Part shown: piece after piece, positions 1 to 64,000 of the stretch
How the letters are laid out: each line of letters opens with the position of its first letter
How positions within the stretch are numbered: position 1 is the first letter of the stretch
From: a virus
Lineage: Duplodnaviria; Caudoviricetes
Length of the DNA: 64,000 nt
Virus record (IMG/VR): IMGVR_UViG_3300037418_002332
Reading direction: 5' to 3' (one strand)
Position numbers and translations under genes: made by a program
The notes under the pieces: generated by a model
What the model was told of the DNA's origin: nothing
What the model saw: the letters and a program-made list of their open reading frames with translations, nothing else
The model's database searches: none

Positions 1-52
1 TGCTTCGAAGAAAATCTATAACCGAAAGAAGAAGAGCTTTTAATTCCTCAAT

Positions 53-220
53 GGTCATTGATAGACGGGTATGGTCTATCGAATGTTCCGAAGTTAGTTT
101 CATAGGGAAATATCACTTCACTGCCTCTTTCCTAACGAGGCAGTGAAGTGATATTGAGACCAATGGACGACTGAGAAAAATGGTTCCCTCCATGCTAGGT
201 TCGAGTCCTGGCGATGACCA
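53..220 (+). ncRNA. tRNA-shaped RNA with expanded core (no anticodon loop)
   Basis: GGTCATTG/CGATGACC acceptor-like stem, T-arm CTAGG-TTCGAGT-CCTGG, D-like hairpin GATAGAC/GTCTATC, AGGGAA/TTCCCT stem enclosing a perfect 19-bp hairpin (109-127/137-155). Confidence 0.6.
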
Positions 221-232
221 TTGAGGTATTAA

Positions 233-388
233 AAGTCAATTTTCGCCATACATCCGAGTGATGTTCGCGACGTTGCAGCAAGTGTTGGATGTCTATTGGG
301 GTTCGATTCCCTTAGTCGGTTTATGCTGACGCTGGCGCTAGAGATCGGAGGGAAACCTCGACATTGGATGTATGGCGAAAGTTGATTT
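233..388 (+). ncRNA. YrlA/Y-RNA-like permuted tRNA mimic
   Basis: long terminal stem (TTTCGCCATACATCC/GGATGTATGGCGAAA) enclosing T-arm GGGG-TTCGATT-CCCT, then closed stem GTCGG/CTGAC, then a GG-containing D-like loop. Confidence 0.55.
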
Positions 389-461
389 GCGTTTGATGGA
401 CGAATGAAGTCGTGGCCTCGTTCTGGTCAAGACGCCGTATCAAATCGGATGAAGCGCGCCA
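389..461 (+). pseudogene. degenerate tRNA-like sequence (possible GTT anticodon)
   Basis: 73 nt ending GCCA; GCGTTT/AAGCGC acceptor, TGGCC-TCGTTCT-GGTCA arm, weak T-arm. Confidence 0.3.
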
Positions 462-468
462 ATTTTAT

Positions 469-543
469 GCTCCTGTAGTTTAGTGGCTAGAATGCTGCCC
501 TTTCAAGGCGGAGAAGAGGGATCGAAACCCTTCAGGAGTACCA
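469..543 (+). tRNA. tRNA-Glu(TTC)
   Basis: cloverleaf, CTGCC-CTTTCAA-GGCGG, encoded CCA. Confidence 0.92.
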
Positions 544-549
544 ATAAAT

Positions 550-626
550 GCCTCTGTAGGCCAATCGGTAGAGTCAGCGGATTCAAACCCCGTTCAGTGT
601 CAGTTCGAGTCTGACCAGAGGCACCA
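550..626 (+). tRNA. tRNA-Leu(CAA), short variable loop
   Basis: GCCTCTG/CAGAGGC acceptor, loop TTCAAAC, T-arm GTCAG-TTCGAGT-CTGAC, CCA. Confidence 0.8.
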
Positions 627-674
627 TTTGAAGCGGTTGTTAGTACACGTCTGGTCAGGAACTAACATAATTTA

Positions 675-962
675 ATGCGGATATGGTATATGGGTATTAC
701 GAGACCTTGCCAAGGTTTAGAAGAGGGTTCGAGCTCCTCTATCCGCTCCAAATTCTATACTGATGGAAAACGACATTTGGTTTGTGTTCCATATTCAGTA
801 GAAAATCTTCACCAAATGGCTGAAGAATTGGATATCAAACGTTGTTGGTTTCATCGAAATCACTACGATATCCCGAAGAAAAGAATTGATGAAATCACCG
901 CAAAATGTGAGTTGGTTTCAAGTAAGATGATTGTTCAAATCATCAAAGGTGAATTGGGATAA
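675..962 (+). CDS. hypothetical protein, DUF4031-like C-terminal part; overlaps tRNA-Gly
   Basis: RHLV...LHQMAEELDIKRCWFH..HYDI resembles DUF4031; the only ATG lies just before the tRNA. Confidence 0.45.
   Translation: MRIWYMGITRPCQGLEEGSSSSIRSKFYTDGKRHLVCVPYSVENLHQMAEELDIKRCWFHRNHYDIPKKRIDEITAKCELVSSKMIVQIIKGELG
677..750 (+). tRNA. tRNA-Gly(GCC)
   Basis: AGACC-TTGCCAA-GGTTT, U73, CCA. Confidence 0.92.
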
Positions 963-1051
963 AATCCCTCCGATCCCGGCAGAGCGGTTCAATTCCGCCT
1001 CGTCCACCAATCTATGGACGAGTTAGTGTAACGGCAGCACTCCGGACTAAA
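956..1051 (+). ncRNA. circularly permuted tRNA-like gene A (Arg CCG-like)
   Basis: 3' half (CT-CCG-AT, CCCGG, T-arm GCGG-TTCAATT-CCGC, CTCGTCC-A-CCA, 968-1009) precedes 5' half (GGACGAG, D-arm GTGT/GCAC, CCGGA, 1016-1051). Confidence 0.75.
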
Positions 1052-1053
1052 TT

Positions 1054-1157
1054 GGAACTGAAAAGTTCCTACGATGTCGCAGTTCCTGTATCGAATCAGG
1101 GTCTCCCACCATAAATCAGATATGGGAGATTGGTGAAAGTATCACGGCGATACTAAA
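1054..1157 (+). ncRNA. circularly permuted tRNA-like gene B (Arg ACG-like)
   Basis: 3' half (CT-ACG-AT, GTCGC, CCTG-TATCGAAT-CAGG, GTCTCCC-A-CCA, 1069-1111) precedes 5' half (GGGAGAT, GTGA/TCAC, GCGAT, 1124-1157). Confidence 0.75.
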
Positions 1158-1160
1158 CTT

Positions 1161-1238
1161 GGGTTGAGCGAATGGCTGGTGCGTGTTCGCTACGCTGAAA
1201 ACGTAGAGGTTGAGATTCGATTTCTCATCAACCCACCA
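1161..1238 (+). tRNA. tRNA-Phe(GAA)
   Basis: GGGTTGA/TCAACCC, CTACG-CTGAAAA-CGTAG, CCA. Confidence 0.9.
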
Positions 1239-1243
1239 AGTTT

Positions 1244-1319
1244 GGATGTGTAGCTCCAATGTAAAGAGCAGCCTCTTTGGTGAGGCAGGTTATTGGTTCA
1301 AATCCAATCGCATCCACCA
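1244..1319 (+). pseudogene. tRNA-like gene with 6-nt anticodon loop (Pro TGG-like)
   Basis: intact acceptor, T-arm and CCA; GCCTC-TTTGGT-GAGGC; D-loop lacks GG. Confidence 0.65.
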
Positions 1320-1333
1320 AATACGAGGAAGTC

Positions 1334-1525
1334 ATGAGAAACTTAGTTGAATATCCAGTGACTGCCGATGAAACAATTACTCTTGTGCGCACCCTTCTTG
1401 GTCGAGCGCAGCAATCAAAAGCAATTGGTTCAATGCATCCTTTGATTCTTAGCTATGTGCTTCAGTATCTTACTGAAAACAAGCTATCTTTGATTGATTT
1501 CTTGGAAAAGAAACAACCTGATTAA
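1334..1525 (+). CDS. hypothetical protein
   Basis: GAGGA RBS before ATG 1334 within track ORF 1277-1525. Confidence 0.6.
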   Translation: MRNLVEYPVTADETITLVRTLLGRAQQSKAIGSMHPLILSYVLQYLTENKLSLIDFLEKKQPD

Positions 1526-1526
1526 T

Positions 1527-1603
1527 GGGCTGGTGGTGAAAGGGTAAACACGCTGTCGGCATCCGCAGTAGGTGAAGGATTCGAATTCCTTCTCAGCCCA
1601 CCA
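1527..1603 (+). pseudogene. tRNA-like gene with collapsed anticodon loop around CAT
   Basis: GGGCTGG/TCAGCCC acceptor, T-arm, CCA; anticodon arm CTG-T-CGG-CAT-CCG-CAG leaves a 3-nt loop. Confidence 0.6.
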
Positions 1604-1630
1604 TATATTTCTTAACAATGGAGAACTTGA

Positions 1631-1984
1631 ATGAGAGCAGCACTCGCTGGTATTGCTATTCTTGGTGTTGTTATTGGCGGCAGTTATCTGTACACCAAAG
1701 CAACTGAATCGACAATTGTGACGACAATCACCAAGACGGATCGCGAATGTAAGGCTGATTCGAACGGTGCAACGACTTGTCGATACATGATCTACACACC
1801 AGATGAGGTGTTTGAAAATGTTGACACTTGGTGGTATTTGAAATTTGATTCGTCTGATTTCAATAACAAGTTGTCGGGTGGAATTGGAAAATCATACAAG
1901 TTGACTGTTTATGGTTTCCGTATTCCTTTCTTTTCGCAATATCGCAATGTTGTTGATTACGAACCAGCTGAGGTGACTCAATGA
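1631..1984 (+). CDS. membrane-anchored phage protein (DUF1523-like)
   Basis: N-terminal hydrophobic helix; YMIYT..VFEN.D..KFDSSD...YGFRIPFFS.YRN pattern. Confidence 0.6.
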   Translation: MRAALAGIAILGVVIGGSYLYTKATESTIVTTITKTDRECKADSNGATTCRYMIYTPDEVFENVDTWWYLKFDSSDFNNKLSGGIGKSYKLTVYGFRIPFFSQYRNVVDYEPAEVTQ

Positions 1985-2162
1985 GTAAAGGTGATTTGAT
2001 CACTTATTCGCAATGGGCAATGTTTATTGCGATTGCAGGAATTTTCTGGAATTTGATGACACTTTCATTTTTCAGAGTTTTGTTTTTCATTGCGGTTTTT
2101 GTAATCGCATTTGGTATCAATTATCTGGCCAAGAATGGCACGGTAACGTTTAAAGAATAAAT

Positions 2163-2240
2163 GCCTATGTATCTCCCTCGTCTACGAAACGAGTCAGAGT
2201 AATTGGAATGATGCTGGTTCGATCCCAGTCATAGGCTCCA
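2163..2240 (+). tRNA. non-canonical tRNA-Arg(ACG), D-loop relocated 3' of anticodon arm
   Basis: GCCTATG/CATAGGC, TA-TCTCC linker, CTCGT-CTACGAA-ACGAG, then AGAGTAATTGGA, T-arm, CCA. Confidence 0.75.
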
Positions 2241-2246
2241 ATTTTT

Positions 2247-2323
2247 GGTTCTTTAGTGAAACTGGATATAACAACAGTCTTCGAAACTGTAGATGATGGG
2301 TTCGAGTCCCTCAAGAACCTCCA
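2247..2323 (+). tRNA. tRNA-Arg(TCG)
   Basis: ACAGT-CTTCGAA-ACTGT, GGA in D-loop, CCA. Confidence 0.9.
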
Positions 2324-2510
2324 ACATTGGTTTCATAAACCAATGGACCCAGAGATTAGAGCAGCGTGGGTCTTTAAACATAAGACGGGACGAAAGTCGC
2401 GGTGCTGACATTAAAATACCAGAATGCCGTCACATGGCTTCAAGTTGTGAGACTCTGGGTGTGGGCAACACCCGCCTTAAATTTGTATTGTGATTTGGAG
2501 AACTATATAA

Positions 2511-2702
2511 ATGCGTTCGTACCTTGATTGTCCTCATCACAATGTACAACAGTTCACTGATTACTGTCTTGATTGTGGTCATTCGACTTATATGACCAAG
2601 CAAGAATATCTTCAATATTTGAAGGATATGTGGGACAGAAAACAGAACGATGAATTGATTGGAAAAATTCGAGAATACGAAAAGAAACTCGATATCAAAT
2701 AA
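2511..2702 (+). CDS. hypothetical protein with CxxH/CxxC
   Basis: GGAG RBS, ORF track. Confidence 0.6.
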   Translation: MRSYLDCPHHNVQQFTDYCLDCGHSTYMTKQEYLQYLKDMWDRKQNDELIGKIREYEKKLDIK

Positions 2703-2703
2703 T

Positions 2704-2777
2704 GGTCCCTTAGTTCAATGGGAGAACTCTGTCTTTACACGGCAGCTACGATGGTTCGATTCCGTCAGGGACTACCA
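2704..2777 (+). tRNA. tRNA-Val(TAC)
   Basis: CTGTC-TTTACAC-GGCAG, CCA. Confidence 0.92.
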
Positions 2778-2794
2778 AAATTAATGGAGAATGA

Positions 2795-3355
2795 ATGACA
2801 TGCATTGTTGGGCTGGTCGATAATGACAGCGTGTATATTGGTGGCGACAGTGCCGGTGTTAGTTCTCTATCTGTAACAGTTCGAAGTGATCCGAAAGTTT
2901 TTCGGAATGGTGATATGATCTTTGGTTTTACATCATCGTTTCGCATGGGACAACTTCTTCATCATTCTCTAGTCGTGCCGACTCGTCCTTCCGATATGAA
3001 TGTAGCTAGATTTATGACGACAATCTTCATTGATGCTGTTCGCGAATGCCTTCAAACTGGTGGTTATGCGCGAAAGGTCAATGATGTTGAATCTGCAGGC
3101 ACTTTCTTAGTTGGATATGAAGGTCGCTTGTTTATTGTTGATTCGGATTACCAAATCGGTGAGCACAATTGCGGATATGCTTCAGTGGGTTGCGGTGAAG
3201 ATTTAGCATTGGGTTCAATGTTCTCAACAGTTGGACAGAAACCCAAAGAGAGAATTTTAACTGCTTTGAAAGCAGCTGAAGCTTTCAACGGTGGTGTTCG
3301 TGGACCTTTTACGATTGTAAAATTGTTTGGCAAGAAAATGAAAGAAAAGTCTTGA
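2795..3355 (+). CDS. Ntn-hydrolase, HslV/proteasome beta-like peptidase
   Basis: N-terminal Thr after Met (MTCIVG), IGGDS, SVGCG near the C-terminal third. Confidence 0.75.
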   Translation: MTCIVGLVDNDSVYIGGDSAGVSSLSVTVRSDPKVFRNGDMIFGFTSSFRMGQLLHHSLVVPTRPSDMNVARFMTTIFIDAVRECLQTGGYARKVNDVESAGTFLVGYEGRLFIVDSDYQIGEHNCGYASVGCGEDLALGSMFSTVGQKPKERILTALKAAEAFNGGVRGPFTIVKLFGKKMKEKS

Positions 3356-3380
3356 CTTCATGAAGTCACCAACTTATAAT
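3352..3380 (+). promoter_or_regulatory. sigma70-type early promoter
   Basis: TTGACT-17-TATAAT. Confidence 0.75.
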
Positions 3381-3502
3381 GGTGATAGTTAATAAATGAG
3401 GTTCGCAATGAAGAGGAAGTCTCGTCTCAATATTCATTGTGTTGATCACGATGATTGGTTTTTGATGATGATGAAGTTGAAGGCAATTGCCTAAAGATTA
3501 AT

Positions 3503-3584
3503 GGCCTTGTATCTCATCCGCCTTCTAAGCGGACGTTAATCGAGTAACTGGAGTATGGGGGTTCGAGTCCCTTCAAGGTCGCCA
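3503..3584 (+). tRNA. non-canonical tRNA-Arg(TCT), D-loop relocated 3' of anticodon arm
   Basis: GGCCTTG/CAAGGTC, TA-TCTCA linker, TCCGC-CTTCTAA-GCGGA, then GAGTAACTGGA, T-arm, CCA. Confidence 0.75.
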
Positions 3585-3650
3585 ATTCGGAGAAACGAAT
3601 GAAGTTCTACTTGGAGTATGATTCCTTTTGAGGTAACTCAGGAGGAACTA

Positions 3651-3926
3651 ATGTCAAGAACTATTCGTCGCAAAAACGTCAAGAACCCATGGCCAAAAAC
3701 CGAATGGACTGATTGGCGCGGTAAAATTCGTCATTGGGGTCATGATGATTGGGAGTGGCACAGCGATAAATATCGTTGGAACTACCATGGTTATTTGAAA
3801 GAATTTACCACTTACATTCGTCGCAATGATGAACGTGAAATGCTTCATCGAGTTATGAAAGATGAAGAATATGATTGCTATGATCTAGAAAAGGCTTATC
3901 TAGGACATATTTGGAACTTCGATTAA
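3651..3926 (+). CDS. hypothetical protein
   Basis: AGGAGG RBS before ATG 3651. Confidence 0.65.
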   Translation: MSRTIRRKNVKNPWPKTEWTDWRGKIRHWGHDDWEWHSDKYRWNYHGYLKEFTTYIRRNDEREMLHRVMKDEEYDCYDLEKAYLGHIWNFD

Positions 3927-3937
3927 GGAGAAACGAT

Positions 3938-4066
3938 ATGAATGAGATTAATGCTGATGGCCGAGCTTATGACGGCCGCAAAGGACCGCTGATTGTTGCT
4001 GCCGCATTTACTGGCGCTTCAATTTTGTTGGTTCTTTGGTTAGCGATTGCTCCTTTATTTCAATAG
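3938..4066 (+). CDS. small membrane peptide (42 aa), ends inside tRNA-Val
   Basis: AAGGAG RBS; MNEINADGRAYDGRKGPLIVAAAFTGASILLVLWLAIAPFIQ. Confidence 0.5.
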   Translation: MNEINADGRAYDGRKGPLIVAAAFTGASILLVLWLAIAPLFQ

Positions 4067-4123
4067 TTAGAATCCCTGCCCGACATGCAGGAGAAGCTGG
4101 AGCGTAACCAGCAGGGAGTACCA
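4049..4123 (+). tRNA. tRNA-Val(GAC), variant elbow
   Basis: CCTGC-CCGACAT-GCAGG; T-loop AGCGTAA; CCA. Confidence 0.75.
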
Positions 4124-4129
4124 ATTTTT

Positions 4130-4214
4130 GGGGTATCGGCAGAGTAAGAGAGCTGCGGCGGTCTGTAAAACCGTTCCTTTTGGTGAGTTGGTGCAAATCC
4201 ATCATGCCCCACCA
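4130..4214 (+). tRNA. tRNA-Tyr(GTA)
   Basis: GCGGT-CTGTAAA-ACCGT, long V region, T-loop TGCAAAT, CCA. Confidence 0.88.
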
Positions 4215-4267
4215 AACTTCGATGTCAGTTTACTGATATCACCCTGAGCACTTGTTGTTCAGGATAT

Positions 4268-4341
4268 TCCTGGGTCGTCTAAAGGTAGGACGGAAGACTT
4301 TGAATCTTCCTATCGTGGTTCGAATCCATGCCCGGGAGCCA
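4268..4341 (+). tRNA. tRNA-Gln(TTG)
   Basis: GAAGA-CTTTGAA-TCTTC, U1-A72, G73, CCA. Confidence 0.92.
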
Positions 4342-4347
4342 ATTTAA

Positions 4348-4420
4348 TGGCCGTTAGTTTAATGTAGAATCACAGGTTCTGACCCTGTTGGTCCTGGTTC
4401 GAGTCCGGGATGGCCAGCCA
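4348..4420 (+). tRNA. tRNA-Gln(CTG)
   Basis: ACAGG-TTCTGAC-CCTGT, U1-A72, CCA. Confidence 0.9.
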
Positions 4421-4580
4421 ATAAAAGAGGAATGTTGTTGTGCAGAGATATTGCACCATTCTAATCTGCTTTTTGATAAGCGGTTGTGTGACTATTGAAC
4501 ATACAAAAGATGAACCAAAATATTGGTCAATCGTTGGCAATATTTTGAAGCAAGAAGTTGCTAACGATAAAAAGTAATAT

Positions 4581-4660
4581 TCCGGAAGGGGCTGCTTGGT
4601 GTGGCCGCCTGTCTTTGAAACAGGAGATTCAGCTTGGTTCGATGCCAAGGTCCGGAGCCA
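4581..4660 (+). tRNA. tRNA-Gln(TTG), second copy
   Basis: CCTGT-CTTTGAA-ACAGG, CCA. Confidence 0.8.
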
Positions 4661-4740
4661 ATTGAGGGTTGTTGATCTCCTGTGTGGATCAATGTAATTG
4701 AAGATAACAACGGGCTGGAATCCGTCTTCCCTTGAAATAT

Positions 4741-4829
4741 TGGAGAATGCGCGAATTGGCAAGCGGTCAGACTCTGAATCTGAAGCCTGAGTAATCTCAG
4801 TCCTGGTTCGAACCCAGGTTCTCCAGCCA
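4741..4829 (+). tRNA. tRNA-Gln(CTG) with long variable arm
   Basis: TCAGA-CTCTGAA-TCTGA, V-arm CTGAG-TAAT-CTCAG, U1-A72, G73, CCA. Confidence 0.85.
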
Positions 4830-4854
4830 AAAGTTTGTTGTCATCTTATTCTTT

Positions 4855-4862
4855 ACTAAATA
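4855..4862 (+). promoter_or_regulatory. T4-like late promoter inside RBS-occluding stem
   Basis: ACTAAATA; TCTTATTCTT (4844-4853) pairs with AAGAATAAGA next to the GAGGA RBS. Confidence 0.6.
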
Positions 4863-4937
4863 TGGGTTGAGCACCGTAAAGGTGTGTAACCGGGTTGCTT
4901 TATATTTACTAAGTAGCCACAAGAATAAGAGGACAGT

Positions 4938-5150
4938 ATGTCACTTGAAAAAACCTATTTGAATGGAATGTTGGAATTCATGGAAGAAAATCCATGGTGG
5001 TTCAAAACTTTGAATTCGTTTGAATGTTTACATTTTTTAATTTTGTTAGAATACGCAAAAGCAATGAAATTGAATCCCGATTGTTATATTCCTAAAAATT
5101 TCGGTCTTAGTTATGTTAATTTGACTTATAATCCCGGCTGGACGGCATAG
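4938..5150 (+). CDS. hypothetical late protein, ends inside tRNA-Met
   Basis: GAGGA RBS, ORF track. Confidence 0.55.
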   Translation: MSLEKTYLNGMLEFMEENPWWFKTLNSFECLHFLILLEYAKAMKLNPDCYIPKNFGLSYVNLTYNPGWTA

Positions 5151-5209
5151 AGTTTCGTGCTTTCCTCATAAGAAAGTCTAGAAAGGTGCAATACCTTTAG
5201 TCGGGACCA
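5133..5209 (+). tRNA. tRNA(CAT) (Met or Ile2)
   Basis: CCCGGCT/AGTCGGG, CTTTC-CTCATAA-GAAAG, AAAGG-TGCAATA-CCTTT, CCA. Confidence 0.8.
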
Positions 5210-5446
5210 ATTTTTAGCAATTACATCACCGGCTTGCCGAATTGCTAAATTGTGGAGTAATCCACTGGAGACGCGAGTTTGGACCAATGCCTTCATGAAG
5301 GGTAACATTGAACTGACGAATGACGCTCTGATGTCAGCGTGAAGCGACTGATTACGTCTTTAAAAATCTTACCAATTCAATGAATTGGTCCTTTACTTTT
5401 TGACTGCATCAATATATAACTTGGTTAATTGATGCGGAGAATTTAA

Positions 5447-5632
5447 ATGGACTATTTCGACGCTGCCCTTCGCTTGGTGTGGGGACTAGGTATGTTGATT
5501 ATTATCGCTGGGTTCACGATGCCTATCATTGTGTATGATGGTGTTTCAAGTCGTCGTGGAACTTTGAGAGATCGTGCCTTTATCTTCATCATCGGATATA
5601 TTATAATGGGCTTCGGTATGAGTCCTTTTTGA
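5447..5632 (+). CDS. small membrane protein
   Basis: GGAG RBS, two hydrophobic segments. Confidence 0.55.
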   Translation: MDYFDAALRLVWGLGMLIIIAGFTMPIIVYDGVSSRRGTLRDRAFIFIIGYIIMGFGMSPF

Positions 5633-5765
5633 TAGGTGATGTTATGACTTTTAGGTTCGGTGGTCTCGCGATTTTGATTATTGTGTTGGCGATACTTTAT
5701 CGTCCAACGGAAACTGGTCATGCCTTCAATCTATTCTGGTTGGCTTTGACTGGACAATATTAATT

Positions 5766-5856
5766 GCGCGTAAGCATGGGTATGCAGAGGAAGCTTATAA
5801 CTTCTTTACCCTAGATTGGGGTCTTTGACAAGGTTCAAGTCCTTGTGCGCGCACCA
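5766..5856 (+). tRNA. atypical tRNA-Ile(TAT), mini D-arm and long variable region
   Basis: GCGCGTA/TGCGCGC, GCAT-GGGT-ATGC, GGAAG-CTTATAA-CTTCT, CAAGG-TTCAAGT-CCTTG, CCA. Confidence 0.7.
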
Positions 5857-5857
5857 T

Positions 5858-5944
5858 GGAGAGTTATGAGGGACGGCTCCCTTCGCAGTCTTGAAAACTG
5901 AGGGCACCGCAAGGTGTGGCGATCGACACGTCAGCTCTCCGCCA
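5858..5944 (+). tRNA. tRNA-Ser(TGA)
   Basis: CAGT-CTTGAAA-ACTG, long V arm, G73, CCA. Confidence 0.88.
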
Positions 5945-5951
5945 ATTTAAT

Positions 5952-6026
5952 GCTTCTTTCTTCTAGTGGCTAAGAAACTCGGCCGATAACCGAGAAAAGA
6001 TGGATCGAAACCATCAAGAAGCACCA
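5952..6026 (+). tRNA. tRNA-Ile(GAT)
   Basis: CTCGG-CCGATAA-CCGAG, CCA. Confidence 0.88.
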
Positions 6027-6044
6027 AATTTTTGAGGATATAAT

Positions 6045-6293
6045 ATGACTCAGCATATGAAGTATGTCGTCATCGAAGGCTTTGGTGACGAAATTTATAT
6101 TTTTAGTCCTCTTGTCAAGCATTCACAATTTGTTGATATGATGGGTGGCTTGCGTTGTAACAATGTTTTGGGTGCTGGCTTCATTGATGAAAATTGGAAT
6201 TGTTATGGTGAGTCGGTGACTCTTGATATAAAGTCAAGAGGAATTGTTGATACCAATTTGGTTAGGATGTGGCAATTTTCTGATGCTGCATAA
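6045..6293 (+). CDS. hypothetical protein
   Basis: GAGGA RBS, ORF track. Confidence 0.65.
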   Translation: MTQHMKYVVIEGFGDEIYIFSPLVKHSQFVDMMGGLRCNNVLGAGFIDENWNCYGESVTLDIKSRGIVDTNLVRMWQFSDAA

Positions 6294-6301
6294 AATTTAA
6301 T

Positions 6302-6375
6302 GTCCCGTTGGCGGAAAAGTGACGCGCTAGTCTGCAAAACTAGTCAAGCCAGAGCATTACTGGCACGGGACTCCA
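6302..6375 (+). tRNA. tRNA-Cys(GCA), variant elbow
   Basis: CTAGT-CTGCAAA-ACTAG; T-loop AGCATTA; U73; CCA. Confidence 0.8.
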
Positions 6376-6548
6376 ATTTTGGAGATTGTAATGGAAAAGT
6401 TGACCGAATTTCAGAAGTTGTTGCTGGCTGGTGCCGCAACTATCGGATTTGGAATTGCATCAATTTGGGTTCCTATGTGTGGATTGGCAGCATTCTACTT
6501 TGGTTATTCAACCTATTGCAAAATCTCAGAAATGATTGAATAAGAATT

Positions 6549-6624
6549 GGCGCGGTGGCAGAACATGGCGATGCAGTAGCCTGCAAAGTTACGAATGTTG
6601 GTTCGAATCCAACCCGCGCCTCCA
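6549..6624 (+). tRNA. tRNA-Cys(GCA)
   Basis: GTAGC-CTGCAAA-GTTAC, U73, CCA. Confidence 0.92.
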
Positions 6625-6643
6625 AAATTTGAAAGAGTGAAAA

Positions 6644-6880
6644 ATGAACGATCGCATTAAGAATATGTTGAAACTTCTTTGGGTCAAATCTCTTGCGGGT
6701 TCATTTATTTGGATGATTGTATCGATGATTTACTTCATGAAATTCAGTCAGCCAACTTGGGAAAATACAATCATCATCTTTGCACCAATATTGTGTGTAT
6801 ATTTTGGTGTATTGGCTTTGATTGGAATTTACATTATATTTTTCGTTTGGGAATTACCAAGTGTCAAAGACAAATCATGA
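6644..6880 (+). CDS. small membrane protein
   Basis: two hydrophobic helices. Confidence 0.55.
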   Translation: MNDRIKNMLKLLWVKSLAGSFIWMIVSMIYFMKFSQPTWENTIIIFAPILCVYFGVLALIGIYIIFFVWELPSVKDKS

Positions 6881-7335
6881 ACTTGAAGAAGAACGAATAA
6901 TAAAAGTCTTCGCTGATCGTTATGAAAACGAACCTTGGGACGAAACCGATGAGTTGTATTTGGCGTTATACGAGGGTGGTGTAGAAACTGCTAAGGAACG
7001 TAATGACTCAAAAGCGGTTTCTCATATGCAAAATATTGTGAATGAATTGAAATCAGCTAAATTACGCAAAATGAGGAGATCTTGATATGTTGTAGACTGA
7101 ATCCTGCCGGGAAGTGATCTTTCATTTCAACAAAGGCCATTTGGCCGATCCATCTATTCCGATGTGGGTGTTGAAGTTCAAAGGTCAAACTTATTATGTG
7201 AATCATGTTGACGCTGATTGTCCTTGGTCAACCAAGGAAACTCCTGATAATCCGTCAACCAAAGGCAGTTTAAAATTCAAAAATTGTGTTGTCACCATTA
7301 AAGATGACACAGCAACTATCAAACGGGAATAAATA

Positions 7336-7563
7336 ATGGCAAAGGAAGTCTTTTATCGTCAAGTTAATCTTGAGCGCGGAACTGGTCGCATGACTGGTTA
7401 CATTGAAGAGCGTGGCGCTGTTGTTGGTAAATCTGTTGAAGTCATTGCCGACGATAAAAACCATTGGATTGTGACACAAGTGGGTGATCAACGTTATCCT
7501 GAAGCTTTCATTCGCGAAAGACAAAAGACCGAAATTTTCGGTTCAATCAAACCAAAAGAATAA
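7336..7563 (+). CDS. hypothetical protein
   Basis: ORF track, phage-like codon usage. Confidence 0.6.
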   Translation: MAKEVFYRQVNLERGTGRMTGYIEERGAVVGKSVEVIADDKNHWIVTQVGDQRYPEAFIRERQKTEIFGSIKPKE

Positions 7564-7574
7564 GAGGAAATTAA

Positions 7575-7718
7575 ATGAACAAGATCGTAAAATCAATCAT
7601 GGCAGCTGCATTGCTTGTCGCAGTCGGCGTTACCGTTTCAGCATGTGGCAAGGGTCCAGTGGACGTTCCTGCTGTTGGTGATCACGCTGGTGGCAATAGC
7701 GACCAACCTGCTAAGTAA
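7575..7718 (+). CDS. small lipoprotein (47 aa)
   Basis: GAGGA RBS; MNKIVKSIMAAALLVAVGVTVSA-C lipobox. Confidence 0.65.
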   Translation: MNKIVKSIMAAALLVAVGVTVSACGKGPVDVPAVGDHAGGNSDQPAK

Positions 7719-7724
7719 TAAACT

Positions 7725-7802
7725 GCGGGTGTAGTGTTTAACGGCATAGCATACCTGGCTTCCACCCAGTAGGTGTCGGTTCGAATCCGATTGCCCGCTC
7801 CA
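7725..7802 (+). tRNA. tRNA-Gly(TCC)
   Basis: CTGG-CTTCCAC-CCAG, U73, CCA. Confidence 0.9.
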
Positions 7803-8273
7803 TTTGAATCTCCGACTATATAATCAAAAGTCGGAGATTCATTTTCACTTGACAGAAGAGTATCTTATATTTGTAGCAATTGCTCCTATAATTATTGTAA
7901 TGTTGATTGCATTTTTTGTAATCGCATTTCGTACTCTTCCCTCTGAACAACAACGTAAGAAAGAAATCCCTATTGTTCATCCCAAAACATGGATGACAAT
8001 GGAAAAAGAATATGAACGATTGAAAGCAAAAGGTTTGTTGGATGAGTGATATCATATTTTCAATGCATCGGCATCATGAAGATAAAAATTTCACATATGG
8101 TGCTCGTGGTATTGGACCGAAATATGAAGAATTTTATCGATGGGCTAGAACTGTTTCGTATCGATGTACTTCGGAAGACTGGCCTTGGGATTATTTTCGA
8201 TTCACTGATCCAAAAGATGAAGAAATTTTCATAGAAAAGTGGTTCAGTAGATTTCCACATTTCTATCATAAGG

Positions 8274-8495
8274 ATGATGAAGCTGATGATTGACGTCAAA
8301 AGAGCGGTGATGGAAAATCGCCGAGTAAAGTTTGTGAAATATTTTGATGGTGATCTCTGGTACGAAACAGAATTTGGTGAACAATTTCCAGTTCCAATTT
8401 CTGAAGCTGGTACTGCTTCGTTTCTTGCTGAAGACAAAGCATTGCTTTTCATGCGTTATATGAAGAAAGAGAACGAACGTGTCTCGAAAGATTGA
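8274..8495 (+). CDS. hypothetical phage protein
   Basis: ORF track, overlaps neighbours in operon fashion. Confidence 0.6.
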   Translation: MMKLMIDVKRAVMENRRVKFVKYFDGDLWYETEFGEQFPVPISEAGTASFLAEDKALLFMRYMKKENERVSKD

Positions 8496-8732
8496 ACCAT
8501 TCGATATTGAAGTTTATATCAATACATTAAAACACCATGGTGGCAAACTGTCTCCTGGTGAATTTAAAAATCGAATGATGGCTTTGAAGTTTACACCTCA
8601 TCAATTTTCATTGATTTCAATCATATTGATGGAACGTGGAATTGTCGGTTTAGGCAAAAATTTAGAGCTTGAGTTATTGAAAGAGCTTGACTTTGATTTG
8701 AATAAGGTTTATCTGTAACCTTCAATTTTAGG

Positions 8733-9194
8733 ATGAATGTTATGGGCGTGAAAGAATTAGTTGGTCATTTTGAATTCAAAGCTATGAAGAACCATTTGTT
8801 GGATCTTTCTGGTGAAGGGTTGACTATTCTGCGCGACGCAATGTGGGAAACTTGGAATAAAACTGACGATGTGACGTTTTTGAAACTCGTCAATCACATT
8901 GATATGGAAATTGCCAAACGTATTGGATGGTGGGAAGATTGGGACCAAAAGGCACCAATTCCTTTTCAAGAGGTTTTTGAAATCTTCCAACCTGAAATGA
9001 TTGGCCCATTGGAATTTGGTCAATTTCGTTCGAATGCTACAGTGGCTGATTTGGTTGTGAGATTGGGATTGTTCCCTTCTGTAACTGAAGCTCGAAAAAA
9101 TGGTTATAACAAACCATTGACTTCTGGTGAATATCAGTTTAAAAATGGAAAAAATGGAATAAAAAGAGTATTGGTCACCGAATTTCATGGGTGA
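8733..9194 (+). CDS. protein with S4-like RNA-binding motif
   Basis: ATVADLVVRLGLFPSVTEARK resembles the TyrRS C-terminal S4 module. Confidence 0.5.
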   Translation: MNVMGVKELVGHFEFKAMKNHLLDLSGEGLTILRDAMWETWNKTDDVTFLKLVNHIDMEIAKRIGWWEDWDQKAPIPFQEVFEIFQPEMIGPLEFGQFRSNATVADLVVRLGLFPSVTEARKNGYNKPLTSGEYQFKNGKNGIKRVLVTEFHG

Positions 9195-9199
9195 TTGAT

Positions 9200-9207
9200 T
9201 ATAAATA
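9200..9207 (+). promoter_or_regulatory. T4-like late promoter
   Basis: TATAAATA. Confidence 0.7.
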
Positions 9208-9229
9208 TCTGAAATTAAGGAATTAGAAA

Positions 9230-9319
9230 ATGACTGTTATCAACCTCACTGCTGTTACTGCGCTATCTCCCCTTTGGGCGAAGCCAGCAACACATCATGG
9301 GATAGAAACTGTCATTTAA
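9230..9319 (+). CDS. 29-aa late peptide
   Basis: AAGGA RBS; MTVINLTAVTALSPLWAKPATHHGIETVI; lies between late promoter and terminator. Confidence 0.5.
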   Translation: MTVINLTAVTALSPLWAKPATHHGIETVI

Positions 9320-9345
9320 ATAAATTTTTATTACGAATTTATTAC

Positions 9346-9388
9346 AAAGGGCAGTTACTTTTAATCAGGTAACTGCCCTTTTTGTTTG
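9346..9388 (+). terminator. intrinsic terminator
   Basis: AAAGGGCAGTTAC/GTAACTGCCCTTT followed by T-tract. Confidence 0.85.
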
Positions 9389-9394
9389 TTATTT

Positions 9395-9468
9395 AGGAGT
9401 ATGATGTAACGGTAGCATTGGGGTCTCCAAAGCCTTTCGTCTCGGTTCAAATCCGGGTGCTCCTGCCA
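9395..9468 (+). tRNA. tRNA-Trp(CCA)
   Basis: GGGGT-CTCCAAA-GCCTT, G73, CCA. Confidence 0.9.
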
Positions 9469-9475
9469 ATTTTAT

Positions 9476-9549
9476 CTTTGTTAAGCTTTAAAGTGAAGCA
9501 TCTGTCTCCAAAACAGAAGAACTCAGGGCAGTACTGGGAACATTGGCCA
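9476..9549 (+). tRNA. tRNA-Trp(CCA), variant elbow, mismatched acceptor
   Basis: TCTGT-CTCCAAA-ACAGA; T-loop GGCAGTA; two U.U mismatches in acceptor. Confidence 0.65.
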
Positions 9550-9553
9550 ATTT

Positions 9554-9626
9554 GGGGTAAGCTCAAGGTAAGCAGGCGATCCTTGCAAGATTGCTGAGGA
9601 GGGTGCGAGTCCCTCTTACTCCACCA
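9554..9626 (+). tRNA. tRNA-Ala(TGC), compact
   Basis: G3.U70, CGATC-CTTGCAA-GATTG, CCA. Confidence 0.75.
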
Positions 9627-9657
9627 AATTCTTTTACAATGAACTGAAAGAAAGTGC

Positions 9658-9686
9658 TTTACTTATTTCTCGAACTCAGCTATAAT
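9658..9686 (+). promoter_or_regulatory. early promoter (GTGCTTTACT family)
   Basis: TTTACT-17-TATAAT; the same motif recurs at 26685, 31207, 36699, 41656, 57413. Confidence 0.75.
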
Positions 9687-9712
9687 GTTTGTATGGTTGA
9701 AAGGGAAATAAG

Positions 9713-9934
9713 ATGAAAAAGCTTACTGTCCTTGAAGTCCTTGCTGATAAGACGACGATTTCGGTTAATTCTGCAAAGAATTATCCGGCTGAATCGCAAA
9801 CTCGTCACTATCGTGAAGGTGAAGCTGCGGCTTACAATGATTCCTACCGCTTGATGAAAGCGGAACTTGAAAGGCTCCGTAATCTTTGGCAGAACGGTGC
9901 TTTGAATTATGATTCCTTTGGTCTGCCAAGTTGA
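9713..9934 (+). CDS. hypothetical early protein
   Basis: directly after early promoter, AGGG RBS. Confidence 0.6.
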   Translation: MKKLTVLEVLADKTTISVNSAKNYPAESQTRHYREGEAAAYNDSYRLMKAELERLRNLWQNGALNYDSFGLPS

Positions 9935-10670
9935 GTTTGTAACTTAAATGTTAGTTCGCGTGTTGATCCAATAAAAAGGATTGAATTGAGTTAACAGGTT
10001 GGCAACGGAGTAAACAGCGAACTGATCCAAAAGGAGAATTCCTATGAGAGATCAGTTGGTAAGTTTTGGAATTGTTCGTTGGTTTCATGATGCGAATTTT
10101 CTTCGCGATATATTCGGTCGTGAAAGCTATGAATATAAAATTGAGCAACGGAAGGCTGTTCATGCTTTCCTAATTGAACGTCAACTTCGTCATAAGGTGT
10201 TGTGATGCCAGACGTTGAAGCGAAATTATTCGTACAGGATGAACTGTACGACAGCGGCACCGAAGAGAGGATGCGAAGTGTCTTCGAAAGTGTCGTGAAT
10301 GAATTCGGTGGTGATGTAGTTCTGATGGTTTACAAACCAAAATATCAGACTTGGATCGCCGCTAAAATGATGATGACGGCTGTCAAAAAGCCATACATTG
10401 TCATGCTAAGACATATCTGAGTGTAAGAGATAAGATCATCGCTGAGCTTTGGAAGTTCGGAAAGTCGGAGCGTTACCGACCACTCAGACCAATTTGAATG
10501 AGTCATACTGCCCGAATCCCGGTCTTGGTCAAGACAGTATGACAATAGTCCAGTGGCTACCTTTGCCTGTAAGGGTGCAGAATGAAAAATCTGCTTAATA
10601 GCTAGACAACTGAGCGGTGTTGGCAAACCTGGCAAGTCAGTGGAAAGCTGACAACTTATTTTTTGACTAA

Positions 10671-10747
10671 CGGAGTGTAGGTCAGTCTGGTAGATCGCTG
10701 CGTTTGGGGCGCAGATGTCGCAGGTTCAAATCCTGCCACTCCGACCA
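10671..10747 (+). tRNA. tRNA-Pro(TGG)
   Basis: CTGCG-TTTGGGG-CGCAG, C1-G72, CCA. Confidence 0.92.
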
Positions 10748-11058
10748 AATTTTGAAGGGGAGAAAATGTTGAATGCACTAAGAAATTGGTTTCGTTCAAT
10801 TCAACCTCAGTATATAATGTTGGATCGTGATGTTCGTCAAAACATCCATAGCCTTCAGATTCAAGGCTTTTGTGCTGAAAAATCCAAGTGGATGGATTTG
10901 CATTATTTGCAAATGACGAATTTCGATGGAATGTATTGGTGCAGATATCGTCTGCCTAAAAATTAAAATGCCGTCGTGGTGATATTAGTTAACACGCTTG
11001 GTTGTGGCCCAGGAGAAGTTGGTGCGATCCCAACCGACGGTTCCAATTTTGGAGATAC

Positions 11059-11403
11059 ATGATGGAACATAAAGTCAAAGAAAAGAGACAAATTCATTTT
11101 GATTATGGTGATATGACTCTTGCTCAATTTTTGGCAGATATCAATGCTGTTAAAAACGAATTCAATTTGACTGATCATGATATCTCTCTTCGAGAAGAAG
11201 GATATTACGATTATTCGGAATTTTATTTCGTATTTGAACGTCCTGAAACTGACGATGAACGAATTAAACGCGAAGCAAAGGAAGTCAAGGCTGCTGAGCG
11301 ACGTGAAAAAGACCGAATTCGTAATGCAGAGAAACGCAAGAAGCGTTATCTGGAATTGAAGAAAGAATTTGCCACCTTGGATAAGGAATTTGGCAACAGT
11401 TAA
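11059..11403 (+). CDS. hypothetical protein, charged C-terminal helix
   Basis: GGAG RBS before ATG 11059. Confidence 0.6.
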   Translation: MMEHKVKEKRQIHFDYGDMTLAQFLADINAVKNEFNLTDHDISLREEGYYDYSEFYFVFERPETDDERIKREAKEVKAAERREKDRIRNAEKRKKRYLELKKEFATLDKEFGNS

Positions 11404-11404
11404 T

Positions 11405-11488
11405 GCGCAAGTGGTGTAATGGTAGCCACGCCAGTCTAAGAAGCTGGTTCTTAATTGAGTGGAGGTTCGAGTCCTCTCTTGCGCACCA
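11405..11488 (+). tRNA. tRNA-Leu(AAG)
   Basis: CCAGT-CTAAGAA-GCTGG, long V region, A73, CCA. Confidence 0.85.
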
Positions 11489-11670
11489 GTTAGAGTAGCA
11501 TAGTAGAATAGTGTTGTTAGTAATTTGATAAAGTAATTTGGGAATAGGTCTGAACTATCAAACGCAAAGGCTTTAAAAACATTGAGCCGAGGGCAGTGCT
11601 CGGACAGGGTTTGGAACTCAAAGACGACCGAAATTGATACCGAAAGCAACAAGTAAAGACTATGTGAAAA

Positions 11671-11757
11671 TGCTTGGTAGTGGTGTAATAGTAGCACGTC
11701 GGCATTGCATTTGCGTTGGGAGCCGGAAGTCTGGGTGCAAATCCCAGCTAACAAGTA
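11671..11757 (+). ncRNA. tRNA-like gene with 18-nt anticodon loop (11-nt insert; Pro TGG-like)
   Basis: D-arm GTGT/GCAC, TCGGC/GCCGG stem around ATTGCATTTGCGTTGGGA, CTGGG-TGCAAAT-CCCAG; no CCA. Confidence 0.6.
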
Positions 11758-12024
11758 GTTGATGGAGATTTGAGATGAAGATTCATTTGTTTTGTATGTG
11801 GACTGGAATGTATGAAGAATACAACCCACAAGTGTTGAAAGCATACAAATCACGTTCTAAAGTTATGGATTTACTTGAAAAGACTGAGAAATTCAGGTAT
11901 CAAAATGATATCAATACTTTCTTGAAAGAAGAGTTCGGAAATAAAATTCCAGAGATCGACGACTACGATTTCAGGAATAAATATTTCGGCTTCTATCATA
12001 AGGAAGTTGAATTCGAAGAATAAT

Positions 12025-12112
12025 GGAGACATGGGAGAGTGGTTGATTCCGCAGTCCTGGAAAGACTGTAAACCGCAAGGTTTCGCGAGTTCGAATCTCG
12101 CTGTCTCCGCCA
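12025..12112 (+). tRNA. tRNA-Ser(GGA)
   Basis: CAGTC-CTGGAAA-GACTG, long V arm, G73, CCA. Confidence 0.92.
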
Positions 12113-12130
12113 TAATTGGGAGAACTTGGA

Positions 12131-12448
12131 ATGAAGAATTATCTTACCGCAGGCATGATTGCTTTGTCTGCATTGTTTGTTACTGACGCAATGGCTTGTC
12201 AACGAGTCAATGCGAATGGTGGTGTTGGTTACGTGAATGTTCGCGAACATCCCGACTTGAACGCTCGTGTTGTAACTCAATGGAATAACCCAGAATTTGG
12301 GTCCGATTGGGGATCAGCATATTACTGCGGTCAAGAGTATGTTGACTATGATGGCCGCACTTGGTCATACATTGAAATGGACATGAAAGACGGAAGCCAT
12401 GTAGGTGGCTGGGTATCAGACAAAGTTCTGATGTTCTTGCCCGAATAA
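12131..12448 (+). CDS. secreted SH3b-like domain protein
   Basis: signal peptide; YVNVREHPDLNARVV...WSYI...GWVS pattern. Confidence 0.6.
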   Translation: MKNYLTAGMIALSALFVTDAMACQRVNANGGVGYVNVREHPDLNARVVTQWNNPEFGSDWGSAYYCGQEYVDYDGRTWSYIEMDMKDGSHVGGWVSDKVLMFLPE

Positions 12449-12646
12449 ACCACAAAGGAAGGAAAGAAATGATTAATCTAGTAGTTGGAGTTGTTATTGG
12501 CTTGGCAGTAGGTTGGCTTTTTGTGCCTGCTCCACAAGCTGTTGTTGATTTTTGGACAAATCTGAAGTCCAAAGTTTCAGGTAAATAAGCGACAGCTTCT
12601 CTTTTGCTAAAATACTAAATAGTTGCGCAACGAAAGGAACGCAACT

Positions 12647-13291
12647 ATGGTAAATTGTCAATTTTGTGGTAAAGAATGGAAAAACAATTCCGTACTGGCT
12701 TCACATAGAAGATTTTGTTCGGATAATCCCAATCCCATTAAATACAACAAAAAAGTTAACAACAATCAATACACAAAAGCAAAAGCTGAAGGCAGAACTG
12801 TTGAAATCTCTGATGAAACCAGAGATAAAATGAGAAAAGCCTCCAAAGGCAGAAAATTATCTGCTGCGCATAGAAAAATAATTTCTGAATCAGTGCGCAG
12901 CAGAGGATTTGGTGGTGTAACTAAATCCAGATGGATTCATTACAAAGATAAGATTCTCGGAAGTTCATACGAATACAAATTGGTCTTAGATTTAGAATCA
13001 AACGGTGTTTTGTGGAATACTTGTAAGAGATTCAAATACGTTGATCCAAACGGTAAACATAGAACTTACACTCCAGATATCTATTTGCCTGAGTACGACG
13101 TTTATCTTGATCCAAAGAATGATTTTTTGATTGAAAACATAAATCCGGCATTGGGATTTTCAGATATTGATAAAATAAATTTAGTAATGAAACAGAATAA
13201 AATTCGGGTCATTGTATTGAACAAAAATCAATTGACCTGGAAAGCAATTTTAAGCCTCATAAGCATAAAAAGCGATGCACCGGCTTTGTAA
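12647..13291 (+). CDS. free-standing homing endonuclease-like protein (Zn finger, NUMOD3-like, PD-(D/E)xK)
   Basis: CQFC...H..C; SDETRDKMRKA...LSAAHRKIISES; YTPDIYL...YLDPK; late promoter plus RBS hairpin. Confidence 0.7.
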   Translation: MVNCQFCGKEWKNNSVLASHRRFCSDNPNPIKYNKKVNNNQYTKAKAEGRTVEISDETRDKMRKASKGRKLSAAHRKIISESVRSRGFGGVTKSRWIHYKDKILGSSYEYKLVLDLESNGVLWNTCKRFKYVDPNGKHRTYTPDIYLPEYDVYLDPKNDFLIENINPALGFSDIDKINLVMKQNKIRVIVLNKNQLTWKAILSLISIKSDAPAL

Positions 13292-13328
13292 CCCGGAGAA
13301 CCCAAGGCAGTATTGGGATGAGGCACCA
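13254..13328 (+). tRNA. tRNA-Thr(TGT), variant elbow
   Basis: GCCTCAT/ATGAGGC, loop TTTGTAA, T-loop GGCAGTA, CCA. Confidence 0.75.
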
Positions 13329-13391
13329 AATTTTCAAAATAGTGCTTTACTTTTTGAATTGAACCTTTTAAAGTGAATCTAACGTTTTAAT

Positions 13392-13473
13392 GGATTGGTA
13401 ACCTAATTCTGGCTGGGCCGGACGGAGGCTCTTAATCTCCTGGTAAGCAGTTCGATCCTGCACCAATCCTCCA
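13392..13473 (+). tRNA. tRNA-Lys(CTT), enlarged D region
   Basis: GGATTGG/CCAATCC, GGAGG-CTCTTAA-TCTCC, CCA. Confidence 0.75.
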
Positions 13474-13489
13474 ATTTTTTGGAGTTGTT

Positions 13490-13795
13490 ATGAGCAGATG
13501 GCGAAGAACTAATGTTGGGTTGAACGCTTTTGTCTTCTTCAAAAGAATGAAAACAGAAAAGCGTTATGCCGATGATTTTCTTCGTATTGCTATGAATGAT
13601 TTCATTTCGGTGCACAAACACTTCAAATCTGAAGATATGGTTGATTTTGTGAATGTTTGGTATAAATGGTGGAGAAAAGATTTGCTTCGCCAAAGAAAAG
13701 AGAATAAAATTTATCACGAATATGTTCAGTCAATGATGATTGGACTTCGTGTATGTCGTGATGATATGCTGGAGAAAATCTCCAAAGCAAAATAA
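13490..13795 (+). CDS. hypothetical protein
   Basis: GGAG RBS, ORF track. Confidence 0.6.
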   Translation: MSRWRRTNVGLNAFVFFKRMKTEKRYADDFLRIAMNDFISVHKHFKSEDMVDFVNVWYKWWRKDLLRQRKENKIYHEYVQSMMIGLRVCRDDMLEKISKAK

Positions 13796-13796
13796 T

Positions 13797-13881
13797 GCCG
13801 GTGTGGTGAAATTGGTAGTACACAGCAGTCTTAGAAACTGCCGCCTCGTGCGTGGAGGTTCGAGTCCTCTCACCGGCACCA
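13797..13881 (+). tRNA. tRNA-Leu(TAG)
   Basis: GCAGT-CTTAGAA-ACTGC, long V arm, CCA. Confidence 0.92.
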
Positions 13882-14066
13882 ATTTCTTGAAGGATGTATC
13901 ATGGATAAGAAAGATTTTGATAAAGCTTTCGACGCTGCTAAAAAGCGTTATGATCGGACTGATCCGACCGAAAGATATTCCTTCGAAAAATATTTGACTG
14001 ATCAAATTCAGTCTGATCGCGCAAGAAAGTATCCTGGCGAATATCACGATCCTCTTGCGGACTGAT

Positions 14067-14141
14067 GCCTTTTAAGAATTGACAGTGATTCGCCTGTTTC
14101 GTACACAGGACAATCCGGCGCAAATCCGGAAAGAGGCTCCA
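14067..14141 (+). tRNA. tRNA-Thr(CGT), variant elbow
   Basis: CCTGT-TTCGTAC-ACAGG; T-loop CGCAAAT; CCA. Confidence 0.75.
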
Positions 14142-14151
14142 ATTTCACAAT

Positions 14152-14227
14152 GCTCTATTAGTTCACTTGGTTAGAATAGATCTTTGGTAAGGATCAGAAG
14201 GCAGTTCAAATCTGCCATAGAGCACCA
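14152..14227 (+). tRNA. tRNA-Thr(GGT)
   Basis: GATCT-TTGGTAA-GGATC, CCA. Confidence 0.9.
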
Positions 14228-14261
14228 ATTCTTAACATATATTTGAAATGAGGATGACTGA

Positions 14262-15362
14262 ATGAAATCGTACTTCATCAAGAGTGGCTCTGCATGGACT
14301 CCCACTAATGACGCCAATATCATAATTGTTGATCGAATTCCTATCGGGACTTATGCAGTTCAATGGAGTAAAGATCGCGGTTTTTATCTTGAAACTGTTG
14401 AAGATCTCAAAATCGAAGGCAAAATTTACGGTGATGTTCATAAGAATGTTGACCGTGTCATCAATACCTTCAAGTCAAGACCAAATACCACTGGTCTTCT
14501 TCTTGACGGTGAAAAAGGTTCCGGCAAAACTCTCTTCGCCAGAATTGTTTCCAATGAACTCCAAAAGCATGATGTTATCACCTTGTTGATCAATCAACCA
14601 TGGTGTGGTGAACAATTTAACATGTTTATTCAAACCATCAACCAACCAAAGATGGTTTTCTTTGATGAATTCGAAAAGGTTTATGGCAAAGAAGAACAGC
14701 AACAATTGCTGACTTTGCTCGACGGAACTTACAGCACCAAGACACTTTTCATTGTTACCACCAATGATCGCTACAATGTTAGCGAATACATGAGAAATCG
14801 TCCTGGTCGTTTCTTCTACAAGTTCCACTATGAAGGTCTTGATGAAGCTTTCATTCGTGAATATTGCAACGATCGTTTGGATAACAAGAGTCAAATCGAC
14901 CATATCGTCACATATTCCAAGGCTTTCTATGCTTTCAATTTCGATATTCTGAAGGCAATTGTTGAGGAAATGAATCGTTACGGTGAAACTGTTAGTCAGG
15001 TTTCAAAGTTCCTGAATGCTTCACCAAATTCCGACAAGATGGCATATAGCATTCGTAAAGCAATTTACAAGAATGCTGATGTCAAGTTGAACGAAAAGAC
15101 GCCTTATCATTCAGATGTGTCAGGTGGTCATCCTCTGAATCCTTATGTTGGTGCTGATAACATGTATATCCATTTCATCGGAACCGATATCACTGAAGAC
15201 GAAGAAGAACAGTATGAAGACAATCATTATGCATACTTCACTGCTGATGATATCATTTCAGTCAAAGATGGTTTGATTGTCATTGACAACAAAGACGTTT
15301 ATGCTGAATTTGAACGCAAGGTATACAAAGCAAAATCATATGAAGAATTCATGGCTCTATGA
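14262..15362 (+). CDS. AAA+ ATPase
   Basis: Walker A GEKGSGKT, Walker B VFFDEFEK, NRPGRF. Confidence 0.85.
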   Translation: MKSYFIKSGSAWTPTNDANIIIVDRIPIGTYAVQWSKDRGFYLETVEDLKIEGKIYGDVHKNVDRVINTFKSRPNTTGLLLDGEKGSGKTLFARIVSNELQKHDVITLLINQPWCGEQFNMFIQTINQPKMVFFDEFEKVYGKEEQQQLLTLLDGTYSTKTLFIVTTNDRYNVSEYMRNRPGRFFYKFHYEGLDEAFIREYCNDRLDNKSQIDHIVTYSKAFYAFNFDILKAIVEEMNRYGETVSQVSKFLNASPNSDKMAYSIRKAIYKNADVKLNEKTPYHSDVSGGHPLNPYVGADNMYIHFIGTDITEDEEEQYEDNHYAYFTADDIISVKDGLIVIDNKDVYAEFERKVYKAKSYEEFMAL

Positions 15363-15536
15363 TCCGACAAATTTGTCGAAACCTCGTTGGATACCAATTA
15401 CCGAATTGAACTTTTACGAACACAAATTGTTCATGAAAGACGAGGTTTCCGGCAAAATGGGTGCTTGTAGACCAAAGGCTGACGGAAAATTTGAGTGGGA
15501 GCATAAGGTCAATCCCACTCACTACTGGAGTTTCTA

Positions 15537-16334
15537 ATGCATTGGGTCTTACAAGACAACATATTTTCGGAACAAGGTTGGAATGTTTTGGTGGAAACAC
15601 TTCAACGTTTCAACATTCCGTTTTCCGAACATAAGGTTGTTCCATTCATTGGTGAGTTGTTGCCTGACCCTGAACCAATTGAGGGTCCAGTGATTTGCAT
15701 TGGCTCATATTCGATGAGGCACATTGCGAAGAAAAAGGGTTGGAATCCCGGTGTGTTTGATCTTGAACCACAAAACTTTTTGGTTCAGAAAAAGCATTGG
15801 GGGGAACTGATGTTGAATTACGATTCAATGGTTCTTCCTTTCAAAGACGTTTATCTTGACGAACCACGATTTGTTCGTCCAATTGATGATTCAAAATATT
15901 TCGCCGGCAAAGTTTTCGATCCTGATGAATTCAATCGTTGGCGTGTGTCGATTGTTGATTTGAAACAGGAAACAGGAATAAGTTTGACTCCTGAAACATT
16001 GGTTCAAATCTGTAAGCCTCATAAGATTTACAGCGAAAATCGTTTCTGGATTGTAGACGGAAAAATTGTAACAGCATCAACTTACAAAATTGGACATCGT
16101 GTTGCATATTCACCAGATGTTGATACAAAGTTCTATGATTTCGTTCGTCAATTGTTTGATCCATTCCTTCAACGTGAAGGACGTCCTTGGTTGCCTCACG
16201 AAGCATTTGTCATTGACGTTTGTGACACTCCTGAGGGAATCAAGATTGTTGAAATCAATACTTTGAACAGTTCCGGATTTTATGCTGGTGATGTCCAAAA
16301 ATTGGTTTTTGCTTTAGAAGAAAAATTTGCTTGA
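15537..16334 (+). CDS. ATP-grasp domain protein (R2K/DUF4343-like)
   Basis: FVRPIDDSKYFAG, ENRFWIV, FVIDVC, IVEIN...SGFY. Confidence 0.75.
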   Translation: MHWVLQDNIFSEQGWNVLVETLQRFNIPFSEHKVVPFIGELLPDPEPIEGPVICIGSYSMRHIAKKKGWNPGVFDLEPQNFLVQKKHWGELMLNYDSMVLPFKDVYLDEPRFVRPIDDSKYFAGKVFDPDEFNRWRVSIVDLKQETGISLTPETLVQICKPHKIYSENRFWIVDGKIVTASTYKIGHRVAYSPDVDTKFYDFVRQLFDPFLQREGRPWLPHEAFVIDVCDTPEGIKIVEINTLNSSGFYAGDVQKLVFALEEKFA

Positions 16335-16361
16335 CTTTCACAACCTAAAGGATTATATGTA

Positions 16362-16841
16362 ATGATGTTATCTGATTTTATGTTGGCTACTGCCAATAGA
16401 ATTATTGAGGGTGGTGATTGTAGTCTGGAATGTTATCCAGATGGTACAAGGTTCATTGATGCGGAAACGAAATTTGGTTGGGCAACTGCTTATTACAATC
16501 CAGTTTCATGCGAAGTCTATGATGTTTACGTTGCTGATTCCTTAGAAAGGAATCATTATTATCGCTGGATTCATCCAGACGTTAAAAACGAGTATCACAA
16601 ATTTGTGATTGATAATAATATTGACAATTCCGAATGGGCATTTACGGATTGTGAAACGGATATTCTTGTAAAACTTGAGGCAATTCTCAATAACAGAAAA
16701 TTCTATATTGATGTTGTGTTATCATTCGATTTGGAAGATGATGTCTTAAAAAAACTTGAAGACATCGCTTTGGAAAGAAATATAACTTTCGATGATTTGG
16801 TGATTGAAGCTTTAACTAAATACATTGAAAGCATTAAATAA
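16362..16841 (+). CDS. hypothetical protein with C-terminal RHH-like segment
   Basis: FDLEDDVLKKLEDIALERNITFDDLVIEAL. Confidence 0.6.
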   Translation: MMLSDFMLATANRIIEGGDCSLECYPDGTRFIDAETKFGWATAYYNPVSCEVYDVYVADSLERNHYYRWIHPDVKNEYHKFVIDNNIDNSEWAFTDCETDILVKLEAILNNRKFYIDVVLSFDLEDDVLKKLEDIALERNITFDDLVIEALTKYIESIK

Positions 16842-16843
16842 TT

Positions 16844-16919
16844 GGGGCCATAGCTCAGCTGGGAGAGCGCTTGCTTTGCAAGCAAGATGTCGTCGGTTCG
16901 ATCCCGACTGGCTCCACCA
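16844..16919 (+). tRNA. tRNA-Ala(TGC)
   Basis: canonical, G3.U70, CTTGC-TTTGCAA-GCAAG, CCA. Confidence 0.95.
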
Positions 16920-17246
16920 AAATTCAAAGAGTCCCCTCTGCTTTGACGGAAGCATGCGACCTTTGACGGCGAAGAAAGCTTATCCGGTGCCCACCGGTTT
17001 AACTCTTTCTGACGAGATTGATAGGTGGTAGGTGAATCTCTTCGCCGACAATTTAGGAGTGATGATGAAATACGTTGCTTTGATTCAGGTTGATGGTCAT
17101 ATCATGTGGGTGTGCAATGAAGACAATTCTGTTCGTCTTTTTGACGATAGCAATTTTGCTGAGCAGGTTGCTCGTGTATTATCTCCAGTGATCAAAATTG
17201 TAACTGAAGCTGAATTTCATCAAATGCTTGAAGAAAGAGCTAAATC

Positions 17247-17645
17247 ATGAAAGTTATGATTGAACAAGAAAACATTGAATTCCTTCAGGCTGTTGGAAAA
17301 CAACTTTCTGAAACCGCAACTCTTCGCCGGTTTGATCCAAAGGAAGTTCATGCCGTTATGTTTAACGGTGAAGCATACAAAGTTGGTCCATTCGTTGCAA
17401 CCAAACCCACTTGGGATGAAGATTCAATGGACTCAATCTACGAAGAAACATATGCTTGGCAGTACAATCCTGCTGTTGACAAATATGTTCTTTATGCTTT
17501 GGAAGAAGATTGGGACAGTTGGGGAACGCACTACGGCAATTTTGGCGTTCATTTCAGCATCGGTGAAGTTATCAAGTATGTGCCGGTGATTAAGTACACG
17601 AATATTCATGTGGACAATCACCCAAAGAAGAATATGGAATGGTAA
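17247..17645 (+). CDS. hypothetical protein
   Basis: ORF track, overlapping start/stop with neighbours. Confidence 0.6.
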   Translation: MKVMIEQENIEFLQAVGKQLSETATLRRFDPKEVHAVMFNGEAYKVGPFVATKPTWDEDSMDSIYEETYAWQYNPAVDKYVLYALEEDWDSWGTHYGNFGVHFSIGEVIKYVPVIKYTNIHVDNHPKKNMEW

Positions 17646-17944
17646 TGGAAAAACAGAAAATTAGAATTCAAGAAACTTTCTACGACATCTATACTGCGCA
17701 GAAAATGATTGAAGCAATTAATGCTTTTTGTGAACCAAACAATCTCAAACCTGAAGATGTGACTATTGAAATTTCAGGTGATTTAGAATCATGGGATGAA
17801 TGGAATTATACTTTGGCTGGTCTTCGTGAAGAAACTGATCTTGAAACTGAAGCTCGTGTGAAGAAAGAAGAAGCTTACAAGAAAGCACACGAAGCTAAAG
17901 AACGCGAAACATTTGAACGATTGAAAGCCAAATACGGAGAGTGA
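17639..17944 (+). CDS. hypothetical protein, ends inside tRNA-Ser
   Basis: ORF track; resembles 11059-11403 in its C-terminal charged helix. Confidence 0.6.
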   Translation: MVMEKQKIRIQETFYDIYTAQKMIEAINAFCEPNNLKPEDVTIEISGDLESWDEWNYTLAGLREETDLETEARVKKEEAYKKAHEAKERETFERLKAKYGE

Positions 17945-18022
17945 CGCAGCTAGGTGGCTGTCACTGTTTGCTAAACAGAGGGGACCGCAAGGTTTGGGGT
18001 TCAAGACCTCCGCTCTCCGCCA
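17936..18022 (+). tRNA. tRNA-Ser(GCT)
   Basis: CTGT-TTGCTAA-ACAG, long V arm, G73, CCA. Confidence 0.88.
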
Positions 18023-18042
18023 ATACATTATGGAGTGATTGA

Positions 18043-19119
18043 ATGACGTTGACTAATGACCAAACTGCCATCAATTTTCATGATGAGCTTTATATCGGGT
18101 GCCGTTCCATGGAACCCTTTTCCACCACCGAATTTCCCCTTGCATTTTCTACACCATATGACAATACTGCGGCAGGCAGAAAGCGCCAAAAGACTGTCGA
18201 TGATTGGTGCGGTGTTCAATATCATACCAAAAATCCATCCTCAACCAGAGGATCAGCTAAACCGCAAGTCGTCAAAAATGAATTGCTCGAAGGCTTCAAA
18301 TTTGAAGGTGCAGTTTCTCGTTGGAGAACTGGCAACAAGTGGTTTGAAATCAACGATCCACGTGGGTTCACTCTTCAAATCTCAGCCGCGAATTTGGCTG
18401 ACATCATTCTCAATTGCACAATCATCAATGGCGTTCTCCAAGGCAAATATGTTTGGGGCAGACGTGACGGCTCAGTTTATCTGGCCAGAGAATCACAACT
18501 GATCAAAGTTGCTTCTGCTGATCGTTCAAGACCAAACATTGGTGATATTGTCAAAGATCGTTATGGCACTCAGTATGTTTATCTAGGCAAATATTTCACA
18601 ACGATGATTATTGCTGAACAACAATATTTCGATTTCAACAAGAAAACATATTCAATCAAATCATATAACAAATATTATGAACAACCAGGAGCTCGTAATT
18701 GGGCATCACATCTGAAAACGTTGTTGCCAAACAACAATTATACAGAATTGGTTCTTGAAGTCAAGCAATCTGACAAAGCCACGCATGTTTACAAACCCGT
18801 AACCGATTACAGCCTTGGCGCTCTCAAATTCATGTCCGATTACGGCAAACATGAAAAAACAGGCGAAACTGAAGTGGTTGATGTTGATGCTTTGTTAGCA
18901 GAATGGCATTCCAGTGATGATATCTCATATTCTGCAACAAAATTGTTCAGAACAAAAGATGAACGATCGAATTTTGTGATCTCAACCCCTTCAAAAATTC
19001 TGTTCGATCACCAAGAAGAGCTTGAAGCAAAAACTCTGAATTCTTCATATGTTCGAACGAATTATTTGAAAACTTACCACTTCATAGATTTAGATGGGCA
19101 ACGAAAGAAATTCGCTTGA
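18043..19119 (+). CDS. hypothetical phage protein
   Basis: 358-aa ORF, GGAG RBS. Confidence 0.75.
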   Translation: MTLTNDQTAINFHDELYIGCRSMEPFSTTEFPLAFSTPYDNTAAGRKRQKTVDDWCGVQYHTKNPSSTRGSAKPQVVKNELLEGFKFEGAVSRWRTGNKWFEINDPRGFTLQISAANLADIILNCTIINGVLQGKYVWGRRDGSVYLARESQLIKVASADRSRPNIGDIVKDRYGTQYVYLGKYFTTMIIAEQQYFDFNKKTYSIKSYNKYYEQPGARNWASHLKTLLPNNNYTELVLEVKQSDKATHVYKPVTDYSLGALKFMSDYGKHEKTGETEVVDVDALLAEWHSSDDISYSATKLFRTKDERSNFVISTPSKILFDHQEELEAKTLNSSYVRTNYLKTYHFIDLDGQRKKFA

Positions 19120-19622
19120 CTTAATTGTCAACCTCAGTTAAAGTGAAATTCTAACTGAGGTTGACGTTATGTGGCAGTCTCTTGTAATTCAGTTTAACGG
19201 CTGGAAGCTTGATCAAGGCACTCGAGAAGTTGCCTTTGCTGCCTATCGCGCATCTATGGAAAGCACTTTAACGTTGTTCGCTTTTCTTTACAATGATAAG
19301 GGTGAACTGGTAGAAACCTTTATCCCAACTGTGGTGAAAAAATGAGCGTCGGAAAATATTCACCCACTGTTTCATACGCTTACAGCGTGGACAAGGATTG
19401 GTGGGAAAAGAACGGTGGTGGAACTGTCGATGTCAATTTTGACAAAGATGGTTATGATAGCTATGGTTATGATCAATTCGATCGTGATCGTGCCGGCAAT
19501 TACGAAGATGAATATCTATTTGATGGCGAGTGGATTGATGGTGAGTTAGTTTACAAACTTTATCAAGACACTTATGCCGAATGGGCAGTTCGTCTTCCAC
19601 AAGGCAAAAAATTCGAGGATAA

Positions 19623-20075
19623 ATGAAACATATCATATCAGCCGCCATTGCCTTTGCTGTTAAGCATCACGAAGGCCAATTCGACAAGGCTGGTATGCCT
19701 TACATCCTTCATCCTTTGAAGGTTATGTATTATGTTAAATCCAATGATGAAGAGTTGATGGCAATTGCTGTCCTCCATGATGTCATTGAAGATTGTTTCA
19801 CTCATGATCATGAAGCTGGCTATGCAGCTTTGAAGGCAATCGGAATGACACCACGAGTCATTGCTGGTGTTCGAGCCTTGACCAAGATCAAGGGAACCAA
19901 ATACGAAGATTACATTGACAATTTGATTGCAAATATTGATGCGGTCAAGGTCAAGATGGCTGATTTGCGCCATAACATGGATGTTCGCCGTTTACTCGGC
20001 GTCACCGACAAAGACATTAAACGCATTGAAAAATATGCGAAAACCTATCACAGATTAGAAGGAGTATTGGGATGA
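19623..20075 (+). CDS. HD-domain (p)ppGpp hydrolase-like protein (SpoT/Mesh1 family)
   Basis: HEGQFDKAGMPYILHP, AVLHDVIED, VKMADLRHN. Confidence 0.85.
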   Translation: MKHIISAAIAFAVKHHEGQFDKAGMPYILHPLKVMYYVKSNDEELMAIAVLHDVIEDCFTHDHEAGYAALKAIGMTPRVIAGVRALTKIKGTKYEDYIDNLIANIDAVKVKMADLRHNMDVRRLLGVTDKDIKRIEKYAKTYHRLEGVLG

Positions 20076-20683
20076 AGGTATCATTGAACAAGGCGAACAA
20101 GCTTCGCGCACTTTTGGAAAATGCAGTTGGTCAACTCTATGTTGGTCAACGTGAATTTGCGATGGTTTCTCTGAATGGTTTCGAAGATTTCGAAACTGTT
20201 GAAGCCAAAATCGACGCAAACATCGAAGCAAACGCAGCTTTGATTGACAAGATTGAACGTGGCACCACCGCGATCTTCACTCTTCGCAATCTCATTCAGA
20301 AGCGCAACGCTGACTTTGGCATCAATGATGTCATCTCAGACATTGCAAAGACCAATGAGTTGATCAAGGTTTATTCAAATCTGGATCAGCGCCCAGCGAA
20401 CTTCGCTCGTGAAATTCCAACGGCCAACGTTGTGAAGTCAAACAGCGAATTCCGTTCGCAGTCAACCGCAGCAACGACCAATTACAGCGGTCGTACTGCT
20501 TTGCCTTTCAGCGGTGTCTCATCAGTTGATAAGGCAACTCAGGAAGCTGTTCAAAACAAGCACAAGGCTTTGAAAAAGGCTCTTCGTGAACTTGAAGAAA
20601 AGCGGAATGAATTGAACCATCAAAACATTCTTGATATCCCAGCGGAGGTTGAGCTCGTTCTCACTGAGAACGACTTGATCTGA
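20072..20683 (+). CDS. coiled-coil hypothetical protein
   Basis: 203-aa helical ORF followed by long hairpin. Confidence 0.75.
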   Translation: MKVSLNKANKLRALLENAVGQLYVGQREFAMVSLNGFEDFETVEAKIDANIEANAALIDKIERGTTAIFTLRNLIQKRNADFGINDVISDIAKTNELIKVYSNLDQRPANFAREIPTANVVKSNSEFRSQSTAATTNYSGRTALPFSGVSSVDKATQEAVQNKHKALKKALRELEEKRNELNHQNILDIPAEVELVLTENDLI

Positions 20684-20687
20684 CGCC

Positions 20688-20892
20688 AGGAGGCAGTGAC
20701 GAGGAAACCCGTTACAAGATCCATTTTGGATCGGCAAAAATCAATAATAATCCATTGTTACCACCTTTCAAAAAATAGGATAGCTTCGGCGAGTTCTTTG
20801 TAGTTTTGTTGGGGTCGGGGATTTATGTGATTTGTTGGTTGTTGATTGTAAAGTGTTTGTTGTTATCGGGATTCCCGTCACTGTCAATTCCT
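20688..20892 (+). ncRNA. long G.U-rich imperfect hairpin
   Basis: GGCAGTGACG/CGTCACTGTC and CCCG/CGGG closure; A/C-rich 5' arm vs G/T-rich 3' arm. Confidence 0.6.
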
Positions 20893-21620
20893 AAGGAGTG
20901 AGACATGAAAAAGGTTGATGCCACATTCCATACTCTTTATAATCATGAAGCGTTTAAGAACATTCGTGATTCAGATTTCGACGGGAACAAATTTCTTCAA
21001 TTTGAAACCGACAGTCCAATTTTCTTTCGTGGTTCATATACCACAATTCTCACCATTGATGATGCTTCAACTTCCGTTGAATGTGAAACATTCGAAGAAC
21101 TTTTTATGAGATTATACTCAAATGCCTAAATTCATCAGAATGTTTCGCAACTTTACCAAGCGCGATGCTATTGGTTGGGGAATTATTGGCGTTGCAATGT
21201 TTGCAAATGCATTTTTCTGGGTGTGGATGGGCAACCGGATGGATGAACGATTTGTCAATGGTCCAATGTTCGTCCATGAAATTTCACCCGAATGCAAAAC
21301 GACTGGTGGATGCAGATTTGAATATGCAGAAAATCATTAGATTTTGTATTGAAAATTGTTATTGGTTTCCTTTTGCGATATTGGTCCTGTTGATCATTGC
21401 CTCAATGATTTGGAGATAACATGACAGCTGAAACTGTAGCATGTCAATGGAAAATTTTGGATCAAGTTAACTTCAACCAAGGAGTTGCTGTTCTTTTTGA
21501 TCATATAACTGAAACCAAAAATTTTTACGATGCCAATGATTATTTTGATTATTGTCGTCACAACAACATTTCAATCACCCACTATAAAGATGTTAGTGGA
21601 TATGTTAAGAAAAATGATCT

Positions 21621-21896
21621 ATGTCCTTGGCCGATTTCATAGGAATCAGTTATGGTGTCGTTCACTGCAAAAGGGACAAATACGACGTCTATATTGGTCG
21701 CCCATCCAAATGGGGCAATCCGTTTGAGATTGGTAAAGACGGAACTCGTGAAGAAGTTATACTCAAATACAAAGAGTGGTATGCACAAAACACCGAGTTA
21801 CAGAAAGATATTGGCGAATTACACGGGAAGATATTAGGTTGCTGGTGCAAACCGAAGGCATGCCATGGAGATTTTCTTTGTGAGATAGCAAATTAG
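21621..21896 (+). CDS. DUF4326-family protein
   Basis: VVHCK...DVYIGRPSKWGNPF...LGCWCKPKACHGD. Confidence 0.85.
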   Translation: MSLADFIGISYGVVHCKRDKYDVYIGRPSKWGNPFEIGKDGTREEVILKYKEWYAQNTELQKDIGELHGKILGCWCKPKACHGDFLCEIAN

Positions 21897-21963
21897 TTCT
21901 TGACTTTCCAATAAAAATCAGTACATTGAAACCCTAATCTAAACAATCGAGAGGCAATAAAAT

Positions 21964-23625
21964 ATGGCTACGGCAGCAGCAGCGAAACGTACAGCTGAAA
22001 TTGACGAAATCATCAATTCTGGTCGAGTCAAACAGGCTCCCACCGCTAAAAAAGTTGAGGCTGAACAAGATTCAGCAGCAGCCAACATCAAGGAAAATCC
22101 TTTCTATCAGGTTATTTTTGACGCAAAGTTGACTCCTGAAGAAAAGAAGGCAGCTGTTGCCAAGATTTGGGTTTCAACTGGTGATAAGGCCAAGGATCGC
22201 GCCAACGCCAAGGACTTTGAAGCCTTCAAGGAATATCTTCAGCACATGCGTGAAGAAATGGCTGTCAAAATCATCAAGTTGACGGACACTGATACATTCT
22301 CAGAACTGAAGCAGGTTTATGAAGACCTGAACAACGCTCTGATCGATTTCGATGACAAGATGAATCCTTTGACTGAAATCATCGATTCAATCTACACTCT
22401 TCGCACTAATGGTGTTGCATTTGACGCTTTCAAGGAAATCCAACAGGATAAGGCTGCTGAAGAAGCTCGTGAAGCTGAACGCGCCAACCTCAAGAATGAA
22501 CTTGACAGCACCACCGAAGATATCAACAATCTGAATTACGAAATCAACAGCTTGCGTAATCAACGCTCACTGTTTGGTTTTGGTGGTGTCAAGAAAGAAG
22601 CTCTTGATGCAATCGCTCGCAAAGAAGTTGAACTTCAAAATCTGCGCAATTCAATCACTGATCTGGAAACCAAAATTCAGAATACAAACGGTGAATCAAC
22701 TCCAAGCCAACTTGGTGAGTTTGCTGCTCAAAAGGAAAAGCTTCGTGAGCTTCTGGATATCACTTCTGATGAACACAAGCAACGTCAGGCTGATCTGGTC
22801 AACGCTGCTTTGAATTTCGTCAAGACCTCAAAGGAACGTGTTGGTTCCGTCAAGGATCATCTGGGTAAGATGAACAATCAGGTCGAAAACCTTGGTGATG
22901 CAAACGGCACGATGACTCGCGTTTATGCGATCATGAATGAAGGTCTGAAGGAAGCCGAAAAGATTAATCAGGCCAATCGCGACAAGTTGATGCCACCTGA
23001 AACTGAAGAAGACCTGATCACGAAGATGACTCGTGAAGAAAAGAAGGCTGCGATTGAAGATCATCTGACTGCGTTGAACCGTTCATCAGCTGATACGATC
23101 GTCACCTATGGTGATCTGGTTTCACAATCAACTCGCATTAAGACTATGAAGGATGCGAATGATGTTCAAATCACCAAGGCAAGCAATATGTACACCCAAG
23201 GTGTGGCTGGTGTTGCTGACCGATTGAGCGTTGTTCTACAGGCTGTGTCTGCCGCAGCTTTGGGTGAATCAAGTTCAATGGCTGGTGAAACCTTGGCACG
23301 TATGTCTGGTAACACCAATAAGGTTGCTCAAAAGGAATCAATTCGTATCGCTATGGGTATCAGTGATCAAAACAATGATATCGCAAAGGCCATCGAAGAC
23401 CTTGCAACTTATGGTGAAGTTACCAAGGCTGCTACCAATATCACCCGCGAAGGCATTACCGAAATGCGTTCAAAGCTTGAAGAAATGGAACGTATCGCTG
23501 GTGAAGTTCGTAAGGACGTTGCCGATGCTGTTGCGGTTACAGCCGATGTCGCTCTTGGTTTGAAGAAGCCAGCGGAAAAGGCAAAGGTTGTAGCTGATGA
23601 CGAAGAAAATCCCTTCAAACTCTGA
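21964..23625 (+). CDS. large coiled-coil protein
   Basis: 553 aa, helical; promoter TTGACT at 21900, GAGG RBS. Confidence 0.8.
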   Translation: MATAAAAKRTAEIDEIINSGRVKQAPTAKKVEAEQDSAAANIKENPFYQVIFDAKLTPEEKKAAVAKIWVSTGDKAKDRANAKDFEAFKEYLQHMREEMAVKIIKLTDTDTFSELKQVYEDLNNALIDFDDKMNPLTEIIDSIYTLRTNGVAFDAFKEIQQDKAAEEAREAERANLKNELDSTTEDINNLNYEINSLRNQRSLFGFGGVKKEALDAIARKEVELQNLRNSITDLETKIQNTNGESTPSQLGEFAAQKEKLRELLDITSDEHKQRQADLVNAALNFVKTSKERVGSVKDHLGKMNNQVENLGDANGTMTRVYAIMNEGLKEAEKINQANRDKLMPPETEEDLITKMTREEKKAAIEDHLTALNRSSADTIVTYGDLVSQSTRIKTMKDANDVQITKASNMYTQGVAGVADRLSVVLQAVSAAALGESSSMAGETLARMSGNTNKVAQKESIRIAMGISDQNNDIAKAIEDLATYGEVTKAATNITREGITEMRSKLEEMERIAGEVRKDVADAVAVTADVALGLKKPAEKAKVVADDEENPFKL

Positions 23626-23787
23626 AACTAATGCCGCCGCAGTTTTGCGAGAAAATTTCAAGAGAACTCACGAACTTTGGAAAATTGATCTAGCCCATAC
23701 GTATTCTTGTGGGCTAGTTCCTTTATTTGGCCCATGTCCCAAATGTGGATATGAATTGAAAATCACTTCAAAGGAAGAAAATTAAAC

Positions 23788-25935
23788 ATGGATTTCATGA
23801 CACGCGGTAGCGAAAAGTTGCCCAAGGATTTCAAACTTCTTGGGCGCGAAAAAGCTCTCGAAGAAATGTCCGCAATTTTGATGCGAGATCGCGCGAACTC
23901 AATCATCCTAGTTGGTCCCGGTGGTGTTGGTCGTTCAGCAGTTTGCTTTGGTCTTCAAGCACTGAAGTCTGATCCAAATGCACCATTCGATATTGTATCC
24001 AAGAGACTTTTCTGGTTGGAAACTGATGAACTTTTCTCATCAGGCGACAATGAAAAGATCAATGCCAATTTCCAAAAAATTTTGGAAATCCACAAGCGCA
24101 CAACTGACTCAGTTCTGATCGTTGATGATTCTCGTGACTTCATTGAAGCCTGTCGCAATCACAATTGTACCCATTTCATCAACTCACTTAATTCATATGT
24201 GAAGCTTGGTTACATGCAGATCATCTTCGAATGTCGCGATGAGGACCTTGATATGGTTATCAAGTGTCATTCAGACATGACCGAATATTACACCATGATG
24301 GATTTGACCGAGCCAACACCAGACATTCTTCCAACAATCGTCAAAGGCATTTCAGATTCATTGGTCCATAGTCATGGCATCAAGATCGATGAAGCTGCAA
24401 TTTCAACTTCCATCGAACTGACAACCAAGTACAGAACACGTGATATGGGGCTCTCCAGAGCTCAACCAGAGCGTTCCGTGACACTTTTGGACCGCTCGCT
24501 TGCTAAATTCAGATTAAATGCGCATAAAAGACATCCTTTGGTTCAAGACCTGCTTGCACAAAAGGTTCCAGAAAGTGATGAACGTATCATCAAGCTTGAT
24601 GCTGAATTTGCTGATACCCAAAAGGAAATCAAACGTTTGTTCAAGCTTCAGCGTGATGGTGAGAATGCTATCATGGACCTTGAAGACGAACTGAAGAAAG
24701 TTCAAGAACATGAAGAGGAAATGCGCAAAAAAGGCGAAGCCAGTGAAGAAACTGGGCGAATTACAGCCTTTGCTCAGATGGCTCAGAATGGCGGCATTGA
24801 ATCAGAAAAAGTCACCGAACTCAAGGCTAAAATCCAAAAGTTCCAGGAAATTGTTGATGCAAACCGTGAAAAGTTCGATGCGATAACAGCTTCGATCAAT
24901 GATCAGCTTCATTTGACGAAAGAAAACGTCATGGCTGAATTTAGTGCAATCTCTGGTATTGCGGCTAACAAACTCAACCAAGATGAACGTGAAAAGCTAA
25001 AGAGCCTTCAAAGCGATATGAACAAGCGCATCTTTGGTCAAGATGAAGCTGTTCGCAGACTTTCTGATGCAGTCAAGGTTGCCAGAATTGGTCGCCGAAA
25101 CAAAAATCAGCCGCAAGCTTCATTCATGTTTCTTGGACCATCTGGTGTTGGTAAGACTGAAATTGCCAAAGTTTTGGCTGCTTGCCTTCTTGACGATGAG
25201 TCAGCCTTGACTCGTTTTGATATGTCTGAATACATGGAAAAGCATGCGGTTGCAAAACTGATTGGTGCTCCTCCAGGATATGAAGGCTTTGAAGTTGGTG
25301 GTATTCTTACCAACGCAATGCGTAAGAACCCAAATCGTATTCTGCTGTTCGATGAAATTGAGAAAGCTCATCCTGACGTCTTCAATATTTTTCTTCAGGT
25401 TTTGTCTGATGGACGCTTGACTGATAACGTTGGACGAACTATATCATTCTCTGATGCTATCATTATCATGACCACCAATATCGGTCAGCCTCATTTCCTG
25501 AACAAGGATTTGACGGTTGAGGAAATGGAATCTTTGGCAAATAAGGATTTGGATGGAACTTATCGTTCAGAATTCCTGAACCGTTTTGCTGGTCGTGAGA
25601 ATATTTTGTGCTTCAAACGTCTTGAGCTTGATTCAATTGAAAAGATCGTTCAACGCGAAATCAACTCAATGGATGTAGCATATATGGATCAAGGGTTGAA
25701 CATTTGGATTGATCCAACAGATTTGAAGGCATTCTGTGCTGATCACTATAATCCAGTGATTGGTGCTCGTGGTCTTCCTGGTTATATCCAAGCAAACCTT
25801 GAACCAGAAATCACTAACACAATTTTGAATCATCCAGATTTCCATGGAACGTTCAAGGTTGGTTATGATAAGAAGACCAAGAAATTCACCTATGAATTGA
25901 TTGAGGATGAAAATGCAACAAGATCCGCTGCTTGA
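23788..25935 (+). CDS. clpB: ClpB-like AAA+ chaperone, degenerate first NBD
   Basis: NBD2 GPSGVGKT, RFDMSEYMEKHAVAKLIGAPPGYEG, LFDEIEKAHPDV; NBD1 GPGGVGRS / LIVDDS. Confidence 0.85.
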   Translation: MDFMTRGSEKLPKDFKLLGREKALEEMSAILMRDRANSIILVGPGGVGRSAVCFGLQALKSDPNAPFDIVSKRLFWLETDELFSSGDNEKINANFQKILEIHKRTTDSVLIVDDSRDFIEACRNHNCTHFINSLNSYVKLGYMQIIFECRDEDLDMVIKCHSDMTEYYTMMDLTEPTPDILPTIVKGISDSLVHSHGIKIDEAAISTSIELTTKYRTRDMGLSRAQPERSVTLLDRSLAKFRLNAHKRHPLVQDLLAQKVPESDERIIKLDAEFADTQKEIKRLFKLQRDGENAIMDLEDELKKVQEHEEEMRKKGEASEETGRITAFAQMAQNGGIESEKVTELKAKIQKFQEIVDANREKFDAITASINDQLHLTKENVMAEFSAISGIAANKLNQDEREKLKSLQSDMNKRIFGQDEAVRRLSDAVKVARIGRRNKNQPQASFMFLGPSGVGKTEIAKVLAACLLDDESALTRFDMSEYMEKHAVAKLIGAPPGYEGFEVGGILTNAMRKNPNRILLFDEIEKAHPDVFNIFLQVLSDGRLTDNVGRTISFSDAIIIMTTNIGQPHFLNKDLTVEEMESLANKDLDGTYRSEFLNRFAGRENILCFKRLELDSIEKIVQREINSMDVAYMDQGLNIWIDPTDLKAFCADHYNPVIGARGLPGYIQANLEPEITNTILNHPDFHGTFKVGYDKKTKKFTYELIEDENATRSAA

Positions 25936-26674
25936 GAAAATTGCGAAGCTGAAGGCACAAGATGCCCAAGCTGAGTACAATCGTCGCAAGAATGAATCAG
26001 AGAGAACTTCAACAATTGTTGGTGAAGCTGTTGGTTGGTTCCAGAAACTTTTCAACTTTGTCTTTTGGCTGGTTGAAGGTTTCTGGAGAGTGTTTCTTCG
26101 GCCATTTCTAAAGCCTGTTCTTTGGGCAGGCAATAAATTCATCAATCACCTTTTCAAGACTTGGAACAAATATGCCTTCTTCGTCAATGAATTTGGCAAT
26201 CGAAAGTTTGCCCCAATTCGTGCAGCAACTTTGATTGTGATGTTGTGTCTTTCATATTCAGCGATGTTTGTCGTCATTGATTTGACTTATTACACCAGCC
26301 TATTTTTGTTGACACATAATACCAATGAAATTGTGTATATGCATAATTCACAAGAAGTGAACCCGAATGCTGACGTGTATTCAGCCCAAGGTTGCGAAAC
26401 ACTTCCGTGCGACGAAAACAGTTCGATCTATTTTCGAATTGACCCGATCTTGTTCAACCACGTCTATTCGGTGTTTCATGATGGCCGCATTTTCTATCCT
26501 GACTATTTGTCAGCTGCCATTCCACCAGTCATTACCAAATGTACGATCACTTCATATGGTATTCGCGTTAAGATGTTGATGCGTGGATTGGACATTTATC
26601 CTTATCTGTTGACGGCATCCTGTCAACCGTTGGAACATGAAGCGGCGAACCCAAAAGATTCTTCTACACCATAG
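25901..26674 (+). CDS. membrane protein
   Basis: hydrophobic segments, Cys-containing C-terminal domain; overlaps clpB stop. Confidence 0.75.
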   Translation: MRMKMQQDPLLEKIAKLKAQDAQAEYNRRKNESERTSTIVGEAVGWFQKLFNFVFWLVEGFWRVFLRPFLKPVLWAGNKFINHLFKTWNKYAFFVNEFGNRKFAPIRAATLIVMLCLSYSAMFVVIDLTYYTSLFLLTHNTNEIVYMHNSQEVNPNADVYSAQGCETLPCDENSSIYFRIDPILFNHVYSVFHDGRIFYPDYLSAAIPPVITKCTITSYGIRVKMLMRGLDIYPYLLTASCQPLEHEAANPKDSSTP

Positions 26675-26684
26675 AAGAAAGTTC

Positions 26685-26713
26685 TTTACTTCTTCAATCA
26701 ATTCACCTATAAT
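26685..26713 (+). promoter_or_regulatory. early promoter
   Basis: TTTACT-17-TATAAT. Confidence 0.75.
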
Positions 26714-26744
26714 GAATGTATAAGGTGAAACGAAGGATACTGAA

Positions 26745-27011
26745 ATGTCTCGCGCTTACCTCGTCGAAGAAATTCTCGCCGTTCGCTACCTTGATCGTGA
26801 TGCGACTGGTCTTCCTGAGCATTGCTTTCAGTCCCTCTATCACCTGTTTGTTGACGGTGTTGACACCGGTTCCGCCTTCGCTGATAAAGAAACTTGCGAT
26901 TGGGCGTTGAAATTCAACCGTGTTGAAGACGTATCCGCCAAGGACCTTGAAGTGGTTCACACTTACTTCTCTGGTTTCATGTACTCGAATGGTCGGAGGG
27001 TCTGGAAATGA
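26745..27011 (+). CDS. hypothetical early protein
   Basis: AAGGA RBS, follows early promoter. Confidence 0.65.
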   Translation: MSRAYLVEEILAVRYLDRDATGLPEHCFQSLYHLFVDGVDTGSAFADKETCDWALKFNRVEDVSAKDLEVVHTYFSGFMYSNGRRVWK

Positions 27012-27403
27012 AACTCAAGCTTTACAATGCCGGTGGGTTCCATTGGATTGGATTTGAGATGAACGGACAGGTTTATTTCATCCGTAAGGTTGGTCGTATC
27101 GGTGATTGTATCTGCGTTTGATCGAGTAGTTTGGGCGACACACTGAAGCCTAGTGGACGTGTCGCAGCTGCCAACGATAGATCGTCTAGCCTTCGGGCGA
27201 ATGATAGATGTCCTTGGAACAACAGTTGGGGGAAGGCTTCCTTTTATTATCCCGGAGCGTGAAAGCTGCGGGCATAGAGGTCCCCAAGGGGATAAGTTAT
27301 GGATGTTTTGCCGAACACCATATTCAAAACTGGCGGCAACCAGTGCCTCATCTAAAATTTTGGTGGCAATGTAAGTGAATGGAACAGAAGGGGAGTTACT
27401 AAC

Positions 27404-28132
27404 ATGATTAAGCGTAATAGGAATCTTATCATCGCAGCGTCAATCGCGCTGCTTTCAAATACTGCCAACACGCTCGCAGCTGAGCATTGGGATTGTCATT
27501 GGCCAACCAAAGTGATCAGTCCTCATTTCGGTTCATGCCAAGGCGCCAACAACGAGCATTCTTTCAAGGGACGCGATCATCATCCTGGTGGTGGTGAACA
27601 TGGCGGCGGCAATCCGGGTGGCGGAAACAACGGTGGCGGTGGCAACACTGGCGGCGGAGACGATGATGGTCCCGGAGACAATGGTGGTGGTGATCACGGT
27701 CCTGGTCCTGGCGATAATGGCGGTGGAAATGATGACCACCATCCGAACAATGGTCACGGCAATGATGATGATCATAACGACAATAGCAATCCAGGTCACT
27801 CCAACGATCCGGGCGACAATTCCGATGATGACGGTTCGCCAGGCCATTCCGGTGATGATCATGGCAACACCGGAGGCGGTACGAATTATCACGGAAATGA
27901 CGGTGGCAATTCTGGAAGCAACAGTGGAACTGGCGATGATTCCGGTTCTGACAATGGCCAGACTAGTCATGACAACAACGGCCACGGCAACGGTGACCAA
28001 GACGCACCAGGAAACTCCGGTGATCACAACGATGCCGAAAACTCCGACCACTCCGGTCAAGGCAACTCAGCCGGTGGACAAGGAAATGGTCAAGGTCAAA
28101 GCGGTGGCCAAGGCCACGGCAAAGGCAAGTAA
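27404..28132 (+). CDS. secreted Gly/Asn/Asp/His-rich low-complexity protein
   Basis: signal-peptide-like N-terminus, repeated NNGHGN and D/H-rich units; GGGGAG RBS. Confidence 0.7.
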   Translation: MIKRNRNLIIAASIALLSNTANTLAAEHWDCHWPTKVISPHFGSCQGANNEHSFKGRDHHPGGGEHGGGNPGGGNNGGGGNTGGGDDDGPGDNGGGDHGPGPGDNGGGNDDHHPNNGHGNDDDHNDNSNPGHSNDPGDNSDDDGSPGHSGDDHGNTGGGTNYHGNDGGNSGSNSGTGDDSGSDNGQTSHDNNGHGNGDQDAPGNSGDHNDAENSDHSGQGNSAGGQGNGQGQSGGQGHGKGK

Positions 28133-28350
28133 TAAATAAACGCAACCTAATGGAAGGCACTGCTATGTATAACTCATGAGCAGTAGCAGTCACCTCATTG
28201 GGCTTTGGAGTAACATGGATCGATCAATCCATGGGGTGTTAGAGAACCGTGCCTCTCCAAATGTCAGTACACTCCGGAGACGTTAAGTCGTAGATGGTAT
28301 GTTGCAAACGGTGTCATTGAATTTTTCTTCTTTAAGGTAGAAGAAAATGA

Positions 28351-28379
28351 TTGACTAAATGTAGATGAAAAAGTAAAAT
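28351..28379 (+). promoter_or_regulatory. sigma70-type promoter
   Basis: TTGACT-17-TAAAAT. Confidence 0.65.
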
Positions 28380-29130
28380 GTTGATGTAGGGTAAATGTAA
28401 AGTTTGAACCAACGTAAATGGAGGCTGTCATGCTCTAAGTTCCCTGTTATCTTAATTTTGTGATCTTAAAAATAGATAGAACTACCTTAATTGTATCAGA
28501 ATGCCTTGATCACTGGCTTTAAACAGGATCGGTACACTTTATTCGGGTTTGTTCCGCAGTAAAGCAGAGTTATTGGACTAATATTGACGCGGTTGCCGAC
28601 TTGTCCAAAAGTCGAGGGCAGGAAAGCTGCCTTGTGGCTGAGCCAAAAAGGAGAGATTAAAGTTCAGGGGACCATCCGTATCCTTTGAAACTAAATCTCT
28701 CCCTTTTCATTTGATCAATGGAGATTTGTCATGGATGCCCGCCATTTTATTTCCCGTGTATTGACCGGTGAAATGACTCGCCTCGGCCTTGGCCAAACCT
28801 CAATGGAACAATTCTCATATCTTGTTGACGCATTTGAGCGTGAAAAGTTCGTGCCTGAACATGATGACTTTTTCCCAATGGTTCGTGAACTTGCTGCAAA
28901 AGTTCAAAGGAAGGAATCAGATTGATGCAAATCCCAGAAGGCTGGAAACTCGTACCAATCAATCCAACAAAGGAAATGTTGGATACACAAGGCAAATCAA
29001 GACCAGATTTGGCAAAAACTGATTCCACAAAACGTTTGGCAGAAATGTTGAACGATGAAATGAGAAAATATGCATTAGAAATTTGGTCGGAAATGATTGC
29101 TGTATCACCCGATTTTAAGGAATCAAACTG

Positions 29131-29445
29131 ATGTTGTGGGAAATTTACGTTCCAACCATTTCCAATGAAGGCAAGCCATTTCGCACTCGCCACCACAAAG
29201 TTTGGGACGAACGTGTTCGTAAAATTTCAAGCGGTTTAACAATCTACAAGCCGGCAAAGGGTCAGTGGATTGATCGCACTGATGACAAGTTGTATGAGGA
29301 ACGAATGATTCCTGTTCGTATCGCATGCAATGAGGTTCAAATTCGCAAGATCATGGAAATCACTAAACAACATTACAAGCAAATTGATGTGATGGCATAT
29401 CAAGTGTCTGATCGCGTGATATTTCTGAGCGACACCAATGTTTAA
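29131..29445 (+). CDS. hypothetical phage protein
   Basis: ORF track, AAGGA RBS. Confidence 0.65.
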   Translation: MLWEIYVPTISNEGKPFRTRHHKVWDERVRKISSGLTIYKPAKGQWIDRTDDKLYEERMIPVRIACNEVQIRKIMEITKQHYKQIDVMAYQVSDRVIFLSDTNV

Positions 29446-29885
29446 GTGGTGGAAAGATTACAAAACCAGACAATTCCAATCTGAATATGCTCGCGAATTT
29501 GGTTGGGTGATGACTGAATATTATCTCTCAGGCATTCCTGAATATGCGTTGGGAGATAAAATTGAAAGCGCATTTTCATCGCAAACTCGACGCAGTGCCT
29601 TTGAACAAGGTGCTTGGAAAGCATATTCAATGTTGCCACAAGATGATGTTGAAGATTATTATCCTGGAGGAAAACGTTATGAAGAAAATAAAAATCGTAA
29701 TCAAGACCCAACAAAAACCGAAAGATGAACCCATTCTTGGTTGGCCATTGGATCAACTATCCAAGAAAATTTTTGGATTTTAATCAACCTAAATAAGTTT
29801 CGGGTTGAGATGGCTAAATAATTTGCTGAGGCCACTATTCGTAATGGGGGAGCATGTTGCAAATTGTCCTCCCCTCCACTGTTAA

Positions 29886-30251
29886 TTGGAGTTGCTTATG
29901 TACTTCTATTGTTTCCGTGAGGATGGAGATACCATTCGCACTATTACTCTCGACGACACTGGACTTCCAGAAACTCAATCTTCCAAAAAAATCTCCGCAT
30001 ATCCTGAAACTTCTGAATACGCAAAGTTGTTCAAAGATAACAAGAATTTGTTGGTCTTCGGCGAAGCTATGACTCCTGAAGAGTTGATGAACACTCAAAA
30101 AACAAAACCTTACATCAAGTTGTATCTAGATCATGAAGTTCAACAAGAAATTGCTGAATTGAAATCTGAACAGGATTGGGAAGATTTTTTCGAGGATTAC
30201 GAAATCGAAAGCGAGATTCGTAGGACTCCGGCAACGTATCTTTTCCACTAA
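29886..30251 (+). CDS. hypothetical protein
   Basis: ORF track; CTAAATA boxes upstream. Confidence 0.6.
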   Translation: MELLMYFYCFREDGDTIRTITLDDTGLPETQSSKKISAYPETSEYAKLFKDNKNLLVFGEAMTPEELMNTQKTKPYIKLYLDHEVQQEIAELKSEQDWEDFFEDYEIESEIRRTPATYLFH

Positions 30252-30585
30252 ATCTCTTTACTTTCCACTGTAAATCAATTATTCTTCTGTTGAAGGAGAA
30301 CTTCGATGTTTACAATCCATTCAATCCGTTATTCCGAACTCAAAGAAAAGTTTCTTGAGGAATGTTTGGTTGAATTGAAAGCGAATTTGACATCGGAGGA
30401 ACTTTTCTACGATAAGAAATTCAAAACTGGTGAAGGACCAAATCGGTTCCATTTTGACAAAATCAAGGAAGGAAAACTTGATGTTGGATATTGGATCGAC
30501 GCTGGTCATATTTTCCAGTATGAACGACAGTTGAAAAACATTTTCAAGAGATACGAATACATACTTAACAAGCAAGGATTTTGAA

Positions 30586-30996
30586 ATGACCACATTTGCA
30601 GATTTGAAGGCGCGAATGATTGAAGCGCGAAAGGCTCGTAATGAGCGTGAAACATTGGCTTTGTCAACAATGGTTGGCAATCTAACGTCCAACGCTAAAC
30701 TGGTCGATGGCGTCAAGGTTGTCAGCGATGAAGATGTCACTGTTTATCTGAAGAAGTCTGTGAAGAACCTTCAGGAATCATTGGCAATCAAAGAAACTGA
30801 AGATGGTCGTTGGGAACTCAACTTCATTGAAAGCTTCTTACCAAAACAGCTTTCTGAAGAACAGCTTCGTGAAATTTGGACTTCAATCAATGCCGCAAAC
30901 ATTGGCCAGTTCATGGGACATTTGAAGTCAAATTTCCTTGGCCAGTATGACGGCAAACTTGCTTCAAAGGTTGCACAGGACAAATCAAAGGAATGA
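30586..30996 (+). CDS. GatB/YqeY domain protein
   Basis: LKARMIEARKA...LPKQLSEEQL...GQFMGHLK...DGKLAS. Confidence 0.8.
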   Translation: MTTFADLKARMIEARKARNERETLALSTMVGNLTSNAKLVDGVKVVSDEDVTVYLKKSVKNLQESLAIKETEDGRWELNFIESFLPKQLSEEQLREIWTSINAANIGQFMGHLKSNFLGQYDGKLASKVAQDKSKE

Positions 30997-31206
30997 GTTA
31001 CAAAATCAAACGCATTTCAACAGGCAAATTCAAAGGTCCAACTTCAACACGATGGATTTTTGAAGGATGGGTAACTTCGGACAAAGCAATGACTTACAAG
31101 TCCATTGATTCTTGTAAGGCAGCTTTGAATGGAATTATTGACGACGTTGAATTTGTGACTGTGTAAAGAATTTTTTGAACCGGGAAGAAGAACACGAAGA
31201 TTTCTC

Positions 31207-31235
31207 TTTACTTCATACATTGATTCAGCTACAAT
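31207..31235 (+). promoter_or_regulatory. early promoter
   Basis: TTTACT-17-TACAAT. Confidence 0.7.
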
Positions 31236-31241
31236 GAATTA

Positions 31242-31685
31242 TTGAAATGGAGAACCGTGATGGAAAAGACCGAACTTGCCAATAAAATGCGTGCTGCTCT
31301 AACCAAGGTCAAGGCTGAGTTGAAAGCTGAAGGTAAGAACGAAGCTTCTCTTCGTATTCAGGATATCCTGTTCGAAACTTCCGACGAAACTCTCGCGAAG
31401 CTTGCTGTGATCTTCAAGGAAGGCATGGCCGAAATCAAGAAGGAAGCTGTTGTCGATACGAAGCCTGCTGGTGAAGCTGTCTATTGGCTTTCTCCTCTGA
31501 GCGGTTGCGATATCTGCTCCGGCTCGTTTGAGGCTGTCATGTATGACGCCAAGACCAAGCAGGGTCCTTGGGGCAATATGTGTCAAAAGTGTTACGTCAA
31601 GCATGGCGTCGGTCGTCTCGGAACTGGCTTCGGTCAGAAGTACGAAAAGCAGGCCGATGGCCGTTGGTTGAAGACGGAGGGTTGA
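31242..31685 (+). CDS. hypothetical protein with Zn-ribbon-like C-terminus
   Basis: CDIC...MC..C, GLGTGFGQKY; start probably a few codons downstream. Confidence 0.7.
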   Translation: MKWRTVMEKTELANKMRAALTKVKAELKAEGKNEASLRIQDILFETSDETLAKLAVIFKEGMAEIKKEAVVDTKPAGEAVYWLSPLSGCDICSGSFEAVMYDAKTKQGPWGNMCQKCYVKHGVGRLGTGFGQKYEKQADGRWLKTEG

Positions 31686-33360
31686 ATGCTGAAGCGTCGG
31701 TCCGAAATTATCAGGCAGTTGTCTGAATTGTCACGAAACGGTTGGGCTAGTGCCCTTCCGTGTGACTACGAGCCTCTAGAACGTGAGCTCCGAGAAATCA
31801 ATCGGAAGCTGGGGAAGTAAAATGGAATTCCTTGAGTTTCGTGATAACATGGTTGTGATGGACGGCAAAACTTGTGTTGCCGTAGCTCGCAAAACTGTTT
31901 CCTGGGGATATATCCTTCGCGTCCATAACGGGTGTTGGGTTGATCCTCGGGCACGAACTCAAGGTCTTGTTCCGGGACGTTATCCTCATCTGATGAACAT
32001 TCTGACAAAACCTGAAGCCAGAAAAATCATGAAAGCTCTGGCTAACACCGGAAAGAAGTCTAAATGAGACAGGATATTGTTTCAGCTTTTGCTGAGCGCT
32101 TTCAGGTTGGTGTTGGCACCGCTGAAGAATTTCTCAAGATGGTGACAACCAAGGATGTCAACTTTTTGAAGGAACATCTTTGGAATATCACTATGCAAAA
32201 TCGCTTGTATTACAAAGCTGGCCAACCTTTCTATGATAAGCAACCGAAGTTCAAAACTAGGGCTGCTATCGATAAGGCATATGCCAAGGCTGGTGAAGAA
32301 TTCACGTATTCCGTTCTGATCTTTCTGGATGAACATGGATTGAAATTCGGAGCGTGAGATGCCACGTGTTGCCAAACATCTGGAGATTTCTGGTGATAAA
32401 GCTCAATCCTATGAGCATCAGGCCAGTGTTTGGCTTTCAAAGGGCAATGAAGCTTTAGAAAAAGGCAAAAGGGAATTGGCTGAAAAATATTATGCCAAAT
32501 CCCAGTATTGGTTGGATCGTGCTAACAAAGCAAGAGGTTGGTCATGAAACGGAATGATGTTGTCACCTTGCCAGCTGATGGTGGACATTGGCTTCCGTAT
32601 GGAAGAATCAATCGCAAAGTTGGTGATAAATTCGAAGTCATCTATTGCGATCGAAATGTTCGACTTCATGATCCATCCGAACTTGAAGTGATCATTTACA
32701 AAGGTCGTTGGGATCGTCATTTCATTGCTGGTGAATGGTTTGAGTATTGGATGAAGATGCCAACCCTTCGCAAACTGAAACAAATGGCATCAGGTTACAA
32801 TCCAAAGGTTTGGAAAAAGAATAGATGATAACAACCAATACTGAAGTTGAATTTTCCGCTCGAATTCTTGCGGCAGATAATGACGGAAATATCTATCTGT
32901 ACATTGGAGACGATGATTGGTCAATTACTCCATATCAATGGGGAGACAGTTTCAATCAGGTCTGGTTTCAAAATTTAGACAAGGTTGACGAAGCAATTCA
33001 AAAATGTGGACATAAGCCAAGGCATCGTGTTCAGAAGAACTCTATCGAATACCTTTCAAGAACAATAACAACAATCACAAAGGTTATAACTCGATGAAGA
33101 TGAAATTTGACAGACTTTGGTTAGAAAGAATTCCAGAACGTGGTCGATTTTTCTGGAAGAAAAGATTTTTCAGCATTTGTTCAGTTCATTCCCGTTGGGA
33201 ACCAACCTGTAAAGTGTGTAAGCATGGAAGTTGGATGAATGTTTGGCAATGGCGCTTTGAAGGTGTCATTTTCAAGCTTTGGCCTAAACTCTGGATCAAA
33301 TGGGCGAACAGAAAGAATTCACATTATAAGAAATTTGGAAATAAGAAAATAGGATGAGTT

Positions 33361-34374
33361 ATGTTACTGTCGAGAGACGATTTTCGTGAGGGAGTATTCC
33401 GCCGCGACAGATATCGGTGCGTTGTTTGTGGCAACGCTGCTGTTGATGCTCATCATATTTTTGAGCGCAGGCTTTTTCCCGATGGTGGGTATTATCTTGA
33501 TAACGGTGCTTCTGTTTGTGAAGATCATCATCTTGCTTGCGAAAGGACTGATATTTCTGTTGAAGAAATTCGTACTTACGCAGGAATAACCAAACGCATA
33601 ATTCCGCCTCAATTGTATGATGACCAAGTTTATGACAAATGGGGCAATCCCATTTTGTTGAACGGAACACGATTAATCGGTGAACTTTTCTTCGATGAAT
33701 CCGTCCAGAAAATTCTTGCTGGTCATCTTCATGAATTCAGTCATTATGTAAAGTACCCAAGAACGTATCATCTACCTTGGAGCGAAGGCATTCATAATGA
33801 TGATCGAATTATCCCTTCCATGGAAGTTCTTGAGAAATCAGAAGTGGTTGTGACTAAAAAGATGGATGGTGAAAATACCACCATGTACAGTGATCATATC
33901 CACGCGCGAAGCCTTGATTCACTCCATCATCCATCAAGAAATTGGGTGAAGAATTTCCATAATCAGATTGGTTATCTCATACCTGAACACTGGCGTGTCT
34001 GCGTGGAAAATCTTTACGCCAAGCATTCAATAGGCTATGATGACCTTCCTTCATATGCCCTTGGGTTCTCAGTTTGGAATGAACGCAACGTTTGTTTGAA
34101 TTGGGATGAAACACTTGAGTGGTTTGAGCTTCTTGGCATCACTCCAGTTGAAACTCTTTATCGAGGTCCATTTGATGCTGAGAAAATCAAGGCTCTGTGG
34201 AAAGATATGAGTTGGGAAAAGGATGAAGGCTACATTGTCCGAACTGTTTCTGAGTTTCCATTCTCAGACTTTCGTAAAAATGTAGCGAAATTCGTTCGCA
34301 AAGGTCATGTTCAAACAATCAAACATTGGATGCATGGTCAAGCAGTAACTCCAAACAAGCTATTGGATGAATAA
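33361..34374 (+). CDS. HNH domain fused to ATP-dependent RNA ligase
   Basis: CVVC...DAHHI...C..HH; ligase motif I KMDGEN; EGYIVR, KFVR. Confidence 0.8.
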   Translation: MLLSRDDFREGVFRRDRYRCVVCGNAAVDAHHIFERRLFPDGGYYLDNGASVCEDHHLACERTDISVEEIRTYAGITKRIIPPQLYDDQVYDKWGNPILLNGTRLIGELFFDESVQKILAGHLHEFSHYVKYPRTYHLPWSEGIHNDDRIIPSMEVLEKSEVVVTKKMDGENTTMYSDHIHARSLDSLHHPSRNWVKNFHNQIGYLIPEHWRVCVENLYAKHSIGYDDLPSYALGFSVWNERNVCLNWDETLEWFELLGITPVETLYRGPFDAEKIKALWKDMSWEKDEGYIVRTVSEFPFSDFRKNVAKFVRKGHVQTIKHWMHGQAVTPNKLLDE

Positions 34375-34378
34375 AACA

Positions 34379-34417
34379 GAAATCCTCTCTTACTAAATAC
34401 TGTAAAGAGAGGATTTC
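34379..34417 (+). promoter_or_regulatory. late promoter in loop of RBS-sequestering hairpin
   Basis: 13-bp GAAATCCTCTCTT/AAGAGAGGATTTC; ACTAAATA in loop. Confidence 0.75.
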
Positions 34418-34419
34418 TT

Positions 34420-35253
34420 ATGACACAAACCAATAACATCACCGCCAATACAACTTACCAAAAAATTGCTGACGGTCCATTGGATATCGTTTTGAATCCA
34501 GTGACAGGTGTCACATATTTGGTTATCAAAACCACAGCTGGTACACCATCATCAAATTATGCTAACACCTTTGTAATGAAATCAGGTGTTGTTGATGGTG
34601 GTCTGAATCCAATGACCATTGCGAATGGTTCTTCAGTTTACGTTCGTTCAGCTGGTTCAAGCTCAGTTCTCAATTACGTAACAACCACTTCATCCGGTGG
34701 TGGCGGCGGAACTGTAAGCATTCCTAATCCTCTTCCAGTATCTGCTTCAAGTGCACTTCCAATTACAACTCCTGGTTCCGGAGTTGCTACAGCAACTTTC
34801 ACTCGCCCAGCCGATACAAACATCTATGCTATCGGTGATTTGATTGCAAACAGCGTCACTGCTGGTTCAGTCACACCAATGACTTTGGCTGTTTCCCGTG
34901 CAAATGATACCACTGGTATGTTGCGTAAAGTTCGAGTCAAAACAAATGATACTGCTTGGGCAAGCAAAAACGTTCGTGTTCACTTCTACAAAAATTCACC
35001 AACTGTAACAAACGGCGACAATGGTGCATGGCTTTCAACCGAAAGTGAATATCTTGGTTATTCTGATATTCTTTTGGATAGACATTTCTCTGATTTTGAA
35101 AAAGGTTTTGGTGTAGCATCAGTTGGTTCAGAATTTATTTTTGCGCCAAGCTCAGGCACTCAAAATATCTTTGCTCTTCTTGAAGCACGTGATGCTGTAA
35201 CACCGGGTTCTGGTAAGACATGGACAGTAACAGTTGAGGTCATCAAAGACTAA
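34420..35253 (+). CDS. putative virion structural protein (beta-rich)
   Basis: late promoter, Thr/Ser/Gly-rich composition. Confidence 0.65.
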   Translation: MTQTNNITANTTYQKIADGPLDIVLNPVTGVTYLVIKTTAGTPSSNYANTFVMKSGVVDGGLNPMTIANGSSVYVRSAGSSSVLNYVTTTSSGGGGGTVSIPNPLPVSASSALPITTPGSGVATATFTRPADTNIYAIGDLIANSVTAGSVTPMTLAVSRANDTTGMLRKVRVKTNDTAWASKNVRVHFYKNSPTVTNGDNGAWLSTESEYLGYSDILLDRHFSDFEKGFGVASVGSEFIFAPSSGTQNIFALLEARDAVTPGSGKTWTVTVEVIKD

Positions 35254-36440
35254 TGCTTAGAGCATCACCTGCAACTCTTAATCAATCAACCAATCCATTC
35301 GCAAGAATGGCGATCGATATGGACTTTGTTAACAATGTCTATCGTGGTGGATCACAGCCTTACGGTAACAACAGCAATGATGGCAGATTGTTTCGTGATC
35401 CATCAAACATCAGTGCAACATACTGTCCTGATGCAACTGGCAAATTAGTTTTACAAGCTGCTGCTGGTCTTCGTCGCACATCTAAAGGTGTGTTTTCATA
35501 CATGTCAAGCACCAATGGCTTGTTGTGGAATCGTGATCTCAATGGCGGCATTGCTGGAGCAACATGGGTAGCGTCAAATATGACTGCTGCAAAGTCTCAA
35601 GTTGGCGCGGATGCAGCAGCTAACCAAGCGACACTTCTCACTGCTACAGCTGCCAATGGAACAATTCAACAGACTGTGGCAGGTAACGTCCAGCGTGTGT
35701 TTTCCCTCGATATCAAGCGAGTGACTGGTACTGGTGGTGTATTTTTATCACTTGATGGTGGAACTACTGAAACTGACATTTCCAGCTTAATCACCACATC
35801 ATATTCCCAACAATATATCACTCAGCTGATGTCAGCAGGTTCAACTTGTCGAATTCGTCTGGCAACCTCAGGTGATCAAGTTGCAGTTGACTTTCTACAA
35901 CTTTGTACGCCAACAATATCTGGGTTGAATATCCCAACTCAACAAAGATATGCAACAACCACCGCAACTCTGATCAATTCACAATGCCGTCCAAACGTTT
36001 TCAACACTGATGCTGGACCAATCTACGGAATCACACGTGGAGCATTTGGTTTCTATTGGCAAGGACGTTCTGAGAGACCAACTGGTGGTTATGTTATCAC
36101 ATCAGACGGTGGAATCTTCTGTAACACAACAGGCACTGGTGCGTTAACTTTTTCATTGAATCCAGGAGCTTCTACGACTGCTGCTGGTGTTTGGAGAACT
36201 GGTCTATCACAACTGAATAAAGTTGCTGGATTTGTCACCCCAAATGGTTTGATTAAGGTTGCATGTAATGGTGTTCTTGGTAATCTTGGAACAAATGCTG
36301 TACTAGATTCAGTATATACCCACTGGGACCTTGGAACAAATGGTGCAGGTAATAATACTATTATGGGCATCACTGAACGATTTTGCATTGGTAAAGAAGT
36401 CAGATTTACTGATGCTGAACTTCTAGCAATGACCACCTAA
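35253..36440 (+). CDS. putative virion/tail-fibre-associated protein
   Basis: late operon, beta-rich Thr/Gly composition. Confidence 0.65.
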   Translation: MLRASPATLNQSTNPFARMAIDMDFVNNVYRGGSQPYGNNSNDGRLFRDPSNISATYCPDATGKLVLQAAAGLRRTSKGVFSYMSSTNGLLWNRDLNGGIAGATWVASNMTAAKSQVGADAAANQATLLTATAANGTIQQTVAGNVQRVFSLDIKRVTGTGGVFLSLDGGTTETDISSLITTSYSQQYITQLMSAGSTCRIRLATSGDQVAVDFLQLCTPTISGLNIPTQQRYATTTATLINSQCRPNVFNTDAGPIYGITRGAFGFYWQGRSERPTGGYVITSDGGIFCNTTGTGALTFSLNPGASTTAAGVWRTGLSQLNKVAGFVTPNGLIKVACNGVLGNLGTNAVLDSVYTHWDLGTNGAGNNTIMGITERFCIGKEVRFTDAELLAMTT

Positions 36441-36698
36441 AAATAATTCACTTTAAAATCAAGGGTTTACAATTTTCATAGAAGAAATAATTTTGTAGAC
36501 CCTTGACAAACATCTAAAAATCAGCAATAAAATAATTCCTCGCGTGCGCGTTAACTTTTGAGGCATGAAATGCCGAAAAATGTTAAGCAACAAGTCCTTA
36601 ACAAGTCCCGTTAACTGATTCTCGCTGACTGCCTATTGATTCCGTTAACTCCCCTGCGTCCCTGAGGTTCGTATAGGGAAGAACATTCAAAATAATGC

Positions 36699-36726
36699 TT
36701 TACTTTCAAAAATTTTGGTTTATAAT
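36699..36726 (+). promoter_or_regulatory. early promoter
   Basis: TTTACT-16-TATAAT. Confidence 0.7.
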
Positions 36727-36748
36727 GAATGAAATTGAGGATTGATTT

Positions 36749-37804
36749 ATGATGCGTAAAGCTTTTGAGCTGATGAAAATTATGAACGACGCAGGTCGCG
36801 AAACCCGAATTGCTGGTGGTGCGGTCCGTGATACGGTCATGAGACAAAATCCAAAAGACATCGATCTGGCAACTGTCGCCAAGCCCGAAGAGGTTCGGGA
36901 AATCTTCACTAAACTGGGTCACTCAGTTATTGATACTGGGCTGCAACATGGTACTGTTACCGTGGTGATTGATCACATTCCATATGAAGTGACAACTCTG
37001 CGGGTTGATTCAAACCAGGATGGCCGTCATGCTGATGTGACTTTCACTGATAGTTTTGAGGAAGATGCAAAGCGTCGTGACTTCACGATGAATGCTATGT
37101 ACATGGATTACAATGGAGATATCCATGACTTCCATGAAGGGAAGCGTCATATTAATCAACAGATGATTTATTTTGTTGGTGATCCTGAACAACGTATCAA
37201 GGAAGATTATCTGCGCATCCTGCGTTATTTCAGGTTCATGGCTCGATTTAGATTTGGTCATGACTATAATGCGATGTATGCAATGGGTGATTTGCGTATG
37301 GGTCTGCATAAAATCTCCCATGAACGTATCTACTCAGAAATCATGAAGACTGCGCAAGTTAATGACACGCAAGTGTTCTATCTGATGAATAATTCATGCA
37401 TCAGTGAAGTTGTCTTCAATAAGAATCTGAAAACGGAAGAAACAACCCATACGAAACCCGAAATCACTCTGTTCATGAAGGGTATCGGTTCTAATTGGTT
37501 CCGTGAATTCAAGGCTCCTGCTGATGTGATCAAAACGATTGAATGGCATGAAAAGTTTCAGCCTTCCAATTTCAATTTTGATCTGTTCAAAAACGGTGCA
37601 GAACGTATGCGTGAATGGTGTTTCATCAATAATGTTCCTTGGGGTTCCAAGTTTGCTGAGGCACCGAAGTTTCCGCTGACTGGTCACGATTTTCCTCACC
37701 TGAAAGGCAAGGCAATTGGTGACAAACTGAAAGAACTGCAAAAGGTATGGGCTGAAAATAACTTCGAGCCCACGAAACAAGAACTGCTGAAGGAGAATGG
37801 TTAA
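36749..37804 (+). CDS. cca: tRNA nucleotidyltransferase (CCA-adding / poly(A) polymerase family)
   Basis: GGAVRD...DIDLAT, EVTTLR, RRDFTMNAM, EDYLRILRYFRF. Confidence 0.9.
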   Translation: MMRKAFELMKIMNDAGRETRIAGGAVRDTVMRQNPKDIDLATVAKPEEVREIFTKLGHSVIDTGLQHGTVTVVIDHIPYEVTTLRVDSNQDGRHADVTFTDSFEEDAKRRDFTMNAMYMDYNGDIHDFHEGKRHINQQMIYFVGDPEQRIKEDYLRILRYFRFMARFRFGHDYNAMYAMGDLRMGLHKISHERIYSEIMKTAQVNDTQVFYLMNNSCISEVVFNKNLKTEETTHTKPEITLFMKGIGSNWFREFKAPADVIKTIEWHEKFQPSNFNFDLFKNGAERMREWCFINNVPWGSKFAEAPKFPLTGHDFPHLKGKAIGDKLKELQKVWAENNFEPTKQELLKENG

Positions 37805-38382
37805 TGAATTTAGGTGAAGTATTTGGGATAGCTTTTCTGCTATCCGGTGGTTGGTTCTGGTTTGTTTTGCTGGCGGAAGTTTTCTTCCTCAGCATTTCAT
37901 GCTGGAAGGGAAATGGTTTTACATGGTTGGTGACTGTGGCTTTGGCTGCATTGTTTATCGGATTTTCCGATCTCAGCGCGCCATTCGTTTGGGTATCTGA
38001 ACATCCATATGAAACCGCATCAGTGATTGTTGGATATATTGGCATTGGTGCCGTCTATTCAATTGCCAAGTGGTGGCTATTCATTCGTGAGGATCGCAAT
38101 ATTCAAACACGCAAGAATGATTACGAAACTTACAAAAAGTGGGCACAATCTGGTCCAACTGCCGATCGCACCATTCCAACGTTTGATGATTTCTTTGCAT
38201 CTTCTTGGAACACCTTGACTCCAAGTCGTTACAAATCAACTATCATGGCTTGGATGGTTGTATGGCCTTTGTCTGGTGCTTGGACTTTGACTCACGATAT
38301 TTTCGAAAATATCTATGCGTCATTGGTGAAAATTTACACCAATATCTCAAGTCGTCACGCTCAATCTATTTTGAAAGATTAA
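37804..38382 (+). CDS. membrane protein
   Basis: several hydrophobic helices. Confidence 0.7.
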   Translation: MNLGEVFGIAFLLSGGWFWFVLLAEVFFLSISCWKGNGFTWLVTVALAALFIGFSDLSAPFVWVSEHPYETASVIVGYIGIGAVYSIAKWWLFIREDRNIQTRKNDYETYKKWAQSGPTADRTIPTFDDFFASSWNTLTPSRYKSTIMAWMVVWPLSGAWTLTHDIFENIYASLVKIYTNISSRHAQSILKD

Positions 38383-38984
38383 TGACAATGCTTGTATCAT
38401 CAAATAAGAAATTTGACAAGTGGGGTGAATATTTTTACCTTGGAGCAGCAGCGGAATATGTTTTCCCTCTTGTCAAAAATTTCGATTCAACGAAGTTTCA
38501 AGCTGATCAGTTAAAGAGACTGAAGGCTATGAAACATCTTGTTCCTATTTCACAGTACGGAATTGGTGAATACAGGCGTTACAACACCGATCAAATTCTT
38601 GATCTTCTGCTGTTTACCAAGGAAGATAAAGATATTCTCGATATGAAAATTGAGGATTTACACTTCAAAAAGGAAGTGAACGTCATAGTTCCATATTACG
38701 TTGCTACAAATGATCTCAAGAAGCATCTAAAACTGATTGATCCAAAATTGGAACTTGATGAGCCAAAGGTTTGGGACTTTTGGCATGATGACCACAAATT
38801 TGATTTTAACACTGCCTTGAATTTGCCACGTCATCTAGGCAATTATGATCGAGGCATGATGGGAACAGGTTACACAGATTTCACCAATCCATCTGATGGT
38901 TCTTCAAGTCTTGAACCTGCGGCCATTGAAATGGGCACCGGAGAATTTCTAATTTGCCTTGTTTGGGAGTGGTACAACAAATGA
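38382..38984 (+). CDS. hypothetical protein
   Basis: ATG 38382 in frame with track ORF 38205-38984. Confidence 0.65.
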   Translation: MTMLVSSNKKFDKWGEYFYLGAAAEYVFPLVKNFDSTKFQADQLKRLKAMKHLVPISQYGIGEYRRYNTDQILDLLLFTKEDKDILDMKIEDLHFKKEVNVIVPYYVATNDLKKHLKLIDPKLELDEPKVWDFWHDDHKFDFNTALNLPRHLGNYDRGMMGTGYTDFTNPSDGSSSLEPAAIEMGTGEFLICLVWEWYNK

Positions 38985-39191
38985 TACTTACTAATGAAGC
39001 TAAGATTGTTTTGATCGTTGTAACTGGAATTGTATTGATTGCTTTTGCAATCGCAGCCGACTCAATTTTGACTGGGATTTACGCACCAAGCAATCCGGTC
39101 GCTGGAACATTGAGTTTGATTGACCGGTGCGTTGGGTCAAACAGTTCCAACAATCTCCAATGCACCCAAATTGTTTTGAACGCTATGAAGG

Positions 39192-39770
39192 ATGGTGAAC
39201 ATGTTCAACATTAATAATCTGAAAGACATTGCCAATTTCATTCCAAATTTCCTTTGGACTCATATCTATGAAACTCTTTTCATATCTGAAAAAGATAAGA
39301 TCATCAAGTTGATTAACGAAGGCAAGGCTGTCGAAATCATGTCGTTGAAAATGCGACTTGAAACAGTATCCATTGTTGCAATTTATCGTGGAACACAACC
39401 AACCATCTATTTGACTTTCCCTGATGACAAGGCTCATGCTGCTTTGAAATCCCACTATGATTCTGAAAAGGCAAAGGCGCGTCGTTTGGCAGCGAAGGCT
39501 GATTTCCGCAAATCAAAGGAATTCAAGGAGTGGGCAAAGCACTTCATCATTGCTGGCGATATTCTTCAATTCACTGGCACCAAATCATACAGCCTTCGTC
39601 GCGTTATAAAGGTTGACGGTAGCAATGTTTATGGTCAACAGCTCGACAATAATTTCCGTGAAGTTGGTCAAACTACCAGCAACGGTGTTGACAAGATTTC
39701 CAAAATACGAAACAGCACCAGTGGCGAACTTGAACCAATTCGTAAAGTTTATGAGGCATGTGTAAAATGA
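39192..39770 (+). CDS. hypothetical protein
   Basis: AAGGA RBS, ORF track. Confidence 0.65.
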   Translation: MVNMFNINNLKDIANFIPNFLWTHIYETLFISEKDKIIKLINEGKAVEIMSLKMRLETVSIVAIYRGTQPTIYLTFPDDKAHAALKSHYDSEKAKARRLAAKADFRKSKEFKEWAKHFIIAGDILQFTGTKSYSLRRVIKVDGSNVYGQQLDNNFREVGQTTSNGVDKISKIRNSTSGELEPIRKVYEACVK

Positions 39771-40069
39771 AACTGAATGACATTCCTAGTGATCATCATT
39801 ATGCTGTTATCAGCACTTCAACTTCATATGTTCACCATGAAGGTGATGAACGTAGCAGAACAAATCCAGGTCATGGATATCCTGCTTACACTGAGACCAT
39901 CACCAGTTTGAATTATGAAATTTTCAAAACAAAATCTGAACTTGAAGCTTGGTTGGTAAGACACACCAATGATCTATCTAAATACAAAGTATTGAGTGTT
40001 TCGCCACTTGACGTTAAAGTGACGGTGAGTGCGATAACGAAACCGGCAACGAGAAGCATGGAGACATAA

Positions 40070-41407
40070 TTGGTAAAGCAAATATTCCTCAAAGGTAAAA
40101 AAGCAAATGAGGGATTTCTAGGAACTTTTCTTGATAATGATGCGTATGATGTTTTGCTGACCGAAGACGCTGATGTTTACAAGACAGATGCGTTTGGCGA
40201 AGATACCAGCGATAACAATGTTCTACTGAAATTTCGCAAGGGAGTTTTCTCAAAGGAACTCCGAGACGCAGCGTATAAAGGGTTGAAGGATGGCGCAACC
40301 ACATCACATAATCGTGGTATTGCTACTGGTCCAATTGAAGGCGATATTCAACGTCAATCCCCTGATTCAAAAAATGGTCGTGAATGGGTAACTGATTTTC
40401 AGTTTGAAATTTTGAATTTTTTCATTCAACCATCAGTTCTTTCATTGATGGGTGAAGATGAAAAATTGACCCTTGAAAAACTCATTGAAAAATTCAAGGG
40501 CAAGGAAAAAGAAGTTACATCTTTGCGTGGTCACGTATGGTTGACTGAAAAGATCGAACGCAATGAATTCAACTTCATGAACTGGGCACACGAAACTGCA
40601 AAGTTGCCTAAGACTGATCAAATGGAAGAAGCAAGAATTGTGTCTGAGGAATATATTTCTTCAACCAATTATGCAAATCCAGTTTTCAGTGGTGTAGGAG
40701 GTTTTTATGACAGATACCCAAGAATTCCTTATTGTAGAGCAACTGCCTACACAGCAAACAACAAAGAAAAATTTGAAATGTCTGTTCCATTCATTGAAGA
40801 TATTTCAGGATGGTTCCAAAAGTTGTTACCAACCAGATGGGCAGCTCAGAAAAAAGAAATCGTAAAGATTGATCCTGAGTACCATATTGGCAAATCAGTT
40901 TACACGACAATCACAATTAACAAAAATTTCCGTACTGCTTGTCACCGTGATGCTGGCGATTTGGAAGCTGGTTTCGGAAATCTGACGGCATTGTCTGACG
41001 ATCGTGAGTGGTCAGGTGGTTATCTTTGCTTCCCTGAATATCGTGTTGCAGTTGACATTCGACCTGGTGACGTTTTGTTGATGGACGTTCATGAAATTCA
41101 CGGCAACACCCCAATCTCAAAATTGAATGGTGATGCGCCTGAACGAATTTCAATCGTTTGTTATTTTCGTGAAAAAATGAATGGTTGCTCAGCAAAGTCC
41201 TATGAAGATTATCGTGAGAAGTTTGTCATGTGGAATAAGACTGACAAAAATTGCCCAAGCTGGAGAGAAAACTTCAATGGTGTCTATCCAGACATGTGGA
41301 AAAGCGAACGTTGGTACGATTACCTCAGAGCCAATCTTGGTGAGGACTCATTGAAACAATATCACCCTGAGGCATTCACTTCTGATTTGGCCGATTTCTT
41401 TAATTAG
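40070..41407 (+). CDS. TET/JBP-family 2OG-Fe(II) dioxygenase
   Basis: TACHRDAGD (HxD), HEIHGNTP (distal H), ERISIVCYFRE (2OG-binding R). Confidence 0.85.
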   Translation: MVKQIFLKGKKANEGFLGTFLDNDAYDVLLTEDADVYKTDAFGEDTSDNNVLLKFRKGVFSKELRDAAYKGLKDGATTSHNRGIATGPIEGDIQRQSPDSKNGREWVTDFQFEILNFFIQPSVLSLMGEDEKLTLEKLIEKFKGKEKEVTSLRGHVWLTEKIERNEFNFMNWAHETAKLPKTDQMEEARIVSEEYISSTNYANPVFSGVGGFYDRYPRIPYCRATAYTANNKEKFEMSVPFIEDISGWFQKLLPTRWAAQKKEIVKIDPEYHIGKSVYTTITINKNFRTACHRDAGDLEAGFGNLTALSDDREWSGGYLCFPEYRVAVDIRPGDVLLMDVHEIHGNTPISKLNGDAPERISIVCYFREKMNGCSAKSYEDYREKFVMWNKTDKNCPSWRENFNGVYPDMWKSERWYDYLRANLGEDSLKQYHPEAFTSDLADFFN

Positions 41408-41655
41408 AGTATATGCGAAAATGACGAAATTAATTGTTGTGTTAGTGATGGCTTTTTGTAATGCTGGTGGTGGATATCGGTGTGAATATAAAATCACACC
41501 GGTTGAAACTTGGGACCAGTGCATTCAAGCAAGTCAAAATGCTAGAATAACTTTTGGTGCAAAGGATGCATCTATGGCAATTTATTGTTCCTATATGAAC
41601 CCAAACGATCTCTAAAAATCTTTCAAATAATTCTTCTGCCAAAGGAAGAATTCGC

Positions 41656-41684
41656 TTTACTCCATCCAGTCAATAAGCTATAAT
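41656..41684 (+). promoter_or_regulatory. early promoter
   Basis: TTTACT-17-TATAAT. Confidence 0.75.
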
Positions 41685-42421
41685 GTTTATAGTGATTGGA
41701 TGGAGACTTCCGTGAGAAAGAGAACTCTTAAGACCTACAACGTTCGCTTCTTCCTCCAGTATCAGGGCGGAGGCAAGTCAGGTTCGGAATTCTTCGAAGT
41801 TGTAGCCTTCACTGCTGGTGAAGCAATCAACAAAGTTAAGAAGCAGGCTCGTGACGAAGTCTGGTATGACCGTCACGATGGTTCGGCTCAGTTTTCGGCT
41901 GTGAGGCTCTGATGGTCGTTGGAATGGATCATGAAAAGAAAATCGGTGACAAGTATTGGCATCCGACATTACATTGGGGTGAAGTGACCAACGTGGTCTA
42001 TTATCCTGATGGTGATTTCCACTTCTATGTTGTGAAGTTTGATGAAAACTTCGTTGAATGCATGGAAGAGGATATGGAAGAAGACGCTGAGGCAAAACGG
42101 AGAATGCGCTGATGTCTCTTGAAGCACAAACCAGAGCATACAATGAATATTCTCGTTTGATGGATGCTTCCAAGAAGGCATATGATGTTGGGAATATGCG
42201 CAAATATTACAAGCTTATTGATGAAGCTGAAGATGCCTTTGATTATTATCAGGATATTCAGCGCCCTTGGGAGGACTGAATGAACGACAAAGCATTTATT
42301 TTGCTCTATGTGATAGGCGTTTTGATTTTCGTCATTGGTATCACTCTGGAGTTGACCGCATGGTACCATTGCGGTTTCAGCGGTTGGATTTACGGGCGAA
42401 ACATTTTCTGGGCCTATTGGC

Positions 42422-42985
42422 TTGGTTATTGCGGAGGGTGATATGGAAGAGATCGATATTGAGGACATTGCCACCCATCAAAAGTCCATTTATGCTCGAC
42501 GTCCTGCTCGTATGTCCAAACGGACCGAAAATCTTCTAGCCATTGTCACTGGCTCTCTGTTGGCCGAAAAGTCTGAATATGGTGACAAGGATGGTCTTCT
42601 TGACGCAGCTGCAAAGTTTGTCAAGAATATTGAAATCGAAGCACGTTTTTATCGTGCTATTGCTCGGCTCATTGAGCTTGAAACAAAGCTCAATTTGAAG
42701 CGCGCACCAACTCACTTTTTCCGTACAACCAAGAAAGGTGATGTTCTTTTTGTTCACGACGGCACTGAATTCAAAATTGGCAATCCTGATATTGAAGTTC
42801 TCGACAATATGATTCAGCGTTATGAAGAAGACCTTGCTGATCAAGAAGCTGAAGAAGCTTTGTTGGGTTCAATTCGCAAGAAGCTTTCGCTCGACGAAAT
42901 TCGTATTCTTCGTGGTGAACGTGAACCAATTCTTGAAAAATTGAACCACGAAGAAAAAGATTATATTTCAAGAAATTGGGGTTGA
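42422..42985 (+). CDS. hypothetical protein
   Basis: ORF track. Confidence 0.65.
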   Translation: MVIAEGDMEEIDIEDIATHQKSIYARRPARMSKRTENLLAIVTGSLLAEKSEYGDKDGLLDAAAKFVKNIEIEARFYRAIARLIELETKLNLKRAPTHFFRTTKKGDVLFVHDGTEFKIGNPDIEVLDNMIQRYEEDLADQEAEEALLGSIRKKLSLDEIRILRGEREPILEKLNHEEKDYISRNWG

Positions 42986-43053
42986 TTGGGCTTTACTCGG
43001 CTATCTTCTTCATATATGTATGAGTTGTTAACTTAAGATATAAAGAGGATAGA

Positions 43054-43560
43054 ATGATTGTAGAAAGACCAAGACTGTTTTTGGATTCAGACGGTGTGTT
43101 GCTGGATTTTGATGCCAAATTTATGGAATTGTCCGGTGGGTTGTCTTCATCTGAGTATGAAGATACATATGGCGCAAAGCAGTTTTGGAAGTTGATTCGT
43201 GAGCACGATGACTTTTTCTACAATTTACCCTTCATGAAGGGTGGTTGGGAACTGTGGTCTCATTGTCAGCAGTATGACCCAACCATTCTGACCGGTGCTC
43301 CATTTGGAAACTGGGCCGCACCACAAAAAATCCGAGCGGCAAAGGATCGTTTCAATACAGACAAAATCATCGTTTGCTTGTCACGTAACAAGCGTGATCA
43401 TGCTAACCCTGGTGATGTTCTGGTTGATGATCTACTGAAATATAAGCATCTGTGGGAAGAAATGGGCGGTGTCTTCGTTCACCACACTTCATTTGATACA
43501 ACCGTCGCTGCATTGAAGGAAATTTATCATGGCAAAGATTACTCATCAACAAATGTATGA
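43054..43560 (+). CDS. HAD-family 5'(3')-deoxyribonucleotidase-like protein
   Basis: LFLDSDGVLLDF, ILTG, VLVDD. Confidence 0.8.
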   Translation: MIVERPRLFLDSDGVLLDFDAKFMELSGGLSSSEYEDTYGAKQFWKLIREHDDFFYNLPFMKGGWELWSHCQQYDPTILTGAPFGNWAAPQKIRAAKDRFNTDKIIVCLSRNKRDHANPGDVLVDDLLKYKHLWEEMGGVFVHHTSFDTTVAALKEIYHGKDYSSTNV

Positions 43561-43981
43561 AAATCGATTGAAGGCTGTTGAATATTTGGAACAGCCTCAA
43601 CTTCGCAAGGCTCGTGAACAACTTCGCGATAATAAGGGTGGCCGTTGTTGTCTTGGGCATATGTGCGATGCTTTTCCTGAAGCAATTTCTACGGAAAAAA
43701 ACGGTGGCCAATGGCTTTATGGCAAAGATAAAGAACCCGCTCGTGCTCCAAAAGAACTTGTAGATTTGCTTGGAATGTACACCAGTATTGGTGGCACCAA
43801 AGATTTCAATATGTTTATGAACGATAAAGGTGAATATCCATTTGGCAACACTCCTAGTCTTGCAGAAGTGAACGATCAAATGCGTGTTTCACCTCAGGCT
43901 ATAGGAAAATATTTGCGTTCGGTTATTCTCGGTGGACCAAACACTCCTTGGAAGAAAATCAAGGTGGCAAAGGCTGCTTGA
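43529..43981 (+). CDS. hypothetical protein (CCLG motif)
   Basis: ORF track. Confidence 0.65.
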   Translation: MAKITHQQMYENRLKAVEYLEQPQLRKAREQLRDNKGGRCCLGHMCDAFPEAISTEKNGGQWLYGKDKEPARAPKELVDLLGMYTSIGGTKDFNMFMNDKGEYPFGNTPSLAEVNDQMRVSPQAIGKYLRSVILGGPNTPWKKIKVAKAA

Positions 43982-44520
43982 ACAAAGTCTTCCCTAAATA
44001 GCATTGGAGATTGAAATGAATTTGATCAGTTTTCTTTTCATTGCGATTACAGTTTTAGTTGCGTGGGGACTCGGTTGGGGTGGAGCAACTCTTCATACAA
44101 AATACGAAGAATGGAGACTTAGAAGAAAGTATGGAGAATAGACAGCTAGAATTAGATTTGGGTGATAAGCTTCAAAAATGGGAGTTAATTGCCCGGAAGA
44201 TGTTGGCTACTGTCAAACACAGTAACAACACATCAGTTAGAATTTTTAAGGGTCGTAGACCCGAAGATTGGATACTTGGCACTCGAACTTTTATCTATGA
44301 TACGGATTACACATATGATCATGTTATAGATTGGGAAACTGCCAAATATCTTTATGAAAAAGTTGGAGTTTGGGACTTTTTAGATTCAGTCAAAGGCAAA
44401 CTTGACGAAGAAAAGAAGATGCGACTTCTTGATCAAGTTGTCATATGTAAAAAGTGTGGATGTGAAAAGACGATTGCTGAAATGCAATCACAGGATCATA
44501 AAGCATGTTTTGAGGGATAA

Positions 44521-45432
44521 ATGTATTCAATCGCAATGCGGACATATGGACGTTCTAAAACGTTTTCCGAACGCACCTACAAGTTTTTGAAGGCTCAGAC
44601 AGGTCTCGACTTGGCTGAGCAACTTTACATTTTTGTTGCAAACAAAGAGGAAAAGGCTCTCTACGAGGAAGCCTTGAAGGATCAACCATATAAACAAATT
44701 GTTGTTGGTGTCTTGGGTATCAAGGAAGTTACTGACTTCATGTTTCATTTCTTTGGAAATGGCAAGGAAGTCTTTTTCTTTGATGACGATCTTTTTGATT
44801 TCTTTGAATTTCCTGGTCATCCATTGACAATAAAAATCCAAAAAGAATCAACAAATTTGCACAATTATTTACTCGATGGGTTTAAAACCATTCATGAAGA
44901 AGGCATATCAACTTTCGCCTTCCGGTCCATGACCAATCCACTTTTCATCAGTGGAAAAGCTTTCAAGGAAATTCGTCCACACTATTTGGTTGGTTCAGCA
45001 TGGGGTGCTGTGACTAATTTTGAACTCCATACAACCATGTTTGGGCACAATGAAGATATGGAACGTTCAGCCAAAGTTATTGAAGAAGATGGTGGTTCAT
45101 TGGTTTACAATTGGGCTGGTATGATCAGTCATATCAACAATGTTGGCCAAGGTCTCAATGAAGGTGGAATGCAATCATCAGGTGATCGCGGTGATTTTGA
45201 TGATCCTGAATCCAGATATAATCATACAAAGGCTATTGTTGATACTTTGGCGAACAAATCATTGATGCCAAAATATTTCAATGGTCCATTCTACGATGAA
45301 ACTTTGAAAGCTTGGGATTGGAAAATCAAACCATTGAACAGTTTGAGAAAATATCCAATTCGTGAAAAACGTTGGGATGAATATTTCGATTCAGTTTCCC
45401 ATGAAATTGTAACAAATAAATTGCCAATTTAG
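44521..45432 (+). CDS. GT-A fold glycosyltransferase (TET-associated type)
   Basis: YSIAMRTYGRS, FFFDDD, EDMERS. Confidence 0.7.
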   Translation: MYSIAMRTYGRSKTFSERTYKFLKAQTGLDLAEQLYIFVANKEEKALYEEALKDQPYKQIVVGVLGIKEVTDFMFHFFGNGKEVFFFDDDLFDFFEFPGHPLTIKIQKESTNLHNYLLDGFKTIHEEGISTFAFRSMTNPLFISGKAFKEIRPHYLVGSAWGAVTNFELHTTMFGHNEDMERSAKVIEEDGGSLVYNWAGMISHINNVGQGLNEGGMQSSGDRGDFDDPESRYNHTKAIVDTLANKSLMPKYFNGPFYDETLKAWDWKIKPLNSLRKYPIREKRWDEYFDSVSHEIVTNKLPI

Positions 45433-45441
45433 GAGAAATAA

Positions 45442-46125
45442 ATGTGTGGAGTTCTTGGTTACAAGACCATCAATCCTTGCGCAACCGATCTTGAACTCAT
45501 TCGCAATTTGTTTTTGGAAGCTGGTATTCGCGGGCAACATGCAACGGGCATTTCATGGTTAGAAGGCAAAAAAATCAACACCGTTAAACTGCCTGTGGGT
45601 TCTGAAGAGTTTGTTAAACAATTCAATTTCAACAACCTTTTGAATTTAGATGGATCAATCACAATGATTGGTCACATTCGATACTCAACTAGTGACGTTC
45701 GGTTCAATCAACCTTTTTCCAATGATAAATACGCCATCGTTCATAATGGTGTAATCAGTCAAGAATCACCTGAAAATTGGCCTATCAAATGCGAAACACG
45801 CAATGATAGCGAAATGGTGCTACACGCTTTGTCTGATTTTAAAAACTACAAACATCCTCTCGAAGAATTTCCAGATAGCAGTCAAGCTGTTGTTTTTCTC
45901 CAAAATTCATCAAATGTACTTGGTGGTTGGAGAAATGGTTTAAGACCTTTGTGGTATTCATGGGATGCCCATGAGCGATTGATTCTCGCTTCTACTGAAA
46001 ATATCTTGAAACGTGCTGGCATTAAAAATGCAATCAAAGCACCAATGAATGTTGAATTATTCATGGAAGGCGATGAATTATATCAAAATCCATATCATCC
46101 AACAAATAAGAAAGATTTACAGTAA
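45442..46125 (+). CDS. class II glutamine amidotransferase
   Basis: N-terminal MCGVLG, GHIRYST, HNGVI, NDSE. Confidence 0.88.
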   Translation: MCGVLGYKTINPCATDLELIRNLFLEAGIRGQHATGISWLEGKKINTVKLPVGSEEFVKQFNFNNLLNLDGSITMIGHIRYSTSDVRFNQPFSNDKYAIVHNGVISQESPENWPIKCETRNDSEMVLHALSDFKNYKHPLEEFPDSSQAVVFLQNSSNVLGGWRNGLRPLWYSWDAHERLILASTENILKRAGIKNAIKAPMNVELFMEGDELYQNPYHPTNKKDLQ

Positions 46126-47037
46126 ATGGGAAAATACGAACCAAGCAATTGGTCATATGGAAGTGAACTTGAATTAGGTGATGTGAAATTTGGGCAAGAA
46201 CTTCCTGAAGGAAATAGTTGGAATACCAAAGATAATACAGTTATGAATTCCAATGGTGTGGCTAATGATCCAAAGGGTGAAATTTGGCCATGGGGTGGTG
46301 AAATTAATTGTAAACCAACTTCAACCACCATTGATCAAACACGCAATTTCACTTATGTATTGAGTGAATTGTCAAAAGAAGCAAAGCCGGTTGTGAATTT
46401 CAGATCAAATCTCCATATTCACGTGCGAGTTCCAGGATTAAAAGATGACCTTGAAGCGGTTAAGAAATTGCAAAGATACATTGATTCCTATGGGCAGGAA
46501 GCATTCGACATCGTTGAGCGTATCCCGAAGCCTGATCCTAGCCAAATGTCCAAAGAAGCTTATGAAGGTGCGTACAAAAGATTCAAGCGTCGTAAAGTGA
46601 GTCATCAATACATGCTTCCAAAAAATCGTTTGGATGAAATGTATGCTGCAACTACTGTCAAGGAATTTTGGGAAGCACATGCACCAATTGGTAAAGATGG
46701 TGCTCGTATGTGGTATTTTAGTCCACGACCAGGCATCAATCTGAGACAGCTTTGGGAAGAAACGGACACGGTTGAATTCAGACATTATCCTGGAACAATT
46801 GATCCATGGGAATTTGATTCATGCGTTCGTTGGTCTAAAGAGTTTCTTTATCATGCACTTTCTGATGAACAAAAAAGACCTCTTGACTTTTACACACCAG
46901 AGGATTATAAGTTTCCAAAGTTCGGTGAATATGATTATGAGTTGGACAAAATCTTTAAGATGACCAACTTTGCTGATAATAATCGTGCAACGGTTAAGGC
47001 AAACATCGAAAAACTTCAAGCGGAAGGCAAAATATGA
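46126..47037 (+). CDS. putative amidoligase (COOH-NH2 ligase-type)
   Basis: YGSELELGD, GGEINCKP, NLHIHVR, TVEFRH. Confidence 0.7.
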   Translation: MGKYEPSNWSYGSELELGDVKFGQELPEGNSWNTKDNTVMNSNGVANDPKGEIWPWGGEINCKPTSTTIDQTRNFTYVLSELSKEAKPVVNFRSNLHIHVRVPGLKDDLEAVKKLQRYIDSYGQEAFDIVERIPKPDPSQMSKEAYEGAYKRFKRRKVSHQYMLPKNRLDEMYAATTVKEFWEAHAPIGKDGARMWYFSPRPGINLRQLWEETDTVEFRHYPGTIDPWEFDSCVRWSKEFLYHALSDEQKRPLDFYTPEDYKFPKFGEYDYELDKIFKMTNFADNNRATVKANIEKLQAEGKI

Positions 47038-47603
47038 GTTTAGCTGAATTCATAGAAGAACGCGATAAACATTATTCAAATTTTGACCATTTGAAGAAAA
47101 TTCCAATCGGTGGAAAGATTCTTTTCATTTGTGTTGGAAATATCAATAGAAGTCCAGCAGCAGAGTTGATGATGAGGGATCAACTAGTCGCTCACTCCAA
47201 ACTGAACTGGATTGTATTGTCGGCAGGAATATCAGATAAAAATAAAGGCAAGTTGACTGCCAAAAAAATGCGTGATATTCTTTTGGACATGGGTTATGAA
47301 AACAATTCAGTTCGTTCACAACCTGTTACGCAGGAACTTGTTGATCAGGCTGATGTCATTTTCGTCATGGACGGCGCAAATGAACGCAAGCTAGTGGAGA
47401 AATTTGGTGAGCAAATACTATCTAAAATTCAGTACATCGGAGATTGGAACACAACTTCTTCAAGAACAATACCTGATCCCCATTTTCATAGTGGGAGTGA
47501 GATGCATCGAAAAGTTGCTTATCTTCTTGAGGGCTCTATCCACAATTTAATTGGTTATCACGAAGCCATTTATAATTTCGAAGAGCCATTGAAGGGAAAT
47601 TGA
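47034..47603 (+). CDS. low-molecular-weight phosphatase (LMW-PTP/ArsC fold)
   Basis: CVGNINRS (Cx5R), IPDP. Confidence 0.85.
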   Translation: MSLAEFIEERDKHYSNFDHLKKIPIGGKILFICVGNINRSPAAELMMRDQLVAHSKLNWIVLSAGISDKNKGKLTAKKMRDILLDMGYENNSVRSQPVTQELVDQADVIFVMDGANERKLVEKFGEQILSKIQYIGDWNTTSSRTIPDPHFHSGSEMHRKVAYLLEGSIHNLIGYHEAIYNFEEPLKGN

Positions 47604-47604
47604 T

Positions 47605-48393
47605 TTGAAAATTTTCATTCCAACATATAAGCGTGAAGGCAAACAATTTACGTTGGCCGGCATCCCTAAAGGCTGGTTGAATAAGACATATCTTGTCTGC
47701 CCAAAGGAGGAAGTTCATGATCACCCTCTTCGTGTCGATGTGCCTGTTGAGTTCATTGGTTCCATTGCGAAAACACGACAATTCATCATTGATCAAAGTG
47801 ACGATCCTCAAATAGCAATGCTGGACGATGATCTCACGTTCTACAAACGTGATGAAATTGTCAAAACTCAACGTTCTACAAGTTCTGCCATAGTTAATGA
47901 TCTATTTCATTTGATGAACGACTGGTTAGATCAAGGTGATGTATTTTGCGGAACTTCGAATTCATTTATGTCACATGAGAAACCAACTGAATATTACTAT
48001 GGAAAACCATCCCACTGTTGTTTTCTAAATCGTGATTATTTGAAGCAACATAACATCCGTTACGATGCGGTGACATATTTTGAAGATTTCCATGTTCCAA
48101 TTTCCGTAATTGAATCTGGAAAACGTTTGCGTTACAGCGGCGAATATATCTCTATTGAAAAGAAGGCAAACGCTGAAGGTGGTTGCTCAGTCAATCGTAC
48201 CAAGGAAAACAACCGTGAAGCCATGATTGAGCTTCAAAAACTTCATCCAAATTACATCACCTTAAAAGAAGACGAAAAGGCTGAAAATCAAAATCTTCAG
48301 GTTGGATTGAAGATGAGAATTGAGTTCAAAAAATTGTACGATGAATTTGTATTGGGTAAGAAAGCCAAAATTGAATATGGGAGTCTGTTTTGA
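47605..48393 (+). CDS. GT-A fold glycosyltransferase (TET-associated type)
   Basis: MKIFIPTYKR, AMLDDD, FEDFH, GGCS. Confidence 0.78.
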   Translation: MKIFIPTYKREGKQFTLAGIPKGWLNKTYLVCPKEEVHDHPLRVDVPVEFIGSIAKTRQFIIDQSDDPQIAMLDDDLTFYKRDEIVKTQRSTSSAIVNDLFHLMNDWLDQGDVFCGTSNSFMSHEKPTEYYYGKPSHCCFLNRDYLKQHNIRYDAVTYFEDFHVPISVIESGKRLRYSGEYISIEKKANAEGGCSVNRTKENNREAMIELQKLHPNYITLKEDEKAENQNLQVGLKMRIEFKKLYDEFVLGKKAKIEYGSLF

Positions 48394-48492
48394 TCAATAG
48401 ATATATTGAAATTTTCATAGATGATATCATTCCTTTCATCGTTGGTGTCATTATTCCGTTTTCAATCTTTGGATACATAATGGTGACACATC

Positions 48493-49476
48493 TTGGATAG
48501 ACTCGACACTTTCATTGATTGGTTTGGGACCTCAGTTCGTATCAACGACTGTGATCCGGCTCTATTCATGACCACTTATTTTTTCGATCGATTTGAATTT
48601 AATCTTGAGCAAAAATATTGGTTGTGCTGGATATATGGAACAACCTATCATTGGCCAACCGCATATATCATCTGGAATGAATTTCCGGACTTTGCGTTGG
48701 TTGGTTATGATAAACTCAATGAATGGAATACTGAAAATTTCAAACGTCTGAGATATCAAACGGATACTAAATGGAACAAAGGTCATTTGGCCGAAATGTT
48801 CAAATCATACCGTGATCGATTGAAAGGATATGAGAGTCAAGAAGCTTATTTTAACAAATTGTGCGACAAGCCTCATGATCCATATTCTAATTTTTTGAAC
48901 TGTTATAATGCAATCATCCGTGATTTTCATAAATTTGGCAGATATTCAACTTGGTTCTATTTGCAGATTTTAAAACAATGTGTTGGTCTGAATATCGAAC
49001 CTGAGACATTACTGTTATCTGATCCTGGTTCTGAATCCCATCGTAATGGATTTCTATATGCTATGGGCCGTGAAGATTTGATTGATCAACCGATCACCAA
49101 AGAACAATATCAAGAATTTGAAGAAATTGCTGCAACTGTTTTGAACGAAACCCGAAGACGTTTTCCAGACGTTGCACATAGAATCGACTACTTCGCTATG
49201 GAAACTTGTTTGTGTAGTTTCAAGAAACTATTCAGAACACGTGACGGCAGATATCTTGGTTATTATCTGGATAGACAAGCTGAAGAAATTCAAAAGGTTG
49301 AAAAGGATGGTTGGATCGGCATTAACTGGAAACCTCTTTGGCAATGCCGTGAAGAAATAGTGGATAAAAAATGGTTGACTAATGCTATTGATCCAGCTAA
49401 AATGCATCTATTCCTAAAAACTGGTGATATTCATGCGGAGCTTGAAAAATCCGCATTGGAAGATTTTTTCAATTGA
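48493..49476 (+). CDS. amino-acid:DNA transferase / aGPT-pyrophosphorylase-like protein
   Basis: FGRYSTWFYLQ, METCLCSFKK, GRYLGYYLDR resemble the HhH-fold aGPT-PPlase family. Confidence 0.65.
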   Translation: MDRLDTFIDWFGTSVRINDCDPALFMTTYFFDRFEFNLEQKYWLCWIYGTTYHWPTAYIIWNEFPDFALVGYDKLNEWNTENFKRLRYQTDTKWNKGHLAEMFKSYRDRLKGYESQEAYFNKLCDKPHDPYSNFLNCYNAIIRDFHKFGRYSTWFYLQILKQCVGLNIEPETLLLSDPGSESHRNGFLYAMGREDLIDQPITKEQYQEFEEIAATVLNETRRRFPDVAHRIDYFAMETCLCSFKKLFRTRDGRYLGYYLDRQAEEIQKVEKDGWIGINWKPLWQCREEIVDKKWLTNAIDPAKMHLFLKTGDIHAELEKSALEDFFN

Positions 49477-49488
49477 GGAGAATATAAA

Positions 49489-49752
49489 ATGTCAATTTTC
49501 AAAAACATTACTGAGAAACTGAAGGAAATTAAAGACGTCGCAATCGAAAAGGCTGGCGACGTAGCTGAGCTTGTTGAAGACAAGTACGATGATGCAAAGG
49601 AACTTACTTCCATTGCTATCAACAAGGCTGGCACTGCATATGAAGGTGCTCGTGATTACGCAGCAGAAAAATACGAAGATGCTAAGGAAGTGGCTGGTGA
49701 GGTTAAGACCAAAGCAAAGAAAGTTGCTGACGTAATTCGCGAAAAAGAATAA
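49489..49752 (+). CDS. small helical repeat protein
   Basis: GAGGAG RBS; repeated EKYDDAKE-like units. Confidence 0.6.
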   Translation: MSIFKNITEKLKEIKDVAIEKAGDVAELVEDKYDDAKELTSIAINKAGTAYEGARDYAAEKYEDAKEVAGEVKTKAKKVADVIREKE

Positions 49753-49986
49753 TGCGTTTTCATTGCGTAAATATTTTTGATTGGCTATCTGATCGTAGAT
49801 ATGCCAGTTATATTAAGAAAACACATTGGCATAAAAAGTTCACTTGGTTTCCAACCAGAATGACAGATGGCGATGGAGAATGCGTTTGGTTTGAAACAAT
49901 CTGGCGCAAAGGCGAATGTGACAGTTACAATGGAACTTGGTATTGGTCATATGTGACACCAGAATTTTATAATTACAATAGGTACA

Positions 49987-50328
49987 ATGATGTCTGAACA
50001 ATATTACGAATTATCGATAACTGCTGATACCAATGATGCTGATTATGTGACTGCAACTCATAAAGTTACAATGGAAAAAATCCAGGCTTTGTTGCCTATC
50101 ATTGAAGTGATCAACAAGAAGACACTAGAACTTAAAAACCAACGTGGTTATGGTCATAATTTTCCAAATGGTGAAATTGGCGATCCACGTGAAGTGTATT
50201 CTGAGGAAGAGCTTACTGACGAACAAATTGATTTAATCAGCGATTATTTACCATATGGCGAATATGGTATTCACACAATTACTGACATCGAATATTATCC
50301 ATACCCAGAAAAGGTTAGACTTCTATAA
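49987..50328 (+). CDS. hypothetical protein
   Basis: ORF track. Confidence 0.65.
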   Translation: MMSEQYYELSITADTNDADYVTATHKVTMEKIQALLPIIEVINKKTLELKNQRGYGHNFPNGEIGDPREVYSEEELTDEQIDLISDYLPYGEYGIHTITDIEYYPYPEKVRLL

Positions 50329-50732
50329 TGGGATTTGCATACGATTTGAAAAAGAAAACCGCTGAAGCTCAGGCGGATTTGAAAAATAAAGAAGCTCAAG
50401 AACATCGGGAAGCAGTAAGAATTCAAAAGCTTCTGGAAGCTGAACGATCCAAAAAATTCAAACATTCCGTCAAGGAATCAACCAAAAAAATTCTTGAACA
50501 AATGGAAATTGCTGCCGCAGCTGGCAGGCATTCCTTGGAATTTGAACCAAGGACATATTTCAATTATGCTGAAAATTTTCCATTGGCTGATATCGTTCAA
50601 GAATTAAAACGTCACATTGGTGATCCTGAATTCATTTACAAAACACGATCCGAAACTGTGGACGGCGAATGGGTAGACGTCGGCGACTACAGAGAAGGAT
50701 ACACAACTCGCTGGATAGAAATTTCATGGTAA
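50328..50732 (+). CDS. hypothetical protein
   Basis: ORF track. Confidence 0.65.
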   Translation: MGFAYDLKKKTAEAQADLKNKEAQEHREAVRIQKLLEAERSKKFKHSVKESTKKILEQMEIAAAAGRHSLEFEPRTYFNYAENFPLADIVQELKRHIGDPEFIYKTRSETVDGEWVDVGDYREGYTTRWIEISW

Positions 50733-51316
50733 AAAGATGCGTTGCAATTGGTGGTGTTCCTGGAACTGGGAAAACCACCTTAATGTTAAAATTCATGGGT
50801 GATTTGACACCAATCACCAAACTTCGAAACTTGGTTAATGGCCATGTTTATAAGGATCGCGTGGTCCTTGGAGATTACACCAAGGATGGGTCATTCAAAG
50901 GCACTGATACATTCTCAATGGCTGTCCAACCTGAAGCTGAGGAATTCTTCAAAGAAAACAAGTTTCATGTGGTGTTTGAAGGTGATCGAATTTTCAATTC
51001 AAAAATGCTCAACTTCATCCAAGACAATGGATATGAGCTTTTGACTATCATTATTGAAGCTCCTGAGAAAATGTTGAAGGAACGTTATGCTGAACGTGGT
51101 TCAGATCAATCCGAAAAGTTTTTGTCTGGACGTAAAACGAAATATGAAAACATTAAAAACGATGCCAGTTTAAAGGTTTACACGGCTGTTCATGAAGAAC
51201 CACTCGATACTGTGAAAATCGCAGTTGCGATGTTAAAATTCATTAATGATGGCATCATCGATGATGGTACATTGAAAGAAGTCAAGCACGATTCACTGGA
51301 CGACTTTTTCTCATAA
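50726..51316 (+). CDS. P-loop nucleotide kinase (base-modification-associated type)
   Basis: IGGVPGTGKTT, VFEGDR, LKERYAERGSDQSEKF. Confidence 0.78.
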   Translation: MVKRCVAIGGVPGTGKTTLMLKFMGDLTPITKLRNLVNGHVYKDRVVLGDYTKDGSFKGTDTFSMAVQPEAEEFFKENKFHVVFEGDRIFNSKMLNFIQDNGYELLTIIIEAPEKMLKERYAERGSDQSEKFLSGRKTKYENIKNDASLKVYTAVHEEPLDTVKIAVAMLKFINDGIIDDGTLKEVKHDSLDDFFS

Positions 51317-51322
51317 CCTAAA

Positions 51323-51364
51323 TTCTCCTTGGGTATAAATAACTGAAACTTATTCCAAGGAGAA
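51323..51364 (+). promoter_or_regulatory. late promoter in RBS-sequestering hairpin
   Basis: TTCTCCTTGG/CCAAGGAGAA; TATAAATA at 51334-51341. Confidence 0.78.
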
Positions 51365-51372
51365 GAAGCACT

Positions 51373-51951
51373 ATGCCATTATGGTCAAAATCAGGTCAAA
51401 GACCTAAGTATCTTGCTGCGGCAGATCGTAGAAATATCATCGCTACACCAGAAGGCTGGGTGAGACGTATTCAATACACCGGCACTGGTGGTATTGTTCG
51501 TAAAAAAGACGAAATCCTTGTTCATATTACCAACCTTTCTGGATTGGTTTCAATGGGCAATCCAGATATCGTTGAATTGTATGTTGCAAACTCAAGCGGT
51601 GGCACCACTATCAAGAGAAACCTTGTCAATAAGGTTAATGTGGTCTATAGTGAACCAATCTCAATTGCCACTTCTCCATCCATTCTCAATATGAACGTTG
51701 CAAACGTTGCTGGTGGTTCAGCAAAGGTGGCTGTCTCAGATACCAACAAAGCTAACATCGTTAACGCAAACAATACGCTTGTTTTCAGTTTCACTCCAAC
51801 CGTCGCTGGCACTTATAAAATCCAAGCGCAAACGCTCACTTCCAATGCCGCACACAAGGTTTACGGCATCTATGGTGGTGCGTCAGAAACCGCAAACACC
51901 GTTATCAGCGCCTCAGTTTCCAACACCCTATCAACTTTCGTGGTTGGCTAA
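51373..51951 (+). CDS. putative virion structural protein
   Basis: late promoter; MPLW..ATPEGWV N-terminus, beta-rich C-terminus. Confidence 0.65.
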   Translation: MPLWSKSGQRPKYLAAADRRNIIATPEGWVRRIQYTGTGGIVRKKDEILVHITNLSGLVSMGNPDIVELYVANSSGGTTIKRNLVNKVNVVYSEPISIATSPSILNMNVANVAGGSAKVAVSDTNKANIVNANNTLVFSFTPTVAGTYKIQAQTLTSNAAHKVYGIYGGASETANTVISASVSNTLSTFVVG

Positions 51952-52088
51952 CACGTTGATTTCATTAGGTTTCTAAAAAATCTTAAGAAATCTTCTTTTT
52001 TCTTCGGAACTGACACCTATATTCCGCGTTATCGCCTTACCGTGATGACGCGGTTTTGTTATGTAACTAGTGAAAAGGAGTCAATGCC

Positions 52089-52610
52089 ATGAATATGAAT
52101 CGTGAACAGCTCATTCGCTCGATTGAAACTGCCCGTGTTCGGGGCGTCGTTGTGCCGACCGAAGTTTTCGGACGCAAGATCTTCGTCAAGACCACGAAGC
52201 ACGATATCGTCGCTCAAATCCGGAACGAGTTCAAGGAAGCGCAGCCTACCAATATGCGTTTCCGTATCGACCAGGAAGCCTCGCTCGCGATCGTCGAGCC
52301 TGCCACCGGCAAGCGCGGCGGCAAAATCCATGACCATCTGAAGGCGGAACCTGGTGTTCCTGTTCCGAAGCGCGGTCGTCCTTTCTCCAAGAATCAGCCT
52401 CCTGCCGAACCGGAAAAGACGGAAAAGAAGGCCGCAAAGGTCCTTCCGTTAAAGAAGGTCGGCACCAAGGGAACTGGTTTGACCGCTCTTCCCAAGAATG
52501 AAGAAACCAAGACCCAGCCTTCTGGTGCCGCCGATCCGAACCATCCGAGTGGCGGTGGTGAAACGGGGCCAGCCAAGACCGAAAATGGAGACAACAATAC
52601 GCAGCACTAG
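52089..52610 (+). CDS. hypothetical protein, Lys/Pro-rich C-terminus, GC-richer codons
   Basis: AAGGAG RBS, ORF track. Confidence 0.7.
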   Translation: MNMNREQLIRSIETARVRGVVVPTEVFGRKIFVKTTKHDIVAQIRNEFKEAQPTNMRFRIDQEASLAIVEPATGKRGGKIHDHLKAEPGVPVPKRGRPFSKNQPPAEPEKTEKKAAKVLPLKKVGTKGTGLTALPKNEETKTQPSGAADPNHPSGGGETGPAKTENGDNNTQH

Positions 52611-52675
52611 GCTGTAACTCGGCAATGATCAGGGACGCCCACAAGTGTCCCTGATCCAACATCTGGGAGGCAGTT

Positions 52676-53353
52676 ATGTTATTGGTTCATGGTACTTCAT
52701 TGCCTGTGGCTCATCTTGCTATTCGTCAAGGATTGAGACCTAGAGGAAAATCCGAATGTCGTTGGGGTGGTTTCCCAACATCACCTGATGTCGTTTATCT
52801 CACCAATGCGTATGGCCTGTTTTATGCCATCAACGCAGCTGATGATAGCGATCAGGAAGTTTGTTTGATCGAAATTGATACTGATGTCATCGAGAAAATG
52901 ATGGTGGCTGATGAGGATACTCTTGAACAAACTTATCGTATGAATCGAAAGAATCCTTTGTATCCATTGGATTTTGATCCTGCATGGAATACTGCCAAAC
53001 GAACCCAGTGGTTTGCCAAAAATCTCATCATTGGGAAAACTCTTGGATATGATCACAAATGGTCATTGAAAAAGATGGGAAATTGCGCTCATTTTGGTTC
53101 AATTCCAAAAGATGCCATCACAAGAATTGTGTCAATTCAAAATGTCAATCACATGTGGTGGCTTCAATTTTTCGATCCCACCATTACGATGGCAAATTTC
53201 ATATTCCTTGGTGAGCAGTATCGTACATCACAGTTGGTCCTCATGGGACGTATGGAAGAAGCGATCGAGTTTTCCGGTCCTGCGAACCGCGATTATGTGT
53301 GGTGGCTTGAAAACCTCATTCACCCAAATCGTAAGGTGATTTACGAGCGCTAA
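52676..53353 (+). CDS. hypothetical protein, possible ADP-ribosyltransferase fold
   Basis: LVHGTS...GLRPRG...VVYLT...IEIDT. Confidence 0.55.
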   Translation: MLLVHGTSLPVAHLAIRQGLRPRGKSECRWGGFPTSPDVVYLTNAYGLFYAINAADDSDQEVCLIEIDTDVIEKMMVADEDTLEQTYRMNRKNPLYPLDFDPAWNTAKRTQWFAKNLIIGKTLGYDHKWSLKKMGNCAHFGSIPKDAITRIVSIQNVNHMWWLQFFDPTITMANFIFLGEQYRTSQLVLMGRMEEAIEFSGPANRDYVWWLENLIHPNRKVIYER

Positions 53354-54376
53354 ATTAGGTCATCCTAATCTACGTAAAATTTCATTAAAACCTTAAATAG
53401 TGCTTTACTTAATTCAGCCGTCAAGCTATGTAGAACGTAGGGACGGGTACAATTGCTTCGGGGTGATTATAAATGATATCCGATATGATTCTTATCGGCA
53501 GGGACATTGAGTTCTTGCCGGGTGTTGAAGACTTTAATTCCTACGTTGAATGCGGTATGCGAGCTACCATTGTTGATATTCAGCCTTATCCAGAAGATGG
53601 GTTGTTTGAAATCACTTTGGATTATCGCAAGTTCGAAGTATGGAATTTTCAGTTTGAATCCATGCGTTTCACTCATCGCAGCCGGGTACTGTCATTTCGT
53701 GACGCGTTTGGCTACTGCGAAGAGGAGACCTATTGCGTTTCAGACCACTTCGATCTGTTCAAACCTCTTGATGCGTTGGAAACGATCAAAATCGTTCTCA
53801 ACTGAAATCTTCTATATCTTAGAAGAAAGTCCTTTACTTTTTGAAGCGAATCAAATAAGCTGTTCCTGTGATACAGGAAACAAGCTTACCAAAAGCCTGG
53901 GGGTGGTACTGGATTGGTTCAATCTTCAAATGGGGATGTGTCATGAGTACAGTTTTGTTAGAGCGTTCTGAAATTAACGACTTTTTGAATTGTATGCACA
54001 ATGATGTTGGGGCTGATGTGTATCAGACAACAAAGGATAATCTCCCTCGTGCATACTTCGTGAAAGATTTTCAAATTTTACCAATTGAGGTGGGCTACGA
54101 TCCGCCTCAAATTTTTTATCGAAATAATGGAGAAGAGAATAATGAGCAACTGGTTTTCCGATGCCTCAAACGGAGGAGAATTCAACAAGAACGTTGAAAT
54201 CGCAAGTCGTTTCGACGGATTGTTTAATCTTTGGAAAAAGGTTGTTCGGTTCGATGAAAAAGAAGGATACACCAGTTATTGGGAAGTCATCGGAGTTTTT
54301 GAGGACGAAGGCAAAGCGAAAGCTGGCAAGGAAGCCTATCGTGCGCAAATCAAAGCAGCAAAGGCAGCAAAATAAA

Positions 54377-54709
54377 ATGAAGATTACGATTGAAAACGCA
54401 ACACGCGATCAAAAGCGTGCATATATCACCGAGCTTCTTGAAGAAGCCAATTCACATTTCGTGACCGTTGAATTCACCAAGAAGAATGGTGAGGAACGTT
54501 CCATGAATATTCAACAAGCCGCTCTGAAGTTCCACGTCAAGGGTGACGAAGCTTCGGAATCAGCCAAGAAGGCTGTTGAAACTCGCAAGGCAAATCATCC
54601 AGAACTTATGGCGGTCTATGACGTGCAAAAGCACGAAATCCGCTCAATCAATCTCGATACCACCAGCATCGTTCGTCTGGGTGGTAAAGAGTATGTGTTC
54701 GCAGAATAA
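54377..54709 (+). CDS. WYL-like/SH3-barrel phage protein
   Basis: FVTVEFTKKNGEERSM...VYDVQKHEIRSI. Confidence 0.65.
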   Translation: MKITIENATRDQKRAYITELLEEANSHFVTVEFTKKNGEERSMNIQQAALKFHVKGDEASESAKKAVETRKANHPELMAVYDVQKHEIRSINLDTTSIVRLGGKEYVFAE

Positions 54710-54752
54710 GCTGCGGCGCATTCCTTTCAACTTGATTTAGGAGAATATTGAA

Positions 54753-55685
54753 ATGAAACTCGCTCGAATTGGAATGTTCGCCGCAATTGCTTTTGCAGCT
54801 TTTGCGTCATTCACTTCTGTGGCTTCGGCCAATCCAACCATGACCATCTGTGGTGGTAAGCCTGGCGGCAATTATGATTATGTGGCTCATCAGGTTGCTG
54901 ATCAGCTGCGCGGTCAGATTGACGTTGCCGTTCTCAACACTGCTGGTTCTGGTGAAAATCTGGACAAGATCAAGTCTGGTGAATGCGATGTCGCAATCAC
55001 TCAATCCGATGCGCTGTATGTTTACGGCAAGGAAAAGGGTCAACTCGATTATTACAATATCACCAACGATGGTATGTACACCGAGTATTCAACCCTGATT
55101 TGCAATCGTTCGTCAAACGTTAAGTCCTGGGGTGATCTTTCAGTGAAAGGTTCCAAAATTTACGCTGGTGAAAAAGGTTCTGGCGCCGAAATTACCGCAC
55201 GTGGTTTGAAGGCAGCTGACGCTGAAGAAGGCGGCGATGCATATAAGGATCTCGCAATCCTGAATTCACCTGCTGACGCATCGCTTGTCAAAGTCAAGTC
55301 ACGTTCCGCTGATTGTCTGTTCTATGTCGGTTCCAAGGGCAACGAATTTGTCGGAGTCAAGGCTGAAAAGCTTGCAGCTGATTTGGTTGTTGTTCCGGTC
55401 GAAGACAAGGACTTCAATGACGTTGTCATGAAGGACGCAAACGGCAACGAAATCTCCGTTTGGACCCCAGTCGATATGCCAAGCGATACCTATGGCAAAA
55501 TCATGCCTTCTGGTACTCTTTGGGGTAACAAGTCTGTTCCAACCATCGGTGTCAATTCTTTGATGATCGCAAGTCAGTCATGGGCCGATGCCAATGAGCC
55601 AGCTTTCACTGCTCTTGGATTGACCATCGGTGACGTTGTCAATGCTGTCCGTGCTGACAAAAAGGTTGAGCTTGTTGTAAAGTAA
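54753..55685 (+). CDS. TAXI-family periplasmic solute-binding-like protein
   Basis: signal peptide; GGNY, TAGSGENL, AITQSDA, GEKGSG. Confidence 0.75.
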   Translation: MKLARIGMFAAIAFAAFASFTSVASANPTMTICGGKPGGNYDYVAHQVADQLRGQIDVAVLNTAGSGENLDKIKSGECDVAITQSDALYVYGKEKGQLDYYNITNDGMYTEYSTLICNRSSNVKSWGDLSVKGSKIYAGEKGSGAEITARGLKAADAEEGGDAYKDLAILNSPADASLVKVKSRSADCLFYVGSKGNEFVGVKAEKLAADLVVVPVEDKDFNDVVMKDANGNEISVWTPVDMPSDTYGKIMPSGTLWGNKSVPTIGVNSLMIASQSWADANEPAFTALGLTIGDVVNAVRADKKVELVVK

Positions 55686-55712
55686 ATCTCCCTTAGTTTC
55701 GGTGAGGTTGGG

Positions 55713-55744
55713 TGGGGAGTGGAGCAATTCACTCCCCATTTTTC
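55713..55744 (+). terminator. intrinsic terminator
   Basis: TGGGGAGTG/CACTCCCCA plus TTTTT. Confidence 0.75.
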
Positions 55745-56002
55745 ATTAGGAGAATTAAATGAATTTAGAAAAATATCCACTTGAAACTGAAAGCAAGGAA
55801 TTGCTTTACACACGATTGATGGAAGAATGTTCTGAGGTTGCTGTTGAGGCAGCATTGATTGCAAAGTATTGTTCCAAATCATTAAGGTTTGGCTTCAAAG
55901 AATTCGATCATGTTGATATGCTTGCCGCTTTGGAAGGACTTGAATCAGAAATGAAAGACGTTAAACTAATTGCGGCTGAAGTTAAACGCAGATGGGATAA
56001 CA

Positions 56003-56455
56003 ATGAATAGGCGTGGATTTTTAGGTTTCTTTGCTGGAAGTGCGGCATTGGGCAAATCGGCAGTTGTTGAGCTTGAAAAGACAATCCTTCAGGAAGGACT
56101 TACAGCTAAGAATGCTTTGAAGTTCTTGCCTTTGGGCAAAAATGCAAAAGAACAAGATGCATCACCAATAAAAAGCTCATACATTCCAGAAAATCCGTTT
56201 GAGACAATCAAGCGTTACAAAAAGCAATTGGAAAAACTTTCACGCAGACCCAATTCAGAAACATTGAGGGATGCAGCTGATTATCGGCGCAAAGAAGAAA
56301 TTGTGAATTTGATTTCAGTTTCAAAATCACACAAACATCGAATGATCAGTGATGTAGATTACGACAGTTCATATCGTTACAATGAATTCAAATATGGCCG
56401 CTGGATTAAGAATTTGGTGGCTGGTCGTGATGAATATGATGATGGAGAAGATTGA
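56003..56455 (+). CDS. hypothetical protein with twin-arginine-like N-terminus
   Basis: MNRRGFLGFFAGSAALG. Confidence 0.6.
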   Translation: MNRRGFLGFFAGSAALGKSAVVELEKTILQEGLTAKNALKFLPLGKNAKEQDASPIKSSYIPENPFETIKRYKKQLEKLSRRPNSETLRDAADYRRKEEIVNLISVSKSHKHRMISDVDYDSSYRYNEFKYGRWIKNLVAGRDEYDDGED

Positions 56456-57412
56456 TGATCATGTATATGATTCGCCACATTCCAACTAAACAAATTTCTG
56501 CTGGCGGCAGTTCACCATATGGAAACCCAAAAGCCGAAGGGAAAATGTATGCCGGAATGGGTGCATTGAAAAATCATCTCAATTTGGGGTTGAGTTTTTG
56601 GTATGGAATGAATCCAGTGTTGCTTCATCTGAGTTCTCAATTTGAACCATATCTTCAATCGGAATTGATTAAACTGGATACAGAAACCTTCAACGCTACA
56701 TATGATTCACAATTCATTCCTAATTATCTCAAAGAACGTGCCTGCAAGATGCTTCAGGAAAAACCATATTACGCGATTGATCCAGAAACAAAATTTAAGT
56801 TGGGAATCTAATGGCTGAAGAACGCAAACGCAGTGAAATGGAAAAACATTTGGATATGCTTGCCGCGCATCTAGATTACGATGAAGTTGCAATTCAAGCA
56901 ATCAAAGATTTGAGACGCGAAGCAAGTCAATATCAAGAACAACTTCATGCTCAAAAGAAAACTCTTGGTCGTGACGGTGCCGAACTAGGCAAGTGGATCA
57001 AGGAAGAAATCAAACAATACATGCGGTATGAAAAATCCGCAACGCTTTGGATTGATTGGTTCGAACGTGACGTCGATTTGTCATTCAAAGATTGGCCTGA
57101 AGAATATTATCCTGAACTTATGTACATTCACCGAACCTATTGGTTGAAACTGACGGAAAAATCATATGTCAAAAACAGTTGATCCTGAACCAACTCGTGT
57201 TGCTAACTGGAAAGCAAACATTGTCAATGGAGTTGATGAATACAATCGAAGGGTTGTGATTGAAACTGAAACCGACGATTTTGTCAGTGGCAAGTTCACT
57301 GAGATTGACGAATACACCTACAAGCACGACAAAGTGATAAGCGTGAAGCGAATTCCTACAACAATGCATTTTCATTACCGCAAGAAATCTTTGGCATAAC
57401 CAAAGAAAGTGC

Positions 57413-57440
57413 TTTACTTTTCAACGGGTTAGTTTATAAT
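57413..57440 (+). promoter_or_regulatory. early promoter
   Basis: TTTACT-16-TATAAT. Confidence 0.7.
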
Positions 57441-57470
57441 GGTTGTATAAGGTGAAATTAACTCGGTGAG

Positions 57471-57752
57471 ATGAAAGAAATGTCCTTCCCGATTCATCCT
57501 GATGATATGCCTTCTCCCCGCTTCGGTGGTTGGGCTGACGATTTCAATACTTATCGTGAAGCTTGCGAATATTACGGTTGTGATACTCCTGAGCAGATCG
57601 AAGCCGAAAATGAGTATTATGCTCGTGAGGAATATATCGCTTGGCAGGATGATCTGGAAACTCGCGGTCCTCGCATTCCTGAGGTTTTCGTTGAGCTTTC
57701 GGATGCTTCTCTTTGGAAGTCGTCTGCCTACGATGATGGTATTCCGTTTTGA
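57471..57752 (+). CDS. acidic hypothetical early protein
   Basis: follows early promoter. Confidence 0.65.
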   Translation: MKEMSFPIHPDDMPSPRFGGWADDFNTYREACEYYGCDTPEQIEAENEYYAREEYIAWQDDLETRGPRIPEVFVELSDASLWKSSAYDDGIPF

Positions 57753-58430
57753 GGTGAGGTGATGGACCGCGACACGGTAAAAGAAGAAATTCTTAGAGAT
57801 CTTAAGGGTCTCACCGATGGTCGCTATTTCACCAGAGTTTCGAAAGGTCTTGGACAATTGTTCCGTGAAATGGAACAGAATGGTTTAATCAAAATCAACA
57901 AGGTTTTGATTGAAGGCCGGAAACATCGTATAACGCAAGTCATTGCGTTGATGGAGAAACTCGATGGGTGAAAAAGTCACAGTTCAGAGACTTGAACTCG
58001 ATGACCGTGAGTTGGAGGACTATCTGTCCACCGCTTACGAAAACGGAAGCGAATTGCTGAGTCTCCAGCAAATTCCGAATGATAGTGGAGAGATTCGAAT
58101 TCGTGATGAACCTCTTCATAAATTTCTCATCGTGTTGAGGGAACTATGATCAACATTATTCCTGGAACGGGTGTCCTGATTGAACGTGGCTCTGGAAAGT
58201 ATCTTGAGATCACGGAAGCAGTTGATGTGAAATTTCAATCCAGCTGGCAAAATGCTACTGTGATTGAGAAAGTGAAGTGGGATAATCCTGACTTGCGTCA
58301 ACAGATGATCGACTTCCATGAATTGAATTACACGGCTCATACATTGGAATTTGTTCCAATGGAAAAGTTGCTCGATCCTTTCGGGGATTGGCCTGAGCCT
58401 GATGAGGGTGACATGCGTCACTGAAGTTTT

Positions 58431-58565
58431 GCGGTATCAGTAAGCGAAAGCCTTAGAAACCTTTGTGAAGTGCGCATTACACAAAGGCAGACTCTGGTTA
58501 GTAGTGAGGTGGTCCTTCTGAGCGTGTTCATCACGTGGGGAGTTCGATCCTCTCCTACCGCTCCA
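58431..58565 (+). ncRNA. 135-nt tRNA-shaped RNA with anticodon loop replaced by 57-nt insert
   Basis: GCGGTA/TACCGC, GC-GAAA-GC, CTTAGAA/TTCTGAG, V-arm CGTG/CACG, T-arm with TTCGATC, TCCA end. Confidence 0.65.
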
Positions 58566-58571
58566 AAGTTT

Positions 58572-58976
58572 CTATTTGGTGTAAAAGCTAAATAGGATTG
58601 TTGCCGTTGATATTTCAACGTTAAGGTGTGGAACACGCGGGTGCAATTCCCGCCGTCTCCACCATGGCTAAAACGAGACTGGACTGGTCATGTTTACATG
58701 ATTCGGAAAAGCGTACAGATGTTATGTTAGTTAGTCAATAATCTTCGAGAAATCGCCATTATTGAGGTTGACATAGCTTGAAATCGTTTTAGCTTTGATG
58801 GGGACGAATTAGGATCGACTCCGCGCGCATAGGAAGAAAAGTAGGCAATTCGCTGACCGAGCGGTCAAACAAAATAAAGGACAACGATAACTTCGTTCCT
58901 ATGGCAGTTGCTGCGTAAGCAGTAGACTCCAATGAGCTTTTGCCGGTTTTGGCTTGGAAACAGAACAAAACCGGCA
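58572..58976 (+). ncRNA. ssrA: circularly permuted two-piece tmRNA
   Basis: acceptor piece GCGGG-TGCAATT-CCCGC-CGTCTCC-ACCA (ends 58664) precedes GGGGACG (58800), G3.U70; tag ORF 58880-58918 DNDNFVPMAVAA*. Confidence 0.92.
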
Positions 58977-59233
58977 TTCATTACATTCAACGAAGATTTC
59001 TCTTTACTCAATGAAATGTTTCAGTTATTGTTATTATAGTGGTAATGGAGATTGAAATGGCCGCTATTTCTGACGCTGAATGGGTAAAGCTGGTTCGTGA
59101 TGAGGTGTTGCGGGCTTTGATGCTTTCGCCTCTGACTAAAAATGAAATTTTGGATCTTCTTGATTCTCTGCGCGCTGAAGTGGCTGCGCAGCCGGTTTCT
59201 AAGGTGACTCCTTCGGTCTGAGGTTCTTTTAAT

Positions 59234-59875
59234 ATGCTGATGTTTTCTGATGAATTCCACCAGTGGGCTGGATTTCGCTTCGAAGAGTTTAAATCAATCT
59301 GTCAGAAAATTTCCAGAGAACTTGATCTCCAACAGGAATTTATCGACATTGGTGTTGCACCAGATGTTGCTGATGCTGTTGCTGAAGGCAACATTGGTGA
59401 AGTCAAGCGAGTAACGTTCAACAGTAGGGAACGGTTTCATTCTGTTTACGAATTTGCCTATGTAGCGGCGCATGAAATGCGACATATTTGGCAATATGCG
59501 AACAAAGTTTTTTCGCCTTGGACATTCTATCCCAGTGGTGCTTATATTGGATGCGATCGGTTTGGTGTTTGGAAAAACTGTTTGATTTTCATTCCTAGCA
59601 ATAAAACTGACAGCGATCATTTTTGTCATCCTTTCGAGATTGACGCTAACGAATATGCGCATCGATTTGTCTCTAACATTGAGGCCGATCGTGAAAATTC
59701 GAAAGAAACTTTTTGGTCCGGGTTGGTTGATAAAATCATGGGCCATTATGAAATCTACGGTTTCAATGATACGCTTGAACAGAGAAAAGCGAGTAAAGCA
59801 TATCACGACTTTGAAACCGTAGAATTGGCAGTCAATCAGTTGAAGCATCATGGTTGTGAAATAGAGGATTATTGA
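59234..59875 (+). CDS. zincin-like metallopeptidase
   Basis: AAHEMRHIWQ (HExxH) and downstream FEIDA. Confidence 0.65.
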   Translation: MLMFSDEFHQWAGFRFEEFKSICQKISRELDLQQEFIDIGVAPDVADAVAEGNIGEVKRVTFNSRERFHSVYEFAYVAAHEMRHIWQYANKVFSPWTFYPSGAYIGCDRFGVWKNCLIFIPSNKTDSDHFCHPFEIDANEYAHRFVSNIEADRENSKETFWSGLVDKIMGHYEIYGFNDTLEQRKASKAYHDFETVELAVNQLKHHGCEIEDY

Positions 59876-59876
59876 T

Positions 59877-60542
59877 ATGAAACGTTTTGGGGAATCGTTG
59901 ATTTTGGCCTTTGTTCTGACATACTTTTCGTATGGCATTGGCCAGTATATGGGTTGGGTCAAGGAACTCAATCTGATGGAAATTTTCTCAGTGTTCACGA
60001 CATACTCATGTACTTACATGTGTGTGAAGCAGACGCGCTGGAATTATCCAATGGGAGCACTGGCGACAGCTTCGCTTTGCTATGTGTTTTATCAGGCTGA
60101 TCTACTAGGTCAGGCTGCTCAGAATGCACTGCTTACACCTTGGCTATTGTATGGATGGTTTCGTTGGCGTGCTGATGCGATCACTCGTCCAGTTACCAGT
60201 GTTTTCTCTGATTCCAAGGTTTGGTTGACAGGTTATGTCGGTCTGACTGCAATCAGCTATCTGGTTTGCCTGAAAGCGATCGAAGCTTATGGTGGAACGA
60301 TGGCTCCACTAGATACTCTGATTCTAGTTCTTTCAATTCTGGCACAAATCATGCTTGATAACAAGAAACTGGAAAATTGGTATCTATGGGCAGTGGTCAA
60401 TGTGATTGCGATCTACGTCAACTTCGAAGCACTTCCAATGGTTGCAATGCAGTTCGTGTTCCTACTCGCTAACACTGTCTGGGGTTGGTCTGATTGGGCT
60501 CATTCTCAGAATCAGGATAAGAAAGAACTTGCAAATGTATGA
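59877..60542 (+). CDS. pnuC: nicotinamide riboside transporter PnuC
   Basis: multi-TM; QTRWNYP, YGWFRW, KKLENWYLW. Confidence 0.85.
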   Translation: MKRFGESLILAFVLTYFSYGIGQYMGWVKELNLMEIFSVFTTYSCTYMCVKQTRWNYPMGALATASLCYVFYQADLLGQAAQNALLTPWLLYGWFRWRADAITRPVTSVFSDSKVWLTGYVGLTAISYLVCLKAIEAYGGTMAPLDTLILVLSILAQIMLDNKKLENWYLWAVVNVIAIYVNFEALPMVAMQFVFLLANTVWGWSDWAHSQNQDKKELANV

Positions 60543-61575
60543 CGGCATCCTTTTGATGACGGCTCTTCTTCCGACGCGTGGGCACCAGTATCTTATTGAC
60601 TTCGCGTCGGAATATGCGGGCGGGAAATTGCTGGTGATTATCAGTTCCCGCTCCAAGGAGCCGATCGCTGGTGAAGATCGTTACAAAGCTTTTCGCAAGC
60701 ACTATCTTCACAATCCAAAGGTCATCATCCAGTTGATGGAAGATGATGACGCTCCGCAGAATCCTTCGGGTCCAGATGATGAACCATTTTGGGCATATTG
60801 GAAGAATGTGATGGTGACATATGCTCGTCGTCACGGCATCAGCGATATTCGTGAAGTGTATGCGTCTGAACCATATGGGCAAAAGCTGGCTGATTTGGTT
60901 GGTGCGCGTTTCGTTCCTTGCGATATTGCTCGACAAATTCTTCACATTTCGTCAACCGAAGTCCGTCAGGATACAGTGAAGCACTTTCATCAAATTTTGC
61001 CTGAAATGCAGCAGCACTTCCAAACGCGAGTGACGATCTTTGGTGCTGAGTCGTGCGGTAAAACAACGATGGCCAAGAAGCTTCATACTGAATATGACAG
61101 TTATTTCGTTCCTGAATGGGCAAGGGAATTCCTTGAAACAGTTGGAACTGAAATCACTGAAGAAAAGATGGAAACGATTTATCTTGCTCAGTATGCATCT
61201 CAGAAGGCAACCGCAGCCTTGGGTGGTGTTCCGTACATTTTCCAAGACACTGATTTGCTTTCAACGATTGGATATTACAAGATCATGGGTTACATGGTTC
61301 ACCCATTGCTGGTTCAATTGTTCAATGAAACTAAGTCTGATCTTTACATCGTGATGAACGATGGAATTCCTTTTGAGAAAGATCCTTTGCGTTATGGTGG
61401 TGATGTTCGCCAGAGCGGAACCCAATTTTGGATTGATTTGCTCGAAAAATATGAATGCAATTATTATGTTGTTCAAAATCGTGAGCGAGACTATCAATTG
61501 GGTGAAGTGAAATTTGAAATTGATCGCTTTACGAAAGATAAATTCAAGCCTATAGTGGATTTCCAACGCGAATAA
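60535..61575 (+). CDS. nadR: NadR-like NMN adenylyltransferase / ribosylnicotinamide kinase
   Basis: LPTRGH nucleotidyltransferase motif, ISSTEVR, GAESCGKTT, FQDTD, LRYGGD. Confidence 0.88.
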   Translation: MYDGILLMTALLPTRGHQYLIDFASEYAGGKLLVIISSRSKEPIAGEDRYKAFRKHYLHNPKVIIQLMEDDDAPQNPSGPDDEPFWAYWKNVMVTYARRHGISDIREVYASEPYGQKLADLVGARFVPCDIARQILHISSTEVRQDTVKHFHQILPEMQQHFQTRVTIFGAESCGKTTMAKKLHTEYDSYFVPEWAREFLETVGTEITEEKMETIYLAQYASQKATAALGGVPYIFQDTDLLSTIGYYKIMGYMVHPLLVQLFNETKSDLYIVMNDGIPFEKDPLRYGGDVRQSGTQFWIDLLEKYECNYYVVQNRERDYQLGEVKFEIDRFTKDKFKPIVDFQRE

Positions 61576-61590
61576 GCTGGAGGTTCCCTT

Positions 61591-61863
61591 ATGTTCTTTT
61601 GTTATAGTGACAGTGCTGAACCGTTCACCGGATCGATCACAAAACTTGATCCGAATAAATGTTTTATGAAGCATTATGGAAATTCATTGTATTTGAATTT
61701 CATCTTCAACTCTTCAACGGATGGTGTTGAAAGGCGACAAGCTAACAAAGAAATCCAAATGGCTGATAAAAAGATGGCCTACTGGAGAAAGCATCCAGAT
61801 TTTAGTCTGGCTATCGTCGAACCGAAAATGAAAGCTGAAAAAGCAAAATGGCGCACGACCTAA
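61591..61863 (+). CDS. hypothetical protein
   Basis: GGAGG RBS. Confidence 0.6.
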   Translation: MFFCYSDSAEPFTGSITKLDPNKCFMKHYGNSLYLNFIFNSSTDGVERRQANKEIQMADKKMAYWRKHPDFSLAIVEPKMKAEKAKWRTT

Positions 61864-63008
61864 AACTCTTCAATTCATTGACTGGGTCTAAAGATGTGTT
61901 CGTTCCTATGGACGATCAAAGTGTTAAGATGTATGTCTGTGGACCAACTTTATATGCACCATTGCATGTTGGCAATCTCCGACCAATGATCGTTTTTGAT
62001 CTGTTATATCGCATTTTGCGTGAATTGTATGGTATAGATCAAGTCATCTATGCACGCAATATCACAGATTATGATCAAAAGGTCATGACTGCGGTGAACA
62101 ACAGTTCCCTTGATTTCTCGACATTCATGTCAAGTCAAATTCAAGAATTCAATGCCTATGAAACTTTGTTAGGATTGATACCACCTGATTTTGAGCCGCG
62201 TGTAACAAAATATGTCACAAGCATTCGTACATATATCAACAAGTTGACTGAAAAAGGCAAAACATACGAAATTGATGGTATCATCTATTTGAGAAATCGT
62301 GCATTCAATGTTGGAATGCTTTCACGCAAACCTTATGTTGATTTAACACATAACAGAATTGAACCTGATCCAAACAAGGAAGACCCAAGGGATTTCATTC
62401 TTTGGAAACCAATTCCAAACGATTACGAATTTGGATTTGAATATCCTGAATCATCACCATTGCATTCAACGGAAGCCAAAGGCCAACCTGGATGGCACAT
62501 TGAATGTTCAGCAATGGCTGAAGAAGTTCTTGGATCAAAGATTGATATTCATGGTGGTGGTGAAGACTTGATGTTTCCTCATCATGAGAACGAAATTTCA
62601 CAATGCTATGCTCGTCATGGTCATTTTATGTCCAAGTTTTGGCTCCACAATGGATTTGTTACCAATTCTAAAGGTCAAAAATTTGGCAAAAGTCTGGACA
62701 ATGCAATTACAGTCAATGAAGCATTGAACAAATTTGGCGGTGAAGTGATTCGCTTTTATATGTTGATGACTCATTACCGCAGTCCAAAAACTTGGTCCCT
62801 TGAAGGATTGGTAGAAGCTCAAACTATTTTTATGAAATTCCAAAATTTGACTCATGGTGTTTTCCATCCGTACAACAAACCACCAACCGAGTTTTGGGAT
62901 GCCTTGATGAATGATATGAATACGCCATTGGCAATTGCGAAGATGCATGAGTATGCGAAGAAGGACATTTTCAGTTTAGATATCTGCATGCGTTGGCTTG
63001 GATTTTAG
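61848..63008 (+). CDS. cysS: cysteinyl-tRNA synthetase catalytic core, C-terminally truncated
   Basis: YVCGPT..LHVGN, PGWHIECSAM, DIHGGGEDLMFPHHENE, HNGFV, KFGKS; ends after DMNTPLA. Confidence 0.88.
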   Translation: MAHDLKLFNSLTGSKDVFVPMDDQSVKMYVCGPTLYAPLHVGNLRPMIVFDLLYRILRELYGIDQVIYARNITDYDQKVMTAVNNSSLDFSTFMSSQIQEFNAYETLLGLIPPDFEPRVTKYVTSIRTYINKLTEKGKTYEIDGIIYLRNRAFNVGMLSRKPYVDLTHNRIEPDPNKEDPRDFILWKPIPNDYEFGFEYPESSPLHSTEAKGQPGWHIECSAMAEEVLGSKIDIHGGGEDLMFPHHENEISQCYARHGHFMSKFWLHNGFVTNSKGQKFGKSLDNAITVNEALNKFGGEVIRFYMLMTHYRSPKTWSLEGLVEAQTIFMKFQNLTHGVFHPYNKPPTEFWDALMNDMNTPLAIAKMHEYAKKDIFSLDICMRWLGF

Positions 63009-63023
63009 TGCTTTACTTCCTGG

Positions 63024-63058
63024 TTCTTTTCATTTATAAATATTGTAAATGGAGAGAA
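63024..63058 (+). promoter_or_regulatory. late promoter in RBS-sequestering hairpin
   Basis: TTCTTTTCATTTA/TAAATGGAGAGAA; TATAAATA at 63035-63042. Confidence 0.7.
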
Positions 63059-63066
63059 GGGTTCCC

Positions 63067-64000
63067 ATGAAAAAGTTTAGTAAATTCCTCGTTGAATCAG
63101 TTCAGACGTCTCAGTCTGATATTGACGCATTGAAAGGATTGTCGTCTTATATGGACGGCAAGCAGAAGGATAAGTTTCTTGAAGCTGTTGACAAGCTTTG
63201 GGCTGGTACCCAAGCTAAGTCAATTTACAATGCCGACTTCGGTGAATTGACTTCTTATGGATTGATTCGCCGCCTTGATGAAGTTCGTGAAAAGCTGCGC
63301 GGCAAGATTATAGAGCAGCTTCGTTCTACAAATTTCGCTGATGATTCCCAAGGTTATGGATTTTATGTAAATTCCATCGCCAAGGAAAATCGTCACTGGG
63401 AAAAGCTGGCTTCCAAGTATCCCGAATATGCTGCCTTTTGGAAGACCGTTGCTTTCCTTCCTGATTGGTTCAAGGAAATGAAGGGTTACATTGTCAAGGG
63501 ACGCAAGCCGAAGGAAGTTGATCCTTCCGCTCCTCCTGTTTGGCAAAAGCCGATGATTCCAGTCGAAGCCAAGAAGAAAGCAGTTGAGTTTCTCACTCAG
63601 GCTGTTGATCAAATTCGTCAGGACTATTACAAGTCAATGACTGAATCCTTCATTAAGCAGGCTGAAGCTCTGCAGAAGATGGCTGCAGAAGAAAATTGGG
63701 ATCGCCAAGCTTTCATGAAGAAGCACGGCAAAAGCTATATGATGCAGATGGCTGATGCAGCTTTTGCTCGTGACAACACCTATCGTCTGAATGCTCCTTT
63801 GGTTGCTAATCCTGATAAGGATGCAGTTGCCGCAAAGGCTGCTAAGCAGACTGTTGATTCTATCCTCAGTGACTTCATTGTGAAGAATTCCGACAAGCTT
63901 GGACATATTTTCGCGAAGAAGGCTGTGATCAAGGATCATAAAATCGTTTACAATCGCGTTCAAATGGGCAACCTTGAAAATGGTATGTTCTTCGCCTTTG
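63067..64000 (+). CDS. late protein, partial (runs off window); possibly head-internal
   Basis: open frame from ATG 63067, MKKFSKFLVES N-terminus, late promoter. Confidence 0.7.
   Translation, partial: MKKFSKFLVESVQTSQSDIDALKGLSSYMDGKQKDKFLEAVDKLWAGTQAKSIYNADFGELTSYGLIRRLDEVREKLRGKIIEQLRSTNFADDSQGYGFYVNSIAKENRHWEKLASKYPEYAAFWKTVAFLPDWFKEMKGYIVKGRKPKEVDPSAPPVWQKPMIPVEAKKKAVEFLTQAVDQIRQDYYKSMTESFIKQAEALQKMAAEENWDRQAFMKKHGKSYMMQMADAAFARDNTYRLNAPLVANPDKDAVAAKAAKQTVDSILSDFIVKNSDKLGHIFAKKAVIKDHKIVYNRVQMGNLENGMFFAF

Follow-up and report, generated by a model that had tools for sequence, protein, structure and literature searches.

What is the 199-nt sequence that lies within a tRNA island of a large T4-like phage, resembles a tRNA in its upper half and has a long double-stranded rod where the anticodon arm would be? 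The initial annotation had read it as a non-decoding tRNA mimic that displays a dsRNA rod. We find that the element is a strongly structured, non-decoding and tRNA-like module of the + strand. What such a module does is a separate matter, and on this point several explanations have to be weighed, as we discuss below.

Genomic setting

The DNA analysed here, which we call the window, is a stretch of 64,000 nucleotides and corresponds to bases 41197-105196 of a 247-kb virus record (G000), which is 97% complete. Positions of the element and its parts are those of the window. The record encodes a T4-type major capsid protein (428 bits to the Gp23 Pfam model). ARAGORN and Rfam find 33 tRNA genes and a permuted tmRNA gene in the 247-kb record; both programs place the tmRNA gene at 58572-59009. 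The element (37-235, + strand) is single-copy in this genome and sits in a tRNA island whose genes lie on the + strand. Its 5' neighbours encode a SpoU methylase, a trypsin-like protease, a NUDIX protein and a PTH2 peptidyl-tRNA hydrolase, the last of which is encoded in identical form on five contigs. The unit itself runs from a promoter through a 32-codon reading frame (ORF32) to the element, then to a second stem-bounded module and to the genes for tRNA-Glu, tRNA-Leu and tRNA-Gly.

The promoter belongs to a family of the form GAAGAAAGTNCTTTACTT-N-TATAATG with 14 members in the genome, every one of them on the + strand. The fuller form reads GAAGAAAGT(G/T)CTTTACTT, a spacer and TATAATG..TGTA, and is often followed by TAAGG, a Shine-Dalgarno sequence; examples are found at G000 41063, 40342 and 50831 (the last near window position 9635). 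One copy lies about 120 nt 5' of the element, which is the predicted first RNA module of an early-type transcription unit.

The restriction of the promoter family to one strand places the RNA on the + strand, and so does the pairing itself. Four pairs that belong to P1, to the T-stem or to the outer part of the rod (T59.G213, T196.G210, T95.G169 and T100.G166) are G.U on the + strand and would be A.C mismatches on the - strand. The minimum free energy of the + strand (-91.3 kcal/mol) is better by 11 than that of the - strand (-80.4 kcal/mol). The - strand fold is also strong (z = -9.9), folding nearly as well because of the palindrome.

Other tRNA-like sequences occur in this region. Before the window, at G000 36522-36598, lies a tRNA with the anticodon CTA, named 'Pyl' by ARAGORN, which is a possible amber suppressor; its T-arm is that of the tRNA-Lys(TTT) at 40252-40334. 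Within the window, the sequence at 1173-1235 is tRNA-like, lacks a D-arm and scores 26.0 bits against an Rfam tRNA gathering score of 29. At 955-1135 the parts of a tRNA stand in permuted order, with a T-arm and a 3' acceptor strand ending in ACCA, followed by the matching 5' acceptor strand, GGACGAG, and a D-arm. A weak cyano_tmRNA match (E = 1.8) falls inside this arrangement at 983-1023; candidate identities for the whole are a permuted tRNA and a fragment that resembles a Y RNA or a tmRNA. At G000 40116-40342 (384-610 in L001), the 3' end of a 64-codon reading frame can pair with tRNA-Lys, namely with its 3' end and its trailer, at a distance of 227 nt, in a layout that recalls that of ORF32 and P1. 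The pairing covers 16 of 18 positions, several of them as G.U, and is not beyond chance, about 0.3 being expected by our own estimate.

Fold of the element

The stability of the fold is far above chance: the minimum free energy of 37-235 on the + strand is -91.3 kcal/mol, against -48.2 +/- 4.1 kcal/mol for 200 shuffles (z = -10.45). The helices of P1, the D-like hairpin and the T-arm have ensemble probabilities of 0.96-0.999. A check of the sequence found every complementarity that the initial annotation had listed, each in its place. The features are collected in Table 1.

Table 1. Features of the element and of its immediate surroundings, in window coordinates.
Feature	Position	Strand	Remarks
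ORF32	-55 to 43 (L001 1409-1507)	+	32 codons, Lys-rich; the window holds the 3' part, 1-43
P1 closing stem	37-60 with 212-235	+	22 Watson-Crick pairs, one G.U (T59.G213), one U.U mismatch (45/227); probability 0.96
Acceptor-like strand	53/54-60	+	inner 7-8 nt of the 5' strand of P1
D-like hairpin	60-80	+	ATAGAC/GTCTAT (61-66/74-79), 6-7 bp, loop GGGUAUG; probability 0.998
Long rod, replacing the anticodon arm	92-172	+	outer helices and perfect 19-bp hairpin; in MFE and centroid folds; probabilities 0.74-0.99
Perfect 19-bp hairpin	109-127/137-155	+	9-nt loop, 128-136
Small hairpin, variable-arm position	180-193	+	AUGG-UUCCCU-CCAU; probability 0.95
T-arm	194-212	+	CTAGG-TTCGAGT-CCTGG (195-211), 5-6 bp including one G.U, loop UUCGAGU; probability 0.999
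Second structured module	236-385	+	closing stem of ~22 bp; MFE -66.3 kcal/mol, z = -5.8

The closing stem had been described as complementary at 22 of 24 positions, which holds for its Watson-Crick pairs, the other two positions being the G.U pair and the U.U mismatch. Its inner 8 bp are GGTCATTG/CGATGACC. The T-arm directly adjoins the 3' strand of P1 with no spacer between them, and P1 stacked on the T-stem makes a helix of about 30 bp; G194-C212 is a possible sixth pair of the T-arm. The T-loop agrees with the T-loop consensus of the phage's own tRNAs. The D-like hairpin had been given 7 bp, of which the seventh, G60-C80, competes with G60-C212. Its loop has the GG of a tRNA D-loop and lacks A14 and the other D-loop consensus bases.

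The 11-mer AATGGTCATTG, which forms positions 50-60 of P1, has four copies in the genome where about 0.1 would be expected. The other copies, at G000 94254, 118535 and 75806 (the last on the - strand), lie in unrelated coding contexts. Antisense targets were also considered and set aside, as the 12-mer matches to the element elsewhere in the genome look like chance.

The interior of the element differs from the initial model, which had placed a stem of AGGGAA with TTCCCT in the anticodon position. The sequences AGGGA and TCCCT (104-108/185-189) are complementary, but their pairing has an ensemble probability of about 0, and a fold constrained to contain it is less stable by 5.9 kcal/mol. The stem is also out of the register of a tRNA anticodon stem, because 24 nt (80-103) without a tRNA counterpart intervene between it and the D-like hairpin. 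Preferred over this pairing are the rod, extended to 92-172, and the AUGG/CCAU hairpin at 180-193. The outer helices of the rod are formed by 92-95/169-172, 99-103/163-167 and 105-106/160-161, with two G.U pairs among them. The 19-bp hairpin at its end is the longest perfect hairpin of the 247-kb genome, in which the runner-up has 16 bp.

The second structured module follows the element with zero spacer and has an internal T-loop motif of its own, GGGG-TTCGATT-CCCT. The two modules stay separate domains in the fold of the whole 546-nt leader. Stem-bounded modules set side by side are a recurrent design in this leader.

Inversion of the hairpin loop

Across 64 kb, only seven positions distinguish the window from the genome record, and five of the seven belong to an inversion of the 9-nt loop of the perfect hairpin (128-136), which reads TTTCCTAAC in the window and GTTAGGAAA, the exact reverse complement, in G000. 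The remaining differences are single bases at window positions 19856 and 27887. At least two near-identical genomes therefore exist, and between them the 19-bp hairpin apparently flips faster than point changes accumulate. Since the loop is inverted between genomes that are otherwise so similar, its sequence is probably not functional. The comparison suggests that the perfect repeat undergoes a flip-flop at the level of DNA, and a DNA-level process may also be what keeps it perfect. The inversion says nothing against an RNA role of the helix.

Relation to tRNA genes

The element is not a tRNA gene. ARAGORN makes no call at 37-235 with default settings, and Rfam makes no tRNA call there, either at the gathering score or at E <= 10. 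Relaxed ARAGORN settings give a weak 'tRNA-Asn with a 77-nt intron' (anticodon GTT), with a D stem and an anticodon stem of 3 bp each. An intron-bearing or interrupted tRNA was rejected as an explanation, this relaxed Asn(GTT) model being its only trace. A scan of 6,216 constructs, each with a single deletion between 62 and 197, returned no ARAGORN call at default thresholds, while a control tRNA was found; the calls made on the deletion constructs at relaxed thresholds have mutually inconsistent anticodons. All 33 of the phage's tRNA genes encode CCA, which is absent in register from the element: after the T-arm the sequence reads ...CGATGACC-ATTG, and pairing continues. Nor is the element a recent copy of any resident tRNA.

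The tRNA-like top half is nevertheless genuine, as the initial annotation had held. A T-arm with a consensus loop, CTAGG-UUCGAGU-CCUGG, is stacked on the acceptor helix (probability 0.999), its canonical T-loop stands beside the acceptor-like 3' strand, and GG is present in the D-like loop. The same annotation had called the element non-decoding, and this is borne out by the lack of an anticodon arm, of a CCA in register, of any tRNA call at default thresholds and of any deletion that restores a tRNA.

Search for relatives

The initial annotation had pointed to a homologue search, and this was run with a covariance model of the element (R1) as well as by sequence. No homologue was found by blastn against 50,697 phage records or by nhmmer against 49 loci. 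R1 had no match in 49 loci that adjoin PTH2 homologues, in 28 whole records, or in the five nearest capsid relatives. Among the latter is G029, a complete genome of 256 kb and the nearest complete relative (capsid protein 69% identical), whose tRNA regions gave no match to R1 even with the filters off. G029 is not syntenic here: the neighbouring genes are absent or elsewhere, and the element is absent. In total, about 65 related phage records were searched in this way and contained no homologue of the element. A scan for a T-arm combined with a long closing stem recovered only ordinary tRNAs with chance pairing of their flanks, and exact pattern scans for parts of the element in viral, metagenome and genome collections gave no match or chance matches in coding DNA.

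T4 RNA C, which the initial annotation had mentioned, was considered as a possible relative. By sequence, rnaC is found only in Tevenvirinae (748 records, with full-length matches down to about 79% identity), and Rfam has no model for it. A model built from four rnaC sequences (R2) recovers T4 rnaC at 165 bits. On the element R2 scores 16.6 bits (E ~0.007), the best match in 20 kb. The same model gives 15.0 bits to a tRNA-Ser, 14.1 bits to the rod alone on the - strand and 17.1 bits to a plain tRNA of another phage. The score of the element is thus no better than that of ordinary tRNAs (15-17.1 bits), which makes the element an analogue of rnaC in build, with no detectable homology. As a sign of membership in the rnaC family, the R2 score stays at noise level.

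ORF32 and the ArfA lead

ORF32 runs into P1: its stop codon (TAA, 41-43) is part of the 5' strand of this stem and ends 2 nt short of the U.U mismatch. The reading frame has a Shine-Dalgarno sequence, AAGGAA, 7 nt 5' of its ATG, with the phage-type promoter further 5'. Its product matches phrog_20887 weakly (E = 0.0017; E = 2.5e-4 per genome), and the phrog_20887 member of another phage is Pfam DUF7230. That DUF7230 member aligns over 32 residues with E. coli ArfA (positions 14-45; 38% identity, E = 3e-4), an hhalign alignment of ArfA with DUF7230 has a probability of 41% (E = 2.8e-4), and one source labels one member of the family ArfA. Since DUF7230 aligns to the core of E. coli ArfA, its members may be ribosome-rescue peptides of phages that resemble ArfA. 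ORF32 itself is connected to DUF7230 weakly (hhalign E = 0.018, with a probability of 2.5%): it has no match to Pfam DUF7230 or Pfam ArfA, no direct similarity to ArfA and no match in tblastn. No hairpin was found 3' of the DUF7230 gene of the other phage.

The arfA mRNA carries a stem-loop that is cut by RNase III to yield a non-stop mRNA, and because of this truncation ArfA is made only when tmRNA fails (PMC8012679). At the present locus, too, a duplex of at least 20 bp overlaps the 3' end of a reading frame (5' strand of P1 at 37-60, stop codon at 41-43). The stop of a tiny basic reading frame within a closing stem, in a phage that has its own tmRNA, would link tRNA-like RNAs, RNase III processing and ribosome rescue.

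Possible functions and their weight

The reading that we favour, and to which we give a probability of about one half, is that the element encodes a tRNA-derived, non-decoding and tRNA-like stable RNA that is cut out at P1 by host RNase III. In its favour are the strength of the fold, the signs of a + strand transcript, the promoter, the evidence that the element is no tRNA gene, the second module of similar design next to it and the precedent of T4 rnaC. The length of P1 (24 bp) would make it a substrate of host RNase III; no RNase III gene was found in the phage genome, so that any such processing would fall to the host enzyme. Two staggered cuts in P1 would fix where the ORF32 mRNA ends and would set free a compact RNA, about 170-190 nt long, which would persist as a stable tRNA-like species by analogy with T4 RNA C. 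In this RNA the rod would take the place of the decoding arm, and the intact T-loop/acceptor minihelix would be a ligand for proteins that read the elbow or top half of tRNAs, candidates being RNase P, tRNase Z, the CCA-adding enzyme and T-loop modification enzymes. The element may serve as a decoy or scaffold, or merely as a processing and insulating module, or as both. Several points stand against this reading: a helix between leader and trailer would hinder RNase P; the loop of the rod is inverted between two near-identical genomes; and the phages compared appear to hold no homologue, the nearest complete relative, G029, being without the element and not syntenic here.

Part of the same evidence could instead reflect cis-acting processing or regulation of ORF32. 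On this account ORF32 would be an ArfA-like rescue peptide and P1 the counterpart of the arfA stem-loop, with the tRNA-like interior secondary; if RNase III truncated the ORF32 mRNA at the stop codon or within a few nucleotides of it, output would be gated by trans-translation. The position of the stop codon (41-43) within the 5' strand of P1, the phrog_20887 match (E = 0.0017) with a DUF7230 member that aligns to ArfA, the arfA precedent of an RNase III-cut stem-loop that gives a non-stop mRNA (PMC8012679) and the phage tmRNA gene (58572-59009) all speak for it. We nonetheless consider it unlikely, though it deserves some weight and can coexist with the favoured reading. ORF32 is weakly tied to DUF7230 (hhalign 2.5%) and has no direct similarity to ArfA; the ORF32 peptide is rich in Lys, so that composition may drive its matches; the DUF7230 gene of the other phage has no hairpin behind it; a cut by RNase III in the middle of the helix would leave the stop codon intact; and a plain hairpin would suffice for such a purpose, which leaves the T-arm, the D-like loop and the rod unexplained. 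A more ambitious proposal, which we regard as a long shot, is a unit for both rescue and mimicry. Here an ArfA-like peptide would be made from an mRNA whose 3' end is set by RNase III in P1 and whose output is gated by the phage tmRNA, and the released top-half mimic with its dsRNA rod would be a ligand for tRNA-recognising proteins of the host or phage. If true, this would mean that a counterpart of T4 RNA C had arisen independently, without homology to it, and that RNAs of this sort play some general and as yet unknown role in large phages.

The remaining explanations deny the RNA a novel function of its own or assign it to a known class. That it is a decaying tRNA pseudogene, with a palindrome inserted or grown and no function of its own, would suit a tRNA island with several odd or sub-threshold tRNA-like sequences, an orphan that is absent from the nearest relative, a degenerate D-loop and the relaxed ARAGORN call of 'tRNA-Asn with a 77-nt intron'. 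This is improbable, however, as not one of the 6,216 deletions gives a default tRNA and the relaxed anticodons disagree, the T-loop is a perfect consensus, and no recent copy of the phage's tRNAs is seen. The extension of the acceptor by 16 more paired positions is a gain and not decay, and stems this good beside a T-arm are expected about 3.5e-5 times genome-wide by our own estimate. Even less probable is a DNA-level element, whether a palindrome that forms a cruciform or binds a protein, or an insertion of the MITE type bounded by 24-bp terminal inverted repeats, with the RNA fold incidental. The 19-bp inverted repeat does flip its spacer between near-identical genomes, which is a DNA-level event, the - strand folds well (z = -9.9) and the 24-bp terminal inverted repeats are like the ends of a MITE. 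Yet the element is single-copy and exact scans gave only chance matches in coding DNA; the four G.U pairs favour a + strand RNA; a T-loop and a tRNA-like register would be meaningless as DNA; and a retron is disfavoured by the lack of a reverse transcriptase. It is very improbable, finally, that the element belongs to another known class of RNA, such as Y RNA (YrlA-type), 6S RNA or tmRNA-like RNA. A long closing stem with tRNA-like parts recalls YrlA, P1 contains GGUC/GACC as does the Ro-binding helix of Y RNAs, and a length of about 200 nt with a closing stem, an irregular middle and an apical stem recalls 6S RNA. Against this, Rfam searches of the element at E <= 10 returned only chance matches to miRNA hairpins, with no YrlA, Y_RNA or 6S; the arms stand in the order of a tRNA and not in the permuted order of YrlA, with no bulged Ro site; neither a TROVE/Ro domain (positive controls were found) nor an RtcB gene was detected in the 247-kb genome; and the CCA, G3.U70 and tag reading frame of tmRNA are absent.

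Comparison with known systems

With a canonical tRNA (RF00005) the element shares the acceptor-like helix, the T-arm in register, the GG hairpin on the D side and a place among tRNA genes. It is unlike a tRNA in its length of 199 nt and in having no anticodon arm and no CCA. The hallmarks of tmRNA are tRNA-Ala-like ends with CCA, a tag reading frame and pseudoknots; this class was rejected, ARAGORN and Rfam being silent for it at 37-235 and CCA, G3.U70 and tag frame lacking. Retron ncRNAs have terminal inverted repeats, a long msd hairpin and an adjoining reverse transcriptase gene. The 247-kb genome has no match to RVT_1, and what follows the element on its 3' side is RNAs and tRNAs; a retron ncRNA was rejected as well.

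YrlA is likewise modular: its 5' and 3' ends pair in a long stem, and other parts of it resemble a T-arm and a D-arm. Its tRNA-like parts are circularly permuted, T-arm, acceptor hairpin and D-arm following one another on the Ro-binding stem, and a Ro (TROVE) gene is usually nearby. The terminal stem of YrlA replaces the anticodon stem, whereas in the element the tRNA order is kept and the terminal stem extends the acceptor. Assignment to Y RNA/YrlA was rejected on the arm order (D-like, rod, T), the lack of an Rfam match and the lack of a TROVE domain.

The E. coli arfA stem-loop resembles P1 in being a duplex of at least 20 bp that comes right after the basic C-terminal motif of a tiny Lys/Arg-rich reading frame, in a genome with tmRNA. 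There, however, it is a simple hairpin; here it is a long-range helix around a 150-nt tRNA-like domain, the stop codon precedes most of the stem, and the relation of ORF32 to ArfA is weak and indirect.

The closest likeness in build is to T4 RNA C, which accumulates as RNA in infection and whose function is unknown (PMC3014915, PMC9697503). The gene rnaC ('species 1 RNA') has 139 nt (NC_000866 70908-71046; L143 1409-1547) and lies in the T4 tRNA cluster. Its predicted fold comprises a short terminal helix, a long rod, a 10-bp hairpin and a canonical T-arm. Compensatory changes occur in 11 of its 47 predicted pairs among four Tevenvirinae copies and support a structure in which T4 RNA C combines a tRNA-like top half and a rod. 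T4 species I RNA was reportedly shown in an older study to be cleaved by RNase III; we do not count this as evidence here. The comparison with T4 RNA C that the initial annotation had made is apt at the level of build, which in T4 RNA C is backed by the covariation in these four copies. Both RNAs are encoded inside a phage tRNA cluster on the strand of the tRNAs. Both have a canonical T-arm right before the 3' strand of an acceptor-like terminal helix, no anticodon, a long and mostly paired rod in the space of the D and anticodon arms, and a second hairpin in the variable-arm position; both rods begin GG-AA-AUAUC. They differ in that the terminal helix of rnaC has 7 positions with U.U mismatches and no 24-bp closing stem. 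The T4 RNA also has no D-like hairpin and no perfect hairpin, both of which the element has, together with a terminal helix that is longer by 16 bp. As an orphan, the element may be an oddity of its lineage. Yet the role of T4 RNA C has been a puzzle since the 1970s, for about 50 years, and finding the same build in a T4-like phage that is only very distantly related would suggest selection on the build as such. The element would then offer a second system in which to seek the function of T4 RNA C.

Follow-up and report, generated by a model that had tools for sequence, protein, structure and literature searches.

Positions 956–1160 (plus strand) of a large soil phage (Caudoviricetes; IMG/VR record IMGVR_UViG_3300037418_002332) contain two adjoining, co-oriented small-RNA genes, units A and B, of approximately 95–105 nt each. 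The window analyzed is a stretch of 64,000 nt from this phage, the record of which is 247 kb in length and 97% complete. Units A and B are genuine, conserved genes for circularly permuted tRNA-shaped RNAs. We are moderately confident that they are non-decoding tRNA mimics similar to YrlA Y RNAs. They would represent an RNase P-cleavable, CCA-bearing subtype, probably composed of two pieces, and, within a widespread but unnamed phage family of elbow mimics, a derived "open" subtype. A first-pass annotation of this DNA described two tandem permuted tRNA-Arg-like units in this region, and every element that it described was found where it had been placed. In each unit, a 5' hairpin is followed by C-U-NCG-A-U, the anticodon-stem 3' strand, T-arm, acceptor 3' strand, and ACCA. 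A free linker then leads to the acceptor 5' strand, D-arm, anticodon-stem 5' strand, and ACUAA(A) (Table 1).

Table 1. Elements of units A and B. X7, X8, and X9 are natural variants from other soil metagenomes; L087 and L168 are members of the handle-type family described in the text.
Unit	Element	Position	Strand	Sequence	Remark
A	5' hairpin	956–968	+	GGGAU-AAA-AUCCC	Overlaps the TAA stop of the upstream DUF4031 ORF; same in X7–X9
A	Single-stranded motif	969–975	+	U-CCG-AU-C	Anticodon-half-loop-like or GNCGAA-like
A	Anticodon-stem 3' strand, 4-nt variable region, T-arm	976–998	+	CCGG (976–979); GCGG-UUCAAUU-CCGC (984–998)	CCGG pairs with CCGG 1042–1045; T-arm common to L087 and L168
A	Acceptor 3' strand, A73-CCA	999–1009	+	CUCGUCC (999–1005); ACCA (1006–1009)	CUCGUCC pairs with GGACGAG 1016–1022
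A	Linker, 6 nt	1010–1015	+	AUCUAU	Unconstrained; U(-1) is last, before G+1
A	Acceptor 5' strand, U8-U9, D-arm, anticodon-stem 5' strand	1016–1045	+	GGACGAG; AGUG-UAACGGCAG-CACU (1025–1041); CCGG	9-nt D-loop
A	Unpaired A-rich tail	1046–1053	+	ACUAAAUU	ACUAAA is 1046–1051; same in X7/X8
B	5' hairpin	1054–1069	+	GGAAC-UGAAAA-GUUCC	Could equally be a 3' hairpin of A
B	Single-stranded motif	1070–1075	+	U-ACG-AU	UCCGAA in X7, UACGAA in X8
B	Anticodon-stem 3' strand, variable region, T-arm	1076–1100	+	GUCGC (1076–1080); CCUG-UAUCGAAU-CAGG (1085–1100)	Invariant in X7/X8; GUCGC pairs with GCGAU 1147–1151
B	Acceptor 3' strand, A73-CCA	1101–1111	+	GUCUCCC (1101–1107); ACCA (1108–1111)	Invariant in X7/X8; GUCUCCC pairs with GGGAGAU 1124–1130
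B	Linker, 12 nt	1112–1123	+	UAAAUCAGAUAU	Unconstrained; U(-1) is last
B	Acceptor 5' strand, D-arm, anticodon-stem 5' strand	1124–1151	+	GGGAGAU; GUGA-AAGUA-UCAC (1133–1145); GCGAU	
B	Unpaired tail	1152–1160	+	ACUAAACUU	ACUAAA is 1152–1157; stops where the following Phe-like tRNA begins; ACUAAUUU in X7/X8

The gene order is truly circularly permuted. The permuted cloverleaf was both the minimum free energy (MFE) and centroid structure of A and B (RNAfold; z of about -3.1). Neither unit was called by ARAGORN or Rfam in native order, as expected from the earlier claim that standard tRNA finders would miss both. The rejoined halves were accepted by ARAGORN as tRNA-Arg(CCG) (A) and tRNA-Arg(ACG) (B). 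In a strict scan of the genome for the permuted architecture, only A and B stood out, and the remaining matches were at the level of shuffled sequences. When IMG/VR was searched by pattern for sequences close to the T-arm, acceptor, and ACCA of A or B, the matches were unrelated tmRNA or tRNA ends, or there were none. The downstream gene at 1631–1981 had four homologues in a large protein collection, and no relatives were found through this gene in IMG/VR.

An assembly artefact was ruled out because the arrangement was present in at least six metagenome data sets and divergent contigs retain it. Junctions between tandem tRNAs are a false-positive class flagged by Chen et al. (PMC4201824), and many of the weaker model matches in the present study belong to it (L055, L056:3824, L095, L105, L187, and every match in Atu_ph07). 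This explanation was dismissed for A and B because there are no matching halves on their outer sides. The DUF4031 ORF lies upstream of A, a separate Phe-like tRNA lies downstream of B, and there is no pairing between the 5' half of A and the 3' half of B.

The variants X7–X9 from other soil metagenomes (approximately 92% identity) revealed which parts of the units are constrained. The A acceptor pair 3-70 (1003/1018) changes from A-U to G-C in X7 and X8, the B hairpin is rebuilt in the same variants as GAAGC-GAAA-GCUUC through coordinated changes, and a G-U pair is retained following 1145 C>U in X7. The internal ACCA singled out by the first-pass annotation is fixed, and the T-arms and anticodon stems are also unaltered, whereas the linkers mutate freely. 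The A linker has a 2-nt deletion in X7 and X8 and, in X9, carries both a substitution and an insertion, while the B linker has four consecutive substitutions (1117–1120) in X7 and X8. Two of the helices originally proposed require modification. The anticodon stem of B was described as 6 bp; the conserved stem is 5 bp because relatives lack the sixth pair, A1152-U1075 (1075 U>A). The acceptor pairing GGACGAG/CTCGTCC of A is present as described; however, its 7-66 pair (999/1022) is not retained in relatives.

Units were aligned with Infernal because the MAFFT alignments were structurally wrong. In the alignment of A, B, and the distant homologue L040-u1, 94.6% of cells were paired, and both partners had changed in 7 of the 19 pairs. 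No shuffle out of 500 did as well, and sliding the partners gave pairing of 36–51%. The acceptor and anticodon helices across the halves both covary in the Infernal alignment and also by hand, the basis for the anticodon stem being only three alignable open- or hybrid-type sequences and three near-identical variants. The stems across halves that the first-pass annotation had proposed, with covariation in homologs as a check, were supported by compensatory changes in the soil variants as well as in L040.

These changes also bear on the possibility that A and B are decaying, functionless leftovers of tandemly duplicated tRNA genes, in which flanking deletions left a 3' half followed by the next 5' half. 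The array of this phage is full of aberrant tRNA-like genes, and the junctions of tandem identical tRNAs resemble permuted units and score 12–26 bits with the family models described below. However, compensatory changes preserve the cross-half stems in near and distant relatives, the ACCA and stems are conserved while the linkers drift, and the arrangement occurs twice in tandem with common terminal motifs and recurs across the metagenome data sets. We consider decay to be highly improbable.

A search of phage genomes with a permuted covariance model, which the first-pass annotation had suggested, linked the units to a wider family. The model built from A alone (R1) recovered B as the top non-self match in the array (22.5 bits, E 2.5e-4, full length) and matched the handle-type elements L168, L087, and L162 at E of about 1e-6 (29–35 bits). 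The rebuilt model (R2) scored 52 bits for L168, 44 for L162, and 39 for L087, and gave many further matches; the search covered approximately 1.7 Mb of loci. By these model matches, the core of A is homologous to a large unnamed family of closed tRNA mimics, which cannot themselves be tRNAs. Members have a closing stem and the same T-arm and D-arm throughout, whereas the acceptor varies and is closed or missing in many of them. The acceptor ranges from none (L083) through 3 bp with a tetraloop (L080) to 7 bp with ACCA (L039, L050, and L053). N-CCA lies exactly at the start in approximately five of nine linkers of at least 9 nt, for which the chance expectation is 1/64 each.

Handle-closed members (e.g., L002, L056, L087, L162, and L168) share with A the T-arm GCGG-UUCRAYU-CCGC-A and the D-arm UUAGUGUAAYGGNAGCAC. 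They also share with both units the element order, the A-rich 3' single strand, and the location in phage tRNA arrays, and a subset has N-CCA linkers. Their hallmark, the AGGAU-N-A / U-N'-AUCCU handle plus UUACAGCAA, does not occur around either unit. A and B are instead closed only by the anticodon-like stem of 4–5 bp, NCGAU takes the place of UUACAGCAA, and the full-length acceptor is followed by an encoded A-CCA and the linker. The NCGA motif is not family-wide, with most handle-type members having UUACAGCAA. B also differs from the handle-closed members in its divergent D-loop and T-loop. The homologue L040-u1 has a handle-like stem, UAGGUUUG/CAAACCUG. The 5' hairpin of A (GGGAU/AUCCC) resembles the family handle (AGGAU/AUCCU); we did not adopt the view that it is a relic of this handle because the B hairpin has a different, covarying sequence. 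DUF4031 was considered as a dedicated partner, as it adjoins the unit here and in L002 and L073. This idea was dropped because it does not adjoin the unit in most of the 32 loci.

The predicted architecture of this family is that of the bacterial YrlA Y RNAs, a type that mycobacteriophages also have (Rfam RF02553; Chen et al. 2014, PMC4201824; Wang et al. 2018). In YrlA, the 5' motif GNCGAAN0-1G is followed by the V, T, acceptor, and D arms (PMC4201824). A and B have the same gene order and elbow, with a short motif resembling NCGA(A) immediately 5' of the tRNA-like module. MFE folds and covariation placed the (V) region, T-arm, acceptor, and D-arm in this permuted order between anticodon-like strands. 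The YrlA of M. smegmatis, with its 7-bp acceptor, is a substrate of RNase P and gains CCA, and its two-piece outcome is experimental (PMC4201824; bioRxiv 10.1101/312249). The 7-bp acceptors of A and B should similarly permit RNase P cleavage, a CCA 3' end, and two pieces. In contrast to YrlA, A and B lack a basal helix for Ro binding, closing with a stem of only 4–5 bp, and carry an additional 5' hairpin. Moreover, their CCA is encoded rather than added after cleavage, and the two units stand in tandem within a tRNA array. RF02553 (threshold of 69 bits) did not match A or B at E<=10 in a cmscan of 850–1350 or of the whole genome, in which the best match elsewhere was 18 bits. A YrlA gene would be expected on the same strand as a Ro60/Rsr (TROVE) gene and no more than a few kb from it. 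A Ro60/TROVE gene (PF05731) was not found in the record of this phage or in five other phage records carrying family members, and none of the ten larger ORFs of the array encoded a DUF7873-type or Ro60-type partner. Since there is no Ro60 gene and no match to RF02553, we regard A and B as a new variant and not as members of the YrlA family.

The single-stranded motif may be read in two ways. Against GNCGAAN0-1G, A has UCCGAUC and B has UACGAUG, while the B units of X7 and X8 (UCCGAAG and UACGAAG) agree at 6 of the 7 defined positions; these letters also fit an Arg anticodon loop. The first G of the YrlA motif is U in A and B, and A has NCGAUC where the motif has NCGAAG. The CU-NCG-AU signature pointed out by the first-pass annotation is common to A and B; however, it fits the GNCGAA Ro60-contact motif equally well (PMC4201824). 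By its letters, the NCGA(U/A) segment matches the Ro60-contact motif of YrlA as well as the Arg anticodon loop. TCCGA occurs three times in 560 nt of four neighboring tRNA-like elements, compared with 0.30 expected. The heptamer CUACGAA, however, also forms the anticodon loop in a tRNA of Arg(ACG) type that the phage itself encodes, and the sequence alone is therefore compatible with anticodon mimicry.

The RNA ligase at 33361 and the CCA enzyme at 36749 reported in the first-pass annotation were recovered as PF09414 and CCA/poly(A)-polymerase-head matches. A T4 Rnl1-type ligase is encoded elsewhere in the genome, giving three RNA ligases in total (two PF09414), and RtcB is absent from the phage. 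It is rather unlikely, in our assessment, that A and B are pre-nicked tRNA-Arg look-alikes functioning as decoys or ligands. After RNase P cleavage and trimming, U33-NCG-A37 would lie beside an open anticodon stem, and the RNAs may soak up a host anticodon nuclease directed at tRNA-Arg or engage repair or sensing proteins that recognize nicked tRNAs. The heptamer C-U-N-C-G-A-(U/A) retains C32, U33, C35, G36, and A37; at the variable position 34, unit A has C, unit B has A, and the B unit of X7 has C. The heptamer of the X8 B unit is the CUACGAA of the phage tRNA. An engineered circularly permuted tRNA, which mimics a nicked tRNA, is a good RtcR ligand (PMC10159003). The ligases and CCA enzyme of the phage also speak for this role, in that they suggest hosts that attack tRNAs. 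However, the bodies show no Arg-specific similarity, and A20 is absent, as previously noted. L040-u1 has A in place of U33 (CAGCGAU) and lies within a handle-type closing stem, and UCCGA is also found in the two neighboring closed elements away from any anticodon-like stem end. Furthermore, the A and B "loops" are no simple nick because their 5' side sits in the hairpin, and no tRNA-Arg nuclease is known for the host of this phage.

The tRNA-Arg reading of the first-pass annotation, which itself doubted Arg charging, was not supported. The rejoined bodies were no nearer to tRNA-Arg than to other tRNAs in a comparison with 487 phage tRNAs, and the core of A belongs with the closed mimics. The geometry is not that of an elongator tRNA: both T-stems are 4 bp, and B has an 8-nt T-loop and a D-loop lacking the G18-G19 guanine pair. 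Together with the loss of the 7-66 pair, these results do not describe a canonical isoacceptor-like rejoined product. Arg(UCG) and a rewired Arg(ACG) are already among the tRNAs of the phage, and CGG, the sole codon for a CCG anticodon, is its rarest Arg codon.

Another comparison comes from Cyanidioschyzon, green algae, and Thermofilum pendens, all of which have permuted tRNA genes. Like A and B, these genes begin with the 3' half, their acceptor and anticodon stems form across the halves, and a short linker separates the acceptor ends and must be opened by RNase P and a 3' nuclease. Algal and archaeal precursors contain a bulge-helix-bulge that is cut by the splicing endonuclease, and a circular intermediate leads to a decoding tRNA (PMC3978253, PMC3218864). 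In contrast, A and B are without a bulge-helix-bulge, such an enzyme, or canonical tRNA geometry. No excision or ligation signal was found at their termini, which consist of the local 5' hairpin and the unpaired ACUAAA tail, and the predicted fold contained no pairing between the ends beyond the stem of 4–5 bp.

Could A and B nevertheless be true permuted genes for tRNA-Arg(CCG) and tRNA-Arg(ACG)? Their anticodon-side ends would be trimmed and joined, either by way of a circular form or with the nick sealed by the Rnl1-type ligase of the phage, and RNase P with 3' trimming would then open the acceptor to yield decoding tRNAs. The acceptance of the rejoined sequences by ARAGORN, the 7-bp acceptor with G1, A73, and an encoded CCA, and the ligases and CCA enzyme of the phage are consistent with this route. 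Equivalent cut points may also be offered by the "CU" before NCG and within the tail A-CU-AAA. However, there is no recognizable excision signal of any kind, and bacteria lack the splicing endonuclease. The 13–16-nt hairpin and 6–9-nt tail would need to be precisely removed, and the end-joining raised in the first-pass annotation has no evident cut site or enzyme for this step. If the ends were joined after CU, the loop would be 7 nt in A but 8 nt in B. The short T-stems, the T-loop and D-loop of B, the 7-66 pair broken in the relatives of A, and the homology of the core to mimics with closed or missing acceptors also argue against decoding, and codon usage shows no need for these tRNAs. A literature search found no such pathway reported for bacteria or phages. 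We give this possibility little credence. It is similarly doubtful that A and B mature into aminoacylatable tRNA-Arg-like molecules, CCA-trimmed and either sealed on the anticodon side by the Rnl1-type ligase or functional in two pieces.

We favor non-decoding, YrlA-like mimics, for which transcripts and ends are predicted from the sequence. A and B would be transcribed together with the surrounding tRNA array. RNase P may then cleave between U(-1) of the linker and G+1, and the linker may be trimmed back to CCA, producing a two-piece tRNA-like particle joined by the acceptor and anticodon-like stems. We infer this processing, as well as a binding role. The cut and trimming are a reasonable prediction because the phage encodes its own permuted tmRNA in addition to the ligases and CCA enzyme. 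This tmRNA, at 58566–58976 (Rfam RF01849/RF04321), is of the two-piece type. The alphaproteobacterial two-piece tmRNA has the same order of T-arm, acceptor 3' strand, CCA, linker, and acceptor 5' strand, and RNase P and 3' trimming convert it to two base-paired pieces, as predicted for A and B. In contrast to this tmRNA, A and B contain neither a tag reading frame nor pseudoknots, possess a true D-arm, and are only approximately 100 nt. By analogy, a two-piece outcome for A and B would parallel that of M. smegmatis YrlA, and the two-piece tmRNA of the phage needs the same processing. The conserved single-stranded NCGA(U/A) segment and the A-rich tail are most likely sites of protein contact, with candidates including a host Ro60/Rsr, an RNA-repair factor, or a tRNA-recognizing factor, and they probably do not serve as an anticodon in translation.

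Phage tRNA arrays evidently conceal a large number of unannotated RNAs of permuted tRNA shape, which neither standard tRNA finders nor Rfam report. A and B are an extreme form of these RNAs, with a complete 7-bp acceptor, an encoded CCA, no basal handle, and half an anticodon loop, and they occur in one phage alongside three RNA ligases, a CCA enzyme, and a two-piece tmRNA. As two RNAs of approximately 100 nt, they form, with RNase P and ligase, a compact, testable substrate. If they are aminoacylatable, the bacterial world would have its first natural tRNA genes of permuted or split form, and a phage-encoded means of tRNA assembly that anticodon-nuclease defenses cannot pre-empt would be implied. 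If they are decoys or two-piece tRNAs, they would bear on the arms race over tRNA-cleaving defense systems. If they are Y-RNA-like, the Y RNA class would extend to phages that lack Ro60, and another partner would be implied.

Comparative sequence analysis shows that units A (956-1053) and B (1054-1160) are genes for permuted RNAs shaped like tRNAs, both structured and conserved. The sequence at 956-1160 matched the two permuted units described in the first-pass annotation exactly. Each unit begins with a short hairpin, followed by C-U-NCG-A-U, the 3' strand of the anticodon stem, a 4-nt variable region, and a 4-bp T-arm. Next to the T-arm are a 7-nt acceptor 3' strand, A-CCA, and a linker of 6 nt (A) or 12 nt (B), and the 3' portion consists of the acceptor 5' strand, two nucleotides, the D-arm, the 5' strand of the anticodon stem, and ACUAAA. 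The permuted cloverleaf was both the minimum-free-energy and the centroid fold of the units (-32.3 and -32.8 kcal/mol, z of approximately -3.1). Standard tRNA finders missed the units, as had been predicted; ARAGORN made no call, and Rfam gave no match, whether gathering thresholds or E<=10 were applied.

An unbiased scan of both genome strands for a T-arm, an acceptor 3' strand, CCA, a short gap, and the complementary 5' strand recovered unit A. A relaxed scan recovered A and B, together with a handful of weak matches that were as frequent in shuffled genomes. When a covariance model of unit A only was run over the 20-kb array with every filter off, its best non-self match was unit B (22.5 bits, E 2.5e-4), which aligned over its full length through all elements, including CGAU, ACCA, and ACUAAA. 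The next match, at 12.7 bits, was a junction of two ordinary tRNAs. Such junctions are a known class of false positives for permuted tRNA-like RNAs (PMC4201824), and covariance models gave them up to approximately 26 bits in other loci. This origin was ruled out for A and B by perfect cross-half pairing (acceptor 7/7; anticodon stem 4/4 or 5/5) and the lack of a matching half on the outer sides: the DUF4031 ORF ends within hairpin A, a separate Phe-like tRNA directly follows B, and the 5' half of A is unable to pair with the 3' half of B.

At least six public metagenome data sets contained the stretch. Other runs yielded three contigs (X7, X8, and X9; approximately 90-93% identical) that kept both units, with X9 spanning only A. 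In these relatives, acceptor pair 1018/1003 of A changed from A-U to G-C, D-stem pair 1133/1145 of B became G-U, and hairpin B was remade from GGAAC-UGAAAA-GUUCC to GAAGC-GAAA-GCUUC. Linker A lost 2 nt, or gained 1 nt with a substitution, and linker B carried four consecutive substitutions. The ACCA tetramers, T-arms, and anticodon stems of both units did not change. The only damaged stem position was 999/1022, the 7-66 pair of A; residue 999 was A in 3/3, matching the family-conserved A that separates the T-stem from the acceptor. The alignments demonstrate selective maintenance of the internal ACCA, with free linkers ending in U(-1). A distant homologue (L040/L041) occupies the syntenic spot on a Logan contig, where the neighbouring protein is 59% identical. 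Compared with unit A, the L040 homologue showed double compensatory changes in the acceptor (three), anticodon stem (one), and T-stem (two). In an Infernal alignment of A, B, and the first permuted unit of L040, which comprises three sequences fitted to the structure, 94.6% of cells were paired and both sides had changed in 7 of the 19 pairs. None of 500 column shuffles matched this pairing, which fell to 36-51% when the 3' partners were shifted by 1-3 columns.

The first-pass annotation had interpreted the units as tRNA-Arg-like genes. ARAGORN accepted the halves rejoined in silico as tRNA-Arg(CCG) and tRNA-Arg(ACG). In a comparison with 487 tRNAs, taken from the genome and the fetched loci, the rejoined units were no nearer to Arg tRNAs than to others. 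Their T-stems have 4 bp each; in unit B, the T-loop measures 8 nt and the D-loop, of 5 nt, lacks GG; and the seventh acceptor pair of A is not maintained. Joining after the shared CU yields a loop of 7 nt in A and 8 nt in B, and no excision motif was found at the unit termini, a hairpin that pairs locally and a tail that does not pair. The phage already encodes tRNA-Arg(UCG) and a rewired Arg(ACG)-type tRNA, and its rarest Arg codon is CGG (1.6 per 1000). In the literature searched, permuted tRNA genes came only from algae and one archaeon. Units A and B are not a demonstrated permuted tRNA-Arg; the permuted, conserved, and structured nature of the genes was upheld, while their Arg identity was not.

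The topology of A and B is that of the bacterial Y RNA YrlA (RF02553): AC strand, T stem-loop, closed acceptor, D stem-loop, and AC strand (10.1101/312249). YrlA of M. smegmatis has a 7-bp acceptor, RNase P cleavage in vivo and in vitro, and a CCA end (PMC4201824). YrlA RNAs are marked near the 5' end by the short motif GNCGAAN0-1G, which is thought to touch Ro60/Rsr mainly via the 5' strand (PMC4201824). CU-NCG-AU lies in the same place, reading UCCGAUC in A, UACGAUG in B, and UCCGAAG and UACGAAG in B of X7 and X8, respectively. The two closed long-stem elements a short way upstream contain UUCCGAAGU and AUCCGAGUG, both with UCCGA(A/G), and TCCGA occurs three times in the 560 nt made up by these two elements, A, and B, versus 0.30 expected from its genome-wide density (Poisson P of approximately 0.004). 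The heptamer CUACGAA also forms the anticodon loop in the Arg(ACG)-type tRNA that the phage encodes, and a Ro motif and an anticodon mimic are therefore inseparable by sequence alone. The basal Ro-type helix of YrlA has no counterpart in A or B. RF02553 gave no score for either unit. A search for a TROVE gene (PF05731) found none in this phage, nor in five further records that carry family members, of which two are at least 85% complete. These three results, together with the double fit of the heptamer, argue against formal YrlA membership.

Units with the same internal order were found in L039, L040 (second unit), and L002, closed by a longer stem of conserved sequence (the handle, AGGAU-N-A / U-N'-AUCCU) followed by UUACAGCAA. 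A pattern search for this signature returned 36 IMG/VR stretches, approximately 18 of which were clear members, and the handle centre N/N' covaries (C-G, G-C, A-U, and U-A). In the fuller layout, the handle UUU-AGGAU-N-A / U-N'-AUCCU-GUU is joined by UUACAGCAA and then, often, by a small hairpin whose loop has 7 nt. The T-arm comes next, then an acceptor that measures 0-7 bp, the D-arm UUAGUGUAAYGGNAGCAC, and a 3' strand rich in A. This D-arm, which is that of A, recurs with A's T-arm (GCGG-UUCRAYU-CCGC-A) in handle-type L087, L162, L168, L080, and L159; A has a tRNA elbow. The A-only model matched handle-type units at E of approximately 1e-6, a rebuilt model (R2) found further members in approximately 1.7 Mb of phage loci, and no Rfam family covers any of these units. 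The elbow (T-arm and D-arm) is constant across members. The acceptor ranges from none (L083) or 3 bp with a tetraloop (L080) to 7 bp, mostly capped by 3-7 nt. The closing stem is the handle in some members and a plain helix of 4-6 bp in others (L172, L191, L192, A, and B). A and B thus belong to this family in a derived form, and most of its units cannot be tRNAs. Approximately five of nine linkers of at least 9 nt open with an exact N-CCA (A, B, L039, L050, and L053), far above chance; there is therefore an RNase P/CCA subtype. The handle-type family is widespread among phages.

The record (247 kb, 97% complete, 40% G+C; IMG/VR) derives from soil and rhizosphere metagenomes, and approximately 27 tRNA genes form a + strand array in the first 18 kb of the window. 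Among annotated phages, a large protein encoded nearby has a homologue in Agrobacterium phage Atu_ph07 alone, which makes a host in the Rhizobiales probable. The Phe-like gene was missed by ARAGORN and scored 26 bits against the 29-bit threshold of the Rfam tRNA model; in both L039 and L040, an odd orthologue of this gene likewise comes after the permuted unit. The rewired Arg gene, which no tRNA finder called, has a 7-bp acceptor, just 7 nt ahead of the anticodon arm CUCGU-CUACGAA-ACGAG, approximately 20 nt with UAAUUGGAA before the T-arm, and U73-CCA; its syntenic counterpart in L039 is a canonical Arg(ACG). The cloverleaf after the Phe-like gene is a good one, with a 6-nt anticodon loop. 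In the second closed element, a T-arm and an acceptor-like stem closed by a loop are accompanied by UUGCAGCAAG, which is similar to UUACAGCAA. DUF4031 genes are common in tRNA arrays of large phages (32 IMG/VR loci, L002-L033; 60-76% identity); here the start codon is not obvious after tRNA-Gly, and the gene adjoins a permuted unit in this phage, as it does in L002, but not as a rule. The phage also encodes a CCA enzyme, and RtcB was not found in its genome. Its set of tRNA and RNA-repair genes is unusually rich.

Coordinates of the features of the phage and of example family members
Feature	Location	Remarks
Closed long-stem tRNA-like elements (two)	window 37-235; 233-388	terminal stems ~24-25 bp
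DUF4031 gene	window 750-962	short
tRNA-Phe(GAA)-like gene	window 1161-1238	canonical order, encoded ACCA
Cloverleaf	window 1244-1319	6-nt anticodon loop UUUGGU; ARAGORN 'tRNA-???'
Uncalled tRNA-like gene	window 1527-1603	acceptor, T-arm, ACCA; irregular D/anticodon region
Rewired tRNA-Arg(ACG)-like gene	window 2163-2242 (about)	D-armless
R2K-clade ATP-grasp protein; HD_4-domain protein	window 15537-16331; 19623-20072	among tRNA genes
Permuted alpha-type tmRNA	window 58566-58976	
Amber-suppressor-type tRNA(CUA)	genome 36522-36598	upstream of window
ATP-dependent RNA ligases (three)	genome 75037-75492; 116366-116920; 124911-125492	two PF09414, one T4 Rnl1-type PF09511
Handle-family examples	L002:3912-3999; L056:2462-2585; L087:11920-12050; L162:1532-1655; L168 (minus strand)	~15 more IMG/VR loci

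No promoter or terminator brackets A and B, and we infer from this that they are co-transcribed with the tRNA array. Each hairpin may form the 5' end of its own unit, or it may instead stabilise the 3' end of the RNA before it. RNase P would cut ahead of G1016 (A) and G1124 (B), exonucleases would trim the linkers back to CCA, and the products would be two-piece tRNA mimics. The same steps as in this proposed pathway have been demonstrated in M. smegmatis YrlA, and the two-piece tmRNA of the phage requires them. Candidate roles are binding to host Ro60/Rsr or to another protein that recognises the elbow or the motif. Since the phage has three RNA ligases and a CCA enzyme, we speculate that the mimics might act in a contest over tRNA cleavage and repair. 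Among YrlA-like phage tRNA mimics, units A and B represent a new variant that is open, arranged in tandem, and CCA-bearing.

Follow-up and report, generated by a model that had tools for sequence, protein, structure and literature searches.

The locus lies in the genome of an uncultured soil T4-like jumbo phage (247 kb, 97%-complete), of which a stretch of 64,000 nucleotides, hereafter the window, was analyzed. All genes of the cluster are on the + strand, at the coordinates first given (Table 1). Its core set consists of a TET/JBP dioxygenase (TET), a class II glutamine amidotransferase (GATase), a TAGT glycosyltransferase, an amidoligase, a low-molecular-weight (LMW) phosphatase, an amino-acid:DNA transferase (AADT) and a P-loop kinase. 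With the exception of a HAD nucleotidase, each enzyme named in the initial annotation is present where it had been placed. The tight coupling proposed for positions 44521-48393 is borne out by the junction spacing read from the sequence: from the small protein/GT1 junction to that between the LMW phosphatase and GT2, successive genes abut, are separated by 9 nt, abut, overlap by ATGA, and are separated by 1 nt. Among the proposed family assignments, Tet_JBP, GATase_6, TAGT for GT2, ADDT and the kinase score above the Pfam cut-offs; TAGT for GT1 and Amidoligase_2 score below them.

Table 1. Features of the cluster, with their positions in the window.
Feature	Position	Strand	Basis
Long-form TET/JBP (5mYOX) dioxygenase, 445 aa, TTG start	40070..41407	+	Pfam Tet_JBP
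TET C-terminal tail SDLADFFN, putative sliding-clamp-binding peptide	41381..41404	+	Polymerase-like motif
HAD/NT5C-like small protein, possible deoxyribonucleotidase	43054..43560	+	Motif, weak homologue support
Conserved protein, no assigned family	43529..43981	+	53% identical homologue, same place in L018
Conserved small protein, stop abuts GT1 start	44131..44520	+	Homologues in L017, L019
GT1, divergent TAGT-type GT-A glycosyltransferase, DDD motif	44521..45432	+	Weak Pfam, hhalign, Atlas
Stand-alone class II (Ntn) glutamine amidotransferase domain, predicted ammonia donor	45442..46125	+	GATase_6
Amidoligase_2 (glutamine-synthetase-like, ATP-dependent carboxylate-amine ligase)	46126..47037	+	Homologues, Atlas
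Low-molecular-weight phosphatase, start overlaps amidoligase stop (ATGA)	47034..47603	+	LMWPc, motifs
GT2, TAGT-family GT-A glycosyltransferase	47605..48393	+	Pfam TAGT, phrog_842
Amino-acid:DNA transferase (ADDT/AADT, formerly aGPT-Pplase2)	48493..49476	+	Pfam ADDT
AADT C-terminal tail SALEDFFN	49450-49473	+	Polymerase-like motif
P-loop 5-hmdU-DNA-kinase-like protein (Ploopntkinase3)	50726..51316	+	Pfam, Walker A
Kinase C-terminal tail DSLDDFFS	51290-51313	+	Polymerase-like motif

The TET matches Tet_JBP with an E-value of 4.9e-23 (81.6 bits; cut-off, 34.9), and His292-x-Asp294, His344 and Arg359 are invariant among 60 homologues. Its AF2 model has a pLDDT of 88.9, and the top PDB match of this model in Foldseek is human TET2, aligned over the whole length (E 4.6e-11). 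It is the only Tet_JBP protein in the whole genome. The initial annotation had noted that the window contains no C5-methyltransferase and had left the TET substrate, 5-methylcytosine (5mC) or thymine, open. Family searches confirm the first point and extend it, in that neither a C5-cytosine methyltransferase (PF00145) nor a ThyA-type hydroxymethylase (PF00303) was found in the whole 247-kb genome, which does encode ThyX. Because of this combination, the question is now largely settled for thymine; i.e., thymine in DNA is the most likely substrate of the enzyme. Phage TETs without a neighboring C5-methyltransferase are predicted T-dioxygenases, and tested representatives were shown to be so (PMC13229309). 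The TET at 40070 is thus a predicted thymine-to-5-hydroxymethyluracil (5hmU) hydroxylase working on DNA, for which host-made 5mC may be a minor substrate.

The AADT was recognized by its match to ADDT (E 2.2e-19, 70.5 bits; cut-off, 26.2). It shares about 26-27% identity with the ViI-type enzyme; in the alignment of the two, Glu237 and Cys241 fall on the Glu and Cys that are essential in that transferase (PMC8989533). The kinase matches Ploopntkinase3 (E 5.3e-7, 29.8 bits; cut-off, 27) and has the Walker A motif GVPGTGKT; its start had been placed correctly at 50726, since homologues begin there. The two activities are fused, as AADT-Ploopntkinase3 proteins, in 20 of the 120 best ADDT homologues, and the chemistry of both is established for ViI, M6 and PaMx11 (PMC8989533).

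The two glycosyltransferases, for which the initial annotation had suggested a disaccharide as a possible product, are remote relatives only. GT2 matches both TAGT (E 1.3e-9, 38.7 bits; cut-off, 27.5) and phrog_842 (E 1.8e-30). GT1 matches TAGT weakly, with an E-value of 0.009 that is below the cut-off, but its family profile aligns with the GT2/TAGT profile in hhalign (93.7% probability, E 1.9e-7). In the Atlas, GT1 is grouped with TAGT-bearing clusters (TM 0.81) and has a further match to the GT portion of Tet_JBP proteins 698 aa long.

The GATase matches GATase_6 (E 4.6e-9, 36.8 bits; cut-off, 27) as well as the N-terminal domains of purF and asnB, and the protein starts with Met-Cys. The amidoligase itself is below the Amidoligase_2 cut-off (16 bits against 22); most of its homologues among the matches listed, at 45-74% identity, carry PF12224, and its Atlas match has a feature score of 0.97 and a TM of 0.75. 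The LMW phosphatase matches LMWPc (E 1.9e-24, 87 bits), with CX5RS and DP motifs. Natural fusions join the amidoligase to LMWPc (P0184, P0193, P0206 and P0213) and to a PF18748 kinase (P0228); together with the AADT-kinase fusions, they indicate that the parts of the pathway belong together. An amidoligase-LMWPc fusion also lies between ADDT and kinase on a TET-less phage contig. No GATase was seen on that contig, and therefore glutamine-derived ammonia is not obligatory.

Three small genes precede GT1. The best candidate for the HAD nucleotidase previously proposed nearby is the 43054-43560 protein, which has a DSDGV motif at residue 11 and whose homologues in L018 and L017 (53-55% identical) give weak or faint NT5C matches; in its own right, it has no match to a HAD model of Pfam or to any other Pfam family. 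The 43529-43981 protein likewise has no Pfam match. The reading frame of the third gene opens at 44059, with the ATG at 44131 as its likely start; its L017 and L019 homologues are 46-51% identical and align from residue 27 or later, and it has no family match.

The core set is found again, organized as an operon, in further uncultured phages of the T4-like type. The order GT1-GATase-amidoligase-LMWPc-TAGT-ADDT-kinase is retained in L018 and L019. In the more distant L027, which lacks GT1, seven genes in the order TET-GATase-TAGT-amidoligase-LMWPc-ADDT-kinase form one contiguous operon, with identities of 38-60%; LMWPc is thus kept in all three. Judged by this recurrence, the gene set is not a chance juxtaposition.

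An SLxDFF-type C-terminal tail is common to the TET, the AADT, the kinase and the phage's own DNA polymerase, and in relatives to the TAGT as well. Of the ~400 real ORFs in the genome, just four have L[AED]DFF[NS] as their terminal sequence, namely the family-B polymerase, the TET, the AADT and the kinase; about 1e-4 would be expected by chance. Tails of the LxxFF or LDI type are present in 119 of 120 TET family members and in at least 65 of the best 120 ADDT homologues; among amidoligase homologues they number at most 5 of 120, and among the ORFs of the genome, 9 of 402. GT2 in the window ends in ...EYGSLF, and its homologues carry the full clamp-type tail, as GLEDFFN (L018), GLESFFG (L019) or ILDDFM (L027). 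In DLP6, the Caulobacter phage Cr30 and the ViI-like phage Marshall, the tail follows that of the cognate polymerase; among the tailed enzymes of Marshall are an HMUD2 kinase and the transferase of the ViI gp247 type. This covariation extends to four lineages. The tail of T4 gp43-type polymerases, ASLDFLFG in T4 gp43 itself, binds gp45, as is known from T4 and RB69 work; Sommer and colleagues reportedly found, in 2004, that T4 alpha-glucosyltransferase also binds the gp45 sliding clamp, which is confirmed in PMC13216743. As the tail changes in step with that of the polymerase from one phage lineage to another, we suggest that it is a putative tether of the modifying enzymes to the sliding clamp.

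Taken together, these features make it probable, in our judgment, that this is a cluster for post-replicative thymine hypermodification whose DNA-acting enzymes are recruited via polymerase-like tails. In the predicted pathway, the first three steps rest on characterized activities of the families, and the last three are those that we infer. Thymine in DNA would be converted to 5hmU by the TET, the hydroxymethyl group would be phosphorylated by the P-loop kinase, and the phosphate would be displaced by an amino acid or amine through the AADT. The amidoligase, drawing ammonia from the class II GATase, might then turn the carboxylate left free on this amino acid into an amide; in this way the negative charge, which other phages eliminate through decarboxylation, would be masked. 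The TAGT glycosyltransferases might add sugar to 5hmU that has stayed unsubstituted or to a hydroxyl group on the adduct. The LMW phosphatase, encoded beside the amidoligase, might return unreacted phosphorylated 5hmU to 5hmU, or else strip a phosphate brought in by the nucleophile. A gp45-type clamp that stays behind on new DNA probably recruits those enzymes that have to touch the DNA, namely the TET, the kinase, the transferase and, in relatives, GT2. Our best guess for the product is a thymine amino-acid adduct with an amidated carboxylate, plus glycosylation.

Other readings differ in substrate, in the meaning of the tail, or in the division of labor among the enzymes. That the TET oxidizes 5mC, with the cluster yielding a cytosine hypermodification, has precedents, in that phage TETs of clades A and B oxidize 5mC and some phage T-dioxygenases do so in vitro; it is nevertheless highly improbable in a 97%-complete genome without any C5-methyltransferase, and further arguments against it are that 5hmU is the characterized substrate of the kinase and AADT families and that a C5-methyltransferase co-occurs with just 6% of mined TET pathways. 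The shared tail could also be a signal other than clamp binding, i.e., for another replisome protein, mutual docking, a protease or a chaperone. Some tails are indeed degenerate or unlike that of the polymerase, as in GSLF of the window GT2 or in the LDI tails of about a fifth of TET homologues, whose cognate polymerases end in LDSFF. We consider this unlikely, however: the motif forms the very C-terminal end of the family-B polymerase, as in T4 gp43, it varies together with the polymerase tail in four lineages, and gp45 is bound by T4 alpha-glucosyltransferase (PMC13216743).

As for the enzymes without an evident tail, GT1, the GATase, the amidoligase and the LMW phosphatase might have small molecules, proteins or the cell surface as their targets, or only build the donor of the transferase. 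All four lack the tail in the window, L018, L019 and L027, as do all but at most 5 of 120 amidoligase homologues; LMWPc resembles Wzb-type protein phosphatases; and the GATase-amidoligase pair need not act on DNA, because it is also found in phages without TET or kinase, e.g., LUZ24-like ones. Yet the four are interleaved with DNA-acting genes in conserved operons, the amidoligase is fused to a DNA kinase family and, next to ADDT, to LMWPc, a few amidoligase homologues are tailed (e.g., P0194 and P0171), and the Cr30 homologue of GT1 (40% identical) bears the tail of its polymerase, which the window GT1 does not; a role away from DNA thus seems doubtful. A stronger contender, although not our preferred one, is that two separate modifications are made, namely glycosylated 5hmU (base-J-like, by TET and TAGT) and amino-acid adducts bearing an amide (through kinase, AADT, amidoligase and GATase), with the balance between the two set by the phosphatase, which would remove the phosphate from 5-phosphomethyl-uracil. 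TAGT enzymes have links to TET products, and LMWPc immediately precedes TAGT in the window as in L018 and L019. Among relatives, DLP6, L004 and L006 have TET with TAGT or another GT and no AADT found nearby, and L002/L003 have TET-GATase-AADT-kinase without a GT. On the other hand, L027 has its TAGT gene inside a single operon, flanked by GATase and amidoligase, and the amidoligase-LMWPc fusions link the phosphatase to the amide branch.

The predicted thymine pathway resembles that of Salmonella phage ViI and Pseudomonas phages M6/PaMx11 in its 5-hmdU DNA kinase followed by a transferase with catalytic Cys and Glu. Those phages, however, make 5hmU before replication and finish with a PLP decarboxylase, radical SAM, FAD lyase or acetyltransferase; in the window, 5hmU would come from the TET, and the tailoring genes are the GATase, amidoligase, phosphatase and GTs. 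In kinetoplastid base J synthesis (JBP1/2 and the glucosyltransferase JGT), a TET/JBP enzyme likewise hydroxylates thymine in DNA and the 5hmU is then glycosylated, but this is a system of eukaryotes, with another biological role and with neither a kinase nor a transferase branch. In asparagine synthetase B and MurT/GatD, a glutaminase provides the ammonia with which an ATP-dependent ligase amidates a carboxylate. The likeness is by analogy only, since the window ligase has the Amidoligase_2 fold and its proposed substrate is a DNA-attached amino acid. With T4 alpha-glucosyltransferase and gp45 (PMC13216743), a base-modifying enzyme of a T4-type phage binds the sliding clamp; the evidence in the window is, instead, a polymerase-like C-terminal peptide common to several unrelated enzyme families.

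The initial annotation had described a candidate new pathway. Neighborhoods of TET_JBP, 5-HMUDK, aGPT-Pplase/AADT, amidoligase and glutamine amidotransferase are, however, already in the literature, uncharacterized, from metaviromes (PMC8989533; PMC13229309). The clusters of Lee et al. (NAR 2021, PMC8989533), on uncharacterized contigs, contain the same families, with TET replacing dUMP hydroxymethylase as the 5hmU source, and their amidoligase and amidotransferase were noted without an assigned role. The window adds an LMW phosphatase, two TAGT enzymes and an NT5C-like gene; its T4-like jumbo-phage setting and polymerase-like tails are also not described there. The clade C1 ParB-dependent T-dioxygenases (O'Toole et al., PNAS 2026, PMC13229309) similarly combine TET with GATases, P-loop kinases and AADTs, with no neighboring C5-methyltransferase. 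Unlike that subclass, the window TET is a 445-aa long form that aligns over its full length to TET2, and it has a clamp-type tail where the subclass has a ParB partner; ParB_N has no match in the whole genome of the phage. The earlier reading of a DNA-base hypermodification locus, in which a TET/glycosyltransferase branch and a kinase/amino-acid-transferase branch are combined with a GATase-amidoligase pair, is upheld. Most likely, the cluster is predicted to convert thymine in finished DNA into a bulky base.

The enzyme families named for this gene cluster in the initial annotation were borne out for the most part: the Tet_JBP dioxygenase, the class II GATase, the LMW phosphatase, the amino-acid:DNA transferase (ADDT), the kinase (marginally) and the second of two TAGT-type GT-A glycosyltransferases (GT2) score over their profile cut-offs, while the first glycosyltransferase (GT1) and the amidoligase fall below theirs. 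By hhalign, the family profile of GT1 aligns with that of GT2/TAGT at 93.7% (E 1.9e-7), and PTYxR, DDD and GG(M/C)S blocks line up between the two; Atlas places GT1 in TAGT-bearing clusters (TM 0.81). For the amidoligase, PF12224 is found in most of the listed homologues at 45-74% identity, and Atlas supports the assignment at 0.97 by features and at TM 0.75 by structure. PDB sequence searches with the amidoligase or with the HAD-like ORF returned noise only, and an NCBIfam search of the cluster added little beyond the other assignments.

Genes of the cluster, with profile scores against cut-offs and diagnostic residues
Feature	Position	Strand	Score vs cut-off (bits)	Motif or context	Assigned by
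Tet_JBP dioxygenase (TET)	40070-41407	+	81.6 vs 34.9 (Tet_JBP)	HxD...H and Arg	Pfam, PHROGs, NCBIfam
NT5C-like gene (HAD-like ORF)	43054-43560	+		DSDGV (motif I) at residue 11	
GT1	44521-45432	+	16.4, below TAGT cut-off	DDD	hhalign to GT2/TAGT family
Class II GATase	45442-46125	+	36.8 vs 27 (GATase_6)	Met-Cys-Gly start	Pfam, PHROGs, NCBIfam
Amidoligase (Amidoligase_2, PF12224)	46126-47037	+	16 vs 22, below cut-off		homologues and Atlas
LMWPc phosphatase	47034-47603	+	87 vs 23.2	C-V-G-N-I-N-R-S (CX5RS), I-P-D-P	Pfam, PHROGs, NCBIfam
GT2 (TAGT)	47605-48393	+	38.7 vs 27.5 (TAGT)	DDD; TET neighbour	Pfam, PHROGs, NCBIfam
ADDT	48493-49476	+	70.5 vs 26.2	M-E-T-C-L-C	Pfam, PHROGs, NCBIfam
Ploopntkinase3 kinase	start 50726	+	29.8 vs 27	Walker A GVPGTGKT	Pfam, PHROGs, NCBIfam

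The dioxygenase keeps its iron triad and 2-oxoglutarate-binding arginine (H292, D294, H344, R359), residues that do not vary across 60 homologues. Its AF2 model (pLDDT 88.9) is matched by Foldseek to TET2 (E 4.6e-11) and NgTET1 (1.7e-9), and can be aligned to human TET2 across its whole length. The N-terminal 214 residues, where there is a weak BRCT_2 match, were considered as a fused ParB or BRCT domain, a reading rejected since the whole protein models as a single TET2-like catalytic domain; that is, the extra N-terminal 200 residues are predicted to be catalytic domain, not a fused regulator.

The initial annotation had recorded no C5-methyltransferase in the window, and this absence extends to the whole genome, which also lacks a ThyA-family enzyme and encodes one ThyX and one TET. 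Because there is no ThyA-family enzyme, there is no dCMP or dUMP hydroxymethylase; thymine thus enters the DNA normally, and the TET would be the only source of 5hmU. Phage TETs without a neighbouring C5-methyltransferase have been identified as T-dioxygenases (PMC13229309), a result with which a role of this TET as a thymine oxidiser, as its genomic context suggests, would agree. In contrast to the ParB-dependent clade C1 T-dioxygenase systems, which co-encode a ParB-like activator, this genome has none: a search of the whole genome with PF02195 gave no match at E <= 1, nor did the ORFs upstream of the TET match ParB. The system therefore lies outside the ParB-dependent subclass. Two related loci (L019:2271-4999 and L017:9982-12737) carry a tandem pair of long-form TETs, ~41-44% identical to each other and both with clamp-type tails, where the window has one TET.

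The motif of the ADDT aligns with the F-E-T-S-G-A-C of ViI-type enzymes, and the catalytic Glu and Cys are intact; an essential Cys with a neighbouring Glu is described for aGPT-Pplase2/ADDT enzymes (PMC8989533). The kinase lies 1.25 kb downstream, its true start being the one first annotated, and the two domains are fused in 20 of the 120 best ADDT homologues. In the GATase, the catalytic Cys directly follows the initiator Met. The 'HAD nucleotidase' first annotated near the kinase corresponds best to the NT5C-like ORF, a tentative match: the ORF has motif I and its homologues give weak or faint NT5C matches, but Pfam HAD models match neither the ORF nor anything else in the genome.

Comparison with related phage loci indicates that the gene set is one unit. 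In L018 and L019, whose TETs are 77% and 84% identical to that of the window, the order GT1-GATase-amidoligase-LMWPc-TAGT-ADDT-kinase is the same. In L027, a 110-kb T4-like contig with a TET at 45% identity, TET, GATase, TAGT, amidoligase, LMWPc, ADDT and kinase form a contiguous operon in that order, each product being 38-60% identical to its counterpart in the window. By the same comparison, GT1 and the NT5C-like gene are additions seen in the window's own clade. Shorter sets, without glycosyltransferase or phosphatase, are TET-GATase-GNAT-like-ADDT-kinase in L002 and L003 and TET-GATase-amidoligase-GNAT-ADDT-kinase in L011. The amidoligase is naturally fused to LMWPc in four clusters, and it is also found fused to a PF18748 kinase. 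One of the amidoligase-LMWPc fusions, in a phage with a family-A polymerase and no TET seen, is set between the ADDT and the kinase, and thus amidoligase and phosphatase belong to the kinase/transferase branch.

Several further features of these loci were observed. Right behind the kinase of the L027 operon lies a gene for AmoC, the ammonia monooxygenase subunit C (L027:11019-11786). In L017:9982-20023, L021:8955-17249 and Caulobacter phage Cr30 (L014:9001-17894), TET, ADDT and kinase occur with a myo-inositol-1-phosphate synthase, and no GATase, amidoligase or phosphatase is found in that place. The partner glycosyltransferase is GT-B in L021, and probably in L017, and a GT1-like TAGT-type enzyme in Cr30 and L017. 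These relatives hint at another adduct, perhaps an inositol-containing one. For Cr30, which is available in culture, no publication on DNA modification was found. In the window, ORF 51373-51951 was considered as a pathway gene and rejected: it seems to encode an Ig-like beta-sandwich behind a T4-late-promoter-like TATAAATA (51334-51341, 32 nt upstream), and a strong terminator-like hairpin lies 3' of it (52024-52053). Kept beside the kinase in L017 and L019, this ORF probably forms a late unit of its own, marking where the cluster ends on the right.

The cluster lies in an IMG/VR virus record of 247,119 bp that is 97% complete, a T4-like genome encoding a gp45-type clamp, the gp44 and gp62 loader subunits, UvsW, gp55 and a family-B DNA polymerase. 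Across this genome, C-terminal endings of the form L[AED]DFF[NS] occur in four real ORFs only, namely DNA polymerase, TET, ADDT and kinase, where ~1e-4 would be expected by chance. This acidic-hydrophobic motif, common to the cognate polymerase, is a putative binder of the sliding clamp; the C-terminus of T4 gp43 (NC_000866) is ASLDFLFG. The TAGT is also tailed in L018 and L019, and the GT1, GATase, amidoligase, phosphatase and NT5C-like proteins are untailed. With one loose pattern used throughout the cross-family counts, an LxxFF-type or LDI-type tail is present in 119 of 120 long-form TETs, and tails are present in at least 65 of 120 ADDT homologues, in at most 5 of 120 amidoligases and in 9 of the 402 ORFs of the window's genome. 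Some GT-B enzymes and a GNAT-like protein are additionally tailed.

In other phage lineages, the tails of the modification enzymes follow that of the cognate polymerase. In phage DLP6, the polymerase ends in TLDSFFA, the TET in TLGDFFV and the TAGT in DLSSFFN; in Cr30, the polymerase ends in DLSSLFD and the GT1-like enzyme in DLSKLF; and in the ViI-like Salmonella phage Marshall, the endings are NLLSMMGKKG (polymerase), NLMSLLKR (transferase) and SLLGLMRKA (HMUD2 kinase). The Marshall region (L022:1-5020) holds polymerase, HMUD2 5-hmdU DNA kinase and ViI gp247-type transferase genes, with similar tails of the NL(L/M)S(M/L)(M/L) type, and among them a 'deoxyribonucleotidase'. An LDI ending in place of LxxFF is seen in about one fifth of long-form TETs, those of L002-L005 and L010 among them, although the polymerase of the same contig ends in LDSFF. 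T4 alpha-GT is a known gp45 binder; in the literature searched, no paper linking TET, kinase or ADDT to the clamp was found. When TET residues 401-445 were modelled with a trimer of the gp45 homologue, the complex prediction scored 0.29 against a mark of 0.34, which speaks neither for nor against binding.

As regards the chemistry, the cluster would convert T to 5hmU, 5hmU to 5-phosphomethyl-uracil, and the latter to a nucleophile adduct, three steps that derive from characterised activities of these families (PMC8989533, PMC13229309). In characterised pathways, PLP decarboxylation or FAD-dependent cleavage strips the attached amino acid of its carboxylate. The present cluster, in which no PLP, radical SAM or FAD enzyme was detected, has an ATP-dependent carboxylate-amine ligase and a glutaminase instead. 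The simplest reading is therefore that amidoligase and GATase would amidate this carboxylate, much as asparagine synthetase or MurT/GatD do with their substrates. The phosphatase may turn phosphorylated 5hmU that has failed to react back into 5hmU, which could then be glycosylated, or, alternatively, take off a phosphate brought by the nucleophile. Likewise, the glycosyltransferases would either make glycosyl-5hmU or glycosylate the adduct. The product may be one composite base or two parallel bases. A fuller version of the composite reading, which we regard as rather improbable, has a single thymine derivative new to DNA, with a C5-methyl-attached amino acid, an amidated carboxylate and a sugar, assembled on newly replicated DNA by enzymes that dock on the sliding clamp with their polymerase-like tails, a principle that would be common to unrelated families of DNA-modifying enzymes. 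Were it true, the inactivity of ParB-less phage TETs expressed alone in E. coli would be explained.

The locus is found in public runs from soil and rhizosphere metagenomes, with no RNA data among the runs listed. A nucleotide search of cultured phages with the locus gave no match, nor did a related-locus search with GT2 as query, and sigma-70 promoter and terminator scans stayed at background level. RNA-related genes flank the cluster, namely an RNA ligase (33361-34374), a CCA-adding/PolyA_pol enzyme (36749-37804) and the catalytic domain of a class I cysteinyl-tRNA synthetase (61848-63008). Upstream are an AAA ATPase with an R2K-clade ATP-grasp protein (14262-16334, the latter at 15537-16334) and a ClpB-like protein with two AAA (23788-25935); at 54753-55685 is an NMT1_3/phosphonate-binding-like periplasmic solute-binding protein, unusual for a phage.

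The initial annotation had proposed a new pathway, but this type of neighbourhood is already published, as uncharacterised (PMC8989533, PMC13229309). The literature found does not describe LMW phosphatase and TAGT as conserved partners of amidoligase and GATase, nor the fusions, the polymerase-like tails or such a cluster in jumbo phages, a group in which a 2021 survey did not find TET/JBP. What amidoligase, GATase and phosphatase do in thymidine hypermodification is acknowledged to be a gap in knowledge (PMC8989533). Hypermodified DNA lets phages defeat restriction and CRISPR systems, and the pathways are a source of enzymes for DNA chemistry; this locus and its relatives offer a conserved seven-gene module open to reconstitution, in which natural fusions show the cooperating parts. 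Cultured relatives, namely Cr30 (TET, ADDT, GT1-like, kinase) and Stenotrophomonas phage DLP6 (TET, TAGT), could allow bench tests. The polymerase-like tails suggest that heterologous assays may be remedied by supplying the phage clamp and loader, and point to a general coupling of post-replicative base modification to the replisome.

Follow-up and report, generated by a model that had tools for sequence, protein, structure and literature searches.

The window analysed here, a stretch of 64 kb, corresponds to positions 41197-105196 of the 247-kb genome of an uncultured T4-like phage (G000:C1). On its + strand at 58431-58565 it carries a gene for a 135-nt tRNA-like RNA, which occupies the coding strand of a 141-nt coding-free gap in this compact phage genome. 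The stop codon of a 92-aa ORFan (58146-58424, + strand, from the ORF list) lies 6 nt 5' of the RNA, and a two-piece (permuted) tmRNA gene (58566-59009, + strand) follows it. All genes near 58431-58565 are on the + strand, and G+C content is about 41%.

The tmRNA was called by ARAGORN (as permuted, 58572-59009) and by Rfam (RF04321, 81.8 bits; RF01849, 77 bits; alpha_tmRNA bounds 58566-58976), and its structured part begins at 58602. It encodes the tag DNDNFVPMAVAA, has a G3.U70 pair of its own and is complete by itself according to the Rfam models. Depending on the bounds taken, its start lies 1-37 nt beyond the CCA of the tRNA-like RNA, that is, after a spacer of 0-36 nt. The segment between the CCA and the structured tmRNA (58566-58601, + strand), which the Rfam alpha_tmRNA model covers with unstructured 5' positions, consists of AAGUUU and then an 11-bp hairpin (58570-58597; z = -5.1, with none of 200 shuffles equally stable). 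This A/U-rich spacer is a candidate entry site for an endonuclease that would free both RNAs.

The tRNA island of the phage, with more than 30 genes, extends from 33 kb to 59 kb of the genome, and the 135-nt RNA gene is located about 40 kb away from it. Comparison of the NMNAT protein places Sinorhizobium phiM12, phiM7 and phiN3 closest among cultured phages (∼51% identity), which fits the alphaproteobacterial type of the tmRNA; we are probably dealing with a very distant T4-type soil phage whose host is a soil alphaproteobacterium. Among 5.8 billion proteins the 92-aa ORF has no homologue except itself and a flanking 213-aa ORF has none, so synteny gave no handle on relatives of the RNA. No tRNA-related Pfam or PHROG family is represented among the neighbouring proteins.

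Sequence anatomy of the tRNA-like RNA

The RNA combines an acceptor/T minihelix with an extra hairpin, a rod of ∼85 nt, a discriminator U and CCA, as read from the sequence and delimited by ARAGORN (-i -ps80). The 5' acceptor strand GCGGTA (58431-58436) is partnered by TACCGC at 58556-58561, so that G1-A6 pair with T126-C131 over 6 bp (pair probabilities 0.88-1.0). The place of the D-arm and anticodon arm is taken by an 85-nt core (58437-58521, from MFE and ensemble). At the position of the variable arm there is an extra hairpin (58522-58536; a G.U pair plus CGTG/CACG, loop TTCAT; 0.9-1.0), followed by the T-arm (58537-58555; GGGGAG/CTCTCC, loop TTCGATC; 0.86-0.88), which matches the GTTCRANYC motif at 58542, and by discriminator U73 with an encoded CCA (58562-58565, the CCA itself at 58563-58565). 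The acceptor with its TCCA end, the V-arm and the canonical T-arm had all been proposed in the initial annotation, and sequence and ensemble agree on each of them.

The T-arm has 6 bp, including one G.U, with G53-C61 and a UUCGAUC loop, and it is stacked directly on the acceptor with no gap. The stack is therefore made of 6 + 6 bp rather than 7 + 5 and totals 12 bp. Enzymes that process tRNA ends measure a 12-bp acceptor/T minihelix, and 6 + 6 also satisfies them. The base before G1 is U (U-1), and the encoded CCA is shared with nearly all tRNA genes of the phage.

We scanned the genome, together with 40 shuffled genomes, for frames with a T-arm, a 7-nt acceptor and NCCA over a span of 95-200 nt. 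The real genome gave two matches, namely the RNA described here and a false 5' extension of a tRNA-Gly, and the shuffled genomes gave none (0/40), which argues that the tRNA frame is real and beyond chance. With introns allowed and the threshold lowered to 80% (-i -ps80), ARAGORN delimits exactly 58431-58565 and puts an 'intron' within a stem. Default ARAGORN and Rfam at gathering thresholds make no call; at E ≤ 10 the sole Rfam match is tRNA-Sec, to part of the 3' half (12.9 bits, E = 5.7), and no family of Rfam 15 was matched, including YrlA/Y RNA-like RNAs and skipping-rope tRNA mimics. A canonical tRNA was considered at this locus and rejected: a D-arm and an anticodon loop are missing, default ARAGORN gives no call and RF00005 no match at E ≤ 10.

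Predicted fold

In the partition function the acceptor, T-arm and extra hairpin are joined as strong helices by an 8-bp hairpin CCTTTGTG/CACAAAGG (58460-58487, + strand, pair probability 0.98-0.99), which forms the tip of the predicted rod. The rod runs on from the acceptor through helices 7-10/88-91, 12-14/85-87, 16-17/83-84 and 20-25/75-80, with probabilities of 0.7-1.0 for the first, second and fourth of them. The RNA is thus modelled as a four-way junction of acceptor, rod, extra hairpin and T-arm with zero unpaired bases. Folding energy of the rod is no better than that of shuffles (z = -1.13), and the value for the whole RNA is z = -2.1.

A cloverleaf with a mini D-arm and a stem at the anticodon position, as first suggested, is disfavoured, the ensemble preferring the long interrupted rod. 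Complementarity for the mini D-arm (GC-GAAA-GC) is present, and its pair probability in the ensemble is ∼0. Likewise, the proposed 7-bp stem CTTAGAA/TTCTGAG (22-28/86-92) can be written and encloses exactly 57 nt as stated, but its ensemble probability is also ∼0; enforcing it raises the MFE from -44.9 to -38.7 kcal/mol, a difference of ∼6 kcal/mol. There is no D-arm with G18G19, as positions 7-21 give only GC-GAAA-GC and no GG, and the 5' part holds no obvious D-loop GG partner for the T-loop. An anticodon arm (5-bp stem, 7-nt loop with U33) is absent in either fold. With a rod of ∼85 nt in place of the D-arm and anticodon arm, the RNA cannot decode.

Acceptor identity and possible charging

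The acceptor end is of the glycine type. G1-C72, C2-G71, G3-C70, G4-C69 and U73-CCA are identical to those of the phage tRNA-Gly(GCC) and tRNA-Gly(TCC), and within the phage genome the combination GCGG...CCGC-U-CCA occurs only in the two tRNA-Gly genes and in the 135-nt RNA. U73, G1-C72 and C2-G71 are the determinants that the bacterial glycine identity set places in the acceptor, and the TacT toxin reads the combination of U73 and G71 on Gly-tRNA (PMC9976931). The glycine determinants C35 and C36 are missing, there being no anticodon loop, and glycylation would for this reason be inefficient. Judging from the 12-bp acceptor/T stack, the encoded CCA and the glycine acceptor set, it is plausible that the RNA is chargeable, as had been supposed, and glycine would be the candidate amino acid if it is charged at all.

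Homologue searches

A blastn search of 58300-59100 against GenBank phages returned no homologue of the RNA, and an exact 29-mer from it has zero occurrences in IMG/VR. A gapped acceptor/T-arm pattern was not matched in IMG/VR viral contigs or in JGI metagenome contigs, and in GTDB genomes it gave two chance matches, both without a T-stem. A covariance model of the RNA, run on its own genome and on 32 other phage records (including phiM12, phiN3 and Atu_ph07), recovered only the RNA itself; its weak junk matches were one antisense inside uvsY and one to a different insert-bearing tRNA-like RNA. A similar element is also absent from the loci of NMNAT relatives (≤54% identity) on contigs other than those of the two nearest, P0003 and P0004. 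Since no homologues were found, the fold is without covariation support, and the RNA taken alone is an orphan without comparative support. The insert pairs with the tmRNA no better than shuffles do, and the phage genome contains no words antisense to the insert beyond chance.

Resemblance to other tRNA-like RNAs

Stable tRNA-like RNAs of phages, such as T4 RNA C, T4 RNA D and T5 RNA1, have been known since the 1970s, and we know of no function assigned to these three. RNAs C and D of T4 are expressed late and are stable, with roles described as unknown (PMC3014915, PMC9697503). T4 RNA C (species 1 RNA, rnaC; NC_000866 70908-71046) is ∼139 nt long compared with the 135 nt of our RNA, and both come from T4-type phages. 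An alignment of RNA C from four Tevenvirinae (T4, IME523, KM16 and KaAlpha) gives a consensus of acceptor, three-part rod, 10-bp extra hairpin and T-arm, in which 13 pairs are changed on both sides and 96.5% of cells are paired, against at most 47% when slid. The order of acceptor, rod, extra hairpin and T-arm, with no anticodon loop, is the same as in the fold predicted for the 135-nt RNA, the four-helix plan being based on covariation for T4 RNA C and on folding energy for the latter. The T-loops, UUCGAAU in T4 RNA C and UUCGAUC here, are also alike, and T4 RNA C is co-transcribed with tRNA-type genes.

The two RNAs differ in several respects. T4 RNA C has two U.U mismatches in the acceptor, an extra hairpin of 10 bp and no encoded CCA, and it is located at the end of a tRNA cluster, whereas the acceptor of the RNA described here is perfect and of the Gly type, its CCA is encoded, and its gene adjoins the tmRNA, 40 kb off the tRNA island. 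The model built from the four Tevenvirinae sequences, a narrow one, finds nothing at E ≤ 10 in the genome of our phage, so we do not file the 135-nt RNA in the T4 RNA C family. By blastn, T4 RNA C is confined to Tevenvirinae (748 records), with partial matches outside the closest genera, and judging by such matches fast divergence would be normal for this kind of RNA.

T5 RNA1 (NC_005859 30501-30644), annotated as 'tRNA-like stable RNA with unknown functions', offers a second likeness: its 144 nt form a tRNA frame in which a lengthened arm replaces the normal anticodon arm, together with an extra hairpin and a T-arm. Unlike the RNA described here, it retains a D-arm with GG, looks like a derivative of a class II tRNA and sits in a tRNA region of a phage from an unrelated family. 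The tRNA-like domain of tmRNA is processed by tRNA enzymes. It shares with the 135-nt RNA an acceptor/T minihelix with CCA, the absence of an anticodon arm and a long helix off the junction; on the other hand, the 135-nt RNA has G3-C70 and bears an extra hairpin at its junction, and pseudoknots and a recognisable tag frame are missing from it. From tRNA-Gly it is set apart by the absence of a D-arm and of C35/C36, by the added hairpin and by the lack of a default ARAGORN or an RF00005 call. Oversized tRNA-type genes with 'enigmatic introns' were reported in Lak megaphages (PMC6784885), but these insert-bearing tRNAs keep an anticodon and become recognisable once the insert is removed, which our RNA does not.

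We conclude that 58431-58565 is a gene for a non-decoding tRNA-like RNA of the T4 RNA C and T5 RNA1 kind, with a Gly-type acceptor. That the layout of acceptor, rod, extra hairpin and T-arm recurs without detectable homology argues for selection on the layout itself. The value of the present case is that of one more data point for a class deserving a proper survey. It also adds handles, namely a clean glycine-type acceptor end with encoded CCA and a position at which maturation of the 3' end of the RNA would generate the 5' end of a two-piece tmRNA.

Relation to the adjacent tmRNA gene

Co-transcription with ssrA, proposed in the initial annotation, is plausible from the arrangement of the locus, with an ORF stop 6 nt upstream, the tmRNA 1-37 nt downstream and no promoter-like site found between the upstream ORF and the tmRNA in a consensus scan. 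The nearest sigma-70-like site upstream of the RNA is TTTACT-16-TATAAT at 57413-57440 (+ strand). The number of such sites in this area equals the shuffle expectation, and the site is a possible transcript start for the small ORFs, the tRNA-like RNA and the tmRNA. In two other phages (L046 and L047) a promoter, TTGACA-N17-TATAAA, directly precedes the permuted tmRNA. With no promoter between the ORF and the tmRNA, the tmRNA of our phage probably relies on read-through from upstream, and the 135-nt RNA would then probably be processed from one transcript with it.

The linkage suggested for checking in other phages did not appear: none of the five related contigs in which the tmRNA is permuted has an insert-bearing tRNA-like element upstream, nor has any of 72 IMG/VR contigs with the alpha-type coding-piece motif. 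The statement that the RNA is not a second tmRNA holds. Its pair at the 3:70 position (G3-C129) is G-C rather than G3.U70, and neither ARAGORN -m at 80% nor the Rfam tmRNA models give any signal over 58431-58565.

Two of the 72 IMG/VR contigs (L067 and L082) have an ordinary tRNA-Ile(TAT) of 91 nt shortly before the acceptor piece of their permuted alpha-type tmRNA, ∼170-260 nt 5' of the coding-piece motif. Thus, the tRNA-tmRNA tandem exists elsewhere, with an ordinary but long tRNA. Inside the intervening segment of our tmRNA we noticed TTGACA (58768-73), a 16-nt spacer and TAGCTT, followed by GGGG of the coding piece at 58800. The coding piece may accordingly own a weak promoter, on which the consensus scan made no call.

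Origin and possible role of the RNA

Our preferred reading, held with moderate confidence, is that a genuine gene at 58431-58565 specifies a 135-nt tRNA mimic lacking an anticodon, which we propose to be released and to accumulate as a stable RNA. The mimic would keep the features read by end-processing and acceptor-end enzymes: the 12-bp minihelix, the T-loop, U-1, the discriminator U and CCA. One transcript would carry it along with the small ORFs upstream and the two-piece tmRNA. RNase P would cut at G1, and an endonuclease cut in the AAGUUU tract past the CCA, followed by exonuclease trimming, would release the RNA; the same cut would detach the tmRNA acceptor piece, at its 5' end, from the mRNA. 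These cuts, which would separate mRNA, mimic and tmRNA, are read from the anatomy of the locus. By analogy with T4 RNA C and T5 RNA1, the product would accumulate as a stable tRNA-like RNA. As a role for the mimic we would put first a sponge or decoy aimed at those host factors that recognise the acceptor ends of tRNAs and second a non-ribosomal carrier of glycine. Against all this it should be noted that simple punctuation of the transcript needs no 135-nt RNA, that the z-scores of the rod and of the whole RNA are only -1.13 and -2.1, that no homologue was found and that no linkage to ssrA is seen in 77 tmRNA-bearing viral contigs.

An alternative is a decaying relic derived from tRNA-Gly, its D-arm and anticodon arm overwritten, which would be functionless or tolerated only for its tRNA ends, still serving as a processing signal that separates mRNA and tmRNA. 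The match of the acceptor to the phage tRNA-Gly genes, the absence of homologues and paralogues, the stability of the rod not above that of shuffles, the neighbourhood of ORFans and the ordinary tRNAs adjoining permuted tmRNA in L067 and L082 all agree with it. However, the parts read by enzymes (T-loop, G53-C61, the 12-bp stack, U-1 and CCA) are flawless, both the 8-bp and the extra hairpin are nearly perfect, and 135 nt of junk is rarely retained in compact phage genomes; moreover, T4 RNA C and T5 RNA1, built on the same plan, are stable and expressed RNAs. We regard a relic as unlikely and rank it second, as functionless, after a tRNA mimic with a decoy or carrier role at the acceptor end and a part in tmRNA processing.

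A bolder version of the mimic, in which the RNA, charged with glycine and lacking an anticodon, acts as a partner of the tmRNA, appears very unlikely to us. It would be either a second rescue RNA, its 10-codon frame ending in UAG UAG UGA and leading to release without tagging, or a non-ribosomal Gly carrier or decoy against acceptor-end toxins. If the carrier or decoy form were true, the Gly-tRNA pool of the host would be shielded from such toxins during infection.

It is still less probable that the RNA remains attached to the tmRNA acceptor piece as its 5' domain. The short spacer (0-36 nt) and the missing promoter between the two would allow this, but the boundary coincides exactly with an encoded N-CCA, the Rfam tmRNA models need no part of the RNA to be complete, and nothing comparable exists in 77 other permuted tmRNA genes.

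A tRNA gene with an intron of ∼50-57 nt, spliced to give a working decoder, is suggested by the relaxed ARAGORN call at 58431-58565 and has some precedent in the enigmatic introns of Lak megaphage tRNAs (PMC6784885). That call needs the lowered threshold and puts the intron inside a stem. We removed every contiguous segment of 25-99 nt from the RNA and ran default ARAGORN on each of the 3,300 variants. No deletion yielded a tRNA (0/3,300), which makes an intron very unlikely, while a control, in which the same 57-nt insert was placed in the anticodon loop of a phage tRNA-Ser, was recovered as a tRNA 905 times. In addition, there is no D-arm, no 7-nt loop of the U33 type and no Rfam match to a tRNA or an intron, the insert is far below the size of group I introns, and the phage has neither a tRNA splicing endonuclease (PF01974) nor RtcB (PF01139). 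We give this explanation almost no credence.

Hardly to be believed, either, is a second, miniature rescue RNA, whose tRNA-like half would be charged with glycine and whose frame at nt 39-77 would lead to termination without a proteolysis tag. This frame (58469-58507 of the window), the sole one in the RNA, reads AGU GCG CAU UAC ACA AAG GCA GAC UCU GGU (nt 39-68, SAHYTKADSG) and then UAG UAG UGA (nt 69-77); a triple stop after at least eight open codons appears in just 0.6% of core shuffles, and the RNA adjoins ssrA and, like tmRNA, has no anticodon arm. Yet the triple stop was noticed post hoc, G3.U70, a pseudoknot and any ARAGORN -m or Rfam tmRNA signal are missing, part of the frame is hidden within the 8-bp hairpin, its peptide is unlike a tag and lacks the hydrophobic end of a tmRNA tag frame, and the phage encodes no SmpB.

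Other oversized or non-standard tRNA frames

The initial annotation ascribed to the RNA the same body plan as that of a second frame of the window, at 53-220. This holds in part only. Like the 135-nt RNA, the 168-nt frame at 53-220 has a T-arm (5-6 bp), a short extra hairpin and a long rod, here capped by a perfect 18-bp hairpin. It departs from it in an acceptor of 8 bp, a real D-arm (6-7 bp, with a GGG loop), A73 and the absence of CCA. None of 6,000 single deletions from 53-220 produced an ARAGORN tRNA. The 9-nt loop of its hairpin (128-136) reads TTTCCTAAC in the window and the reverse complement, GTTAGGAAA, in the genome record. Two versions of one phage carry the loop in opposite orientations, and over the 64 kb they differ otherwise only by SNPs at 19856 and 27887.

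The tRNA island holds non-standard genes beyond the 135-nt RNA and 53-220. The called tRNAs at 4581-4660, 4741-4829, 5765-5852 and 1244-1319 include several that are long for class I (Gln of 80 and 89 nt, Ile-TAT of 88 nt), and one of the four was called with a 2-nt 'anticodon'. In the genome 8 kb before the window, at G000:C1:33203-33277, a 75-nt sequence has a 7-bp acceptor GCTCTCG/CGAGAGC, a T-arm GCGGG-TTCGATT-CCCGC and TCCA, with no ARAGORN call; it may be another non-standard tRNA of the phage. Contigs found via NMNAT carry frames of 116-266 nt with a perfect acceptor and T-arm and an oversized middle (L053:2161-2276, L027:2099-2249, L026:19091-19232 and L028:5659-5924, the latter on the - strand). 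The L027 frame lies inside a tRNA array, and the L053 frame ends in UCCA.
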